Shown here: positions 1 through 64,000 of the stretch, piece by piece
Layout of the letters: every line of letters starts with the position of its first letter
How positions within the stretch are numbered: position 1 is the first letter of the stretch
DNA from: Rhynchopus sp. YZ270_cl-10
Taxonomy: Eukaryota
Reading direction: 5' to 3'
Length of the DNA stretch: 64,000 nt
Assembly (NCBI GenBank): GCA_964035575.1
Contig: OZ037847.1
Span: forward strand, 1,240,001-1,304,000
Notes under the pieces: model-generated
What the model saw: the letters and a program-made list of their open reading frames with translations, nothing else
What the model was told of the DNA's origin: nothing
The model's database searches: none
Made by a program: the position numbers and the translations under genes

Positions 1-199
1 TTCATCGTTTTCAACAATAAATGCCAATCTTCTCCCCAGCCCCTTCATTTTGGAGATAATGCATTATTACCCAATATCATCCAATACGCTCACAACCGCT
101 TTTTCGTACGAGCAAGTCCTTAAGGTTCGCTGCTTTGTCCTGTTGAGGATTCAAGACTCCTGAAGAGGTAGATGTGGAGGTACACAACTGCACGTAACG

Positions 200-221
200 T
201 TCGTACTTCTTCACCTCACAG
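200..221 (+). promoter_or_regulatory. Candidate 3' splice acceptor (possibly spliced-leader trans-splice site), repeated in every array unit
   Basis: TTCGTACTTCTTCACCTCACAG lies 17 nt upstream of the ATG. A similar pyrimidine tract + CAG precedes the TBC gene at ~23440-23491. Confidence 0.5.
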
Positions 222-238
222 ATAAAACACACACAATA

Positions 239-1367
239 ATGTTGACCTCCATTGCTTGCGCTTGCTGCGCCATGCACAGACCTGCGTCAGGAGTCGGGCA
301 AGCGCTGGCATGATATTGACGGCAGCCGCTACAACTGCAAGTGGTACGCACGTGACAACAACTGCATGCGCTACGGCAGTGACTACAGGAACGAGCACGT
401 CGCGCTTGAGGCCTGCTGTGCCTGTGGTGGTGGCTCTGGTTCCGACACACTTCCGATCATGGCGAACACAACGAACACCACTGTGCCGTTGCCTCCGTTG
501 CCGCCCACTCCGACAAACAGCACCGATGGCAACTGGACTGAGAACAACTCTACCGGTAACTGGACTGGAGACTACTGGACTGGCGACATCTGGACTGACA
601 GCAACTCTACCGGAAACTTGACTGGTAACAACTCCACCGGAACGGGAAACTGGACCGGCGACAACTGGACTGAGAACAACTCCACAGGAAACTGGACTGA
701 CAACAACTCTACCGGTAACTGGACTGGAGACAACTGGACTGGAAACTGGACTGACAACAACTCCACTGGAGCTGGCAACTGGACTGGCGACAACTGGACA
801 GGAAACTGGACTGGTGGTAACTCCACCGGAGCTGGCAACTGGACTGGAGACAACTGGACAGGAAACTGGACGGACAACAACTCCACCGGTAACTGGACTG
901 GCGACAACTGGACTGGAAACTGGACTGACAACAACTCCACCGGAGCGGGCAACTGGACTGGAGACAACTGGACAGGAAACTGGACTGGTGGTAACTCCAC
1001 CGGAGCTGGCAACTGGACTGGAGACAACTGGACAGGAAACTGGACGGACAACAACTCCACCGGTAACTGGACTGGCGACAACTGGACTGGAAACTGGACT
1101 GACAACAACTCCACCGGAGCGGGCAACTGGACTGGAGACAACTGGACCGGCAACTGGACTGGTGGTAACTCCACCGGAGCGGGCAACTGGACTGGAGACA
1201 ACTGGACCGGCAACTGGACTGGTGGTAACTCCACCGGAGCTGGAAACTGGACCGGCAACAACTCTAGCGGAAACTGGACTGGAGACAACTCTACTGGAAC
1301 CGGCAACTGGACTGGCGACAACTCCACCGCAGCTGGAAACTGGACCGGCGACAACTGGACCGTCTAG
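239..1367 (+). pseudogene. Frameshifted array copy 1 (5-bp deletion in the signal peptide; repeat region 60 bp shorter than the 397-aa form)
   Basis: ATGTTGACCTCCATTGCTTGCG versus intact ATGTTGACCTCCATTGTCCTGCTTGCG. The ATG frame reads MLTSIACACCAMHRPASGVGQALA*. The listed ORF starts at a TTG. Confidence 0.85.
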
Positions 1368-2449
1368 AAGATATGAGTATAGAACCCTGGCTCTTCGACA
1401 CCACAGGAATGCCGAATATTTCTGGTGTTGGTCATTTTCTTTCCCCCCCCCTTTTTTTTTGACTTCAACATTCCATTCGCATATGTTCTCTTGCAGATGA
1501 AACTGTTCATCAGTGCTCGCGAAGTATCGCAGATGGATGCGTTTTGGGAAGAAGGAATACAAGCAGACATAGTGCAACGTTCCCTGTGCATTATTCTGTT
1601 TCGTTATTCACGATCTTCGAAAGCGTTTCATATTTTGTTCTCCCTCTCAAAGACTTTTTATTAGAACCAAGGTCGGATCCCTTGTGTTCACCCGTCTCCC
1701 TCCCCTGCCTTTTGTGTTTTATTTTGATGGCATCTTTCATTGTTGGACGTTCTGTCTCATCGCACTTCTGACTGCCTCTGTGCGGAGATGACGTTCACGA
1801 TGCCTTTTTCTATTAGAATCGACATTGATCCCACTTTCTTATGTGAGGTGACTAAGCACACAGAGCGGCTTAGATACATCTTACGAACTCATCTTTTGAT
1901 GTTTCCTTTCGCTTTTATTCATGATCCTTGACTTGTTTTTCTTTCTTTACATCAAGACCCCTTTGTGCTCTTCACGACCCTTGAGGGATGTGTGACCAGC
2001 TCCACTCATCTCTCGAGGATCTCAGGGATTCTGTTTTGACAATGTGGATACAGTATGAGAGAAAGACCCGTGCCTCTGCAGCAGGCCTTCTTCTTTGGAG
2101 AAGTTTCCTTTATACTGTGTCTGGCATTGTGCAAGAAGGAACCAAGCAAGCACAATAGGTCGTCGACTACCTTTTAACCAACCACTCACCCAATTGAATT
2201 GGTGGCATCGTTTCATCGTTTTCAACAATAAATGCCAATCTTCTCCCCAGCCCCTTCATTTTGGAGATAATGCATTATTACCCAATATCATCCAATACGC
2301 TCACAACCGCTTTTTCGTACGAGCAAGTCCTTAAGGTTCGCTGCTTTGTCCTGTTGAGGATTCAAGACTCCTGAAGAGGTAGATGTGGAGGTACACAACT
2401 GCACGTAACGTTCGTACTTCTTCACCTCACAGATAAAACACACACAATA

Positions 2450-3817
2450 ATGTTGACCTCCATTGTCCTGCTTGCGCTTGCTGCGCCATGCACAGACCTG
2501 CGTCAGGAGTCGGGCAAGCGCTGGCATGATATTGACGGCAGCCGCTACAACTGCAAGTGGTACGCACGTGACAACAACTGCATGCGCTACGGCAGTGACT
2601 ACAGGAACGAGCACGTCGCGCTTGAGGCCTGCTGTGCCTGTGGTGGTGGCTCTGGTTCCGACACACTTCCGATCATGGCGAACACAACGAACACCACTGT
2701 GCCGTTGCCTCCGTTGCCGCCCACTCCGACAAACAGCACCGATGGCAACTGGACTGAGAACAACTCTACCGGTAACTGGACTGGAGACTACTGGACTGGC
2801 GACATCTGGACTGACAGCAACTCTACCGGAAACTTGACTGGTAACAACTCCACCGGAACGGGAAACTGGACCGGCGACAACTGGACTGAGAACAACTCCA
2901 CAGGAAACTGGACTGACAACAACTCTACCGGTAACTGGACTGGAGACAACTGGACTGGAAACTGGACTGACAACAACTCCACTGGAGCTGGCAACTGGAC
3001 TGGCGACAACTGGACAGGAAACTGGACTGGTGGTAACTCCACCGGAGCTGGCAACTGGACTGGAGACAACTGGACAGGAAACTGGACGGACAACAACTCC
3101 ACCGGTAACTGGACTGGCGACAACTGGACTGGAAACTGGACTGACAACAACTCCACCGGAGCGGGCAACTGGACTGGAGACAACTGGACAGGAAACTGGA
3201 CTGGTGGTAACTCCACCGGAGCTGGCAACTGGACTGGAGACAACTGGACAGGAAACTGGACGGACAACAACTCCACCGGTAACTGGACTGGCGACAACTG
3301 GACTGGAAACTGGACTGACAACAACTCCACCGGAGCGGGCAACTGGACTGGAGACAACTGGACCGGCAACTGGACTGGTGGTAACTCCACCGGAGCTGGC
3401 AACTGGACTGGAGACAACTGGACAGGAAACTGGACGGACAACAACTCCACCGGAGCTGGCAACTGGACTGGAGACAACTGGACCGGCAACTGGACTGGTG
3501 GTAACTCCACCGGAGCTGGCAACTGGACTGGAGACAACTGGACAGGAAACTGGACGGACAACAACTCCACCGGTAACTGGACTGGCGACAACTGGACTGG
3601 AAACTGGACTGACAACAACTCCACCGGAGCGGGCAACTGGACTGGAGACAACTGGACCGGCAACTGGACTGGTGGTAACTCCACCGGAGCTGGAAACTGG
3701 ACCGGCAACAACTCTAGCGGAAACTGGACTGGAGACAACTCTACTGGAACCGGCAACTGGACTGGCGACAACTCCACCGCAGCTGGAAACTGGACCGGCG
3801 ACAACTGGACCGTCTAG
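2450..3817 (+). CDS. Secreted Cys-domain / NWT-repeat glycoprotein, long form (455 aa)
   Basis: Hydrophobic signal-like N-terminus MLTSIVLLALA, 6-Cys domain ending ACCACGGG, Pro/Thr linker, then NWTG/NNST repeats whose variation is mostly at third codon positions. Confidence 0.9.
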   Translation: MLTSIVLLALAAPCTDLRQESGKRWHDIDGSRYNCKWYARDNNCMRYGSDYRNEHVALEACCACGGGSGSDTLPIMANTTNTTVPLPPLPPTPTNSTDGNWTENNSTGNWTGDYWTGDIWTDSNSTGNLTGNNSTGTGNWTGDNWTENNSTGNWTDNNSTGNWTGDNWTGNWTDNNSTGAGNWTGDNWTGNWTGGNSTGAGNWTGDNWTGNWTDNNSTGNWTGDNWTGNWTDNNSTGAGNWTGDNWTGNWTGGNSTGAGNWTGDNWTGNWTDNNSTGNWTGDNWTGNWTDNNSTGAGNWTGDNWTGNWTGGNSTGAGNWTGDNWTGNWTDNNSTGAGNWTGDNWTGNWTGGNSTGAGNWTGDNWTGNWTDNNSTGNWTGDNWTGNWTDNNSTGAGNWTGDNWTGNWTGGNSTGAGNWTGNNSSGNWTGDNSTGTGNWTGDNSTAAGNWTGDNWTV

Positions 3818-4899
3818 AAGATATGAGTATAGAACCCTGGCTCTTCGACACCACAGGAATGCCGAATATTTCTGGTGTTGGTCATTTTCTTTCCCCCCCC
3901 CTTTTTTTTTGACTTCAACATTCCATTCGCATATGTTCTCTTGCAGATGAAACTGTTCATCAGTGCTCGCGAAGTATCGCAGATGGATGCGTTTTGGGAA
4001 GAAGGAATACAAGCAGACATAGTGCAACGTTCCCTGTGCATTATTCTGTTTCGTTATTCACGATCTTCGAAAGCGTTTCATATTTTGTTCTCCCTCTCAA
4101 AGACTTTTTATTAGAACCAAGGTCGGATCCCTTGTGTTCACCCGTCTCCCTCCCCTGCCTTTTGTGTTTTATTTTGATGGCATCTTTCATTGTTGGACGT
4201 TCTGTCTCATCGCACTTCTGACTGCCTCTGTGCGGAGATGACGTTCACGATGCCTTTTTCTATTAGAATCGACATTGATCCCACTTTCTTATGTGAGGTG
4301 ACTAAGCACACAGAGCGGCTTAGATACATCTTACGAACTCATCTTTTGATGTTTCCTTTCGCTTTTATTCATGATCCTTGACTTGTTTTTCTTTCTTTAC
4401 ATCAAGACCCCTTTGTGCTCTTCACGACCCTTGAGGGATGTGTGACCAGCTCCACTCATCTCTCGAGGATCTCAGGGATTCTGTTTTGACAATGTGGATA
4501 CAGTATGAGAGAAAGACCCGTGCCTCTGCAGCAGGCCTTCTTCTTTGGAGAAGTTTCCTTTATACTGTGTCTGGCATTGTGCAAGAAGGAACCAAGCAAG
4601 CACAATAGGTCGTCGACTACCTTTTAACCAACCACTCACCCAATTGAATTGGTGGCATCGTTTCATCGTTTTCAACAATAAATGCCAATCTTCTCCCCAG
4701 CCCCTTCATTTTGGAGATAATGCATTATTACCCAATATCATCCAATACGCTCACAACCGCTTTTTCGTACGAGCAAGTCCTTAAGGTTCGCTGCTTTGTC
4801 CTGTTGAGGATTCAAGACTCCTGAAGAGGTAGATGTGGAGGTACACAACTGCACGTAACGTTCGTACTTCTTCACCTCACAGATAAAACACACACAATA

Positions 4900-6093
4900 A
4901 TGTTGACCTCCATTGTCCTGCTTGCGCTTGCTGCGCCATGCACAGACCTGCGTCAGGAGTCGGGCAAGCGCTGGCATGATATTGACGGCAGCCGCTACAA
5001 CTGCAAGTGGTACGCACGTGACAACAACTGCATGCGCTACGGCAGTGACTACAGGAACGAGCACGTCGCGCTTGAGGCCTGCTGTGCCTGTGGTGGTGGC
5101 TCTGGTTCCGACACACTTCCGATCATGGCGAACACAACGAACACCACTGTGCCGTTGCCTCCGTTGCCGCCCACTCCGACAAACAGCACCGATGGCAACT
5201 GGACTGAGAACAACTCTACCGGTAACTGGACTGGAGACTACTGGACTGGCGACATCTGGACTGACAGCAACTCTACCGGAAACTTGACTGGTAACAACTC
5301 CACCGGAACGGGAAACTGGACCGGCGACAACTGGACTGAGAACAACTCCACAGGAAACTGGACTGACAACAACTCTACCGGTAACTGGACTGGAGACAAC
5401 TGGACTGGAAACTGGACTGACAACAACTCCACTGGAGCTGGCAACTGGACTGGCGACAACTGGACAGGAAACTGGACTGGTGGTAACTCCACCGGAGCTG
5501 GCAACTGGACTGGAGACAACTGGACAGGAAACTGGACGGACAACAACTCCACCGGTAACTGGACTGGCGACAACTGGACTGGAAACTGGACTGACAACAA
5601 CTCCACCGGAGCGGGCAACTGGACTGGAGACAACTGGACCGGCAACTGGACTGGTGGTAACTCCACCGGAGCTGGCAACTGGACTGGAGACAACTGGACA
5701 GGAAACTGGACGGACAACAACTCCACCGGAGCTGGCAACTGGACTGGAGACAACTGGACCGGCAACTGGACTGGTGGTAACTCCACCGGAGCTGGCAACT
5801 GGACTGGAGACAACTGGACAGGAAACTGGACGGACAACAACTCCACCGGTAACTGGACTGGCGACAACTGGACTGGAAACTGGACTGACAACAACTCCAC
5901 CGGAGCGGGCAACTGGACTGGAGACAACTGGACCGGCAACTGGACTGGTGGTAACTCCACCGGAGCTGGAAACTGGACCGGCAACAACTCTAGCGGAAAC
6001 TGGACTGGAGACAACTCTACTGGAACCGGCAACTGGACTGGCGACAACTCCACCGCAGCTGGAAACTGGACCGGCGACAACTGGACCGTCTAG
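4900..6093 (+). CDS. Secreted Cys-domain / NWT-repeat glycoprotein, short form (397 aa)
   Basis: Same as the 2450 copy minus one 174-bp (58-aa) repeat block. Confidence 0.9.
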   Translation: MLTSIVLLALAAPCTDLRQESGKRWHDIDGSRYNCKWYARDNNCMRYGSDYRNEHVALEACCACGGGSGSDTLPIMANTTNTTVPLPPLPPTPTNSTDGNWTENNSTGNWTGDYWTGDIWTDSNSTGNLTGNNSTGTGNWTGDNWTENNSTGNWTDNNSTGNWTGDNWTGNWTDNNSTGAGNWTGDNWTGNWTGGNSTGAGNWTGDNWTGNWTDNNSTGNWTGDNWTGNWTDNNSTGAGNWTGDNWTGNWTGGNSTGAGNWTGDNWTGNWTDNNSTGAGNWTGDNWTGNWTGGNSTGAGNWTGDNWTGNWTDNNSTGNWTGDNWTGNWTDNNSTGAGNWTGDNWTGNWTGGNSTGAGNWTGNNSSGNWTGDNSTGTGNWTGDNSTAAGNWTGDNWTV

Positions 6094-7175
6094 AAGATAT
6101 GAGTATAGAACCCTGGCTCTTCGACACCACAGGAATGCCGAATATTTCTGGTGTTGGTCATTTTCTTTCCCCCCCCCTTTTTTTTTGACTTCAACATTCC
6201 ATTCGCATATGTTCTCTTGCAGATGAAACTGTTCATCAGTGCTCGCGAAGTATCGCAGATGGATGCGTTTTGGGAAGAAGGAATACAAGCAGACATAGTG
6301 CAACGTTCCCTGTGCATTATTCTGTTTCGTTATTCACGATCTTCGAAAGCGTTTCATATTTTGTTCTCCCTCTCAAAGACTTTTTATTAGAACCAAGGTC
6401 GGATCCCTTGTGTTCACCCGTCTCCCTCCCCTGCCTTTTGTGTTTTATTTTGATGGCATCTTTCATTGTTGGACGTTCTGTCTCATCGCACTTCTGACTG
6501 CCTCTGTGCGGAGATGACGTTCACGATGCCTTTTTCTATTAGAATCGACATTGATCCCACTTTCTTATGTGAGGTGACTAAGCACACAGAGCGGCTTAGA
6601 TACATCTTACGAACTCATCTTTTGATGTTTCCTTTCGCTTTTATTCATGATCCTTGACTTGTTTTTCTTTCTTTACATCAAGACCCCTTTGTGCTCTTCA
6701 CGACCCTTGAGGGATGTGTGACCAGCTCCACTCATCTCTCGAGGATCTCAGGGATTCTGTTTTGACAATGTGGATACAGTATGAGAGAAAGACCCGTGCC
6801 TCTGCAGCAGGCCTTCTTCTTTGGAGAAGTTTCCTTTATACTGTGTCTGGCATTGTGCAAGAAGGAACCAAGCAAGCACAATAGGTCGTCGACTACCTTT
6901 TAACCAACCACTCACCCAATTGAATTGGTGGCATCGTTTCATCGTTTTCAACAATAAATGCCAATCTTCTCCCCAGCCCCTTCATTTTGGAGATAATGCA
7001 TTATTACCCAATATCATCCAATACGCTCACAACCGCTTTTTCGTACGAGCAAGTCCTTAAGGTTCGCTGCTTTGTCCTGTTGAGGATTCAAGACTCCTGA
7101 AGAGGTAGATGTGGAGGTACACAACTGCACGTAACGTTCGTACTTCTTCACCTCACAGATAAAACACACACAATA

Positions 7176-8369
7176 ATGTTGACCTCCATTGTCCTGCTTG
7201 CGCTTGCTGCGCCATGCACAGACCTGCGTCAGGAGTCGGGCAAGCGCTGGCATGATATTGACGGCAGCCGCTACAACTGCAAGTGGTACGCACGTGACAA
7301 CAACTGCATGCGCTACGGCAGTGACTACAGGAACGAGCACGTCGCGCTTGAGGCCTGCTGTGCCTGTGGTGGTGGCTCTGGTTCCGACACACTTCCGATC
7401 ATGGCGAACACAACGAACACCACTGTGCCGTTGCCTCCGTTGCCGCCCACTCCGACAAACAGCACCGATGGCAACTGGACTGAGAACAACTCTACCGGTA
7501 ACTGGACTGGAGACTACTGGACTGGCGACATCTGGACTGACAGCAACTCTACCGGAAACTTGACTGGTAACAACTCCACCGGAACGGGAAACTGGACCGG
7601 CGACAACTGGACTGAGAACAACTCCACAGGAAACTGGACTGACAACAACTCTACCGGTAACTGGACTGGAGACAACTGGACTGGAAACTGGACTGACAAC
7701 AACTCCACTGGAGCTGGCAACTGGACTGGCGACAACTGGACAGGAAACTGGACTGGTGGTAACTCCACCGGAGCTGGCAACTGGACTGGAGACAACTGGA
7801 CAGGAAACTGGACGGACAACAACTCCACCGGTAACTGGACTGGCGACAACTGGACTGGAAACTGGACTGACAACAACTCCACCGGAGCGGGCAACTGGAC
7901 TGGAGACAACTGGACCGGCAACTGGACTGGTGGTAACTCCACCGGAGCTGGCAACTGGACTGGAGACAACTGGACAGGAAACTGGACGGACAACAACTCC
8001 ACCGGAGCTGGCAACTGGACTGGAGACAACTGGACCGGCAACTGGACTGGTGGTAACTCCACCGGAGCTGGCAACTGGACTGGAGACAACTGGACAGGAA
8101 ACTGGACGGACAACAACTCCACCGGTAACTGGACTGGCGACAACTGGACTGGAAACTGGACTGACAACAACTCCACCGGAGCGGGCAACTGGACTGGAGA
8201 CAACTGGACCGGCAACTGGACTGGTGGTAACTCCACCGGAGCTGGAAACTGGACCGGCAACAACTCTAGCGGAAACTGGACTGGAGACAACTCTACTGGA
8301 ACCGGCAACTGGACTGGCGACAACTCCACCGCAGCTGGAAACTGGACCGGCGACAACTGGACCGTCTAG
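7176..8369 (+). CDS. Secreted Cys-domain / NWT-repeat glycoprotein, short form (397 aa)
   Basis: Array copy 4; translation identical to the 4900 copy. Confidence 0.9.
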   Translation: MLTSIVLLALAAPCTDLRQESGKRWHDIDGSRYNCKWYARDNNCMRYGSDYRNEHVALEACCACGGGSGSDTLPIMANTTNTTVPLPPLPPTPTNSTDGNWTENNSTGNWTGDYWTGDIWTDSNSTGNLTGNNSTGTGNWTGDNWTENNSTGNWTDNNSTGNWTGDNWTGNWTDNNSTGAGNWTGDNWTGNWTGGNSTGAGNWTGDNWTGNWTDNNSTGNWTGDNWTGNWTDNNSTGAGNWTGDNWTGNWTGGNSTGAGNWTGDNWTGNWTDNNSTGAGNWTGDNWTGNWTGGNSTGAGNWTGDNWTGNWTDNNSTGNWTGDNWTGNWTDNNSTGAGNWTGDNWTGNWTGGNSTGAGNWTGNNSSGNWTGDNSTGTGNWTGDNSTAAGNWTGDNWTV

Positions 8370-9451
8370 AAGATATGAGTATAGAACCCTGGCTCTTCGA
8401 CACCACAGGAATGCCGAATATTTCTGGTGTTGGTCATTTTCTTTCCCCCCCCCTTTTTTTTTGACTTCAACATTCCATTCGCATATGTTCTCTTGCAGAT
8501 GAAACTGTTCATCAGTGCTCGCGAAGTATCGCAGATGGATGCGTTTTGGGAAGAAGGAATACAAGCAGACATAGTGCAACGTTCCCTGTGCATTATTCTG
8601 TTTCGTTATTCACGATCTTCGAAAGCGTTTCATATTTTGTTCTCCCTCTCAAAGACTTTTTATTAGAACCAAGGTCGGATCCCTTGTGTTCACCCGTCTC
8701 CCTCCCCTGCCTTTTGTGTTTTATTTTGATGGCATCTTTCATTGTTGGACGTTCTGTCTCATCGCACTTCTGACTGCCTCTGTGCGGAGATGACGTTCAC
8801 GATGCCTTTTTCTATTAGAATCGACATTGATCCCACTTTCTTATGTGAGGTGACTAAGCACACAGAGCGGCTTAGATACATCTTACGAACTCATCTTTTG
8901 ATGTTTCCTTTCGCTTTTATTCATGATCCTTGACTTGTTTTTCTTTCTTTACATCAAGACCCCTTTGTGCTCTTCACGACCCTTGAGGGATGTGTGACCA
9001 GCTCCACTCATCTCTCGAGGATCTCAGGGATTCTGTTTTGACAATGTGGATACAGTATGAGAGAAAGACCCGTGCCTCTGCAGCAGGCCTTCTTCTTTGG
9101 AGAAGTTTCCTTTATACTGTGTCTGGCATTGTGCAAGAAGGAACCAAGCAAGCACAATAGGTCGTCGACTACCTTTTAACCAACCACTCACCCAATTGAA
9201 TTGGTGGCATCGTTTCATCGTTTTCAACAATAAATGCCAATCTTCTCCCCAGCCCCTTCATTTTGGAGATAATGCATTATTACCCAATATCATCCAATAC
9301 GCTCACAACCGCTTTTTCGTACGAGCAAGTCCTTAAGGTTCGCTGCTTTGTCCTGTTGAGGATTCAAGACTCCTGAAGAGGTAGATGTGGAGGTACACAA
9401 CTGCACGTAACGTTCGTACTTCTTCACCTCACAGATAAAACACACACAATA

Positions 9452-10819
9452 ATGTTGACCTCCATTGTCCTGCTTGCGCTTGCTGCGCCATGCACAGACC
9501 TGCGTCAGGAGTCGGGCAAGCGCTGGCATGATATTGACGGCAGCCGCTACAACTGCAAGTGGTACGCACGTGACAACAACTGCATGCGCTACGGCAGTGA
9601 CTACAGGAACGAGCACGTCGCGCTTGAGGCCTGCTGTGCCTGTGGTGGTGGCTCTGGTTCCGACACACTTCCGATCATGGCGAACACAACGAACACCACT
9701 GTGCCGTTGCCTCCGTTGCCGCCCACTCCGACAAACAGCACCGATGGCAACTGGACTGAGAACAACTCTACCGGTAACTGGACTGGAGACTACTGGACTG
9801 GCGACATCTGGACTGACAGCAACTCTACCGGAAACTTGACTGGTAACAACTCCACCGGAACGGGAAACTGGACCGGCGACAACTGGACTGAGAACAACTC
9901 CACAGGAAACTGGACTGACAACAACTCTACCGGTAACTGGACTGGAGACAACTGGACTGGAAACTGGACTGACAACAACTCCACTGGAGCTGGCAACTGG
10001 ACTGGCGACAACTGGACAGGAAACTGGACTGGTGGTAACTCCACCGGAGCTGGCAACTGGACTGGAGACAACTGGACAGGAAACTGGACGGACAACAACT
10101 CCACCGGTAACTGGACTGGCGACAACTGGACTGGAAACTGGACTGACAACAACTCCACCGGAGCGGGCAACTGGACTGGAGACAACTGGACAGGAAACTG
10201 GACTGGTGGTAACTCCACCGGAGCTGGCAACTGGACTGGAGACAACTGGACAGGAAACTGGACGGACAACAACTCCACCGGTAACTGGACTGGCGACAAC
10301 TGGACTGGAAACTGGACTGACAACAACTCCACCGGAGCGGGCAACTGGACTGGAGACAACTGGACCGGCAACTGGACTGGTGGTAACTCCACCGGAGCTG
10401 GCAACTGGACTGGAGACAACTGGACAGGAAACTGGACGGACAACAACTCCACCGGAGCTGGCAACTGGACTGGAGACAACTGGACCGGCAACTGGACTGG
10501 TGGTAACTCCACCGGAGCTGGCAACTGGACTGGAGACAACTGGACAGGAAACTGGACGGACAACAACTCCACCGGTAACTGGACTGGCGACAACTGGACT
10601 GGAAACTGGACTGACAACAACTCCACCGGAGCGGGCAACTGGACTGGAGACAACTGGACCGGCAACTGGACTGGTGGTAACTCCACCGGAGCTGGAAACT
10701 GGACCGGCAACAACTCTAGCGGAAACTGGACTGGAGACAACTCTACTGGAACCGGCAACTGGACTGGCGACAACTCCACCGCAGCTGGAAACTGGACCGG
10801 CGACAACTGGACCGTCTAG
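9452..10819 (+). CDS. Secreted Cys-domain / NWT-repeat glycoprotein, long form (455 aa)
   Basis: Array copy 5; translation identical to the 2450 copy. Confidence 0.9.
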   Translation: MLTSIVLLALAAPCTDLRQESGKRWHDIDGSRYNCKWYARDNNCMRYGSDYRNEHVALEACCACGGGSGSDTLPIMANTTNTTVPLPPLPPTPTNSTDGNWTENNSTGNWTGDYWTGDIWTDSNSTGNLTGNNSTGTGNWTGDNWTENNSTGNWTDNNSTGNWTGDNWTGNWTDNNSTGAGNWTGDNWTGNWTGGNSTGAGNWTGDNWTGNWTDNNSTGNWTGDNWTGNWTDNNSTGAGNWTGDNWTGNWTGGNSTGAGNWTGDNWTGNWTDNNSTGNWTGDNWTGNWTDNNSTGAGNWTGDNWTGNWTGGNSTGAGNWTGDNWTGNWTDNNSTGAGNWTGDNWTGNWTGGNSTGAGNWTGDNWTGNWTDNNSTGNWTGDNWTGNWTDNNSTGAGNWTGDNWTGNWTGGNSTGAGNWTGNNSSGNWTGDNSTGTGNWTGDNSTAAGNWTGDNWTV

Positions 10820-11901
10820 AAGATATGAGTATAGAACCCTGGCTCTTCGACACCACAGGAATGCCGAATATTTCTGGTGTTGGTCATTTTCTTTCCCCCC
10901 CCCTTTTTTTTTGACTTCAACATTCCATTCGCATATGTTCTCTTGCAGATGAAACTGTTCATCAGTGCTCGCGAAGTATCGCAGATGGATGCGTTTTGGG
11001 AAGAAGGAATACAAGCAGACATAGTGCAACGTTCCCTGTGCATTATTCTGTTTCGTTATTCACGATCTTCGAAAGCGTTTCATATTTTGTTCTCCCTCTC
11101 AAAGACTTTTTATTAGAACCAAGGTCGGATCCCTTGTGTTCACCCGTCTCCCTCCCCTGCCTTTTGTGTTTTATTTTGATGGCATCTTTCATTGTTGGAC
11201 GTTCTGTCTCATCGCACTTCTGACTGCCTCTGTGCGGAGATGACGTTCACGATGCCTTTTTCTATTAGAATCGACATTGATCCCACTTTCTTATGTGAGG
11301 TGACTAAGCACACAGAGCGGCTTAGATACATCTTACGAACTCATCTTTTGATGTTTCCTTTCGCTTTTATTCATGATCCTTGACTTGTTTTTCTTTCTTT
11401 ACATCAAGACCCCTTTGTGCTCTTCACGACCCTTGAGGGATGTGTGACCAGCTCCACTCATCTCTCGAGGATCTCAGGGATTCTGTTTTGACAATGTGGA
11501 TACAGTATGAGAGAAAGACCCGTGCCTCTGCAGCAGGCCTTCTTCTTTGGAGAAGTTTCCTTTATACTGTGTCTGGCATTGTGCAAGAAGGAACCAAGCA
11601 AGCACAATAGGTCGTCGACTACCTTTTAACCAACCACTCACCCAATTGAATTGGTGGCATCGTTTCATCGTTTTCAACAATAAATGCCAATCTTCTCCCC
11701 AGCCCCTTCATTTTGGAGATAATGCATTATTACCCAATATCATCCAATACGCTCACAACCGCTTTTTCGTACGAGCAAGTCCTTAAGGTTCGCTGCTTTG
11801 TCCTGTTGAGGATTCAAGACTCCTGAAGAGGTAGATGTGGAGGTACACAACTGCACGTAACGTTCGTACTTCTTCACCTCACAGATAAAACACACACAAT
11901 A

Positions 11902-13090
11902 ATGTTGACCTCCATTGCTTGCGCTTGCTGCGCCATGCACAGACCTGCGTCAGGAGTCGGGCAAGCGCTGGCATGATATTGACGGCAGCCGCTACAACTG
12001 CAAGTGGTACGCACGTGACAACAACTGCATGCGCTACGGCAGTGACTACAGGAACGAGCACGTCGCGCTTGAGGCCTGCTGTGCCTGTGGTGGTGGCTCT
12101 GGTTCCGACACACTTCCGATCATGGCGAACACAACGAACACCACTGTGCCGTTGCCTCCGTTGCCGCCCACTCCGACAAACAGCACCGATGGCAACTGGA
12201 CTGAGAACAACTCTACCGGTAACTGGACTGGAGACTACTGGACTGGCGACATCTGGACTGACAGCAACTCTACCGGAAACTTGACTGGTAACAACTCCAC
12301 CGGAACGGGAAACTGGACCGGCGACAACTGGACTGAGAACAACTCCACAGGAAACTGGACTGACAACAACTCTACCGGTAACTGGACTGGAGACAACTGG
12401 ACTGGAAACTGGACTGACAACAACTCCACTGGAGCTGGCAACTGGACTGGCGACAACTGGACAGGAAACTGGACTGGTGGTAACTCCACCGGAGCTGGCA
12501 ACTGGACTGGAGACAACTGGACAGGAAACTGGACGGACAACAACTCCACCGGTAACTGGACTGGCGACAACTGGACTGGAAACTGGACTGACAACAACTC
12601 CACCGGAGCGGGCAACTGGACTGGAGACAACTGGACCGGCAACTGGACTGGTGGTAACTCCACCGGAGCTGGCAACTGGACTGGAGACAACTGGACAGGA
12701 AACTGGACGGACAACAACTCCACCGGAGCTGGCAACTGGACTGGAGACAACTGGACCGGCAACTGGACTGGTGGTAACTCCACCGGAGCTGGCAACTGGA
12801 CTGGAGACAACTGGACAGGAAACTGGACGGACAACAACTCCACCGGTAACTGGACTGGCGACAACTGGACTGGAAACTGGACTGACAACAACTCCACCGG
12901 AGCGGGCAACTGGACTGGAGACAACTGGACCGGCAACTGGACTGGTGGTAACTCCACCGGAGCTGGAAACTGGACCGGCAACAACTCTAGCGGAAACTGG
13001 ACTGGAGACAACTCTACTGGAACCGGCAACTGGACTGGCGACAACTCCACCGCAGCTGGAAACTGGACCGGCGACAACTGGACCGTCTAG
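11902..13090 (+). pseudogene. Frameshifted array copy 6
   Basis: Same 5-bp signal-peptide deletion as copy 1 (CCATTGCTTGCG); unit length 2271 = 2276-5. Confidence 0.85.
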
Positions 13091-14172
13091 AAGATATGAG
13101 TATAGAACCCTGGCTCTTCGACACCACAGGAATGCCGAATATTTCTGGTGTTGGTCATTTTCTTTCCCCCCCCCTTTTTTTTTGACTTCAACATTCCATT
13201 CGCATATGTTCTCTTGCAGATGAAACTGTTCATCAGTGCTCGCGAAGTATCGCAGATGGATGCGTTTTGGGAAGAAGGAATACAAGCAGACATAGTGCAA
13301 CGTTCCCTGTGCATTATTCTGTTTCGTTATTCACGATCTTCGAAAGCGTTTCATATTTTGTTCTCCCTCTCAAAGACTTTTTATTAGAACCAAGGTCGGA
13401 TCCCTTGTGTTCACCCGTCTCCCTCCCCTGCCTTTTGTGTTTTATTTTGATGGCATCTTTCATTGTTGGACGTTCTGTCTCATCGCACTTCTGACTGCCT
13501 CTGTGCGGAGATGACGTTCACGATGCCTTTTTCTATTAGAATCGACATTGATCCCACTTTCTTATGTGAGGTGACTAAGCACACAGAGCGGCTTAGATAC
13601 ATCTTACGAACTCATCTTTTGATGTTTCCTTTCGCTTTTATTCATGATCCTTGACTTGTTTTTCTTTCTTTACATCAAGACCCCTTTGTGCTCTTCACGA
13701 CCCTTGAGGGATGTGTGACCAGCTCCACTCATCTCTCGAGGATCTCAGGGATTCTGTTTTGACAATGTGGATACAGTATGAGAGAAAGACCCGTGCCTCT
13801 GCAGCAGGCCTTCTTCTTTGGAGAAGTTTCCTTTATACTGTGTCTGGCATTGTGCAAGAAGGAACCAAGCAAGCACAATAGGTCGTCGACTACCTTTTAA
13901 CCAACCACTCACCCAATTGAATTGGTGGCATCGTTTCATCGTTTTCAACAATAAATGCCAATCTTCTCCCCAGCCCCTTCATTTTGGAGATAATGCATTA
14001 TTACCCAATATCATCCAATACGCTCACAACCGCTTTTTCGTACGAGCAAGTCCTTAAGGTTCGCTGCTTTGTCCTGTTGAGGATTCAAGACTCCTGAAGA
14101 GGTAGATGTGGAGGTACACAACTGCACGTAACGTTCGTACTTCTTCACCTCACAGATAAAACACACACAATA

Positions 14173-15366
14173 ATGTTGACCTCCATTGTCCTGCTTGCGC
14201 TTGCTGCGCCATGCACAGACCTGCGTCAGGAGTCGGGCAAGCGCTGGCATGATATTGACGGCAGCCGCTACAACTGCAAGTGGTACGCACGTGACAACAA
14301 CTGCATGCGCTACGGCAGTGACTACAGGAACGAGCACGTCGCGCTTGAGGCCTGCTGTGCCTGTGGTGGTGGCTCTGGTTCCGACACACTTCCGATCATG
14401 GCGAACACAACGAACACCACTGTGCCGTTGCCTCCGTTGCCGCCCACTCCGACAAACAGCACCGATGGCAACTGGACTGAGAACAACTCTACCGGTAACT
14501 GGACTGGAGACTACTGGACTGGCGACATCTGGACTGACAGCAACTCTACCGGAAACTTGACTGGTAACAACTCCACCGGAACGGGAAACTGGACCGGCGA
14601 CAACTGGACTGAGAACAACTCCACAGGAAACTGGACTGACAACAACTCTACCGGTAACTGGACTGGAGACAACTGGACTGGAAACTGGACTGACAACAAC
14701 TCCACTGGAGCTGGCAACTGGACTGGCGACAACTGGACAGGAAACTGGACTGGTGGTAACTCCACCGGAGCTGGCAACTGGACTGGAGACAACTGGACAG
14801 GAAACTGGACGGACAACAACTCCACCGGTAACTGGACTGGCGACAACTGGACTGGAAACTGGACTGACAACAACTCCACCGGAGCGGGCAACTGGACTGG
14901 AGACAACTGGACCGGCAACTGGACTGGTGGTAACTCCACCGGAGCTGGCAACTGGACTGGAGACAACTGGACAGGAAACTGGACGGACAACAACTCCACC
15001 GGAGCTGGCAACTGGACTGGAGACAACTGGACCGGCAACTGGACTGGTGGTAACTCCACCGGAGCTGGCAACTGGACTGGAGACAACTGGACAGGAAACT
15101 GGACGGACAACAACTCCACCGGTAACTGGACTGGCGACAACTGGACTGGAAACTGGACTGACAACAACTCCACCGGAGCGGGCAACTGGACTGGAGACAA
15201 CTGGACCGGCAACTGGACTGGTGGTAACTCCACCGGAGCTGGAAACTGGACCGGCAACAACTCTAGCGGAAACTGGACTGGAGACAACTCTACTGGAACC
15301 GGCAACTGGACTGGCGACAACTCCACCGCAGCTGGAAACTGGACCGGCGACAACTGGACCGTCTAG
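14173..15366 (+). CDS. Secreted Cys-domain / NWT-repeat glycoprotein, short form (397 aa)
   Basis: Array copy 7. Confidence 0.9.
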   Translation: MLTSIVLLALAAPCTDLRQESGKRWHDIDGSRYNCKWYARDNNCMRYGSDYRNEHVALEACCACGGGSGSDTLPIMANTTNTTVPLPPLPPTPTNSTDGNWTENNSTGNWTGDYWTGDIWTDSNSTGNLTGNNSTGTGNWTGDNWTENNSTGNWTDNNSTGNWTGDNWTGNWTDNNSTGAGNWTGDNWTGNWTGGNSTGAGNWTGDNWTGNWTDNNSTGNWTGDNWTGNWTDNNSTGAGNWTGDNWTGNWTGGNSTGAGNWTGDNWTGNWTDNNSTGAGNWTGDNWTGNWTGGNSTGAGNWTGDNWTGNWTDNNSTGNWTGDNWTGNWTDNNSTGAGNWTGDNWTGNWTGGNSTGAGNWTGNNSSGNWTGDNSTGTGNWTGDNSTAAGNWTGDNWTV

Positions 15367-16448
15367 AAGATATGAGTATAGAACCCTGGCTCTTCGACAC
15401 CACAGGAATGCCGAATATTTCTGGTGTTGGTCATTTTCTTTCCCCCCCCCTTTTTTTTTGACTTCAACATTCCATTCGCATATGTTCTCTTGCAGATGAA
15501 ACTGTTCATCAGTGCTCGCGAAGTATCGCAGATGGATGCGTTTTGGGAAGAAGGAATACAAGCAGACATAGTGCAACGTTCCCTGTGCATTATTCTGTTT
15601 CGTTATTCACGATCTTCGAAAGCGTTTCATATTTTGTTCTCCCTCTCAAAGACTTTTTATTAGAACCAAGGTCGGATCCCTTGTGTTCACCCGTCTCCCT
15701 CCCCTGCCTTTTGTGTTTTATTTTGATGGCATCTTTCATTGTTGGACGTTCTGTCTCATCGCACTTCTGACTGCCTCTGTGCGGAGATGACGTTCACGAT
15801 GCCTTTTTCTATTAGAATCGACATTGATCCCACTTTCTTATGTGAGGTGACTAAGCACACAGAGCGGCTTAGATACATCTTACGAACTCATCTTTTGATG
15901 TTTCCTTTCGCTTTTATTCATGATCCTTGACTTGTTTTTCTTTCTTTACATCAAGACCCCTTTGTGCTCTTCACGACCCTTGAGGGATGTGTGACCAGCT
16001 CCACTCATCTCTCGAGGATCTCAGGGATTCTGTTTTGACAATGTGGATACAGTATGAGAGAAAGACCCGTGCCTCTGCAGCAGGCCTTCTTCTTTGGAGA
16101 AGTTTCCTTTATACTGTGTCTGGCATTGTGCAAGAAGGAACCAAGCAAGCACAATAGGTCGTCGACTACCTTTTAACCAACCACTCACCCAATTGAATTG
16201 GTGGCATCGTTTCATCGTTTTCAACAATAAATGCCAATCTTCTCCCCAGCCCCTTCATTTTGGAGATAATGCATTATTACCCAATATCATCCAATACGCT
16301 CACAACCGCTTTTTCGTACGAGCAAGTCCTTAAGGTTCGCTGCTTTGTCCTGTTGAGGATTCAAGACTCCTGAAGAGGTAGATGTGGAGGTACACAACTG
16401 CACGTAACGTTCGTACTTCTTCACCTCACAGATAAAACACACACAATA

Positions 16449-17816
16449 ATGTTGACCTCCATTGTCCTGCTTGCGCTTGCTGCGCCATGCACAGACCTGC
16501 GTCAGGAGTCGGGCAAGCGCTGGCATGATATTGACGGCAGCCGCTACAACTGCAAGTGGTACGCACGTGACAACAACTGCATGCGCTACGGCAGTGACTA
16601 CAGGAACGAGCACGTCGCGCTTGAGGCCTGCTGTGCCTGTGGTGGTGGCTCTGGTTCCGACACACTTCCGATCATGGCGAACACAACGAACACCACTGTG
16701 CCGTTGCCTCCGTTGCCGCCCACTCCGACAAACAGCACCGATGGCAACTGGACTGAGAACAACTCTACCGGTAACTGGACTGGAGACTACTGGACTGGCG
16801 ACATCTGGACTGACAGCAACTCTACCGGAAACTTGACTGGTAACAACTCCACCGGAACGGGAAACTGGACCGGCGACAACTGGACTGAGAACAACTCCAC
16901 AGGAAACTGGACTGACAACAACTCTACCGGTAACTGGACTGGAGACAACTGGACTGGAAACTGGACTGACAACAACTCCACTGGAGCTGGCAACTGGACT
17001 GGCGACAACTGGACAGGAAACTGGACTGGTGGTAACTCCACCGGAGCTGGCAACTGGACTGGAGACAACTGGACAGGAAACTGGACGGACAACAACTCCA
17101 CCGGTAACTGGACTGGCGACAACTGGACTGGAAACTGGACTGACAACAACTCCACCGGAGCGGGCAACTGGACTGGAGACAACTGGACAGGAAACTGGAC
17201 TGGTGGTAACTCCACCGGAGCTGGCAACTGGACTGGAGACAACTGGACAGGAAACTGGACGGACAACAACTCCACCGGTAACTGGACTGGCGACAACTGG
17301 ACTGGAAACTGGACTGACAACAACTCCACCGGAGCGGGCAACTGGACTGGAGACAACTGGACCGGCAACTGGACTGGTGGTAACTCCACCGGAGCTGGCA
17401 ACTGGACTGGAGACAACTGGACAGGAAACTGGACGGACAACAACTCCACCGGAGCTGGCAACTGGACTGGAGACAACTGGACCGGCAACTGGACTGGTGG
17501 TAACTCCACCGGAGCTGGCAACTGGACTGGAGACAACTGGACAGGAAACTGGACGGACAACAACTCCACCGGTAACTGGACTGGCGACAACTGGACTGGA
17601 AACTGGACTGACAACAACTCCACCGGAGCGGGCAACTGGACTGGAGACAACTGGACCGGCAACTGGACTGGTGGTAACTCCACCGGAGCTGGAAACTGGA
17701 CCGGCAACAACTCTAGCGGAAACTGGACTGGAGACAACTCTACTGGAACCGGCAACTGGACTGGCGACAACTCCACCGCAGCTGGAAACTGGACCGGCGA
17801 CAACTGGACCGTCTAG
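16449..17816 (+). CDS. Secreted Cys-domain / NWT-repeat glycoprotein, long form (455 aa)
   Basis: Array copy 8. Confidence 0.9.
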   Translation: MLTSIVLLALAAPCTDLRQESGKRWHDIDGSRYNCKWYARDNNCMRYGSDYRNEHVALEACCACGGGSGSDTLPIMANTTNTTVPLPPLPPTPTNSTDGNWTENNSTGNWTGDYWTGDIWTDSNSTGNLTGNNSTGTGNWTGDNWTENNSTGNWTDNNSTGNWTGDNWTGNWTDNNSTGAGNWTGDNWTGNWTGGNSTGAGNWTGDNWTGNWTDNNSTGNWTGDNWTGNWTDNNSTGAGNWTGDNWTGNWTGGNSTGAGNWTGDNWTGNWTDNNSTGNWTGDNWTGNWTDNNSTGAGNWTGDNWTGNWTGGNSTGAGNWTGDNWTGNWTDNNSTGAGNWTGDNWTGNWTGGNSTGAGNWTGDNWTGNWTDNNSTGNWTGDNWTGNWTDNNSTGAGNWTGDNWTGNWTGGNSTGAGNWTGNNSSGNWTGDNSTGTGNWTGDNSTAAGNWTGDNWTV

Positions 17817-18898
17817 AAGATATGAGTATAGAACCCTGGCTCTTCGACACCACAGGAATGCCGAATATTTCTGGTGTTGGTCATTTTCTTTCCCCCCCCC
17901 TTTTTTTTTGACTTCAACATTCCATTCGCATATGTTCTCTTGCAGATGAAACTGTTCATCAGTGCTCGCGAAGTATCGCAGATGGATGCGTTTTGGGAAG
18001 AAGGAATACAAGCAGACATAGTGCAACGTTCCCTGTGCATTATTCTGTTTCGTTATTCACGATCTTCGAAAGCGTTTCATATTTTGTTCTCCCTCTCAAA
18101 GACTTTTTATTAGAACCAAGGTCGGATCCCTTGTGTTCACCCGTCTCCCTCCCCTGCCTTTTGTGTTTTATTTTGATGGCATCTTTCATTGTTGGACGTT
18201 CTGTCTCATCGCACTTCTGACTGCCTCTGTGCGGAGATGACGTTCACGATGCCTTTTTCTATTAGAATCGACATTGATCCCACTTTCTTATGTGAGGTGA
18301 CTAAGCACACAGAGCGGCTTAGATACATCTTACGAACTCATCTTTTGATGTTTCCTTTCGCTTTTATTCATGATCCTTGACTTGTTTTTCTTTCTTTACA
18401 TCAAGACCCCTTTGTGCTCTTCACGACCCTTGAGGGATGTGTGACCAGCTCCACTCATCTCTCGAGGATCTCAGGGATTCTGTTTTGACAATGTGGATAC
18501 AGTATGAGAGAAAGACCCGTGCCTCTGCAGCAGGCCTTCTTCTTTGGAGAAGTTTCCTTTATACTGTGTCTGGCATTGTGCAAGAAGGAACCAAGCAAGC
18601 ACAATAGGTCGTCGACTACCTTTTAACCAACCACTCACCCAATTGAATTGGTGGCATCGTTTCATCGTTTTCAACAATAAATGCCAATCTTCTCCCCAGC
18701 CCCTTCATTTTGGAGATAATGCATTATTACCCAATATCATCCAATACGCTCACAACCGCTTTTTCGTACGAGCAAGTCCTTAAGGTTCGCTGCTTTGTCC
18801 TGTTGAGGATTCAAGACTCCTGAAGAGGTAGATGTGGAGGTACACAACTGCACGTAACGTTCGTACTTCTTCACCTCACAGATAAAACACACACAATA

Positions 18899-20092
18899 AT
18901 GTTGACCTCCATTGTCCTGCTTGCGCTTGCTGCGCCATGCACAGACCTGCGTCAGGAGTCGGGCAAGCGCTGGCATGATATTGACGGCAGCCGCTACAAC
19001 TGCAAGTGGTACGCACGTGACAACAACTGCATGCGCTACGGCAGTGACTACAGGAACGAGCACGTCGCGCTTGAGGCCTGCTGTGCCTGTGGTGGTGGCT
19101 CTGGTTCCGACACACTTCCGATCATGGCGAACACAACGAACACCACTGTGCCGTTGCCTCCGTTGCCGCCCACTCCGACAAACAGCACCGATGGCAACTG
19201 GACTGAGAACAACTCTACCGGTAACTGGACTGGAGACTACTGGACTGGCGACATCTGGACTGACAGCAACTCTACCGGAAACTTGACTGGTAACAACTCC
19301 ACCGGAACGGGAAACTGGACCGGCGACAACTGGACTGAGAACAACTCCACAGGAAACTGGACGGACAACAACTCCACCGGTAACTGGACTGGCGACAACT
19401 GGACTGGAAACTGGACTGACAACAACTCCACCGGAGCGGGCAACTGGACTGGAGACAACTGGACAGGAAACTGGACTGGTGGTAACTCCACCGGAGCTGG
19501 CAACTGGACTGGAGACAACTGGACAGGAAACTGGACGGACAACAACTCCACCGGTAACTGGACTGGCGACAACTGGACTGGAAACTGGACTGACAACAAC
19601 TCCACCGGAGCGGGCAACTGGACTGGAGACAACTGGACCGGCAACTGGACTGGTGGTAACTCCACCGGAGCTGGCAACTGGACTGGAGACAACTGGACAG
19701 GAAACTGGACGGACAACAACTCCACCGGAGCTGGCAACTGGACTGGAGACAACTGGACCGGCAACTGGACTGGTGGTAACTCCACCGGAGCTGGCAACTG
19801 GACTGGAGACAACTGGACAGGAAACTGGACGGACAACAACTCCACCGGTAACTGGACTGGCGACAACTGGACTGGAAACTGGACTGACAACAACTCCACC
19901 GGAGCGGGCAACTGGACTGGAGACAACTGGACCGGCAACTGGACTGGTGGTAACTCCACCGGAGCTGGAAACTGGACCGGCAACAACTCTAGCGGAAACT
20001 GGACTGGAGACAACTCTACTGGAACCGGCAACTGGACTGGCGACAACTCCACCGCAGCTGGAAACTGGACCGGCGACAACTGGACCGTCTAG
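18899..20092 (+). CDS. Secreted Cys-domain / NWT-repeat glycoprotein, short form (397 aa; distinct synonymous haplotype)
   Basis: Array copy 9; same protein, but the first repeat block carries ACG/TCC ACC/GCG codons. Confidence 0.9.
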   Translation: MLTSIVLLALAAPCTDLRQESGKRWHDIDGSRYNCKWYARDNNCMRYGSDYRNEHVALEACCACGGGSGSDTLPIMANTTNTTVPLPPLPPTPTNSTDGNWTENNSTGNWTGDYWTGDIWTDSNSTGNLTGNNSTGTGNWTGDNWTENNSTGNWTDNNSTGNWTGDNWTGNWTDNNSTGAGNWTGDNWTGNWTGGNSTGAGNWTGDNWTGNWTDNNSTGNWTGDNWTGNWTDNNSTGAGNWTGDNWTGNWTGGNSTGAGNWTGDNWTGNWTDNNSTGAGNWTGDNWTGNWTGGNSTGAGNWTGDNWTGNWTDNNSTGNWTGDNWTGNWTDNNSTGAGNWTGDNWTGNWTGGNSTGAGNWTGNNSSGNWTGDNSTGTGNWTGDNSTAAGNWTGDNWTV

Positions 20093-21174
20093 AAGATATG
20101 AGTATAGAACCCTGGCTCTTCGACACCACAGGAATGCCGAATATTTCTGGTGTTGGTCATTTTCTTTCCCCCCCCCTTTTTTTTTGACTTCAACATTCCA
20201 TTCGCATATGTTCTCTTGCAGATGAAACTGTTCATCAGTGCTCGCGAAGTATCGCAGATGGATGCGTTTTGGGAAGAAGGAATACAAGCAGACATAGTGC
20301 AACGTTCCCTGTGCATTATTCTGTTTCGTTATTCACGATCTTCGAAAGCGTTTCATATTTTGTTCTCCCTCTCAAAGACTTTTTATTAGAACCAAGGTCG
20401 GATCCCTTGTGTTCACCCGTCTCCCTCCCCTGCCTTTTGTGTTTTATTTTGATGGCATCTTTCATTGTTGGACGTTCTGTCTCATCGCACTTCTGACTGC
20501 CTCTGTGCGGAGATGACGTTCACGATGCCTTTTTCTATTAGAATCGACATTGATCCCACTTTCTTATGTGAGGTGACTAAGCACACAGAGCGGCTTAGAT
20601 ACATCTTACGAACTCATCTTTTGATGTTTCCTTTCGCTTTTATTCATGATCCTTGACTTGTTTTTCTTTCTTTACATCAAGACCCCTTTGTGCTCTTCAC
20701 GACCCTTGAGGGATGTGTGACCAGCTCCACTCATCTCTCGAGGATCTCAGGGATTCTGTTTTGACAATGTGGATACAGTATGAGAGAAAGACCCGTGCCT
20801 CTGCAGCAGGCCTTCTTCTTTGGAGAAGTTTCCTTTATACTGTGTCTGGCATTGTGCAAGAAGGAACCAAGCAAGCACAATAGGTCGTCGACTACCTTTT
20901 AACCAACCACTCACCCAATTGAATTGGTGGCATCGTTTCATCGTTTTCAACAATAAATGCCAATCTTCTCCCCAGCCCCTTCATTTTGGAGATAATGCAT
21001 TATTACCCAATATCATCCAATACGCTCACAACCGCTTTTTCGTACGAGCAAGTCCTTAAGGTTCGCTGCTTTGTCCTGTTGAGGATTCAAGACTCCTGAA
21101 GAGGTAGATGTGGAGGTACACAACTGCACGTAACGTTCGTACTTCTTCACCTCACAGATAAAACACACACAATA

Positions 21175-22368
21175 ATGTTGACCTCCATTGTCCTGCTTGC
21201 GCTTGCTGCGCCATGCACAGACCTGCGTCAGGAGTCGGGCAAGCGCTGGCATGATATTGACGGCAGCCGCTACAACTGCAAGTGGTACGCACGTGACAAC
21301 AACTGCATGCGCTACGGCAGTGACTACAGGAACGAGCACGTCGCGCTTGAGGCCTGCTGTGCCTGTGGTGGTGGCTCTGGTTCCGACACACTTCCGATCA
21401 TGGCGAACACAACGAACACCACTGTGCCGTTGCCTCCGTTGCCGCCCACTCCGACAAACAGCACCGATGGCAACTGGACTGAGAACAACTCTACCGGTAA
21501 CTGGACTGGAGACTACTGGACTGGCGACATCTGGACTGACAGCAACTCTACCGGAAACTTGACTGGTAACAACTCCACCGGAACGGGAAACTGGACCGGC
21601 GACAACTGGACTGAGAACAACTCCACAGGAAACTGGACTGACAACAACTCTACCGGTAACTGGACTGGAGACAACTGGACTGGAAACTGGACTGACAACA
21701 ACTCCACTGGAGCTGGCAACTGGACTGGCGACAACTGGACAGGAAACTGGACTGGTGGTAACTCCACCGGAGCTGGCAACTGGACTGGAGACAACTGGAC
21801 AGGAAACTGGACGGACAACAACTCCACCGGTAACTGGACTGGCGACAACTGGACTGGAAACTGGACTGACAACAACTCCACCGGAGCGGGCAACTGGACT
21901 GGAGACAACTGGACCGGCAACTGGACTGGTGGTAACTCCACCGGAGCTGGCAACTGGACTGGAGACAACTGGACAGGAAACTGGACGGACAACAACTCCA
22001 CCGGAGCTGGCAACTGGACTGGAGACAACTGGACCGGCAACTGGACTGGTGGTAACTCCACCGGAGCTGGCAACTGGACTGGAGACAACTGGACAGGAAA
22101 CTGGACGGACAACAACTCCACCGGTAACTGGACTGGCGACAACTGGACTGGAAACTGGACTGACAACAACTCCACCGGAGCGGGCAACTGGACTGGAGAC
22201 AACTGGACCGGCAACTGGACTGGTGGTAACTCCACCGGAGCTGGAAACTGGACCGGCAACAACTCTAGCGGAAACTGGACTGGAGACAACTCTACTGGAA
22301 CCGGCAACTGGACTGGCGACAACTCCACCGCAGCTGGAAACTGGACCGGCGACAACTGGACCGTCTAG
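21175..22368 (+). CDS. Secreted Cys-domain / NWT-repeat glycoprotein, short form (397 aa)
   Basis: Array copy 10. Confidence 0.9.
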   Translation: MLTSIVLLALAAPCTDLRQESGKRWHDIDGSRYNCKWYARDNNCMRYGSDYRNEHVALEACCACGGGSGSDTLPIMANTTNTTVPLPPLPPTPTNSTDGNWTENNSTGNWTGDYWTGDIWTDSNSTGNLTGNNSTGTGNWTGDNWTENNSTGNWTDNNSTGNWTGDNWTGNWTDNNSTGAGNWTGDNWTGNWTGGNSTGAGNWTGDNWTGNWTDNNSTGNWTGDNWTGNWTDNNSTGAGNWTGDNWTGNWTGGNSTGAGNWTGDNWTGNWTDNNSTGAGNWTGDNWTGNWTGGNSTGAGNWTGDNWTGNWTDNNSTGNWTGDNWTGNWTDNNSTGAGNWTGDNWTGNWTGGNSTGAGNWTGNNSSGNWTGDNSTGTGNWTGDNSTAAGNWTGDNWTV

Positions 22369-23546
22369 AAGATATGAGTATAGAACCCTGGCTCTTCGAC
22401 ACCACAGGAATGCCGAATATTTCTGGTGTTGGTCATTTTCTTTCCCCCCCCCTTTTTTTTTGACTTCAACATTCCATTCGCATATGTTCTCTTGCAGATG
22501 AAACTGTTCATCAGTGCTCGCGAAGTATCGCAGATGGATGCGTTTTGGGAAGAAGGAATACAAGCAGACATAGTGCAACGTTCCCTGTGCATTATTCTGT
22601 TTCGTTATTCACGATCTTCGAAAGCGTTTCATATTTTGTTCTCCCTCTCAAAGACTTTTTATTAGAACCAAGGTCGGATCCCTTGTGTTCACCCGTCTCC
22701 CTCCCCTGCCTTTTGTGTTTTATTTTGATGGCATCTTTCATTGTTGGACGTTCTGTCTCATCGCACTTCTGACTGCCTCTGTGCGGAGATGACGTTCACG
22801 ATGCCTTTTTCTATTAGAATCGACATTGATCCCACTTTCTTATGTGAGGTGACTAAGCACACAGAGCGGCTTAGATACATCTTACGAACTCATCTTTTGA
22901 TGTTTCCTTTCGCTTTTATTCATGATCCTTGACTTGTTTTTCTTTCTTTACATCAAGACCCCTTTGTGCTCTTCACGACCCTTGAGGGATGTGTGACCAG
23001 CTCCACTCATCTCTCGAGGATCTCAGGGATTCTGTTTTGACAATGTGGATACAGTATGAGAGAAAGACCCGTGCCTCTGCAGCAGGCCTTCTTCTTTGGA
23101 GAAGTTTCCTTTATACTGTGTCTGGCATTGTGCAAGAAGGAACCAAACAAGCACAATAGGTCTTCGACTACCTTTTAACCACTCACCCAATTGAATTGGT
23201 GGCATCGTTTCATCGTTTTCAACAGTAAATGTCAATCTTCTCCGCCCTTTCCTTTTTGGAGACATTGCATTCCCACCCACCGAACTCTCAAATTTACGAC
23301 ACATCAACTGAACCGGAAGACTGGAGGACCGAATTTTTCGGCATCTTTTTTCTGCTCCAACAGACCGCACGACGGTGAAGTAAATACCTTGACGTGGTTT
23401 TACTTCACCGTTGGCTTACCGTCGTGCGAAGAATAGTATCTTTCCCCCCTTCCCCCTTCTCTCCGACCCTCTTCTATTGCACTCACGTACAGACACGCAT
23501 CACCGTTTTTCTCTCTTTCTTTCCTTCCGTTTCTTTCACTACATGA

Positions 23547-25673
23547 ATGTCGAATAGCTTGTATGACGACTGCGAAGCACTTCCTTCGTATATAAAAGAG
23601 ACAAAAAAGCCGTATGGCGCTGATGCACCTGACTTTGCAGGGTGTAGCGAGGACTGCATCACTGCGTGGGCGAAGGAGACCCGGGTGGATGCTGGCATGG
23701 GACGCGCTGTGATTGACAACTATATGAGCCCTTACATGCGACGGTCGCCGTCACCCTCTTCTTCTTCTTCACGGTTGTCGGGAGTGGTGTCGGAGGAGAC
23801 TACGGTAACTACGATTGCTGCGGAAACGGATGTTTCTGGGACACCTTCTCCTCCTGGGTCACCAGCGAAGGATGTTAAAGCGGATTGGTCTGCCCGCCCA
23901 CCGCCGCACAAATCTTCCCCCATTGTCATCCCCGATGGATACAAAACATCGACCACAACAATCGTCTCCTCCTCCTCCGCCTCCGCGTCGTCGCTCCCCA
24001 TGCTCACAACCTCCTTCTTCCCTACAGCCAACGGCACTCCCCGCTCCTCCCTCCCGCCCCTCGAAACCCTCGAGACCGTGACAGAAGAGGTCTGGGAGAA
24101 CCAACGCTGGATGATCAAAGGCGGCTGGAAGGCGTCGTCCACGCTCGACAGAAACCCCTTCTCCGACAAATCGGGGAACAACGTCAGGGTAAAGGAGGGG
24201 ATGCAACTCCCCCACCTTTGGGTCTGGGTTGGAGACTGGCAGGTAGATTTATCAGGCCACGTTTTGTCTCCAACAAACAAAGAAACAGACCGAGGATGGT
24301 ACTACGCGAGCGCCTTTACAACAAGCATTAGCCACTGCAAACTGAAGCCAGGGAAGATGGATCTGGTCCGCCGCCGCCGCTGGCTTCGTGTACGAACCCG
24401 CATTTCAGAGGAAAGCCTCACAAACCTTGTCAAACTCGGCAATACTGGAGCCTCCTATTGGGCAGACTGTGAACGCTATGGATTCCCCCTCCCTCCAGCA
24501 GACTGCGAACCCCCCGCATCACATAGCTGGACTGCCTTTCAAATACACCACAATGCACTTCACTCTTGGCAATCCCTCCTCCACATCTCCAACCCAAGAA
24601 CCCTCTTCTGCGATCAAATCAAGCTTGAAGGCAAGCCCGGGGACATCAAAGGGAAACTGAGGGATTTAATCCGAAAGCATGGTGTACCGTCGGCATTGCG
24701 TTCAAAGGTGTGGATGGTTTGTTCCGGCGCCTCCAAAAAAAAGATGGAGAATGAAGGATACTACAAATGCGTTATAGAAAAAAACATTGAAGAGTTTGGC
24801 TTGGCTGTGGATGAGGCGGGGAATATCTTTGATGCAGCTGTTGTTGATCCTCCCCAGGGCAGCGCTGCTGCCTCTAAAAAACGCCTTGCTTCATGGACAA
24901 CAGAGCTCGAAAAAGACCTAGGGAGAACCTTCGTGGAGCACCCATACTTCGCCACCCCTCATTGCCCTGGACGGCAAAAACTAAAACGCGTTCTCTCCGC
25001 GCTCTCCTATCGAAACCCTCTAGTAAACTACTGTCAAGCCTTCAACTACATCTGCGCCCTGTTTCTCCTCAACTGCGCTGAAGAAGATGCATTTTGGCTA
25101 ATGGTAGCCTTATTGGAGGATATCCTTCCTAATGATTACTACAACGCACAGTTGGTGGGGATTACTGTGGATTTGCGGGTAGTTGAGGATTATGTGGATG
25201 AGTGCTGTCCGGCAGTGTCTGCGCATTTTAAACGGCATAACATCGATATATCTCCTGTAACCGCAGGGTGGATCATGAATCTGTATGTGAACATTTTCCC
25301 GGTGGAGGTGACGTTGAAGATTTGGGATGTGCTGTTTGCGGAGGGGCCGAAGATTGTGTTTCGTGTTGTGGTGGGGGTACTCAAGCTCTGGGAGAAGGAG
25401 TTGTTGGAGCTGACCGGGCTTGGCGATGTGGTGGAGTTCCTCAGCCGTTCCTGCAAGACTCTGCACGACCCGACTGCGCTCCTCACAGAAGGCTTTTCTG
25501 TGAAGCTCCGCAAAGTCAAGCTCGTCAAAATGCGGGAAAAACATAGAAAAGATGTCATGAAAGAAGTCGACATGCGGCGGCACGTCAGCGAGCTTGAAAA
25601 GGCAGATGAAGAACGTCGTGCATTAGAAGCTAGATCAGGGTTCTATATAGGCCCGGTCACTCGGTCGGTCTGA
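23547..25673 (+). CDS. Rab GTPase-activating protein with DysF (dysferlin/Pex24-type) and TBC domains
   Basis: DysF motifs VWENQRW..GGW, WVWVGDWQVD, GWYYA, VRRRRWLRVR. TBC motifs LIRKHGVPSALRSKVW, ELEKDLGRTF (Arg finger), YCQAFNY (Gln finger), LKIWDVLFAEG. Confidence 0.92.
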   Translation: MSNSLYDDCEALPSYIKETKKPYGADAPDFAGCSEDCITAWAKETRVDAGMGRAVIDNYMSPYMRRSPSPSSSSSRLSGVVSEETTVTTIAAETDVSGTPSPPGSPAKDVKADWSARPPPHKSSPIVIPDGYKTSTTTIVSSSSASASSLPMLTTSFFPTANGTPRSSLPPLETLETVTEEVWENQRWMIKGGWKASSTLDRNPFSDKSGNNVRVKEGMQLPHLWVWVGDWQVDLSGHVLSPTNKETDRGWYYASAFTTSISHCKLKPGKMDLVRRRRWLRVRTRISEESLTNLVKLGNTGASYWADCERYGFPLPPADCEPPASHSWTAFQIHHNALHSWQSLLHISNPRTLFCDQIKLEGKPGDIKGKLRDLIRKHGVPSALRSKVWMVCSGASKKKMENEGYYKCVIEKNIEEFGLAVDEAGNIFDAAVVDPPQGSAAASKKRLASWTTELEKDLGRTFVEHPYFATPHCPGRQKLKRVLSALSYRNPLVNYCQAFNYICALFLLNCAEEDAFWLMVALLEDILPNDYYNAQLVGITVDLRVVEDYVDECCPAVSAHFKRHNIDISPVTAGWIMNLYVNIFPVEVTLKIWDVLFAEGPKIVFRVVVGVLKLWEKELLELTGLGDVVEFLSRSCKTLHDPTALLTEGFSVKLRKVKLVKMREKHRKDVMKEVDMRRHVSELEKADEERRALEARSGFYIGPVTRSV

Positions 25674-26454
25674 CCGAGTCAGACGTTGACTCGGTCAGCC
25701 GTTTTTTTTTTTTTTTTTTTATAAATCTCAGATTTTTTTTCCAAATCTTGGGGTGGAAATTTTGGTACCTCCCACGAGCCTCTGAGAGTGACCAGAAATG
25801 GCCTCATGAACAAAGTGACCCCGTCACAGCCAGAACGCGACTCAATTGGTCAAACGCCGAAGGAAAAGGAAGCATGCATCATGGCGAAATAATAAAAGTA
25901 GCGTACCGTGCGCCTGCGGCGCAAGATTGCAACCCACCCTTCCCATGATATACTTTTGCAGTAAAAATGTGCAATTTTAAGCGCAATTTTTAGAAATGTT
26001 GCGTACCGTGGCTTCGCCAGAAACTTTCGTTTTAGAAAAACAGGGGAGTAAAATTACGGAAGCTGACCACAATTACCAGCGACAGTGCCGTTTTGTGTCA
26101 ACTTTTTTTTAGAAATGTTGCGTACCGTGGCTTCGCTTTGGGTGCCGTGACCGCCCTTTCTTTGTTATAAATGTACTGAGGCTACAGACAATTCGTGTAC
26201 CACTTGTGCCTGGTGCACGAATTGCTTCAATGAAGTGCCGAACTCCGCAGTTGGATAACCGAGGAATTCTCACATTCCGCCGGAGGCCCAACTTGAGCTA
26301 GGTTGGGGACCCGGGCTCGACCGAGTTTCAGCGAAAAACCCCAAAACCTATATAATTCCCTGTGGAGGGGGGAAATTTTTTTTTTGGGCTGACCGAGTCA
26401 AACCGATTCTGACCGAGCCAGCCCCTCGTGGGCGGAATGCTGTATAGAACCCTG
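25636..26454. mobile_element. Non-autonomous TIR DNA transposon (hAT-like MITE), 819 bp
   Basis: TIRs CAGGGTTCTATA(T)AG / CTGTATAGAACCCTG; TSD CTAGAT at 25630-25635 and 26455-26460; subterminal GACCGAG repeats in both orientations. Confidence 0.9.
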
Positions 26455-29182
26455 CTAGATGATTTTATTTTTTTTTTTCATGCGATAAACGAAAAAGTGT
26501 TTTCTTTATTTCGTTTAACTGTCATATCCTGAAGTCGTTTTCTATTTTTTCATTCAAATGCATTGACCAGAGAGAGGTTTAGGTTTCATCCCACCAACGA
26601 TTTTTTTTTCAAGAACTGATTCTTTTAATGTTTTGTTCATGCTGTTCAGTAATCTATGTGCGTTATATAAAAAAAATTGTTGGTAAAAAGGGGGGATGGG
26701 AGACAGCGTTTTCTGATCCCTCCGCCACGCCTCGAGATGAGGTGTGTATGTGTTATTGTGTTGTTTCTCTCGCCTACAAAGGATTATCGTGTGCAGAAAC
26801 TTGTTTGGGGAAACGAAAGAAAAAAAATGGCAGATTTGCTCTTTAGATATGGACGATATGCGTCCCTGAGTCTGCCAAAAAAAGGTTTATTTTTTTTCAG
26901 TGCCTGCGTCCCAAGAGGCGTTTTGCACTATCAACTTCACTATTTTTTTTTTTTGGAGGAGTCGGAATGGAGGCCCAATTTTTTACTTTGTACAGTGTAC
27001 TGCAGAAAATCGGGTCAACCTGACCCGATTTTAGAGCTTCTCTGTTTACTTTTTGTGGATTCCTAAAAAGAAGGGGGTGGATACAGCATTTTGAGGACCC
27101 TACCTGGGGTGATCGGGTCACTTTCATTCTACAAAATTCGCAAACCAGAAAAAATGGGGGGAAAAAAAAAATCAAAATATTTTTTTTTTTTGCAAATTCA
27201 TTTCGGGTTTTTGCGATTTTTGTTCCAGAAAAGTACCCCTGGTCGCCCTACCCTTTATTTCGTTCTCTGTCTCCTCATCCGATAAGAGATGAGACAGTAA
27301 ACGATATCGGCTACGTCCAGCCCCCTTCCCAACCCACACAACGTACAAACCATAACATTGGCTGGGTCTCTATCATTTTTGGTTTTTTTTTTTTGAACTC
27401 CGTTTTTTTTTTTTTTTTTCTCAAACAATTTTCGGGTCCACCCTACGGTGTACTGGTCATACACCTTAGACACACTATCATGTGAGGACTTTGTATTTCA
27501 AAAATATTTTTGACCTCTAGATTTAAAGAAAAGGAAAGCGTTGGACAGAATTTTTTGTATCAAGAACGATGGGAAGCATTTTTGTTTACATCTACTGTTG
27601 TAGGCCGCAGGGTACTGCTTTTCATCCGGATGGCTGGCATCGTACAGTGGGTCAGTTGGAGGTTTTGTTGATCCGTCCTCCTGATATCAATTTATTGAAT
27701 GCATAATATAATATATTGAAATGCTTGTATCAAGCAGTCTTGCCACCTTTTGAGGATGAGGTGCAGGTAACCGTCTGTAAAGCAAGACATCCTGATGGTT
27801 CTCTTTGGTTGTAACATAGTGTCAACTCACAAGGAGAGCTATAGTAACGCAATGCAATCAAATCACCCTTTTGAGATTTGCTTTTTGTTTCGCTCTGTTT
27901 CAAATGATCATTATTGGCGTCTCTGCTGTTTTTTGGTAAATCTATTGAGCGCTGCCAGGAAGACAGTCTTTTATCATCCAGAGTTTTTCTTCTTTTCTTT
28001 CGATGCCTGCGTCGCGCCGATGAACGGTGAGGCGTTTGCATTTTCAGCTTCTCTCTCTTTTTTCTTTTCGCGTCCGTTGAAGTATCACATCTGAGAATAC
28101 CCTCAAAAAACCGCATCAATTTTGGATGGAGAGACTCTTCATCTTCTTTGGTGTTTTTTCCCCCCCTGAAAAAAAGATTCATTTTGTTGAAGCTTTTATT
28201 GTCTGCATTGCGAGATTTATATAGTTTGTTTTGTCACGAGAGGGGATTTGGGTGCTTGTTGTGCTTTATCCAGGACTGGCATCGTGCGTGGTCAGTTCGG
28301 ATGTGCCTGCATTAATAACTAACAATTTCTTTGCTACTATGCAGACATACCTTTTACGTTTTTTTTATTTTTTCCTTTTTTATTGTCCGCCTTTCGATAG
28401 TGACAACACTGAGCAGCCTTGTGACACAGTCACTTTGTAATTGCAGCCCAGGGGTGTACCACCCATCATAGCAAAAAAAAACTTCCCTTGCTTTTGTTTC
28501 ATATGTTCGTTTATTGTGGGGTAAGTAGGGGGGTGCAGGGGAGGAGGACTGTGTTGGCAAATACGTGACTACCCTCCCACGTACCGCGTAAAATAGGTGA
28601 TTGCCACCCCAGGGAGTGGGAGGGAGAGAGGGAGGGAGGGAGGGGTTATTGTTTGTTCAGTTTCGATCAGTTTTTCGTGTTTCCGTTCTTTTAGGATGTC
28701 TTCTCTCAGTGTGGGCATCTGCATCAGATTGTTTTGTGTTTTTTTTTAGATATTTGTGCACGAGAGGCACACTCATCTTACAACTTACTTTGTAACACCC
28801 AAAGGGTCGTTCGATAACCCCACGGAGCGTTCGGTGTCTGCGTCCATTTTTTTTTTTTTTTTTTTTATTCCACAGTTAAATAAAGTATACGAAGGATTTG
28901 GCACTTTTAGCGTGATTCTTTTTAATGATAATTTCACGCAGTGTTTTTTTCGCAAATAAAAACCACGCTAATTGAACTTTATTTCACGCATTTTCACTTT
29001 TTTTCACTGCAATTCCTTAGGAGCGTGATTTTATTTTTGTTTTTTTCACGCCAAAACAGGGGTTTTTTTTGGCGATAACTTCACGCTAAATTTTGGTACA
29101 TCCTGCACCACCACCCGCCTAAAAATTGAAAATTGCGATTTTTTTTTGCACTTTTCCCATTTTTTTTTTTTACACACGCAAC

Positions 29183-29600
29183 ATGCCGAAGGATCTAAGC
29201 CGCAAACGGTCCTCCGACAAGAGATGGACGAGCGCTACAGTGGTTTTGTTGAAGGACTAGCATCGTCGACACCGTACGTCTGTGAATGGGACCGCTTTTG
29301 AAGGGATTCATTGGCAAGCCCAACGGTAAGCCCACGGAAGCCGACTTTGTTTTGTGCATAGTGCATCAAATCGTCGTCGTAATGGACAGCGTTCAGTAAG
29401 CTGAGCAGTATATTGGTGAGGAAGTATGGGGTGCAACTGCAAGACCAGTTTCCGCAGGCTCGTGTGTCTCTTGAAGCAACGCGAGACCGGCTACCGACAC
29501 GACAGTCCAAGGCACTCCGCACTTACGAAACTAGAAATCGACTCCTTCATTACCTATGAAGGCGAAGGACACACCACCCCCTTACTTCATTGTGAGGAAG
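29183..29600 (+). pseudogene. Degenerate N-terminal part of a Crypton tyrosine recombinase
   Basis: Hand translation gives EMDERYSGFVEGLASSTPYVCEWDRF* and KSSS*WTAFSKLSSILVRKYG, matching MEDLYETELLAGLKSSTAYKTEWNKF and KASSLWSCYSKLNFMFKTEFD of the 30743-31759 protein; stops and frameshifts present. Confidence 0.75.
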
Positions 29601-30287
29601 GCGGTGGCTGACATGATATTCTGTGATGGGCGGGGATCTACTGAATGTTTCTCGCTCTTGCATGAGAGCCATTTCCCGACCTCCCGCTAGCACCCGGGCC
29701 CAGTTTACCGGGTTTTTGCAGGTTCCCCCGCGGGGGGGTAACAGGGCTGGAGGGACCCTCCAGCCTTTTTTAGCCTCCCTCCAGCCCCTCAGGTACGCCA
29801 GCCCCCCCAGCTGGAGTCCCGCTAGCCTAGCTAGGGGTCCCGTGGGATTCCCGGTAGCGCTGGCGGGAGGGTAAGGAAAGCTACCCGGAGGGACACAAAC
29901 TCGTTAGTTATTGCACAATAAATGAGTCACGCTAAAAGTGCCAAATCCTTTCGTATACTTTATTTAACGTGAAATAAAATTACGTATTCAACGCCTTTTA
30001 GCGATTTTTTTTGCGATACTTCACTTATTTTTTTCCCAGGCTCGTGGATTCAATTTGCCTCGCTTCGCTCGGCAAATTAACTACCACTCGCCTGGGAAAA
30101 AAATGCGTGAAGTTATCGCAAAAAAAAACCACGCTAAAAGGCGTTGAACACGGATGCTGCCAGATCTGGCCAGATTTGGGGGCCAATTTCCCAGATCTGG
30201 CTCGTTTTCCAGATGTGGAGATCTTGTTTCCAGATCTGGCCAGATCTGGCCAGATCTGGGAATCTGGGAAAATTTTTTTTTCAAAAA

Positions 30288-31946
30288 ATAACTAATTATT
30301 AGCGTGAAATAAAGTGCACTTTTTTTCACGCCCACGTAATTTTGGCTCACGAGTGAGAGTTTATTGCCCGAGCCGCAGGCGAGGGCAATAATAGAGCACG
30401 AGTGAGACAAAATACGTGGAAGTGAAAAAACGCACTTTATTTCAAACTAATACGTAGTTTTGTTTTACAAGTGAAAATGATATTTTTGCTGGGATCCTTC
30501 ACAAACGAGACGTAAAATAGAGTGATTTTATGAACAAAATGTGGGTACCTGTAAGTGAGAGTGTGAATGAGAGTAGGGGAACATGTGAACATCAATCAAA
30601 AGCAGGGAAGGGGTTACTTTTTTTGATATATGCCTCCTATGACTGGTACTAATTACAAGATGTCACCACTCATCTCGCCTGTAGGGGGGGGGCAGGTGTA
30701 TAGAGCATCACAGAAGGGGGGTTTTTTTTTTTGCACTCATGATCATGGTTTGTTCTGTTGCACATTGATGTTAATCTTGACTTCTTGTGGCGTCTGAGTT
30801 GGGGGACTGTTGTTCTGTGTCAACAGCTGTGACATCGCAACTTGACCGGCCTGTGTGACTTCGGTGTACCTTTGTGGCATTGCCTGACTGACCCACCCAT
30901 AGTGGCGTTGCATCTGTACAATAGATGCTCCTGCCTCAGCGGCTTGAGTCGCAGAAGACCTGCGGAAGCTGTGCCCAGTGTACGAACCGTCCAGCGCAAG
31001 CACCCTCGCGACTTCTGCAGGTATGCCGTACATTTTGTTGATGCCAAGAGGTTGCACACGAAAGGTCCCAGTAGTAGTTCTGTCAGCTGTCGTCTTAGTT
31101 CCAGTGATGAAGAAGCGACCCTCCTGTGAAACTGGTGAGCGCCGGTTCAGGTACTCCTCCACCACACAAAAGTAGATGCTGTCTCTTGGTACCACAAACC
31201 TCCCACGCTCCATGTCGGCCTTTTTCACCTTAGCACAGTGCTGGTACGTGAAGAGGTATCCCACTGGTGATTCCTGATAATTTGTCATCTCAAGCATCAG
31301 TGCTTCTGTGCATCTCATTCCCGACAGAAAACACACCGCGACGTAAGCCTTGCGGACACACCAGTAGCAGTCGCTCAACTCGCTCATCTTGAGAAACATC
31401 TCCACTTCTCCCTTCGAAAACGTCTTGCTCTTCTTCGTCGATTCGTCACTTCCCCAGGTCTTCAGCAACAGCCCGATGCGGTGGTACTCCTTTAGTGAAA
31501 AGTCGAACTCCGTCTTGAACATAAAGTTGAGCTTAGAGTAGCACGACCATAATGAGCTGGCTTTGTAGCTGCGTTCTTCGCGCAGGTGTGTCAAGTAAGA
31601 GACCACATGTTCTTCTCTTGGCTGCTTCCGCCCCGTGATTTTATTGTGTTGTAAAAACTTATTCCACTCCGTTTTGTATGCAGTGCTTGACTTCAACCCT
31701 GCCAGAAGCTCGGTCTCATACAGATCCTCCATAGCCTCCTTCTTCTTGGTCCTTGGCATGATTTGTAGGGTGGAGTGTGTGGTTTTGTGACTGACAGAAA
31801 ACAGTGAAACTTTTTTTCACGCCAGTGAAACTTTTTTTCACGCCTCCAGCGAAATTACTAAGAGCAAGCGTGAAAAAAAGCTCACTTTATTTCACGCCCC
31901 GTTTGTGAAGGATCCCAGCAAAAAGTCATTTTCACATGTGATATAA
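30288..31946 (-). mobile_element. Apparently intact Crypton-type tyrosine-recombinase DNA transposon (~1.66 kb)
   Basis: Single YR ORF between inverted repeats (~30465-30525 / ~31882-31941), ~170-bp palindrome at 30290-30459, ATAA at both ends. It interrupts an A tract within the host element's CCAGATCTGG array. Confidence 0.85.
30743..31759 (-). CDS. Tyrosine recombinase, Crypton (CryptonI-like), 338 aa
   Basis: Catalytic R (GMRCTE), HxxR (YTGHSFRRSSAT), H/W (RHYGW), Y (QRY); N-terminal SSLWSCYSKL and KKSKTFS motifs; no RT nearby. Confidence 0.92.
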   Translation of the reverse strand: MPRTKKKEAMEDLYETELLAGLKSSTAYKTEWNKFLQHNKITGRKQPREEHVVSYLTHLREERSYKASSLWSCYSKLNFMFKTEFDFSLKEYHRIGLLLKTWGSDESTKKSKTFSKGEVEMFLKMSELSDCYWCVRKAYVAVCFLSGMRCTEALMLEMTNYQESPVGYLFTYQHCAKVKKADMERGRFVVPRDSIYFCVVEEYLNRRSPVSQEGRFFITGTKTTADRTTTGTFRVQPLGINKMYGIPAEVARVLALDGSYTGHSFRRSSATQAAEAGASIVQMQRHYGWVSQAMPQRYTEVTQAGQVAMSQLLTQNNSPPTQTPQEVKININVQQNKP

Positions 31947-34900
31947 AAAAAAAAACCCCCCAGATCTGGCCAGATCTGGAAATCTGGCCAGTTTTTTTTT
32001 TTTCTCAGATTTCTGGCTATTGTCTCCCAGGGAAAGGGACTCTCGAATTTTTTTTTTCGCCCCAAAATAGGGCTAATTTCGACGATTTGAGGCCATTTAA
32101 AGCAAAATTTGGCACTTTTGAGCATCTGTGGGGGTCTAAAACGTGGTTTTGCGAACCCGAAATTTCGTGGTTTTTACCAAAGACAAGTCGATTTTTGAAA
32201 AATCTCAAAAAAAAAAATTTTTTTTTCCGGGAAAATTTTGACCCCTGAGTAGGGTTTTTGTGCACCAAAAAGTGCAAAAAAACGCAAGAGTCGGGTGTTT
32301 TGACGATCTGGGGTACCGCCATATGCACTACAGGGGCCCACAATTTCGACTTTTTCTTAGCAATTTCCTTCATAATTTTTTTTTTCCGATTTTGGCAAAG
32401 GCAAATCTCAGGCAAAAAAAATTCACCCCTGATAGTGGGTCCTTGGGTGTCCAGATGCCAAAAACACAAAATTTTTGATGTTTTGACCATCTGTGGGCGC
32501 CTAAAACGCACTTCTCTGCCCAAAAAAATGAATATCGATTTTTCCTTAGCGTTTTTATAGCCGTGATTTTTGGGTATTTTTTCGCAAAGGGAAAAAAAAA
32601 ATATCAACCAAAATAGTGGGTCCTTGGGTGACCAAAAATGCAAAAAAAACGCATTTTTTTGGTGTTTTGACCCTTCAGAACCACCCAAAACGCACTTTTG
32701 TGTACCAAAACACGCATATTTCACATTTCCTTAGCAATTCCTTCACAAGTGCAAGGTGATTTTTGACCAAACTAATTTTGTGCACTTTTTTTGTGGTCAC
32801 GTGACGCTAAAATCCTCTCCGTGATGCGAGAATTACATGTGAGAATGCGATAATGATTCTCGCGTGCGAACGCCCAAAACCACGAGGACGCAAGCAAGGC
32901 TTCAGTGCACTTAGGTACAGGATGCGTCGTTTTCAGTTACAAAAAAGGGTACTGTGAAGCGGTTGAGGCACACACAGACCCGCTGCAAAATGCATCTGGG
33001 ACCCACGCTAGACCCCCTAAAAGCTGTAAAACCATATATTTCCATCTCGCGACCCCAGCGGATGTGGACTGAGGTGTTTTTTTTTGGGTGTTTAGAAAGG
33101 TTTTTGTCCGATTGGAGAATTTTTTCGGTAAGTGTTGCATTTTGTCCCCACTGAGTGTGCACTCAGAAAACACTCATCAATAAAACGACCTGGTAAAAAA
33201 TAGTTATTTTCTATCGTAGTAGTGGGTTTGTTGTGCAGTGATGTTCTTTGTACCTGGAGAGTGGGCCGAGTGCAAGGTATGTTTTTAACCCCCCGGTTTT
33301 CTCCCTTTTCGACATGTCCGCTATTTTTTAGCTATTTTTTTTTTTTGTCAACAAAAATGTCACTTTTACGTTTAAGGGGTACGGGGCGGCTTCTTGTTTG
33401 TTTGTTTGTTTTTTTGTTGTAGTCTCTACTTTTACATTCAATTTCTCTTAACAGGTACCCGAACCGACGACCCTTCATCGTGACAGCGAAGCAGTGCCGA
33501 TGGAAGAGCTGGTGCAATTATTTGAAAACCAGGTGGCGATCGTAAAAGTCGGGTTTATATACCAACTTTTCCATTAACCCACCCCATAGACCACCCTAAT
33601 TATTATGAAACTCTTAGTCAGTCACTGCTATAGCCATTTAATCCAGGGAGCATAGCTAGTGCAAGAAATTCGACTTCGGGATCCGGAAAGTCTGTCCTCT
33701 GCTTGCGGAGGACTAGGCACAAGAAAATATTGCGTTCCCCCAGAAAACCAATTTTTGTCAGAGTAATTTTTGCCCAGGGCATGCTCTTGAAGCATGGCGG
33801 CTTGGTGTGAGAAGGGGCAGTGTATTGTTTTGTTCTAGATTTCAACGGTTGTTAGAACGAGTCAAGTGGATGCTTATCTAAACACTGACTTTAGTACAGA
33901 CCCGAGAGATCACACATGACTTTGAGGAAAGAACAAAGCAATGCATCTGTACCCGCACGCCAGGTTGTAGTTACTTCAGAATTTTCTTAAGTTTGCATGA
34001 ACGAGGAGGGGCGAATCATTCTTCGGGAACCATTAGCTGTATACCATGGAATGATTTTCTCAAAAACACCACGTGGGGGCTGAATTCAATCCCTTAAGAA
34101 TTGCGAATTCAGCCTTTGTAGAAGGTACGTCTTACTTGTACTTGTACTTGTATGCCGTGTCCACCCTTCTCGACCTTACCGGTTCACATGTACGAATAAT
34201 ATTAGGCAGTGGTAACACCCTTCTCAATTGTGCAAACTTAAGAATTTTCTGCTGTAACTTACCAAAATCGATTTTCTTTCACCCCAAACACCCGCAACAC
34301 CCCACCTGCTACTTCGGTAGCCTGTGTTGTTGGGAGTTGGTTCTCATGTTGATCCCCAGTGTTTTGCACTGCTTCTTCTGAGCCCAACGCTGTTTGGCCT
34401 GTCGACGTAATAAATACGAAGACAGGGCGGCGGTGCCAACAATTTTCCGATGATGTAACGTTTATCTGATTGATTTATCGTTTGATATACCTTGTGTGTC
34501 CTACTTCGTAACTTGCACACACGAGCAACGTATATTGAACGGTACTTCAAGCGATACTTCGTTATGTCATTGGGGTACCTGGAAAAAAAAATTTTCCCAG
34601 ACGTCCCAGATCTCCCAGATTTGGCCAGATCTGGCCAGATCTGGCCAGATCTGGGACGTCTGGGAAAATTTTTTTTTCAAAAAAAAAAAAAAATTTTTCC
34701 AGATCTGGCCAGATCTGGGCGGCCCAGATCTGGAGATCTGGCCAGATCTGGCAGCATCCGTGGTTGAATAAATAGTTATTTTTTTTTTTTTGCAGACGTT
34801 ATCAGCTTCACTTTTTTCTAAAACAGGGATACCACGGATGCCGAAAGTACTTGAAATGGAAAAAGTACTTGAAGGTTCAAAAAAACCCCAGTACTTGATA

Positions 34901-35274
34901 CTTGAAGTGCTTGACCCTTTGTATCCGTCATGCGTTCTGTGCATATTTTTTTTGCACACTTTTTTTTCAACTTCACTCGAAGCACAAAAAAAACGTCAAA
35001 GGTGGCATATATTTTTGTTAGAATTGCGTTGTGTGGTTAAAGCGGTCTTGAGAACGAGTTGATACCCTCCCTGATGCCTGATGATGATTGCTGAATGTGT
35101 GTGTGCTGTAGTGTTTGCTGTCAGAATGTATCAGGATGCAGATGTAGTCAGAGATTTATATACCATAGTAGAACTGAGGCTGAACCTCAGTTTTGAAAAA
35201 AAAAAAAAACTTTTGCAGATTTGGAGAAAAAGTTTTTTGCATTTTTTGGGGAACTGGGTTGCTGATCGCACCAT

Positions 35275-35440
35275 GAAATCCCGTACCATACAGGCTGTAC
35301 CCAATTTTTTTTTGCCTGCGGCGCCATTTTTCCTTTTTTGCTCCGCAAAAAAGGGTTCGTTGAGTGACTCTGTGGTGTAAAAGGCTAGATTTTTACACCG
35401 TACCCCAATTTTTTTTCGCCTGCGGCGCCATATTATATTA
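35275..35440 (+). repeat. ~165-bp dispersed repeat with two GCCTGCGGCGCCAT motifs; inverted copy at ~51342-51506
   Basis: Direct reverse-complement match, also visible as matching spurious ORFs 35131-35457(-) and 51350-51598(+). Confidence 0.85.
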
Positions 35441-36637
35441 TTTTTTTTGCTTCGCAAAAGAAAAATTGAGTTACGTCCTGATATGGGTGAAAAAATTGCA
35501 TCCGGGTGCCCTTTTGTGCACTCCTCCTGAAGGGGTGAAAGGTGCTGTGAATGCTACCCTGTGCGCTGGAGTCAGGCATAGTGCATGTGTGGAGGGACCT
35601 GCTGGAGCCCTAGCCAGTGAAGCCCCCTGGGCTAGTACAATGATGATACTTCAATCTTAAGTCCATTTCTTCAAAAAAGCCCCTCCGTGCCTCCAGGCCC
35701 CTCAGGAATAGCAACCTCACTTTTTTTGCACTTTTGGTAAGGAAAAAAATCGTATATAAATCCCTGGATGTAGTCTACCAAAAAAAAAAAAAAAAACATA
35801 AGATCGTCGGATTTTGTTTTGTTGACGACTGCATTCTATATGTGATTGCTGCTGCTGGGTTTGTATTCGTCATCAGGAGGAGAAAAAAAAGCACAATATT
35901 TTTGCCATCATTACTTCCCCCCTCCTGTGAAGGGGGTGCTGCTCTCAGCATTAAAATATCCATTTTTCTTTTTCGTGTTCTTTCTCCTCCCTCTCAGATT
36001 CTCTGTCGGGGGGAAAGTGTTACAAAGCCTTCAACAAAAAGACTCCCCCCAGCCCACGACCTGATTTTTATTTAGGTTTTGCGGGTTTTGCACGCAGTTC
36101 ACGCCTCCTTGAATCGGTGTTATTCTAGATGCGGAAGAAATAGGCAGTTTGGAAAATACAAGCGTCCTCTCTTTTTGTTAAAAGAAATCTTCATTATTTC
36201 TCAACGTCTCACATTGCATGCATTGTACATGCCATATCCCCCGCAGTTTGGTTGCACATTGCGTAGTGTCTCCCCTCAAATACATGCACAGACTGCATCA
36301 CGCGGAGTGGGGAACGACAGCTTGCGCTTCTTTGGAATCTATTGTCTTGTTCCCCCCCTACCACCCCACCACCCGTATCTCTCTCTCTCTCGACAGGTTT
36401 AATTGGCCGAGGAAAAAGCTAAAGTCAAACACAAAACACACACCCTATCCCTTCATATCTAACCCCTTTTTTTCTCTCACACAACAGCCGTTCTCGTTCC
36501 TTCGTTAACTTTTTCCCCCCTAAGGGAAATACATAGAAGAGGAACCCCGTCTTTGCACAACACAGCCGTTTTAACCCTCTCCCCTTACCCCCGGTACCCA
36601 TCCACATCACACCGACTCTTTGGAGCTCAGTATTAAG

Positions 36638-36658
36638 ATGGATATCAGCAAAGAACAG
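36638..36658 (+). CDS. Predicted first coding exon (MDISKEQ) of the PAM2-motif gene
   Basis: ATG GAT ATC AGC AAA GAA CAG|GTATGT consensus donor, phase 0, joins in frame to the acceptor TTTTTCAG|GAC at 37142. Confidence 0.65.
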
Positions 36659-37141
36659 GTATGTCGGATGATTTTGGCCACCTTTGCAATATTTCCCCTT
36701 TGTTTTTACCCTCCCTTTTTAGATAGCGTTTCTCGTTGTCTCATGACGGTTTCGATTCTCTGCCGATATCCACCTGATATTTACCCCGCGTATAGGCGCG
36801 AAATCAGGTGGGATATGTCTCATAAAACAAATAACGCTCGTTTTGTAAAAATTCGATAAAATACTAATAGAGCAAACGCGAAGAACATATCAGGGATTGC
36901 CACATATCACACCACCTACACCCTTCACAGCAAGCCCTCGCAGCGCAGATTTCAGCACTGCAAGGCAGCCTAGCAGGGCAAGTGGTATGCCATGTTGCTT
37001 TCCTTTCCCACCCCTGCTTGCACGCCCCGGGACTTCATTCCACCTGTTGTCGGTCGAACACCATTTTTCCACAACATCCTTTCTCAGTAAAGGGTCACCA
37101 ACTTTTCTCTCTTTTTTCAACTTCCATTTCCTCTTTTTCAG

Positions 37142-39070
37142 GACCCTCTCGCTGCCTTGGCGAGTCTCGGACTGAACGGAAAGGCACCGGTACCTACGAT
37201 GCCGTTTGGCCTGCCTGCTGGCGTTGGCGGCATCGCCGGTGTAGGCATGGGTGTGGGTGGCGTCCCTGGCGCTGGTGTTGCTCTGGGGGGCGCCGCTGCT
37301 GTGCCTGGCGACAGCACTGCCGCCTACAACGCACTGATGGCGAACATGCAGCAGCAGATGCTCATCCTGGCGGCACAGAGCGGCACACCGCCGCCCGCTG
37401 TCGTCACACCCATCATCCCCGATGCCTCACCCATTCCAACCCCCCCTGCCGACTCACCCCCCAGCTCTGTCCAGGAGATCCCCGACACCACCGATCGCCG
37501 CAACGGACTCAACCACGCTGCAAAACCCTTCCTTCCAAAATTCGGTGAAGTCGAAACCGAAGACGACATGCCCCCCATGCCCGACATCGACAAAGCAGAA
37601 GGCGCAACCCCACCACCCGCCATGCTGGAGGAGGAGGAACAGACCGACCACATGCCTCTCATCGATGACGACAGCGACGACAGTGATGATAGCGACGACA
37701 TTGTTCTCACCGCTGTGCTCCGCGCCCAGGCCGTGCAAGAGGAGGAGGAGGAGGAAGAGCAGAAACGGCGCGACTCCCCAGAAACCATCCCCGAGGAGGT
37801 TGTCCCCGAGGTGGAAGAGGAGCAGGAGTTCCGCCCCATGGGGGTGCACTACAACAGGGCAAGCTTCCCCCCTGCTTCACCGCAACCTGACGCACCACCG
37901 CTGCCTGATGCACCAACACAGCCGGTTGCAACGCCGTTGCCTCCGTCACCCCCAGCAAGCCTCCCCAGCGAGGACAAGACTGTGTCGCCCGGGTCAACCA
38001 GCTTGCCTGTAAGCGACGAGGCTGAGCAGGTCCCCGCAGCGGTGAAGATGCCAGACGCAGGTATGGCAGATCCGTTCGCCTCGGCAGCCGCGCAACTCGG
38101 TATTGATCCTAGCACGCTCGCAAATTTTCAGACACTGCAGCAAAGCATGCAGGGTCTCCAAAGCATTCAGAACGTGCAGAATTTGAACCAACAGCTCCAA
38201 ATGTTGGTGAACGGGAACATGGGGATGCAGGCGGCGAACCCAATGAACCCAATGAATGCGATGAACCCGATGGGCATGTTGAACGCCAACGCAGTCAACA
38301 TGATGTACCAGACGCAGCTGCAGCAGCTGATGCAGCAGCCGCAGCAGGTCGCGCAGCCGCAGGTAGATGCCGCGATGTTGGCGCAGATGCCAAACTTCGC
38401 GCTTCCCGCAATGGGGCTTGCCGGCACACCTGGGATAGGTGTCCTACCCATGCCTGGTGTGCAGCCCACTATCCCCCTCCCGCAGCCCACCCAGCAGCCC
38501 AATGCAAAGGGTGATGTGCGCAACGTCATGGACTTCTTCGGCAAACCCATAAAAGCAGCCACACCCGCACCCAAGAAGGCGAAAGACGCACCACGCATCC
38601 CAGTCCCACAGCCGCTTGCACAGCCGCCGGTGTTTGATGCAAATGAAAAAGAGCTGCGGACACTTTCGGCGATCAACGCAGAGGATCTGACGGCACAGCA
38701 AAAGGCGCGGATGAAGGAGCTCAAGAACGCGCGTCGTACCCGTCAGGTTGCGGCAACCAGGTTCCTGACTAAGGAGGATTCTGACAGCTCTCTGACGAAG
38801 AAGCGTACCCCGGGTGAGCCCTCGCCGCCTGGTGAGGGGAGACGCGCACGTCGTCGCAAGTACCGTCTTCTCAAGGAAAAGGAGGAGGAGGAGGCTGGTA
38901 CGTCTAGCCCCCCTCCTCCGGCGGCTGCCAGACCGACTCTTGCTGGGGAAGGGAAGGAAGAGCCCGCGAAGCTTGCACAGCAGAAGCCGCGCGAGCCGCA
39001 GCAGCAGCAGCAGCAGCAGCCAGCTGCTCCAGCAGAGACCCCGTCTGGGGACATCCTGGATATGTTGAAC
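37142..39070 (+). CDS. Large internal exon of a low-complexity Pro/Gln/Met/acidic protein with a PAM2 motif (putative PABP-interacting translation factor)
   Basis: GC-rich open frame (ORF 37157-39112 begins at TTG); pyrimidine tract + CAG at 37141; AAC|GTATGT donor at 39071 in phase 0; GLNHAAKPFLP fits PAM2 LNxxAxxFxP. Confidence 0.8.
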
Positions 39071-39465
39071 GTATGTGAAGAATCATTGATTTTTTTGGGG
39101 GGCTGTCATTGAGTACCCTAATTATTCACCAAGGTGGGTGATTCAGTCGATTATCGACAAAAAGTAGCGGTGTCCACGAAACGCGAGAATGACGGCTGCG
39201 TGGAGATTACACGAAAAGAAAAAAAAAAGTGAGATGACGACATGTCGTCAATTTATCAATTTATCAAAATAATACAGAAAGGCGCCGTGAAGAACAATGC
39301 GCTGAACAGATTCCTGCAGAACAACACTCACATCACCCCAAAGTCCCAGAGCGCAGACGAATGATCTGTGTGTTCGGGGGCGGATGAAAAGAAAAGGACT
39401 TCAAATAAAACCCAAATTTAAAACCAACAAAAAAAACAAAAAAAAACAACAACAAAAAAAAAAAA

Positions 39466-39502
<37 letters not shown>

Positions 39503-39666
39503 AAAAAAACACAGAAATCAATGCGGTCCGTTTCGTTTTTGTCACACTCCCACCTATCTTTCTCCCTCCCTGAGTACGACCCCCTTCTTTTCTTTTTTTA
39601 TTTTTCTTCCATTGCGCGCTGGCCTGTTCCTTGCTTGATGTTATTTATTTACTTCAGTCTGTACAG

Positions 39667-39729
39667 GCACTTTCCCGCCGAAGTTTCAGTGCTGAGTGTG
39701 CCAAAGCCCTGCGTCTTACGGGACGTTTT
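39667..39729 (+). CDS. Candidate next exon (ALSRRSFSAECAKALRLTGRF)
   Basis: T-rich tract + CAG at 39666, open in phase 0, GC-richer than its flanks, followed by GTAATT. The junction reads DILDMLN|ALSRRSF. Confidence 0.4.
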
Positions 39730-42149
39730 GTAATTGGCTTTTGCATTTTTATTTTTTTATTTTCAGGTGGCTAAGCGCGTCTTAGATTCATCTTAGCTTT
39801 TCTGTTTGCTTTGTGGTCATTGTTTTTTTCCCCCCTTTCCTTCGCAAAACTAAAAAAAAAACACACAACTTTTTGTATAACCTACAAACCCCACTTGGTG
39901 GATAAAGCGTCCACGATTCTTTGAAATGCCCCTTTCAACAATTCGATCAATTTTTACGACCAATTTGGATCAATAGTACTCTCAGTATTTATTCCTGGCA
40001 TTTTCTCTCCTACCCCCACCGCCCCAGTACTGTTTTAGTTTTTCGCCGAGCTACGTATTTCGTCGATTCCTCAAATATCCCAACAGTACACAGTCCCTTC
40101 GTTGGATCCTTCCCCAAGTGGTTGGTATGGGTTATACTCAAAAAGAAAAATATCATATTGTTTTTGCTTTGGTCGTCTCTCATCTCACTGTGACGTGTGG
40201 TGTGCCTCCCTCCTCTTCGATGGTGAAGTAAATGACTGGCTTTTTTAGTTGCGGTTTTTGACTGTAAACCTGCAATGAAAAAAACCATAAGTAGCACTAC
40301 AAGTCTATGGGGTTTATAGGTTGAGATGGAGTGATATGCACCACTCCTCTTGACCAGGCGCAAAGGTAAAGAGCGACTCTCTAAAGGTTGGCCTCGTGGA
40401 AGTTGTTTTACGGGCCCCGATCGATTTTTTTTTTTTTTTTTTTTTTTTTTTGAGTGTCATTTACTTCACTGTCGAATGCAAGGGTGGTGTTGTTTGTGGG
40501 TGAAGATCGTACTTCCTGCGCTCCACTCTGTACAGCCTGCCTTTGTCTCCCCTCCTCCCTACCCCAGATTTTTTTTGTCACCCCACCCCATTTTTCTTCA
40601 AATAAGGAGAAGATTTTTGTTTATTTTCAAAGAAAATATGCTGTTCTGTGTATTGTCTGGCGAGAGAGAGTTGTTTTTCGAATCCTTTCCAATCACAGAA
40701 CCCATCTTAGGATAGGTGATTGTCGATACTACACAAAAAAAATCAAGCATACCAGAAAAGGGTAACTGTGCATTCATTTAGTGGAAAGCAGTTCACCTTT
40801 CAAAAAAGGGGACATAGGGAGGGGCGAGGGGGGCAAATATAACCAACAATGAAAGCTTAACTCTATTAAGGATGTGTTTACCCGTGAGGTGCACTCATCA
40901 TTTGCAAGGGATGGGAGGGTTTTTTTTTTAGGTCACTAAACATGAGGTTGAACTCATGTTTGCGACTTGATTTTTTACTTCTTTTTTCTCTTTAGTGTTT
41001 ACTAGAGGATGACCATACTGTATGCCGGTTGCCCCCTTTTTTTAAACACAGTTTCCACACTTTTGAACGAACAGCAACATCGCACCCCATTCACCCTTAA
41101 CCCAGCAGGAAAACGCACATCTCATTTCAAGTTTGTTAAAACTTGGGCATGTGTTTTTTACTCGGAAAGAAAAATTTCAAAAAAAAAAAATTCCCTCATA
41201 TTTTTTTTTGGTGTTGTTCATAAATGCTTTGTTGCATTTCCGCAGAAATAAATAAAACACGCTTGGACTTCGTACTCCCTTTTTTGGTTCTTTATAACAT
41301 GCAACGCAACGCAAAGCACAGTGAGTACGTCGATGCCAGGAATTCCGTTGTGCATAAACTATCGTAAATGTAAATATGTTGGACCGTAATAATGTTGGAA
41401 CGAATGAACGTTTTTTTTTTAGCAGTTTTCCAACATTATTACGTTTCAACATAATTACATTTACGGTAAATAAAAAAAAACGCCTAATCTAGAAGGAGCA
41501 TTACCCAACGACCACCCCCTGTTGATAAATAGTACCTCCCCCCCCACATTTTTTTTTCTCGGTGCTTGTGTCCGCCGAAATACGGTGAGGCGTTTGCACT
41601 TTCAACTTCTCTTTTTAGATATGTGTGCCTGCGAGGCCCATTCATCTTTAAGTCTTCTTTTTTCTTCTTTTTCTTTTGTTGGAATCGTGTAGAGTCAATC
41701 TACGCGTTCCTTTTTAGTCACTCACATATTTTTGTTAAAAGGTGGTTAAGCACAAAGCAGCTTAGATTCATCTTACAAAATGCCTTGTATTTTATGTGTG
41801 TCCTCAGTGGCTTCGCGTGTGGCCTTACTGCGTGGTTCTTGACACACGTTATGTGACACCACTGGGCAGCCGATGCCCACCCTTACCAATTCAAAAGCCT
41901 CTCCTCGTTCACCCTCCCCTGTCCCCCCTTTTTTTGATTTTGATTTTAAAGGAAAAAAAATTCTGCTTTCAATTGGTGGATGTGATCCAAAAAATATCCA
42001 TCCCAAAAACCTTTTTGTTGGCAGTTGTTAGCAAGTTGTTGAAAAAAAGAGGGAAAAAAAAAACGTGCCACCGGTATTCGATTGAAGCAATACAAAAGGA
42101 GGTGGCAAAATAGTATGGCAGCTGACCGTTTTCAGAATATCAAACGCAA

Positions 42150-42958
42150 CACGTATGGCAAATGATAATTTATTATGAGATCTCATAATAAATTATGAGA
42201 TCATTATTCGCCATTATGCGCGCTCATAATAATCGCATAATGCATAATAGCGCATAATAGCACATAATAGCGCATAATGATTATGCGCTATTATGTGCTC
42301 ATTATGTGCCCTACCCCAATGCCCCAAACCAGAAAATACCACCCTCAGATGTCCAAAAATCCATCTGCGCCCGGTTTTGAGCAGTTTTGAGCCTCAAGAA
42401 GCCCCGTATCTGCTTTTTTCAAAAATGTACATACAACTTGTACCTGCCCACCCCCCGTAGATGGTGATAGCAACTCACACATCCATCACGCCTCAGTGTG
42501 AGCCAGGGGCCAGAAAAGCCCCCAAAGCCACATATTTTCACCCCAGAACCTATCCCGAGGGGTACCCAGGCGGTTTCGGGGTGTTTAGAGGGACTTGGTG
42601 GAACTTAGAACCATGTTTCAAAAAGTGTCAAGCACCTGGTACCAAAGGTTTTCCCACCCAAGGTATCTTAAGCCGTCAAAAAACGTGAAGTAGGTAATAA
42701 ATCAAAGAAACCCCCCTGAAGTCAATAAAAACCACACCATAGGCCCATTTGTACCCCAAAAATCGAATTCCGCCCGGTTTTGGGCACTTTTGACCACTTC
42801 TGAGCGACTTTTTTTTGGGTGGGGGGGTGGGGGGTACGGCACATAATGAGCGCATAACGCCGCATAATTGGCGCATAATAGCGCATAATAGCGCATAATA
42901 TCACATGTATTATGAGATCTCATAATAGCGCATAATATATTATCATTTGCCATACGTG
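42150..42958. mobile_element. Non-autonomous TIR element (MITE), 809 bp
   Basis: TIR CACGTATGGCAAATGATAAT at both ends; 6-bp TSD ACGCAA (42144-42149, 42959-42964); subterminal GCGCATAAT arrays. Confidence 0.92.
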
Positions 42959-45900
42959 ACGCAAGCAAAAAAAACAAAAAAAAAAAAAAAAAATGTACCG
43001 AAACAAACAAAACAAAACAACACAAACTCTAGAAAAATCTAGAACACCAAAATCTCACATCCCTCCCCTCTAAGTCTGCAAGGTGATTTTTTTTTCTCTT
43101 CCCTTTCGTTCTCCTAGCGCAAGCACCATCATATGACGGTTGGTACCCGCCGTGACAGACACAGTATTGAGGGGGGGGGTGGGTGATCCCCTGACAGTGA
43201 AGGCTGTCCGTGTTGGCAGCTCCGCTAATCCAAAAAAAGAAAAAAAAATCCAAAAAATAAAATAAAAATATAAAAAAGCACTTCGCGTTTGTTCGGTTTA
43301 TCAAACTATTATTTCTTCCGATGACCCAGTGCAATGTGGGTTGTGATGAAGCCATTTAGTACGTCTGCTAGCTCTTATGCGTGCATATGTGTGCGCCAAT
43401 ACCTTCATACCTACGTTCCTCATCATATATTTCCCCTATTCTTTTAAAAGCAAAAGTCAGCACAAATGGGGTACATTTTCAAGCAAAAAAAAGAGAGAAA
43501 AACAACCCGAAAGACTTAAAAGTGGTACCAAAAAAAAAAACAACAGCCAAGTTTTCAATACCGTTTTTTTTTTTTTTGTTAAGATGAGTGCAGAGGTATT
43601 TTCATCTTTTCAAGTTTTCTTTTAATTGTTATTCTTTTACTCCAAATTCTGTGCTCAACATCTGTTGGGTGGCACTGCGAATTTAAGCCGTTGTTGGGGA
43701 GGTTCGGACAAGCAACTGCCCCCCTTTTCTTTCAAACAAAAGTAAGCCCATCAATATGGGCTTTTGTGTGTGATTTGTTTTAGGTGGTGTATCCAAGTCT
43801 TCAAACAGGACTTCTCTTGCACGAGTGATTACTATGTGAAAAATAAATACTGTCAACGGAAAAAAAGTGGAAAAAAAACAAAAACAAAAACCCTGTTCCA
43901 TCTGCAATTGGATTGATAAAATTGAAAGAGAAAATGACCTGGGGTTTATTGTCTTCAAAAAACGAAATGACATTTTTTTTTTTTTTGTACTAAAATACAC
44001 TGCCTGCAGGCTGTTGTATGTCAAGTCAATTTTTTTTTCTTCGAATGTATGGTCAAATTCGTCCCCCAGGAATCCTATTTTTCCAACCCTTTTTTTTTTG
44101 TTGAAAACCAATTCCAGGCTGTTACTACAAACTTTGTTTACACTTTTTTTTCTTCTTCTTCCTTGGGGGGATTTTCCCCCCTATTCCTCCCAAGCACCCA
44201 TTCGATCTGTCTGTTTTTCTTTATTTTTTTTTTTCCTTCCAAAAAAAACTAGTCTTGCTTTGAACCTTATTCTGGCAGGGGGTTGCGATACTTTGAGAAT
44301 GCACAGGAAGGTGGAAGGGGGTCGTTCTGGTTACATTGTTGTGATGGCAAATGCGAGGGGGTGTGACTTAGGTTCATCTTACCAACTTTTCTTGGGGTAG
44401 ACATGAATCTGTCAAATGGAATTTGCCAATATTCCATGTAACAATGTTTCAAGTAATATTGTTACATGGATTGGAAAAATAGGCCTTCCCTTACATTTAG
44501 CGGAAGGAGGAAAATTCACTGTTCTCCTCTGGCCCTCATGTGACCTTGTTGTCCTCCCCCCCCCCCCACTTCCCTGTGTATCTGAAAGTAACGCGATTTT
44601 AGCTGCCAGATAATGGACATCCACTCCCGTTTACCCCCTCCCCGTTTCCTGCATCCAACTTTGGTTGCAAAAAACAAAAATTCTCCATAGTTTAGACTCC
44701 CGATATTAAAAAAGGGGGGGAAGAGAGAGAGGGGCGCACTAGGGTGTCTTTTTGTTTTTATTTATTTTTTAAAAACACGCAAAAAAGTTTTAAAACGCGA
44801 GCTTTTTTTGGTGTTGTTACCGTTCAAAAAAGGGGGTGAGACAAATATGCATCCAAAAATATATGAAAAAAACATTAAAAAAAAAATAGAAAAAAAAAAA
44901 CATACAAAAAAAAGAAAAAAAAACAACAAAAAAAAGCAAATGAGATTCGAATCTTGAAAAAATGTGTCCGAGAAGGCGGATACGTTAGGCGAGACTTCGA
45001 ATTCAAAAAAAAAAATTCAAAAAAAACAACAAAAAATACAAAAATGCAAAAAAAAAATTCAAAAAAAATTCAAAAAAAAAAAAAAAAGAAAAACAACAAC
45101 AAAAAAAAAAGCAACAAAAACTTCAAAAGAATTCCTCAAAACTCCCTTCCATTTCCCCCTTCTGCTTATTGGAGAAGACCAGTCATCTCACTGAACTGAA
45201 GATTATGGACCACACAAGGTAAATAAATTTGCAGTGGCATATTCTGCTGTTCATGTTTAGAGAGGCAAACATTTCTGCTCTAAGTTTTTAAAACACAAAA
45301 AGTCAAAAAAAAAATCTTAAAAAAATCAAAAAAAAAAAATCAAAAAAAATAGCCTAAATTGTGCTTCTCTTTGGCGATATACACTTTTGTATACATCCGA
45401 AGAAAGAATGCGACAGGAGGCAATAAAAAGAAATTAAAAAAATCCAAAAAAAATCCAAAAAAAAATCCAAAAACACACAAACATAAAAAAAACAACAAAA
45501 ACAGAAACCTTTAAAAACCGAGTGCGTCCGGGGCAGTGTAGCCAATGTGGTTCGCTACAACTCACTGCCTGAGGGATGTGTTCGAACAAAAACAATAAAA
45601 AAAGATCCAAAAAAAAAAAAAGCTAAGAAAAAATCCTGTTGAACACAAAAAAAAATCCAAACATTTTTCTAATGTTTATTCTGCTTTATTTTTTTATAAA
45701 AAATCTTCGTATTTTTCAAAAGAACAAAGCGTTCTCTTCTTCTACTTCTTTTTTTTCTTTTCTTCTTCTCCTTTTATATGTTTTCTTTTATGTTTTGAAA
45801 TGTCGTATTTTTCTCTTAATCCCTTCATGCATTTTTTTTGTAAATACGATATTGCCCAAAAACCAAAGAGAAAGCTTCCAAAATGATAAGATTTTTTTTT

Positions 45901-48900
45901 TACTTACCTTTTTTACTCGATTTTTGTCGTTCCACTCCACTTTGGATGGGGTTGACTTGTCCCCCCCCCCCTTCCTTTTAAATCCAATCAAACTTTGTTG
46001 ATATAGTGCCTGCGTCCGCCGGTGTACGGTGAGGCGTTTGCACTGTCAACTTCTCTTTTGTTGCTGTGCAAAACCCTGAACGTTCTTCTGACTGACTGCA
46101 GGTTCCGTTGTCGCAGTTTATAAAAAAAAAAACACCTTCACCCCGGTCAGTGTAGACCAGTTTAGTTGAACTTTAGCTGTCTGCAACTTATTTTGTCGAC
46201 CTTTTTTTTAAGGTGGCTAAGCACGAGAGGCTTAGAGCAGGCGTAGAGCCATCTTATAATTTTTCTTTTTTTTGTGAACAACTGATACCGTAGAGTCACT
46301 ACCTGTGTGATTTTCCATACTGATGCGACTGTACGATATCGAGCTTTTTTTTGAACTTGAAATTTCTAATGCGAATGGACTTTAAACGGGTGAGCAGGAA
46401 AGAGGACACAATGCCCCGCATCATTTATTTGCCAAAAGAATTGATGTTCAGCGCGTTTTTTTTCTTCTTCTTGCAGTTTAACGCCAGGCCAAAGGGAATG
46501 AGGAAGTATTGGTAGCAGGAAATAGAATCGACAAAAGGTGCCTACAAATTGAACAGCGAAAAAAAACACAGCAAGTTTTGCAGAGCGATAAGCGAAAGAA
46601 ATGTTTCTTTTTCTTTTCATATCCTAAAATCAGATTCTATTTTTATTGCATCCGCCCGTAGTGAGGCTTTTTGCACTTCCTTTTTTTAGATAGAGAAGAA
46701 GAAAATTGGTTGTATTAGTGGAGCACACTCTAGGGGTGGCTACACTAATAAAACCAAGTTTTCAAGAAGAAAAAAAAACACTTGATGTGTGCTGTCTGTG
46801 TAGTCCCCTCAAAACAAGAACAGGGAAACTGTCCCCCACTGCCTTGAGCGGTGTGGAACCCCGCCACGTAGAACAACAAGTAAGCGTGGTATGAGGCAGT
46901 ATCAGGGTCATGTGCCAGCACCCGCGGCAGCACTAAACCCGCCTACAATGTAGGTAATCGTAACACTTCCCTCTTGGTTAGACATTGGCGTAGCTCCAAC
47001 ACCCTCTGATCTCGTTGTATTCATGTGAAAAAAAATATATATAGTGGAGTGCATCCACTAATACAACCAAGTTTTCAAAAAAAATAAACTTTTGCTATTC
47101 CCCCTCTGTAGTTCAGTATGTGCCAGACGATACTGCGCCTGAGAGAGATATTTTAAGAATAAAGTGAAATAGGAGGCGCCATATAAAAACAAAAGGGGTA
47201 GCAAATGACGCTATACCAACAGTATTCTTTTTTTATTATCGGTGAGGCGTTTTCACTTTCACTTTCAACTTCTCTTTAAAAATGTGGATCCTCTGAGTAC
47301 ATTTCACCATTTTTTTTTTTTTTTCTGCGCATCAAACTGGTGCATGCAGCAAAAAAAAAACGAAAAGAAAAAAATAAACATGGATTTGCGGTCGATTTGC
47401 GGTCGCCCGGTCGATGGAGGAATGAGGGTATGATGTCTGTAGCTCTCTGTTAGCCCCTCTTTTTGGGGGCACCATTTGAGTGTTTCAACAAACATTAGTC
47501 CAACAATTTATCACAAAAAAAATACACATACATACAGAACAAAACCCGCAGTATAGTATCCCTAGAGTGTTCCTTCTATGCCAGGAGACCATTCTATTTA
47601 CCCCTATGATACCCTTACGGATATGTGCAGTGAGGCACATTCATTTAAGGGAATCTCCCCCTCTCCCCCTACTTTCAGAGCCTTTCTTGAATGTGCTTCG
47701 CAACACCTGGTCCTACAAGAAGTGTTGCGATCCACTGGGTCAGGCTGAACCACGTTCTTTTTTTTTGTCATCTTTGTTCTTCTAGCCACACCCCTTTTCC
47801 CCCTCAGATCTTACAAAGTACGTAATATCTAACATAACCAGATCAGAAGTGACCCCATTTTAGATGACAAAGCATAGGCTAAGACATCTTTACCAACCTC
47901 TGTCTTCTATCGTTCACAGTGTATGCAATTCGGATTGACTAAGTACAGTGATGCTTAGGTTCATCTTATAAACCTTTTTTTTGTCTCGTGTGTGTTTAGC
48001 ACGCAAAAAAAAAAAAAAGCAAAGGCTAATTGTGAAGATAAAGGAGCAGTGAGCGTTTCCATCATGTCCTCTGGCATATGGGTTTGCTCAAAAGGCCTGC
48101 ATATTCATATGTGATGGCAAAAAAAGGGTGTAGGGGGGTTATGTCATCATGGTGACTTAGAATTTGAAGATCTATTTTATTTGGAAGGTGACCAAAGCAA
48201 AGCGCAGTTCATCTTTTTTTATCTTTCAATTTTTGTTTGTTTTTTTTTTATTTTTATTTTGAGAAACCAACAAGCTCCCCCCGTCCGGAGCACTACTTGT
48301 TTTAGCAGAAAATCATTCATTTCAAAAAATTGTTTACAATGATTTTGCTTTGGTAGTAGCTTGACGGATGGGGGGGTGCTTGGGGGGAAAAAGTAACATT
48401 TTTTTTTTAGTGAAGGGGCAAGCCTGCACCAACACAACAAAAAACCAAGCTTTCAGAAAAACAACAAGACAGTGGATCTATTTTGGATGCCATTTCCGCA
48501 CCAAACAAGCTTCTAAGAAAAACTAGGGAACGAAGGTGTGTCCACCATTCATTTTTGGGCTCTCTTTACTTTCCAAAACAACAAAACAAACAAAAAACTT
48601 GAAGTACTTTTCCATCACACACCTTGGATACACAGTGCCAGGTGTGATATCTTGGTGAGACACGTGCTCTCTTGCGACTGGGCCCCGAGAGATCGTCCAC
48701 ACATTTTTTTTTATTATTTTTACAACAACCATTTTATGGAAAGGGTAGTGATCGTACACAGGTGCATGCTATCATATTTCCATTATTTGCTACATTTTTT
48801 TTAAACTGGAAACCAGAGTTTCCCTTCATCTTTTGCCACACTCTCAGGGTTGGGGGTATGCCGTCTGTAAAGCATCCTTACCCACAAAGTGGCGTTGGAC

Positions 48901-49529
48901 AATACCCCTGTGCAGGTAGTTGTCATGGATTTGTATGCTCCAAAAAAAAACAAAAAGTCCCCCTTTTTTTTTGGGTGACAGAGTGCAGATCCCACTTTGG
49001 TGGGTGATGCAGAAAAGGAAAAAAAGAAGAAAAAAAAACAAAAACAAAAAAAAAAAAAACACACACACACACTCGCGGGCAACCTATGTGAATAAACTTT
49101 TTTTCAGCAAAGCCAACAAAACCAGGTTTGTTTCCCATAGAGCATGAATGTAGAACAAACATTGTGCATTGTCCGAAGGAGTTCCCTACCCACCAATACC
49201 TCTCCCCCCCTCCCCTTTCCGTAAAAGTATTTTTTTTTCTCCCCCGGAAGAATGAAAAATGTGTGTGTAAACATACGTTTTTTTTCTCCTTACTTTCAGG
49301 TGGCCTGTATCATTTTTTTTTTCTTTTTGGCCACTATCTATTTTTATGGTTCTCTATTTGGACGGTGTCTCCTCCAGTCAGAATTTGTTCTAAAAACCCA
49401 ACAGAGCGTTCTTGTTTTTGTTAAGGTGACTAAGCACGAAGAGGCTTAGGATTCACCTTTTAAACTTTTCTTTGTTTTTTTTCCCCTCCTTTCATACTCT
49501 CCCTATCACCGGTAAGTTTTTCGAAACTC

Positions 49530-49565
<36 letters not shown>

Positions 49566-50362
49566 GTGAAAACACAGCCTCTCCCCCTCCTTGGTGCTGG
49601 TGCTACTTTTGCAAAATAAAAAAAATAAAAAAAAATGTCCAAGATGCTGTGCACATTGAGCATATTCGTCTTAAACAACAAAAAAAACACCCCGCAGTGT
49701 TTGCTGTACGAATACCAATGCGTAGGCGAACAATACTTTTGTGGGAGAAACTCTCTTTGCCTTTTTTTTTTTCCCGTTCTTTTTTTTATTCACGCGCTTG
49801 ACTCCCAAAAGTGTCAGCACGTTATCAAAAACTCCACCCTTTTTTATGTGAGGTGACCAAGCACGAGAGGCTTAGGGTCATCTTATATTTTTTTTCTCTT
49901 TTTTTTTGTCCTGGCAGATCCCGCAGCTATAAGAGAATTCTCTGACCACCCTCAAAAAGGAATTGGTGATAGTTTGTACGTAGCGCCCCCCCCAGCCATT
50001 TTGTTGGCTAGGGTTGCGGGAGAGCTGTTGGTGTGTGTGTGTTGTGTGTGTACGTGTGTTCTTTGCATATCACCCCATTCCCTGCTGTTCTTGAGCTTCT
50101 TTTCTTTGCCACATTTCCCCTCTTTTTTTTCCAAGGTGATCAAGCGAGAAGCTTAAGATCATCTCATCAATCCTTTTTTTTTTGGGGGTGACTGTGTACC
50201 TGCGTACTGACGTCTATACCTTCTGTAGCACAAAAGGCTTCGACCACCATATAGAGTACAAATCCAAGGTCCCCCGGGTCCGCGATTTGTCGACGCAGTA
50301 TAAAAAAAAAATTCAACATTTATGGTATTTCCCTGCAGGAGTGACACCCCGCACCAGGCCCT

Positions 50363-50988
50363 CAGGGTGGTACTTTTTGCTGGTCAGCGGACCAGCAACC
50401 CTAGGTATTGCTGGTCCGGGTCTAAAAAAAAAAAATAACAATAGATTTTTTTTGAGATTTTTTTTTGAGAATCCCACCAGAACAGTCGGGTGTGTCACAG
50501 ATGCAGAGACCCTGGGGGCTCAAGGGTACACCGTGGGAGACCAGAACGCGACTCAATTGGTCAAACGCCGAAGGAAAAGGAAGCATGCAGCATGGCGAAA
50601 TAAAAAAAGTAGCGTACCGTGCGCCTGCGGCGCAATCTTGCCAACCCACCTTCCTATGACATAGTTTGACAGTTAAAATGTGCCATTTTAAGGGAATTTT
50701 TTTGAAATGTTGCGTACCGTGGCTTCGCCTGGAACCTTTGGGTGCCATGACCGCCGCTTCTTTTATAGATGTACTGAGGTTACTGATACGAAGGCTGACA
50801 CCCACTATGGCTTGTGGTTCACCCTCCCCACCCGCCTTTCACGATTTTGTGCATCAGAGGGGAGAAAGCGCGTCACCTCCCTGCAGTGGCAGGTTTTTTT
50901 ACCACTGTGTGCTTTTCACCTGTTTTTTGCATTGACCAGCAAACCGGGTTTGGACCAGCAGTTGGCGGCTACCCCCCCGACCACCCTA
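50363..50988. mobile_element. Non-autonomous hAT-like element, 626 bp, sharing an internal core with the 25636 element
   Basis: Ends CAGGGTGGT / ACCACCCTA; TSD AGGCCCT (50356-50362, 50989-50995); GACCAGCA subterminal repeats; 50541-50780 matches 25830-26020 and 26113-26180. Confidence 0.8.
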
Positions 50989-53269
50989 AGGCCCTGCCCC
51001 GCACAAAAAAAAAAAAAAAAAATGTTCAAGAACCCCTTTTTTTTTTGGTGACGAGAGAAGATGACCAGGGTCCTAGCTTGGTTTTGGAAAAAAATGCCAA
51101 ATCTGGGTCAGAATTTTTTTTTTGGGTCAGCAGAGGTTTTGGGCCTTGGGGGGCTTGTCTTGGCTTTTTTGGGTTTTCCGAGCTCTACCCTCACTGTGGT
51201 GGGGTCATTTCAGAAAAATGGACAAGTTCTTGACTGATACAAATTTTGGCCACTACGACTAGTGAGTTGCTCACAACGTTAAGTGGAACGCTACTTTTAC
51301 CATAAAAATCACTCCCCGTTCATAGATCACCCAACACAAAATATATAAAATGGCGCCGCAGGCGAAAAAAATTAGGGTACGGTGTAAAAATGTAGCTTTT
51401 TACACCACAGAGTCACTCTACGAACCCTTTTTTGCGGAGCAAAAAAGGAAAAAATGGCGCCGCAGGCAAAAAAAATTGGGTCCAGCCCTGGACGGTGCCG
51501 GATTTTTTTGTCAATATTTTTTTTCTTACCCCAGAAAAGGTGGTGGGCCCCCCCAAAGAGGGGAAAAAATCAGAATTTCCCAATTCCAAATTAATTAATT
51601 CCCTTTTTTTTTTTTTTTCGTGGGTCGCGACCCAGGCACTTGGGTCAGCTTGACCCACTGACCCAGGCAAGCTAGGACTCTGAAGATGACTCATGTTACC
51701 AACTTTTCTTTGGTGCGAGAGTGACCAAAGCCCCAACCGGCTTCGAATCTATCTTGCCATGTATTTTTTTTTTCCCTCTATATTTTGCGGCGAGGTTGAC
51801 GTTTTTGGTGGGCTGGTCACTGTACGCTTTTTTAAAAAAGTATAGTGGAGCACTCTCGGGTGGCTACACTAATACAAGTTTTCAAAAAAAAAAATAATGA
51901 CTCAGTGTAACGAGAGAGGCTGAACTCATTTTCACCAACTTTTTTGTTCTTTTCTTTGTTACCTTTCACTTCGAAGCGTTTTTCAGTGACCACATTCTTT
52001 GCGTGAAATCCCGCAAAAGAGATCCCCCCCTTCCAAAACCAACCTCCTTCCCCTGTTTGCGGACAACAAGGCTTTTTATTCTGAAAACCCCGAGGAAAAG
52101 CAGATCTAGAACAATAGGCACTAAAAGACTTGGCCCCGCTTCTTTTTTGTTTCATTTCATTTTATTTTATTTTTTGGCTTGTTTCAAAAAAGGGAGAAGA
52201 GAAAGAAGTCTCGCGAAAATACAAAAAGGACGTCTTTTTCATACATCATAATAACCCTCCTTTTCGTTATACACAGGGTTCCGTCTGACAAAATCCTGTT
52301 TTTTTTTTTTTTTTTTTTTTTTTTAAGCCCTCCTTTTTGCACTCTATACCAGCATCGTTGACGTCACTGTCCAAATCCACATTTTTTTAAAAAAAAAGGT
52401 GACGCAGGAGGGTTAGTTAGGTTTCACCTTTATATTTTTTCTTCATTCTTTTTTTTTTGAATGGGTTGTTTCATATACCTTCTTTTCGTCAGAAAAGAAT
52501 GTATATGAAACAACTTCTTCTTCTTTTTTTGAATGGGATATACCAAGAGCAGTGATATGGCTTATGATTAAAAGAAATCCCCTATTTTTTAAATTACTTC
52601 ATCCATTTTTTTTTTCTCTTCCAATATTTAGGATATTGAAAATCCTGATGGAGAGCAGGAATAAAAAGCAGAGTGTGAGAAAAGAGAGAGCCAAAGCAGC
52701 GGGAATGGGGGAGAAAGAAGATAAAGGGGATAGAAGAGCCGAAAAAAAGAGGGTGTGGATAGGACTGAAAGGCCTTCAACCTCCTGCCCCCTACCCCACC
52801 CTCTTTATTCTGAGATGCCTGCGCGAGAAGGGCCATCTTAAAAAAAAAATTTTTTTTTTCTTCTCCCCTTCCTGTTGCACACACTCACTCTCCTTCCCCC
52901 CCCTACCCTTGCAAAGTTCCTGCACACGCGCACACAACAACAACAAAAAAAAAAAACCTTCTCTCTCTCTCCCCTTCCACCCCAGCTACCCCTCTATGAA
53001 AACAAAAGAGATTCGTATTTTTTTCCCCTACCCTATCGTTCACTAAGAGTTAGGTTGAAGTGAATGGGAGTACCTGACAGCTCACAACTCTACAGCAGCA
53101 GATGGGCCGCCGGCTGAGCGGTTGGGTAACGTCCTCGTTTTCTTATGTCATTAGGTTTCCTTTTTACATCTACTGTTGTAGGCCGCAGGGTACTTGTGCT
53201 TTTATCCGGATGGCTGGCATCGTATGTGGGTCAGTCGGAGGTGCCTGCACCAATAACTACAGTTTTTTT

Positions 53270-53374
<105 letters not shown>

Positions 53375-53778
53375 ACACGCTTTAGCGGAGCAGCTTCGCT
53401 GCGTGTTGGGAGATCTTTGATAGAGACTACCGTCCTTTTGATTTGACATGGCACGCACACTGCTATTTGGCAGAATATTTATTTGATTTTCCTCAGGCTT
53501 TGTCCTGGTTGGCCGGGGTCCGTTTATGTTTCAGTCTCTACCCTCACCAAATCACCACACCATCTTCATCAGATTTTTTGTTGGAATTTGTTTTGGGTTG
53601 TTTCGGCTTCCACATTCGCCCCCCTCATCTTTTTGTTCCCCCACACACGATTCTTCGCTTCGCATCCATCTTCTCGTCCCCTTCCAAGCCACCTAGACGC
53701 CTCGGTAGTGTGCAGCCTGCTGGGACATATACACCACCTTCGACTCCGCCTTCTCCACCCAGTGCACCCCTCGACGCT

Positions 53779-55032
53779 ATGGCCACAGCACACATCACCG
53801 ATTGTGCTACGCTGTTGGCGGCGTTCGAGGCGCAGACGACGAGCCAGCACGACTGGTCGCCTCCGGATGCGGCCCTGCGTGCGCTGGGCGTGGAAGAGGG
53901 CTCCCCTGCGCTGGTGGGACGCAAGATCCAGTTCGCGGATCTGGCGCGGACGATGCGGGCCCTGGATAAGGAAGTCGCCCGCCACACCGGCGTCCAGGGG
54001 CCAGGGCAGGTGACGCGGTTGGCGATTGTGTCCGCCATCCTCGTCCTCCTCAAGGCGGAGGTGACGGAGGCGAACAGCGCGATGTTCTCAGAGGGCCAGC
54101 GCATGTCCCTCACGCGCCTGGTCGGCACCCTCACGGTGCTGTCCACGGTGCTGGGGGACCCCGAGACCCGGTCCCGCCTCAGCGGATCCCGCCCCCCCGC
54201 CACCACCGCCGAGACGCCGGTTTTGCCTCAACGTGAGGACAGCCCGGAGGCGTCCATCCCGCGCGAGCAGCAGCCGCAGCAGCCGCAGCAGACGCAGCCG
54301 GCGGCGGACAACGCGCGGATCGCGCAGCTGGAGGCTGCGATGATGGAGTTGGCGGCAGCGAAGCGGGAGGGGGACGCGCGGCACGAGCTCCTGTGCCAGC
54401 AGCTCAACGCGGTCAGGGACGGTGGTGCGCCTCCTCCGGCAGCTGCAGCGTCGGACTTCCTGGCGCAGTTACGGGCGGCGATCGGCACCGGGGCAGCGGC
54501 GCCTATGCAGGTGGAACAGCCGGTTATGGGGACGGACGTGGACGTGGTGGCACGCAACCCGAGACACTGGGTGGATTTTTGCGCCGACGCCGACCACTGC
54601 GCCGACGCTCTGGTGCAGGCCCTGAAGAGGCGCCTGCCTACCGAGGCCGGCGACGCGCAGGACGGGGCCCGCTTCGCCGTTGATGTGGTGGGTCTGTTGC
54701 TGCAGCAAGCTCCCTTGGAGGCGGTGCTGAGAAAGCTCGATGACAGTATCTCCTTCTGGCAGTTGAGGGCGAGTTGTGGGAGGTCGGGTGCGGTCGCCTT
54801 CCGCGACAAGGTCTGGACGGCGGATGTCGTGCCGAAGGACCGGCAGGCGGCGGTGGCGGCGGCGCACGCAGCAGGGCGTGGTGCGAAGTCCGGGCACGGG
54901 GGTGGCCGGGCCGGGCAGGCGTACGGGGGTGGCAACGGGGGGGGCCAGGCCGCGCAGCCGTACGCGCCGGGAAACGGTGGTGGCAGAGGCCGAGGCGGGG
55001 GAGGGCATTGGCGCGGTGGTCAACGCAAGTGA
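53779..55032 (+). CDS. Gag-like ORF1 (417 aa)
   Basis: First ORF of the element (ATG at 53779); coiled-coil ARIAQLEAAMMEL and Gly/Arg-rich C-terminus. Gag identity is by position only. Confidence 0.7.
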   Translation: MATAHITDCATLLAAFEAQTTSQHDWSPPDAALRALGVEEGSPALVGRKIQFADLARTMRALDKEVARHTGVQGPGQVTRLAIVSAILVLLKAEVTEANSAMFSEGQRMSLTRLVGTLTVLSTVLGDPETRSRLSGSRPPATTAETPVLPQREDSPEASIPREQQPQQPQQTQPAADNARIAQLEAAMMELAAAKREGDARHELLCQQLNAVRDGGAPPPAAAASDFLAQLRAAIGTGAAAPMQVEQPVMGTDVDVVARNPRHWVDFCADADHCADALVQALKRRLPTEAGDAQDGARFAVDVVGLLLQQAPLEAVLRKLDDSISFWQLRASCGRSGAVAFRDKVWTADVVPKDRQAAVAAAHAAGRGAKSGHGGGRAGQAYGGGNGGGQAAQPYAPGNGGGRGRGGGGHWRGGQRK

Positions 55033-55170
55033 CGAGAGCAGGCGGCAGCGCGCGTTACGCTCTCCCTCCCACCACCCTCCCCCCCCTCTCCCCCCCCTCT
55101 TGTTTTTTCTTCCCCCCCCCCCCCACGGCCCTCCCCGCCAAAACACACATCCGCCGAGTTTTCTTCCGAA

Positions 55171-56166
55171 ATGCTGCTTCAGGCTTTGCGCAAGCCGAAG
55201 AAGGGTCTCGGGGTGGCGAGGAGGAAGGAGGTGGACGACTGCGTGTTCCGCCTCCGCGACGGCAAGCAGGCCGCGCGCGCTTTGGCCCATCTTGTCCCGT
55301 GGGACCAAGCGCACACTTTCGACGTGGGGCCCCGAGCAGCAGGCACCCGCGACTGGCTGCTCCGAGCGTTCCGGCAGTTCGCCGAAGGGGAGACCGAGAC
55401 CACGCCTCCCGACCAGACGTTGATTCGGTTCGTCTGGGGTCGCCTGCGCGGAGCGTCGTCCCTCTCCGTGGCCGACTACTGCGGGCGGCTGCTGAAGGCA
55501 CTGGCGGCCGAGGGGGAGACGGGATACCGCACGCGCCGGGTGCTGGCGGTGAAGCGCGCGCTGACGCGTTTCGGGACGTTGCTGAGGCCGAGTCAGGCGC
55601 CGCCGGTAGACGTGGACGCGGTGATGGACGTGGTCGAGGCTTTCGGTCGCGAGGGGGCCGAGCGCGAACGGGCGTTTGTGGCCTTGGTGTGGATGGCACG
55701 GGCGCGTATGGCGGACGCACGATACCTGCTGGTGCGCGACCTGGTGGAGGTGACAGACGAGGGCGCGACGGGGCTGGAAGTCGCCCTGAAGGAGAAGCAG
55801 CAGAAGAGCTGGACACCCGTGGTGTATTTGCCACCCGGGACGCTTACCCAATACGTGGTGGAATGGGCACGCGCGCGTCGCTTGGCGGAAGGACAGGACG
55901 CGCCGTTGTTTGCAGCGACCGAGACGCAGTACCAGCGCCTCATGCGTCGGGTGGTGGGGGCTCTGCCGGCAGGGTCCTGGGCGCACTCGCTTCGCAGGGG
56001 GTCAGCGCAGGCCCTGCAATCCTGGGGGATGAGCGTGGACGGACTGAGGGACGCGCTGCGCCACGCGTCATCCAGAACGACGGTGCGTTACCTCATGCGT
56101 ACGGCGCCCGAGGCTCGCAGGAAGGCACGCTCGACGCTGGACGTCCTGCAGGAGCGGCCGCTGTAG
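55171..56166 (+). CDS. Tyrosine recombinase (331 aa)
   Basis: R in ARMADA, HSLRRG, LRH, TTVRYL catalytic Tyr. Confidence 0.9.
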   Translation: MLLQALRKPKKGLGVARRKEVDDCVFRLRDGKQAARALAHLVPWDQAHTFDVGPRAAGTRDWLLRAFRQFAEGETETTPPDQTLIRFVWGRLRGASSLSVADYCGRLLKALAAEGETGYRTRRVLAVKRALTRFGTLLRPSQAPPVDVDAVMDVVEAFGREGAERERAFVALVWMARARMADARYLLVRDLVEVTDEGATGLEVALKEKQQKSWTPVVYLPPGTLTQYVVEWARARRLAEGQDAPLFAATETQYQRLMRRVVGALPAGSWAHSLRRGSAQALQSWGMSVDGLRDALRHASSRTTVRYLMRTAPEARRKARSTLDVLQERPL

Positions 56167-57872
56167 GTTGGTTGTTCCGGGGGTTGGACGGGTACCCGTT
56201 GGGGGAGTATGTGCGTGACGAGGGGGATGACGTGGTGGAGGCGGATGTTGAGACGTCTGCGGCGCCTCCGCATGTGCTCTTGGATGATGTCGCTGGGGTC
56301 TGGGGTGGCCCATCTGGGGTGAAGCGGCAGGTGCTTGACTCATTCCCGGCGGGTCTGATTGATTTGGGGGCGCTCCGCCGACTGGTACCGGCGAAGGCCA
56401 GGTTGTTCGCAATGCTTGACGACATTGCGACTTTCCGTGCGCAGCTGACGGGGTCTGGGGTGTCGATGCCGGGCCCGCCCTCCAAGCTCCAGGACGGCAT
56501 GTTGGCGGCGTGCGTGGGTAGTGGGGTTTTGCGCACGGAGAAGCGAGCTTTCCCGTCGGTGTGTGGGCTGTCTGTGTTTCCGCTGGCGAAGACGAACGGC
56601 AAGATGCGTCTCATCGTTGACGCACGGCCGTTGAACACGGCGATGCACTCCCCGCCAAAGTTCAGCCTCCCTACACCATACGAGCTGTCGGAACTCATCC
56701 TACGCGGGGGCGCTACGCATGCAGTCGTGGCGGATTTCAAAGGGTTTTTCTGGCAATTCCCTTTGTCCGCGGAGGTGGGGCAGTTTTTTGGTGTGCGGCA
56801 GGGTGCGCGTCGCATGCAGCTTACCCGCATGGCGATGGGGTGGTCGTGGGCGGCGGTGATTGCGCAGGAGACGTCGCTGGGGCTTCTCGGGGATATGGCG
56901 GGTGTGTGTGCTGCTGCGTGGATAGACGACAACCTCATTTTGGGGAAGTCGGCGGGTGAGGCGTCTGCGCGGCTTCGGGGGTTCCTGCGCAGAGCGGACG
57001 AAGTTGGCGCTGAGGTGAACCGCGAGAAGTCGACGCTCACTCCGGTACAGGTGTGTACCTACGCAGGGATTGAGTGGGATTTGCGGGGGCGCAGAATGCG
57101 GCTGCCGGGGGAGTGGCGTCGGAAGGCCCGTGTCGTGATGGACGTATTGCTGTCGGCGTCGGGTCCCTCGCTGCGCGAAGTGTGGAAAGGTATCGGGGCC
57201 GTCATCTGGGCGACGTATGCGATGGGGGACCGGTTCTGCGGGGTGCCGGACATGTTGGCGTGGATTCGTGCGCGGGGCGCCGAGGTGTCTGCGGGCGCGA
57301 TTGACTGGGACGACCAGGTGCAGATCTCTGCGGGCATGCGGACGGACTTGCGTGTGTTTGTGGAGCGGCGATTGGTGCCGGATGTGTGGCGCGTCCCCAG
57401 GTGGAAGCTGTCGCCGGAGGAGGGGTGTGACACGGTGGTGTGGTCGGACGCGTGCCCCGAGGGGTGGGGGTTTATTGTGCGGACGCTTGCTGGCGGGCGC
57501 GCTTTCAGGAAGTGGGGCACGTGGTCCACGGTCGAGGATATTTTCATTTTGGAGTTACGGGCGATGGCCTGGGGCGTGCTGCATGCTGTACGTGGTGGCG
57601 CCCGCAGGATTTTGGTGGTGGGGGACAACGCCGCGGTGGTTGCTGTGCTGGAGAAGGGCCACTGTGCAGTCAGGTTAGGGAACACGGTCTTGGAGCGCCT
57701 GTTTCGGGTCACTGACGGGGCGGGTGCGGGCATGTTGTCGCGCTGGATCGCGACGGACCGTATGCCGGCGGACGAGCTGTCGCGCTGGGGTACCGCTGGG
57801 CAGGACTGGGCCGACCCCCCGTCGGACGGCGTGGTGGTCGACGGTGGCGGTTTTATGTGGTCGGACGAGTGA
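56167..57872 (+). CDS. Reverse transcriptase - RNase H (start uncertain; first ATG after the YR stop is 56412)
   Basis: RT motifs KMRLIVDARPLN, DFKGFFWQF, RMAMGWSWA, WIDD, GIEWD. RNase H motifs WSDAC, ILELRA, GDNAAV, ADELSR. Confidence 0.92.
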
Positions 57873-58662
57873 TGTCCTTAGATTATTCTTATTTTAGATT
57901 GCCTTCTGTTTTTTCTTCCAGCTTTTCATTAAAGCTGTTTCCCTGCCCTGTTTTTTGTCCGCTGTTTTTTTTGCAGTGGCTTTTGGTTTTATTTCTGGAT
58001 GCCTGCGCCCGCTGAGGCTTGGTGTCGTATCATTGGGTTTTTGTTCACTCCGCCTTTTTTCTGGGCCCTCGGGGGTCCTGTGTTTTTGTTTGTAGTTGGG
58101 ATGGATGCTCTCGTGGCCTACGGGTTTAAATATTCTACGTGACGGTGTCAGGAGGTTGTTTCGGCTTCCACATTCGCCCCCCTCATCGTAGCGCCTATTT
58201 CGAGATAAAAGTATCCCCCTTCCCTCCTCTCCGTTTTCATCATTGCTGTTCGCCCTTCGCGGGTCTTTTAGGTACTCTCTATCTATCTCAGATCTCCCTG
58301 AAACACGCTTTAGCGGAGCAGCTTCGCTGCGTGTTGGGAGATCTTTGATAGAGACTACCGTCCTTTTGATTTGACATGGCACGCACACTGCTATTTGGCA
58401 GAATATTTATTTGATTTTCCTCAGGCTTTGTCCTGGTTGGCCGGGGTCCGTTTATGTTTCAGTCTCTACCCTCACCAAATCACCACACCATCTTCATCAG
58501 ATTTTTTGTTGGAATTTGTTTTGGGTTGTTTCGGCTTCCACATTCGCCCCCCTCATCGTAGCGCCTATTTCGAGATAAAAGTATCCCCCTTCCCTCCTCT
58601 CCGTTTTCATCATTGCTGTTCGCCCTTCGCGGGTCTTTTAGGTACTCTCTATCTATCTCAGA

Positions 58663-58751
<89 letters not shown>

Positions 58752-58754
<3 letters not shown>

Positions 58755-60693
58755 ACACGCTTTAGCGGAGCAGCTTCGCTGCGTGTTGGGAGATCTTTGA
58801 TAGAGACTACCGTCCTTTTGATTTGACATAGCACGCACACTGCTATTTGGCAGAATATTTATTTGATTTTCCTCAGGCTTTGTCCTGGTTGGCCGGGGTC
58901 CGTTTATGTTTCAGTCTCTACCCTCACCAAATCACCACACCATCTTCATCAGATTTTTTGTTGGAATTTGTTTTGGGTTGTTTCGGCTTCCACATTCGCC
59001 CCCCTCATCTGGTTCCTGCGCAGAGCGGACGAAGTTGGCGCTGAGGTGAACCGCGAGAAGTCGACGCTCACTCCGGTACAGGTGTGTACCTACGCAGGGA
59101 TTGAGTGGGATTTGCGGGGGCGCAGAATGCGGCTGCCGGGGGAGTGGCGTCGGAAGGCCCGTGTCGTGATGGACGTATTGCTGTCGGCGTCGGGTCCCTC
59201 GCTGCGCGAAGTGTGGAAAGGTATCGGGGCCGTCATCTGGGCGACGTATGCGATGGGGGACCGGTTCTGCGGGGTGCCGGACATGTTGGCGTGGATTCGT
59301 GCGCGGGGCGCCGAGGTGTCTGCGGGCGCGATTGACTGGGACGACCAGGTGCAGATCTCTGCGGGCATGCGGACGGACTTGTGTGTGTTTGTGGAGCGGC
59401 GATTGGTGCCGGATGTGTGGCGCGTCCCCAGGTGGAAGCTGTCGCCGGAGGAGGGGTGTGACACGGTGGTGTGGTCGGACGCGTGCCCCGAGGGGTGGGG
59501 GTTTATTGTGCGGACGCTTGCTGGCGGGCGCGCTTTCAGGAAGTGGGGCACGTGGTCCACGGTCGAGGATATTTTCATTTTGGAGTTGCGGGCGATGGCC
59601 TGGGGCGTGCTGCATGCTGTACGTGGTGGCGCCCGCAGGATTTTGGTGGTGGGGGACAACGCCGCGGTGGTTGCTGTGCTGGAGCAGGGCCACTGTGCAG
59701 TCAGGTTAGGGAACACGGTCTTGGAGCGCCTGTTTCGGGTCACTGACGGGGCGGGTGCGGGCATGTTGTCGCGCTGGATCGCGACGGACCGTATGCCGGC
59801 GGACGAGCTGTCGCGATGGGGTACCGCTGGGCAGGACTGGGCCGACCCCCCGTCGGACGGCGTGGTGGTCGACGGTGGCGGTTTTATGTGGTCGGACGAG
59901 TGATGTCCTTAGATTATTCTTATTTTAGATTGCCTTCTGTTTTTTCTTCCAGCTTTTCATTAAAGCTGTTTCCCTGCCCTGTTTTTTGTCCGCTGTTTTT
60001 TTTGCAGTGGCTTTTGGTTTTATTTCTGGATGCCTGCGCCCGCTGAGGCTTGGTGTCGTATCATTGGTTTTTTGTTCACTCCGCCTTTTTTCTGGGCCCT
60101 CGGGGGTCCTGTGTTTTTGTTTGTAGTTGGGATGGATGCTCTCGTGGCCTACGGGTTTAAATATTCTACGTGACGGTGTCAGGAGGTTGTTTCGGCTTCC
60201 ACATTCGCCCCCCTCATCGTAGCGCCTATTTCGAGATAAAAGTATCCCCCTTCCCTCCTCTCCGTTTTCATCATTGCTGTTCGCCCTTCGCGGGTTTTTT
60301 AGGTACTCTCTATCTATCTCAGATCTCCCTGAAACACGCTTTAGCGGAGCAGCTTCGCTGCGTGTTGGGAGATCTTTGATAGAGACTACCGTCCTTTTGA
60401 TTTGACATGGCACGCACACTGCTATTTGGCAGAATATTTATTTGATTTTCCTCAGGCTTTGTCCTGGTTGGCCGGGGTCCGTTTATGTTTCAGTCTCTAC
60501 CCTCACCAAATCACCACACCATCTTCATCAGATTTTTTGTTGGAATTTGTTTTGGGTTGTTTCGGCTTCCACATTCGCCCCCCTCATCGTAGCGCCTATT
60601 TCGAGATAAAAGTATCCCCCTTCCCTCCTCTCCGTTTTCATCATTGCTGTTCGCCCTTCGCGGGTTTTTTAGGTACTCTCTATCTATCTCAGA

Positions 60694-60698
<5 letters not shown>
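58752..60698 (+). mobile_element. Internally deleted (non-autonomous) copy of the YR retrotransposon
   Basis: Repeat A (58752-59009) is fused directly to RT sequence equivalent to 56980 onward; ~3.35 kb missing; complete B1-A2-B2 end. Confidence 0.93.
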
Positions 60699-60745
<47 letters not shown>

Positions 60746-61137
60746 ACACGCTTTAGCGGAGCAGCTTCGCTGCGTGTTGGGAGATCTTTGATAGAGACTA
60801 CCGTCCTTTTGATTTGACATGGCACGCACACTGCTATTTGGCAGAATATTTATTTGATTTTCCTCAGGCTTTGTCCTGGTTGGCCGGGGTCCGTTTATGT
60901 TTCAGTCTCTACCCTCACCAAATCACCACACCATCTTCATCAGATTTTTTGTTGGAATTTGTTTTGGGTTGTTTCGGCTTCCACATTCGCCCCCCTCATC
61001 TTTTTGTTCCCCCACACACGATTCTTCGCTTCGCATCCATCTTCTCGTCCCCTACCAAGCCTCTCGGTAGTGTGCAGCCGCGGACATATACACCACCTTC
61101 GACTCCGCCTTCTCCACCCAGTGCACCCCTCGACGCT

Positions 61138-62391
61138 ATGGCCACAGCACACATCACCGATTGTGCTACGCTGTTGGCGGCGTTCGAGGCGCAGACGACG
61201 AGCCAGCACGACTGGTCGCCTCCGGATGCGGCCCTGCGTGCGCTGGGCGTGGAAGAGGGCTCCCCTGCGCTGGTGGGACGCAAGATCCAGTTCGCGGATC
61301 TGGCGCGGACGATGCGGGCCCTGGATAAGGAAGTCGCCCGCCACACCGGCGTCCAGGGGCCAGGGCAGGTGACGCGGTTGGCGATTGTGTCCGCCATCCT
61401 CGTCCTCCTCAAGGCGGAGGTGACGGAGGCGAACAGCGCGATGTTCTCAGAGGGCCAGCGCATGTCCCTCACGCGCCTGGTCGGCACCCTCACGGTGCTG
61501 TCCACGGTGCTGGGGGACCCCGAGACCCGGTCCCGCCTCAGCGGATCCCGCCCCCCCGCCACCACCGCCGAGACGCCGGTTTTGCCTCAACGTGAGGACA
61601 GCCCGGAGGCGTCCATCCCGCGCGAGCAGCAGCCGCAGCAGCCGCAGCAGACGCAGCCGGCGGCGGACAACGCGCGGATCGCGCAGCTGGAGGCTGCGAT
61701 GATGGAGTTGGCGGCAGCGAAGCGGGAGGGGGACGCGCGGCACGAGCTCCTGTGCCAGCAGCTCAACGCGGTCAGGGACGGTGGTGCGCCTCCTCCGGCA
61801 GCTGCAGCATCGGACTTCCTGGCGCAGTTACGGGCGGCGATCGGCACCGGGGCAGCGGCGCCTATGCAGGTGGAACAGCCGGTTATGGGGACGGACGTGG
61901 ACGTGGTGGCACGCAACCCGAGACACTGGGTGGATTTTTGCGCCGACGCCGACCACTGCGCCGACGCTCTGGTGCAGGCCCTGAAGAGGCGCCTGCCTAC
62001 CGAGGCCGGCGACGCGCAGGACGGGGCCCGCTTCGCCGTTGATGTGGTGGGTCTGTTGCTGCAGCAAGCTCCCTTGGAGGCGGTGCTGAGAAAGCTCGAT
62101 GACAGTATCTCCTTCTGGCAGTTGAGGGCGAGTTGTGGGAGGTCGGGTGCGGTCGCCTTCCGCGACAAGGTCTGGACGGCGGATGTCGTGCCGAAGGACC
62201 GGCAGGCGGCGGTGGCGGCGGCGCACGCAGCAGGGCGTGGTGCGAAGTCCGGGCACGGGGGTGGCCGGGCCGGGCAGGCGTACGGGGGTGGCAACGGGGG
62301 GGGCCAGGCCGCGCAGCCGTACGCGCCGGGAAACGGTGGTGGCAGAGGCCGAGGCGGGGGAGGGCATTGGCGCGGTGGTCAACGCAAGTGA
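61138..62391 (+). CDS. Gag-like ORF1 (417 aa), copy 3
   Basis: Same length and translation as 53779-55032. Confidence 0.7.
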   Translation: MATAHITDCATLLAAFEAQTTSQHDWSPPDAALRALGVEEGSPALVGRKIQFADLARTMRALDKEVARHTGVQGPGQVTRLAIVSAILVLLKAEVTEANSAMFSEGQRMSLTRLVGTLTVLSTVLGDPETRSRLSGSRPPATTAETPVLPQREDSPEASIPREQQPQQPQQTQPAADNARIAQLEAAMMELAAAKREGDARHELLCQQLNAVRDGGAPPPAAAASDFLAQLRAAIGTGAAAPMQVEQPVMGTDVDVVARNPRHWVDFCADADHCADALVQALKRRLPTEAGDAQDGARFAVDVVGLLLQQAPLEAVLRKLDDSISFWQLRASCGRSGAVAFRDKVWTADVVPKDRQAAVAAAHAAGRGAKSGHGGGRAGQAYGGGNGGGQAAQPYAPGNGGGRGRGGGGHWRGGQRK

Positions 62392-62515
62392 CGAGAGCAG
62401 GCGGCAGCGCGCGTTACGCTCTCCCTCCCACCACCCTCCCCCCCCTCTTGTTTTTTCTTCCCCCCCCCCACGGCCCTCCCCGCCAAAACACACATCCGCC
62501 GAGTTTTCTTCCGAA

Positions 62516-63511
62516 ATGCTGCTTCAGGCTTTGCGCAAGCCGAAGAAGGGTCTCGGGGTGGCGAGGAGGAAGGAGGTGGACGACTGCGTGTTCCGCCTCC
62601 GCGACGGCAAGCAGGCCGCGCGCGCTTTGGCCCATCTTGTCCCGTGGGACCAAGCGCACACTTTCGACGTGGGGCCCCGAGCAGCAGGCACCCGCGACTG
62701 GCTGCTCCGAGCGTTCCGGCAGTTCGCCGAAGGGGAGACCGAGACCACGCCTCCCGACCAGACGTTGATTCGGTTCGTCTGGGGTCGCCTGCGCGGAGCG
62801 TCGTCCCTCTCCGTGGCCGACTACTGCGGGCGGCTGCTGAAGGCACTGGCGGCCGAGGGGGAGACGGGATACCGCACGCGCCGGGTGCTGGCGGTGAAGC
62901 GCGCGCTGACGCGTTTCGGGACGTTGCTGAGGCCGAGTCAGGCGCCGCCGGTAGACGTGGACGCGGTGATGGACGTGGTCGAGGCTTTCGGTCGCGAGGG
63001 GGCCGAGCGCGAACGGGCGTTTGTGGCCTTGGTGTGGATGGCACGGGCGCGTATGGCGGACGCACGATACCTGCTGGTGCGCGACCTGGTGGAGGTGACA
63101 GACGAGGGCGCGACGGGGCTGGAAGTCGCCCTGAAGGAGAAGCAGCAGAAGAGCTGGACACCCGTGGTGTATTTGCCACCCGGGACGCTTACCCAATACG
63201 TGGTGGAATGGGCACGCGCGCGTCGCTTGGCGGAAGGACAGGACGCGCCGTTGTTTGCAGCGACCGAGACGCAGTACCAGCGCCTCATGCGTCGGGTGGT
63301 GGGGGCTCTGCCGGCAGGGTCCTGGGCGCACTCGCTTCGCAGGGGGTCAGCGCAGGCCCTGCAATCCTGGGGGATGAGCGTGGACGGACTGAGGGACGCG
63401 CTGCGCCACGCGTCATCCAGAACGACGGTGCGTTACCTCATGCGTACGGCGCCCGAGGCTCGCAGGAAGGCACGCTCGACGCTGGACGTCCTGCAGGAGC
63501 GGCCGCTGTAG
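62516..63511 (+). CDS. Tyrosine recombinase, copy 3
   Basis: Same translation as 55171-56166. Confidence 0.9.
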   Translation: MLLQALRKPKKGLGVARRKEVDDCVFRLRDGKQAARALAHLVPWDQAHTFDVGPRAAGTRDWLLRAFRQFAEGETETTPPDQTLIRFVWGRLRGASSLSVADYCGRLLKALAAEGETGYRTRRVLAVKRALTRFGTLLRPSQAPPVDVDAVMDVVEAFGREGAERERAFVALVWMARARMADARYLLVRDLVEVTDEGATGLEVALKEKQQKSWTPVVYLPPGTLTQYVVEWARARRLAEGQDAPLFAATETQYQRLMRRVVGALPAGSWAHSLRRGSAQALQSWGMSVDGLRDALRHASSRTTVRYLMRTAPEARRKARSTLDVLQERPL

Positions 63512-64000
63512 GTTGGTTGTTCCGGGGGTTGGACGGGTACCCGTTGGGGGAGTATGTGCGTGACGAGGGGGATGACGTGGTGGAGGCGGATGTTGAGACG
63601 TCTGCGGCGCCTCCGCATGTGCTCTTGGATGATGTCGCTGGGGTCTGGGGTGGCCCATCTGGGGTGAAGCGGCAGGTGCTTGACTCATTCCCGGCGGGTC
63701 TGATTGATTTGGGGGCGCTCCGCCGACTGGTACCGGCGAAGGCCAGGTTGTTCGCAATGCTTGACGACATTGCGACTTTCCGTGCGCAGCTGACGGGGTC
63801 TGGGGTGTCGATGCCGGGCCCGCCCTCCAAGCTCCAGGACGGCATGTTGGCGGCGTGCGTGGGTAGTGGGGTTTTGCGCACGGAGAAGCGAGCTTTCCCG
63901 TCGGTGTGTGGGCTGTCTGTGTTTCCGCTGGCGAAGACGAACGGCAAGATGCGTCTCATCGTTGACGCACGGCCGTTGAACACGGCGATGCACTCCCCGC
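63512..64000 (+). CDS. RT/RNase H ORF, 5' part, copy 3 (runs off the window)
   Basis: Matches 56167 onward up to RLIVDARPLNTAMHSP. Confidence 0.85.

Follow-up and report, generated by a model that had tools for sequence, protein, structure and literature searches.

Our analysis of a 64,000 nt window of genomic DNA from Rhynchopus sp. YZ270_cl-10 (by ‘the window’ we mean this whole stretch) revealed a tandem array of intronless genes for an apparently secreted protein, which joins an unnamed six-cysteine module to a repeat in which every asparagine lies within an N-glycosylation sequon. The locus is real and, as far as we searched, undescribed; its function we infer. We tentatively favour a model where the product may be a dosage-amplified, N-glycan-coated beta-helical rod of a mucilage coat, building on what we observed of the gene anatomy, the copy number within the window, the saturation with sequons, and the module family with its partner domains.

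Copy 2 of the array, called and translated as an intronless ORF of 455 aa (2450..3817, + strand), illustrates the anatomy. Residues 1–12 (2450..2485) form a short signal-peptide-like start, the sole hydrophobic stretch of the protein (3.39 in a Kyte–Doolittle window of seven residues); the relatives P0066 and P0049 have comparable starts, and in both the module likewise sits straight after the hydrophobic segment. The six-Cys ‘CCxCGGG’ module, an unnamed and widespread extracellular domain, occupies residues 14–67 (C14–G67, 54 aa; 2489..2650). It is followed by a Pro/Thr linker with three sequons at N78, N81 and N95 (residues 68–97; 2651..2740), and by a 358 aa NWT/NST repeat region predicted to be a beta-helix (residues 98–455; 2741..3814), all on the + strand. 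N, G, T, W, D and S make up 96 % of the repeat, which is 23.5 % Asn, 22 % Gly, 14 % Trp and 27 % Thr plus Ser, with no Pro; Lys and Arg are absent beyond residue 52, the last basic position. We found no transmembrane or GPI-type tail, the highest 19-residue Kyte–Doolittle window after residue 20 being 0.66, and the C-terminus lies within the repeat itself. The original prediction, made from the sequence alone, had proposed a signal-like N-terminus, a six-Cys module of about 55 aa, a Pro linker, a tract made almost entirely of these six residues, a sequon every 4–6 residues and no membrane or GPI-type tail, and this layout was borne out.

The saturation with sequons is extreme. Across the whole protein, 87 of the 91 Asn residues lie in N-x-S/T sequons, the four exceptions all being in the Cys module, and the sequons number 74 when overlapping NNST is counted once. 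For the repeat the figure is 84 of 84, against 22.7±3.6 (maximum 37) in 10,000 shuffles. The distance from one sequon to the next is 4–6 residues in 70 of the 86 gaps and a single residue in 13. Trp-centred sequons are invariably NWT (49, with no NWS), and the Asn residues beyond NWT (in NST, NNS and the linker NTT) likewise always fall within a sequon. From residue 162, the regular part comprises 13 repeats, each 18 or 20 residues long, flanked at both ends by degenerate repeats; this higher-order period has the consensus NWTGD-NWTG-NWT-(DN or GG)-NSTG-(AG) and carries four to five sequons per unit.

The annotated reading frame is favoured over the other open frames because third codon positions account for six of the nine variable columns among internal repeats, and because six of the eight coding differences checked between paralogs are synonymous. 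The other open frames across the repeat, a Thr-rich +1 frame and two on the minus strand, were rejected as shadows: none contains an ATG-started ORF of ≥150 aa, and both the wobble pattern and the module belong to the annotated frame. Searches with the locus gave no match to Rfam, and with the whole protein no match to Pfam up to an E value of 1.

The six-Cys module defines a large domain family. A search with the module matched 592 representative proteins (E≤0.001), and the module also occurs at 75 metagenome loci and at 17 loci of a viral collection. As the original prediction had supposed, no named family emerged for the whole protein or for the module, and Pfam, NCBIfam and PDB sequences gave nothing convincing for the module. 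In a 94-row alignment, C1, W12, C48, C49, C51, G52 and G53 are invariant, and the module in the window keeps all nine invariant or near-invariant Cys, Trp and Gly positions. Exactly six Cys are present in 377 of 402 modules, and 376 of these 377 end in CC-x-C. When given the alignment, AlphaFold predicted three short helices (pLDDT 89.9). Neither Foldseek (E≤0.001) nor VIA-align (Z≥2) found a neighbour for this 54-residue model; small domains score low, and the missing neighbour does not show that the predicted fold is new. A word-indexed protein search with the module region gave one match among three candidates, the same type of search with the module against longer proteins gave none, and an atlas search scored the module at 0.90–0.91 to unnamed clusters. 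ShKT is also a small six-Cys accessory domain that starts with C-x-D and is appended to astacins and trypsins, but its C-x3-C-x2-C tail occurs in none of the 402 modules, and the Pfam ShK profile matched 0 of 94 modules at E values up to 1.

Secreted proteases, lectins and transglutaminase are frequent fusion partners of the module. Proteins carry between 1 and 18 modules, and other members of the family join the module to Pro/Thr/Ser stalks (37 % T, P or S over the 30 residues after modules). Of the 70 metagenome ORFs, 56 were scanned against Pfam, and 19 of these contained a protease domain; among the 150 representatives 34 were scanned, and 12 contained one. The module-linked protease types are trypsin, subtilase, astacin, M35, M11, M64 and reprolysin. 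Two scanned hosts have a transglutaminase domain, and further partners are ricin-type lectin, chitin-binding, CUB, DOMON and glucanase domains; 24 of the 56 scanned metagenome ORFs lacked any Pfam match. The module thus appears, from its domain partners, to behave like an extracellular targeting tag. P0066 (from Lacrimia lanifica) and P0049 combine a signal peptide, modules and a transglutaminase domain, and are candidate extracellular cross-linking enzymes. Twelve viral-collection contigs (L076–L087), several of them labelled as giant-virus MAGs, encode a conserved Cys-rich protein of 733–747 aa with one module and an N-terminal hydrophobic anchor. At L039:48-3179 the module is accompanied by dockerin, somatomedin B and a T9SS C-terminal tail, which suggests that it is present in bacteria too.

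The best single-module match to the protein in the window is P0076 of Rhynchopus euleeides, with 64 % identity over the 54 aa domain. The two modules are sisters in a 93-row tree, built from the 70 most similar of the 402 modules together with the modules of nine chosen proteins, at a support of 99/47 that is not firm. Twenty module-bearing proteins chosen by similarity were looked up; four of these relatives were named to organism, all of them diplonemid (three from R. euleeides, one from L. lanifica).

The relatives also bear on whether the sequons are under selection. Among 152 module-bearing proteins the median sequon z-score was −1.0, a depletion, and just four were strongly enriched: the protein in the window (z of 17), P0003 (17), P0004 (7) and P0076 (4). 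Four more of the 152 lay at z of 2.2–2.6, and the 148 proteins outside the strongly enriched group contain 343 sequons, compared with 604 expected. None of 80 metagenome module ORFs exceeded seven sequons per 100 residues. P0003 has 22 copies (7+15) of a 12-mer that bears NAT and NWT, and P0076 has WNTT repeats; the sequon repeats of both contain Pro and look unfolded. That close relatives have unlike repeats, each with both a sequon and an aromatic residue, points to convergence on this combination. Together with the depletion of sequons in most of the module family, this makes selection for glycosylation likely. P0003 (2485 aa, ENA) has a PA domain, 18 modules, 112 sequons and a transmembrane anchor, and could be a membrane-bound counterpart; a Pfam Ntox21 assignment on it was rejected, as the score is summed from 18 repeats and no single stretch passes. 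At the other extreme, the giant secreted-type module protein P0069 (4881 aa, ENA) has no sequon among 220 Asn residues where 47.6 were expected, which by its sequence would be a striking avoidance of N-glycosylation.

Human cells glycosylate NWT more efficiently than NWS, according to a part of bioRxiv 10.64898/2026.09.03.749169, and the 49 : 0 ratio of NWT to NWS matches that preference. By the same source, human glycosites under-represent Trp at +1, Asp at −1 and Asn close by, and the sequons may therefore be filled incompletely; a section of a review (PMC12818257) states that a bulky residue like Trp makes a sequon less efficient. The earlier claim of a secreted, heavily N-glycosylated protein is supported indirectly, by sequons far above what composition would give, by NWT that is never NWS, by the different sequon repeats of close relatives, and by the presence of the module on secreted enzymes. 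We consider it probable that the product is a secreted N-glycoprotein, whether it forms a rod or a brush.

The shape of the repeat was approached by modelling. A word-indexed search found no sequence homologue of the repeat among 7988 candidates (E≤0.001), a setting in which low-complexity scoring may hide relatives; the best atlas score was 0.79, under the lead level, and the repeat DNA pattern had no occurrence in viral contigs. A single-sequence AlphaFold model (mean pLDDT 55.8, pTM 0.49, with 57–79 over residues 151–400) places a short strand at each NWT, three strands in each rung and one rung in each repeat, and makes the variable NST part a loop, to which the variation in repeat length is confined. 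Foldseek found nothing significant with this model. VIA-align aligned it with many parallel beta-helices (161 chains at Z≥8), led by a phage tailspike (Z of 20.6) and the bacterial beta-helical antifreeze protein 3p4g (Z of 19.3, rmsd 2.7, 261 residues aligned), and including EtpA (8vba; Z of 17.8, rmsd 3.8, 348 aligned). So many similar matches suggest that a type of fold has been matched, not a family. The repeat is predicted to be a beta-helix with three strands per rung, and the alternation along the modelled strands would turn Trp inward and Asn and Thr outward. The original prediction had offered a glycopolymer or a beta-solenoid as alternatives; the two are compatible, and the model sets each NWT on a strand of a beta-helix.

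In the model that we tentatively favour, the 12-residue start would direct the chain into the ER, where oligosaccharyltransferase would fill many of the 74 non-overlapping sequons. The 47 kDa chain would then become a glycoprotein of up to 110–185 kDa, 58–74 % sugar (66–138 kDa of glycan, an estimate at full occupancy). Each 18- or 20-residue repeat would form one rung of three NWT strands around a tryptophan core, with Asn-linked glycans and Thr outside; the NST sequon would sit in the loop that varies, and the rod would measure about 6–8 nm. A volume estimate with assumed densities and reach leaves room for four high-mannose glycans on each rung, which would take up about 30 % of the shell (packing of about 0.3). 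The glycoprotein, being unanchored, would be released and probably kept in the mucilage coat by the Cys module; the disulfide module might bind some component of the matrix to which the module-bearing proteases, lectins and transglutaminase attach as well, bringing all of them into one extracellular layer. Tandem copies would raise output, so that the coat could be made in bulk. Mucilaginous coats are described for two Diplonema species in a portion of PMC5845003: starved D. japonicum encloses itself in one within hours, and D. aggregatum cells are glued by theirs. Counting against the rod are the modelled spacing of the glycan rows, 4.8 Å apart and tight at the first sugar, and a beta-helix model of modest confidence built on one sequence; the frameshifts in two of the ten copies and the want of point divergence between units count against the favoured reading as a whole.

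AlphaFold2 tends to coil perfect repeats into solenoids, and for this reason a secreted, densely N-glycosylated but unfolded chain remains a strong rival, although we hold it to be doubtful. Such a mucin-like, N-linked bottle-brush would have a contour length of about 110–125 nm and one glycan per 17 Å, and its Trp residues would stack on sugars or make the gel sticky. All of the evidence for sequon saturation and selection applies to it, and it gains from the Gly content, the Pro in the repeats of P0003 and P0076, the Pro/Thr/Ser stalks elsewhere in the family and the modest AlphaFold confidence. The 14 % Trp, the invariant core of three NWT motifs and the restriction of length variation to one loop, however, fit a folded rung, and the repeat is without Pro.

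A more ambitious reading of the fold, which we think unlikely, is a building block of an Asn-linked glycofibril: a three-sided beta-helix with a solid Trp core, three or four full eukaryotic N-glycans on every rung, stacked in ladders with the spacing of a beta-sheet, and targeting by the module, which would mark a matrix system common to diplonemids and diatoms, to further protists and to giant viruses. The spacing of chitin chains is close to that of beta-sheets.

It is improbable, in our view, that the protein is an unglycosylated or lightly glycosylated beta-helix, its Asn and Thr ladders binding ice, mineral or polysaccharide or stacking into an extrusome filament, with the sequons a by-product of the N-W-T strand motif. 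Secreted chains meet the ER glycosylation machinery before they fold, and Asn outside NWT is also always in a sequon. The second-best structural match is an antifreeze protein, but that match is generic, one of the 161; beta-solenoid ice-binding proteins have a regular T-x-T (or T-x-N) row, whereas here Thr residues are 4–6 apart in the regular repeats and no regular T-x-T motif is present. Diplonemids do have tubular extrusomes, according to the text available to us from PMC5845003.

The array itself (1..23146, + strand) consists of ten units of 2211–2450 nt and is open at the 5′ end of the window. Eight of the ten copies are intact: three of 455 aa, namely copies 2, 5 (9452..10819) and 8 (16449..17816), and five of 397 aa, namely copies 3 (4900..6093), 4 (7176..8369), 7 (14173..15366), 9 (18899..20092) and 10 (21175..22368), the final unit ahead of a TBC gene. 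Copy 1 (239..1367), with a repeat 234 nt shorter than that of copy 2, and copy 6 (11902..13090) share a 5 nt deletion in the signal peptide that shifts the frame; all copies lie on the + strand. The copies fall into three length classes whose steps are whole repeats (174 or 234 nt). Apart from such indels and the 5 nt deletion, variation between units is limited to six bases in copy 9, which differs from copy 3 at these positions inside the repeat. The spacer of 1082 nt (3′ UTR and intergenic; 3818..4899, + strand) has the same sequence in all units, with zero point differences. A pyrimidine tract ending in CAG, at 2418..2432 (+ strand) in the case of copy 2, lies 17 nt 5′ of the ATG once in every unit, and the next gene has one too; from sequence, these tracts are likely to be trans-splice acceptors. 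Diplonemid genes are co-transcribed and trans-spliced, as stated in a part of PMC10161547.

Sequencing runs bear on the copy number. Contigs of runs X1 and X2, from two studies of which one is possibly the source of the window, cross the junction between units, and both runs also contain diverged paralogs; run X8 (presumed RNA) contains diverged pieces only, chiefly spacer. The depth of unit-specific contigs relative to the TBC gene was about 10–12× (X1), 11–13× (X3) and 3–13× (X5), ratios that fit about ten copies, contig depth not being a copy number. The 5 nt deletion was not among the contig differences listed for the runs, and contigs lose rare variants. The original claim of at least ten copies stands as a count of units in the window, with just eight of the ten copies intact. 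In trypanosomatids, tandem gene copies boost output where genes are co-transcribed, and it is plausible that the amplification here reflects selection for dosage; a recent and partly neutral amplification would fit as well, because the copies lack point differences and two of them are frameshifted.

We give little credence to the array being tandem repeat DNA that is silent or in decay, derived from a once-functional gene recently amplified together with its spacer and free of selection for dosage. The frameshifted copies and the uniform spacers are what it would lead one to expect, and an array of similar size in D. papillatum, about eight 2.5 kb units with a 283 aa ORF apparently untranscribed according to an excerpt of PMC10161547, is by analogy a real caution for the expression of the present one. 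On the other hand, eight of the ten copies are intact, the signal, the conserved module and the acceptor-like site have all been preserved, and the diverged paralogs in the runs show mostly synonymous changes. A role as a glycan decoy or as a ligand for lectins, released to soak up carbohydrate-binding proteins of viruses or predators instead of building a coat, would suit the missing membrane anchor, the extreme predicted glycan valency and the 17 module loci on giant-virus-collection contigs, but the partners of the module suggest matrix building and remodelling, and we regard it as highly improbable.

The remainder of the window contains several other features. Immediately 3′ of the array, an intronless gene (23547–25673, + strand) encodes a 708 aa RabGAP-TBC protein with a Pex24p/dysferlin-type domain, and its upstream region continues a diverged array spacer. 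A dispersed repeat is present at 25690–26030 and 50541–50738 (89 % alike); in contigs its depth is thousands of times greater than for the TBC gene. On the − strand, a stand-alone tyrosine recombinase ORF of 338 aa (30743–31759), between inverted arms of 43 nt (30483–30525 and 31882–31924), belongs to what we take to be a Crypton-like DNA element. A Pro/Gln/Ala-rich ORF of 637 aa (37199–39112, + strand) had no Pfam match. A retroelement occupies 53323–58700, followed by a partial copy (58703–60700) and a second copy from 60694; its gag-like (53779–55032), tyrosine recombinase (55171–56166) and RT/RNase H (55863–57872) frames are all open, and it has split direct repeats, A at the 5′ end and B-A-B at the 3′ end, with copies 96–100 % alike. 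This arrangement appears to be of the VIPER/TATE type, the split-direct-repeat layout described for these kinetoplastid elements in a part of PMC6681497.

Several known systems share part of this design. The EPGENGT repeats of Trypanosoma congolense procyclin carry N-glycans. This protein is likewise a euglenozoan surface protein made nearly entirely of short repeats with a sequon in each (PMC3820035, in part), but it is GPI-anchored and Pro/Glu-rich, with one sequon per seven residues, no Trp and no Cys module; the protein described here is unanchored, with a sequon about every five residues, 14 % Trp and no EPGENGT-type repeat. Hyosophorins and polysialoglycoprotein are secreted tandem-repeat glycoproteins of 80–90 % carbohydrate, some with an N-glycan per repeat (PMC3528131, in part), and our protein, with three near-identical 18/20-mers, has this repetitive character in common with hyosophorins. 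These are vertebrate (fish egg) cortical alveolus proteins without a Trp repeat or Cys module, whereas our protein has diplonemid named relatives and an intronless, protist-type locus, and no sequence relation between the two was found.

The TPS adhesins EtpA and HMW1 are N-glycosylated parallel beta-helices with repeats, and our model resembles EtpA as noted above. They are bacterial, however, and receive a mono- or di-hexose from a cytosolic enzyme; about 4 % of EtpA residues are modified, against up to 17 % predicted here (PMC11463764, in the portion consulted). Their TPS secretion domain is absent from our protein, the N-terminus of which is the Cys module, without a Pfam match. The CryoSeek glycofibrils (TLP-12 and kin) are protist-linked repeat proteins with short beta-strands and stacked glycan ridges, an arrangement that our model would resemble; TLP-12, in which cryo-EM shows an ordered shell of glycans around a repeat core, has a triple chain about 20,000 residues long, a GSxxS dodecapeptide and glycans modelled on Ser/Thr (bioRxiv 10.1101/2025.09.30.679562, in part). 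Our protein is 397–455 aa long, with Asn sequons and Trp and no GSxxS dodecapeptide. Gel-forming mucins have the same layout of a Cys-rich end domain and a repeat stalk designed to be largely sugar; compared with these and with membrane mucins, in which the O-glycosylated repeat is rich in Pro, Thr and Ser, the stalk here is based on Asn and Trp and contains no Pro, and VWD, cystine-knot (CK) and SEA domains are absent. Within the module family, P0076 and P0003 set the same module subtype beside aromatic-plus-sequon repeats, but their repeat units are different and include Pro, P0076 is a 136 aa fragment, and P0003 has the PA domain and transmembrane anchor. The protein in the window lacks a defining feature of each known system compared, and a literature search, mostly of papers outside subscription, returned no description of the module or the repeat, and nothing relevant on secreted repeat glycoproteins of diplonemids.

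If expressed and glycosylated, the protein would represent a mucin-like material built on N-glycans, with about one site per five residues, a density well above the approximately 4 % of residues given for EtpA in the part of PMC11463764 consulted. It would offer a small and regular test bed for the density limits of oligosaccharyltransferase and for the stacking of N-glycans on a beta-helix. At least 592 clusters make up the family of the six-Cys module, which is predicted to fold well and is missing from the libraries searched; naming it would help to annotate many proteases and lectins that are secreted, and proteins of giant viruses. For the diplonemids, marine protists that are abundant and little known, the array provides a candidate molecule of the mucilage coat.

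What the first reader, a model, noticed from the sequence alone, without database searches (positions are those of the whole stretch)
28865..31946. Two divergent Crypton-type elements share an asymmetric ITR-YR-ITR-palindrome architecture and a T-tract target
Seen, reading each element in its own orientation: TTTTTAT-(AT/TC)CACA, an inverted repeat, the YR gene, the inverted repeat again, then a ~170-190-bp palindrome that opens AA(C/T)TACGTATT, is centred on a branched mini-hairpin (CTCGCTTCGCTCG versus CTCGCCTGCGGCTCG) and closes TAG-TTATTTT. Primary sequences differ but the layout is conserved, with many GCGTGAAA-like boxes and only TTAT repeated at the ends. Established: Cryptons are YR-only DNA transposons thought to move through circles with short direct repeats. 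Inference: a distinct YR transposon family in this protist lineage, in which TTAT is the crossover core, the boxes are recombinase binding sites, and the palindrome may act as a cruciform or be mobilised by itself.
Basis: partly seen in the sequence, partly recalled or inferred. Interest (0 to 1): 0.85.

Follow-up and report, generated by a model that had tools for sequence, protein, structure and literature searches.

The report
Crypton transposons with one-strand terminal hairpin
Two small jumping genes that encode a Cre-like recombinase (one intact, one broken) carry lopsided inverted repeats and a long end palindrome whose mismatches favour one strand; distant relatives share this layout, so these elements likely recombine through a folded DNA hairpin, a step not yet tested.

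Summary
The layout is real. B (31946-30288, minus strand) is an intact 1.66-kb element encoding a 338-aa Cre-fold recombinase with CryptonI-type motifs. A (28865-34779) holds only a broken N-terminal half and is split by a 4.6-kb TIR element, into which B later inserted. Both run TTAT, inverted repeat, gene, inverted repeat, ~180-bp palindrome, TAG-TTAT, in T(n)AT(n) targets. Public contigs show A's unbroken end, a B-less site and an internally deleted A derivative. The layout is not lineage-specific: 30 of 44 distant homolog families with enough flank carry such a palindrome (shuffled flanks: 6 of 335), 5' or 3' of the gene. Its mismatches are strand-polarised: on the strand entering from the palindrome end, 41 of 71 2x2 loops are GA/GA (1 TC/TC) and 14 of 31 tips are GNA triloops (0 reversed), whichever way the gene points. 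Best reading: a CryptonI-like clade whose end likely works as a folded DNA hairpin. The mechanism is untested. The scan noted a similar layout before, on other genomes, with a different (PHD-fused) recombinase.

The parts
28865..34779 (+). Element A, full extent (1.3 kb without insertion C), with TTAT cores at both ends in a T(n)AT(n) target
   Evidence: unbroken right end read in run X6
28863..28922 (+). A left inverted repeat, terminal, includes the TTAT core
   Evidence: 92% over 61 columns to 29920-29979
29183..29696 (+). A: broken N-terminal half of a tyrosine recombinase gene (stops, frameshifts; no HxxR or Tyr part)
   Evidence: other copies read on differently after 29696
29920..29979 (+). 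A right inverted repeat, subterminal, abutting the palindrome
29983..30148 (+). A palindrome (tip CTCGCTTCGCTCG at 30059-30071; GAA triloop and CGAG/CGAG loop on the minus strand), cut by C
30149..34762 (.). Element C: TIR element (CACGG...CCGTG, 27-bp perfect TIR, CCAGATCTGG repeats), 6-bp target duplication GTTGAA at 30143-30148 and 34763-34768; not part of the YR system but splits A and hosts B
30288..31946 (-). Element B, intact, TTAT cores at 31946-31943 and 30291-30288
   Evidence: a 1675-nt contig in run X6 covers 30283-31951 with 0 other letters and 1 gap; joint 30286-31945 in run X2 is a B-less site
31882..31948 (-). B left inverted repeat, terminal
   Evidence: 85% over 68 columns to 30458-30525
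30743..31759 (-). B tyrosine recombinase gene, 338 aa, R149-K177-H263-R266-W289-Y298
   Evidence: PF00589 E 3e-9; Cre fold, TM 0.70
30458..30525 (-). B right inverted repeat, subterminal
30283..30466 (-). B palindrome (tip CTCGCCTGCGGCTCG at 30383-30369; GCA triloop and CGAG/CGAG loop on the plus strand)
34769..34779 (+). A true right terminus TAAATAG-TTAT
30302..30331 (.). 30-bp inverted box pair GCGTG-N20-CACGC (others at 28910-28939, 29023-29051, 30105-30134, 31868-31897); candidate recombinase or host-factor sites, untested

Best explanation
A and B are CryptonI-like DNA transposons with one terminal and one subterminal inverted repeat and a long strand-polarised end palindrome, and their recombinase likely joins the two TTAT cores and likely recognises the element as a hairpin folded from one DNA strand. 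Shown: the anatomy; the duplicated TTAT in T(n)AT(n) targets; B's intact Cre-fold recombinase; several copies and an internally deleted derivative; spread of the layout across the clade; polarity of GA/GA loops, GNA tips and purine skew, tied to the palindrome end and not to the gene. Computed: if the ends were joined at TTAT, outer arm-core-left repeat would pair with inner arm-right repeat as one continuous stem with the core in its middle. Inferred: the strand entering from the palindrome end folds (as single-stranded DNA at a fork, or extruded from a supercoiled circle), is stabilised by sheared G.A pairs and a GNA mini-hairpin, and presents the core for strand exchange with a chromosomal TTAT, as integron attC sites do. 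The repeat-flanked gene cassette can flip without harm, which would explain both gene orientations.
For: Intact catalytic set and Cre fold. Motif match to CryptonI by eye in Kojima and Jurka's alignment. B-less site, second B flank, unbroken A end and A deletion derivative 29101-29743. Palindrome of 80 bp or more in 31 of 67 families, 30 of 44 with 300 bp or more of flank on both sides; shuffled flanks 6 of 335. On the inward strand: GA/GA 41 of 71 2x2 loops against 1 TC/TC (33 hairpins, A and B included); CGAG exceeds CTCG in 23 families, the reverse in 2, ties 6 of 31 (17:1 when the palindrome is 5' of the gene, 6:1 when 3'); GNA tips 14 of 31, reversed 0. Fold-independent skew: 491 purines against 221 pyrimidines at mismatched positions of that strand. 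Terminal TA(R)YTAT in 15 of 26 families not cut by the contig end, background 6%. Gene orientation is scattered on the YR tree: 10 changes for the 3' class, at least 3 forced by strong branches. Continuous stem across the joined ends in both A and B. CGAG blocks and GCGNAGC mini-hairpins are stable in DNA (abstracts); attC strand choice rests on unpaired features and nucleotide skew (abstract).
Against: No intermediate was seen: none of the 15 of 53 joints shown was an end-to-end junction (contigs drop rare forms). The model resembles Cre (TM 0.70), a double-strand recombinase, more than integron integrase 2a3v (TM 0.54). Tandem GA pairs are also stable in RNA (recalled). Variants of A's palindrome in run X6 give weak covariation: one compensatory pair, one gained pair, and 6 of 10 listed changes that break or miss a pair. 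14 of 44 families with long flanks show no such palindrome, 18 of 31 lack a detected abutting repeat, and 3 of 31 have long palindromes on both sides. One family (L006) has the reverse polarity. Extra bases on the outer arm are only a trend (17 against 7, p = 0.06). Families share descent, so these counts are not independent events. The energy model may itself favour GA/GA loops.
Confidence: 0.4

Rival explanations
1. Classical Crypton/Starship route. The recombinase excises a double-stranded circle at TTAT and reintegrates it by two-strand exchange. The palindrome and repeats are arrays of accessory (arm-type) binding sites read as duplex, or a cruciform that only helps synapsis.
For: Cre-like fold. 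lox-like 11+8+11 box pairs at both ends of B. This is the standing model for Cryptons (passages), and circles were reported for Starships (passages).
Against: Duplex binding sites do not explain mismatches placed at mirror positions with fixed strand polarity. The TTAT core is not flanked by symmetric boxes: in B they lie about 10 and 46 bp away. The exact box pair is absent from 79 of 80 homolog loci.
Confidence: 0.3
2. The hairpin is a replication or priming signal, not the recombination substrate. The excised strand or circle is copied from a mini-hairpin origin (host primase or polymerase), which makes the element copy-and-paste; the recombinase acts on ordinary duplex sites.
For: GNA-type mini-hairpins occur at phage and plasmid single-strand origins and in N4 promoters (section 4 of PMC13037366). 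The same polarity data apply. B contigs are far deeper than flank contigs, which suggests amplification.
Against: It does not explain why the outer arm and left repeat would form one stem centred on the TTAT core. No replication gene is present.
Confidence: 0.15
3. The ends are borrowed from Helitron2/Helentron elements and moved by a Rep/helicase in trans; the recombinase is cargo.
For: Same topology: terminal 5' repeat, subterminal 3' repeat, 3' hairpin, T-run target, gene in either orientation (passages of PMC3627910).
Against: Helitron2 repeats are 8-15 bp and insertion makes no duplication; here repeats are 61-68 bp and TTAT is duplicated. The layout travels with an intact recombinase across proteins only about 30% identical. 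The terminal motif resembles CryptonF direct repeats ATAACT/TAACTA.
Confidence: 0.05
4. The palindrome works as RNA (terminator, small-RNA source or guide).
For: Tandem GA pairs are stable in RNA too (recalled).
Against: Polarity follows the element end, not the gene (17:1 and 6:1). GNA triloops are a DNA motif. No Rfam match.
Confidence: 0.07

Closest known systems
CryptonI (Kojima and Jurka 2011, PMC3212892; e.g. CryptonI-1_RPro, 1657 bp)
   Same: YR-only gene with no C-terminal domain, similar size (B is 1659 bp), same C-terminal motif string by eye, non-autonomous derivatives that keep both ends; top Atlas cluster is arthropod PF00589.
   Different: That paper found CryptonI only in insects and no terminal repeats, direct or inverted. 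Here there is a TTAT direct repeat, 61-68 bp asymmetric inverted repeats and a ~180-bp polarised palindrome, in a diplonemid-like host. Whether the insect elements hide the same internal layout could not be checked.
CryptonF/CryptonS and Starships
   Same: Recombinase-driven, short direct repeat shared with the target; CryptonF repeats ATAACT/TAACTA resemble the reverse of the TAGTTAT terminus; some Starships have asymmetric inverted repeats.
   Different: No GCR1_C, peptidase, DUF3435 or cargo; different YR motifs; no long polarised hairpin in the passages read.
Helitron2 / Helentron ends (Bao and Jurka 2013, PMC3627910)
   Same: Asymmetric inverted repeats, hairpin beyond the subterminal repeat, T-run target, gene in either orientation.
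   Different: Enzyme is a tyrosine recombinase, not Rep/helicase; repeats and hairpin are several times longer; the core is duplicated.
Integron attC sites (and, recalled, CTX phage attP)
   Same: Tyrosine recombinase next to an imperfect palindrome whose unpaired features and purine skew mark one strand. This is the working analogy.
   Different: Bacterial; attC is short and serves promoterless cassettes. Here the hairpin ends a self-encoding eukaryotic transposon, the enzyme is closer in fold to Cre, and single-strand use is untested.
YR-PHD elements noted earlier by this scan (e1-7359707, e1-7360896)
   Same: Described as having inverted ends and a hairpin at one tip.
   Different: Other genomes, a PHD-fused recombinase and a 60-bp hairpin; unchecked AI notes; no sequence likeness to B was found.

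Membership tests
Crypton (superfamily) | Encodes a tyrosine recombinase and no reverse transcriptase or DDE transposase | tested here: met
   B has one long ORF, PF00589, full catalytic set, Cre fold
Crypton (superfamily) | Short (4-6 bp) direct repeat at both termini, shared with the target | tested here: met
   TTAT at both ends of A and B; removing one core leaves T(n)AT(n); B-less joint within 3 nt
Crypton (superfamily) | The two termini are not inverted repeats of each other (no classical TIRs) | tested here: met
   The partner of the left repeat lies about 170-190 bp inside the right end. Long asymmetric repeats are nevertheless present, which the published definition does not mention.
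Crypton (superfamily) | Circular double-stranded intermediate (proposed, not demonstrated) | tested here: inconclusive
   No end-to-end joint among 15 of 53 joints shown; contigs drop rare forms
CryptonI | YR groups with CryptonI in phylogeny | tested here: inconclusive
   Motifs match CryptonI and differ from the CryptonA/F rows seen, by eye; beetle and arthropod relatives. No tree with Repbase reference sequences could be built.
CryptonI | No C-terminal accessory domain | tested here: met
   Pfam shows only integrase and SAM-like domains
CryptonI | Insect hosts; no terminal direct or inverted repeats reported | tested here: not met
   Diplonemid-like host; TTAT repeat and asymmetric inverted repeats. 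Filed as CryptonI-like, not as CryptonI.
Helitron2/Helentron | Asymmetric inverted repeats plus 3' hairpin, T-run target | tested here: met
   Topology matches
Helitron2/Helentron | Rep/helicase gene; 8-15 bp repeats; no duplication at insertion | tested here: not met
   YR gene, 61-68 bp repeats, duplicated TTAT
DIRS/Ngaro/VIPER | Reverse transcriptase and RNase H inside the element | tested here: not met
   B is 1.66 kb with one YR ORF
Starship | DUF3435 captain, large size, cargo | tested here: not met
   element size

The most novel reading that the evidence does not exclude
A widespread clade of eukaryotic Crypton-type transposons recombines a folded single DNA strand, as integron integrases do: joining the ends builds one long stem with the crossover core at its middle, and sheared G.A loops plus a GNA mini-hairpin select which strand is used. 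It would be the first single-strand tyrosine-recombinase transposition in eukaryotes, with a sequence signature that finds the elements' ends and their orphan palindromic derivatives.
Probability: 0.3. Interest if true: 0.85.

Novelty: new variant of a known kind. Interest (0 to 1): 0.62.

Why it matters
Crypton transposition has not been shown experimentally (review passage), and the ends of animal Cryptons were reported to lack repeats. A compact, intact, apparently young element with exact ends, a defined 4-bp core and a conserved strand-specific hairpin makes the question directly testable. It also gives a rule for finding the boundaries of these elements in many eukaryotes. If the folded-strand step holds, it is a new recombination mode for eukaryotic transposons and a small Cre-like enzyme with an unusual substrate.

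Tried and rejected
No whole genome is held, so genomic copies, empty sites and solo palindromes could not be counted. The word-based protein search found only B itself; the full HMMER search found 1770 relatives. Viral contigs: 21 pattern matches, none a relative. No RNA holder listed. Rfam: no match. No earlier scan notes on this genome or like B. Joints 28778-34798, 28779-32070 and 32098-34770 have short sides (21-25 letters), unknown letters between, and do not match A's ends; I do not count them as an empty A site. Runs X6 and X9 (other organism labels) hold B nearly letter for letter while the flanks are hardly covered; missing cover proves nothing, so I make no horizontal-transfer claim. 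Summed contig depth is no copy number and is used only as a hint. The tree is the quick IQ-TREE run (the careful run did not finish), 49 rows, with L080 dropped for short alignment and no Repbase references. Rejected: chance palindromes (z below -11, shuffled controls); a branched AAV-like tip (the fold shows an internal loop and a triloop); a lineage-specific family; C as part of the YR system (it has its own TIRs and a 6-bp duplication, and no long coding match was seen). PMC12910113 passages held nothing relevant.
Full report
Anatomy. The region is a nest of three elements. Element A starts after a long T run at TTAT 28865-28868. Its left inverted repeat begins at that core (28863-28922) and matches 29920-29979 at 92%. 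The palindrome follows directly (29983 onward) and is cut at GTTGAA 30143-30148 by element C, a 4.6-kb TIR element (CACGG...CCGTG, 27-bp perfect TIR) that duplicated those 6 bp. A's last bases, TAAATAG-TTAT, lie at 34769-34779. A contig of run X6 reads straight from 30148 into TAAATAGTTATTTTT, which confirms this. Element B lies on the minus strand inside C, from TTAT 31946-31943 to TAG-TTAT 30294-30288, with repeats 31948-31882 and 30525-30458 (85%) and palindrome 30466-30283. Removing either element with one TTAT leaves T(n)AT(n). Outside the 30-bp boxes, blastn aligns A and B nowhere. The palindromes fold at z = -13.6 and -11.2 against 200 shuffles.

Genes. B encodes 338 aa: PF00589 at E 3e-9, R149, K177, H263, R266, W289 and Y298 conserved in 90% or more of 30 aligned relatives, a confident model (pLDDT 88.7) closest to Cre/Tre (TM 0.70; integron integrase 0.54). 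A holds only fragments of the N-terminal half, in several frames with stops. The C-terminal motif string of B matches the CryptonI rows of Kojima and Jurka's alignment and differs from the CryptonA and F rows shown (by eye). HMMER finds 1770 clusters at E <= 0.001. Of 25 recombinase clusters looked up, three name an organism: a beetle, Diplonema japonicum and a coral. A neighbouring host gene is closest to diplonemid proteins (55% to Rhynchopus).

Mobility (contigs of four runs). X6 holds B whole on one 1675-nt contig with 0 other letters and 1 gap, and shows B's right end beside a different flank. X2 has a joint 30286-31945, a copy of C without B (25 letters on the short side, letters between not known). 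X2 and X4 show an A derivative lacking 29102-29742, at depth 10,145 in X4 where flank contigs run 77-166. Identical B contigs run at 4,116-15,548 in X2 where flank contigs run 325-420. Depth is no copy number, but both families look multicopy and B looks young. None of the 15 of 53 joints shown was a circle junction.

The layout is clade-wide. One metagenome scan kept the best 80 of 106 loci, which collapse to 67 families. Thirty-one carry a palindrome of 80 bp or more within 1.5 kb of the gene (30 of the 44 with 300 bp or more of flank on both sides); shuffled flanks give 6 of 335. Thirteen also show an inverted repeat next to the palindrome whose partner lies across the gene. The palindrome is 5' of the gene in 21 families and 3' in 10 (after reassigning L064), and this is not clustered on the YR tree. 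Three families have long palindromes on both sides. The outer end carries TA(R)YTAT in 15 of 26 uncut families, against 6% of random flank windows and 6 of 31 inner ends. Long T runs were not evident at the homolog ends printed (not counted), so the T-tract may reflect this T-run-rich host; the shared element is the YTAT core.

The palindromes are strand-polarised. On the strand whose 5' end lies at the palindrome end, 41 of 71 2x2 internal loops are GA/GA and 1 is TC/TC (33 hairpins, A and B included). CGAG outnumbers CTCG in 23 families, the reverse holds in 2 and 6 tie; 14 of 31 tips are GNA triloops and none is the reverse. Arm-to-arm alignments, which need no energy model beyond placing the tip, give 491 purines against 221 pyrimidines at mismatches on that strand. 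The polarity holds for both gene orientations (17:1 and 6:1). CGAG blocks form sheared G.A pairs and GCGNAGC is an unusually stable DNA mini-hairpin (abstracts of PMC10085684 and PMC13037366). Mismatches at mirror positions with fixed polarity make sense only if one strand folds on itself. Independence from the gene's direction points to DNA, not the transcript. Against: families share descent; covariation within the A family is weak; L006 is reversed; the outer-arm bulge excess is not significant.

Mechanism. If the ends are joined at TTAT, the reverse complement of the junction aligns with the internal repeat/palindrome border over about 110-120 columns in both A and B: one stem with the core in its middle and the gene as a loop. 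I infer that the recombinase uses this folded strand as its donor site and exchanges it with a chromosomal TTAT, with replication finishing the job, as shown for integron attC sites (abstract of PMC5027507; passages of PMC3458562; CTX phage attP is recalled). Confidence 0.4. Rivals: an ordinary duplex circle with accessory sites (0.3), a priming hairpin (0.15), an RNA role (0.07), Helitron2 ends with the recombinase as cargo (0.05). That A and B are Crypton-type recombinase transposons with this end structure is well supported; only the substrate step is open.

Comparison with what is known. Kojima and Jurka 2011 (passages, supplement 1 whole, passages of supplement 4) found no terminal repeats in animal Cryptons and CryptonI only in insects. 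The 2026 Glomhopper paper (abstract, Background, passages) repeats that Cryptons have only short direct repeats. A 2026 review says the mechanism is undemonstrated (passages). Starship circles are reported in a preprint (passages). Helitron2 has the same end topology with another enzyme (passages). Kojima 2018 classifies Eulor5/6 as Cryptons; the words hairpin, self-complementary and palindrome do not occur in it. Eight full-text searches aimed at prior description (listings only, except the papers named) showed none of this layout for Cryptons. The library lacks Repbase, Dfam and most subscription papers. I recall that Eulor repeats are described as self-complementary and that corals and oysters hold abundant palindromic repeats with CTCG...CTCG centres, so parts of this may already stand in database entries (recalled, not checked). 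The scan itself noted a similar layout in two findings on other genomes with a PHD-fused recombinase (unchecked).

Verdict. The elements are Crypton-type, CryptonI-like, and their end structure is a new variant of a known kind, shared widely rather than private to this protist. The strand-polarised hairpin is the new and testable part. Interest 0.62.

Noticed in passing
window 30149-34762: TIR element C (CACGG...CCGTG, 6-bp target duplication, CCAGATCTGG repeats in both ends, no clear coding remnant); superfamily not assigned. A related terminus CACGGATGC occurs at 34833.
   Followed up: partly
window 25636-26454: A second small TIR element (CAGGG...CCCTG), also with a 6-bp duplication (CTAGAT); its end motif TATAGAACCCTG recurs once in each of the ten tandem units at 1-22.5 kb.
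   Followed up: partly
window 53.4-63.5 kb: Tandem copies of a GC-rich retroelement with an unknown ORF, YR, RT and RNase H, each preceded by a long (CT)n run; the order resembles VIPER/TATE (recalled). Its YR is not close to B's.
   Followed up: partly
window 1-22.5 kb: Ten tandem copies (about 2.3 kb period) of a gene with Asn-Trp-Thr-Gly-rich repeats and no Pfam match; probably a surface or secreted protein.
   Followed up: no
window 23547-25673: Intronless Rab-GAP TBC gene with a Pex24/dysferlin-like domain, closest to diplonemid proteins.
   Followed up: partly
L065, L066, L074, L076, L078, L079: One YR family found in six contigs with the same palindrome and different flanks right after it; a long-branch member with a different terminal motif; useful for mapping exact ends.
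   Followed up: partly
L006:1618-1973: A 356-bp palindrome with reversed CGAG/CTCG polarity relative to the gene-distal end; may be an inverted or differently bounded element.
   Followed up: no
P0008, P0017, P0062: Relatives of 1000-1700 aa with several YR-like stretches in one protein.
   Followed up: no
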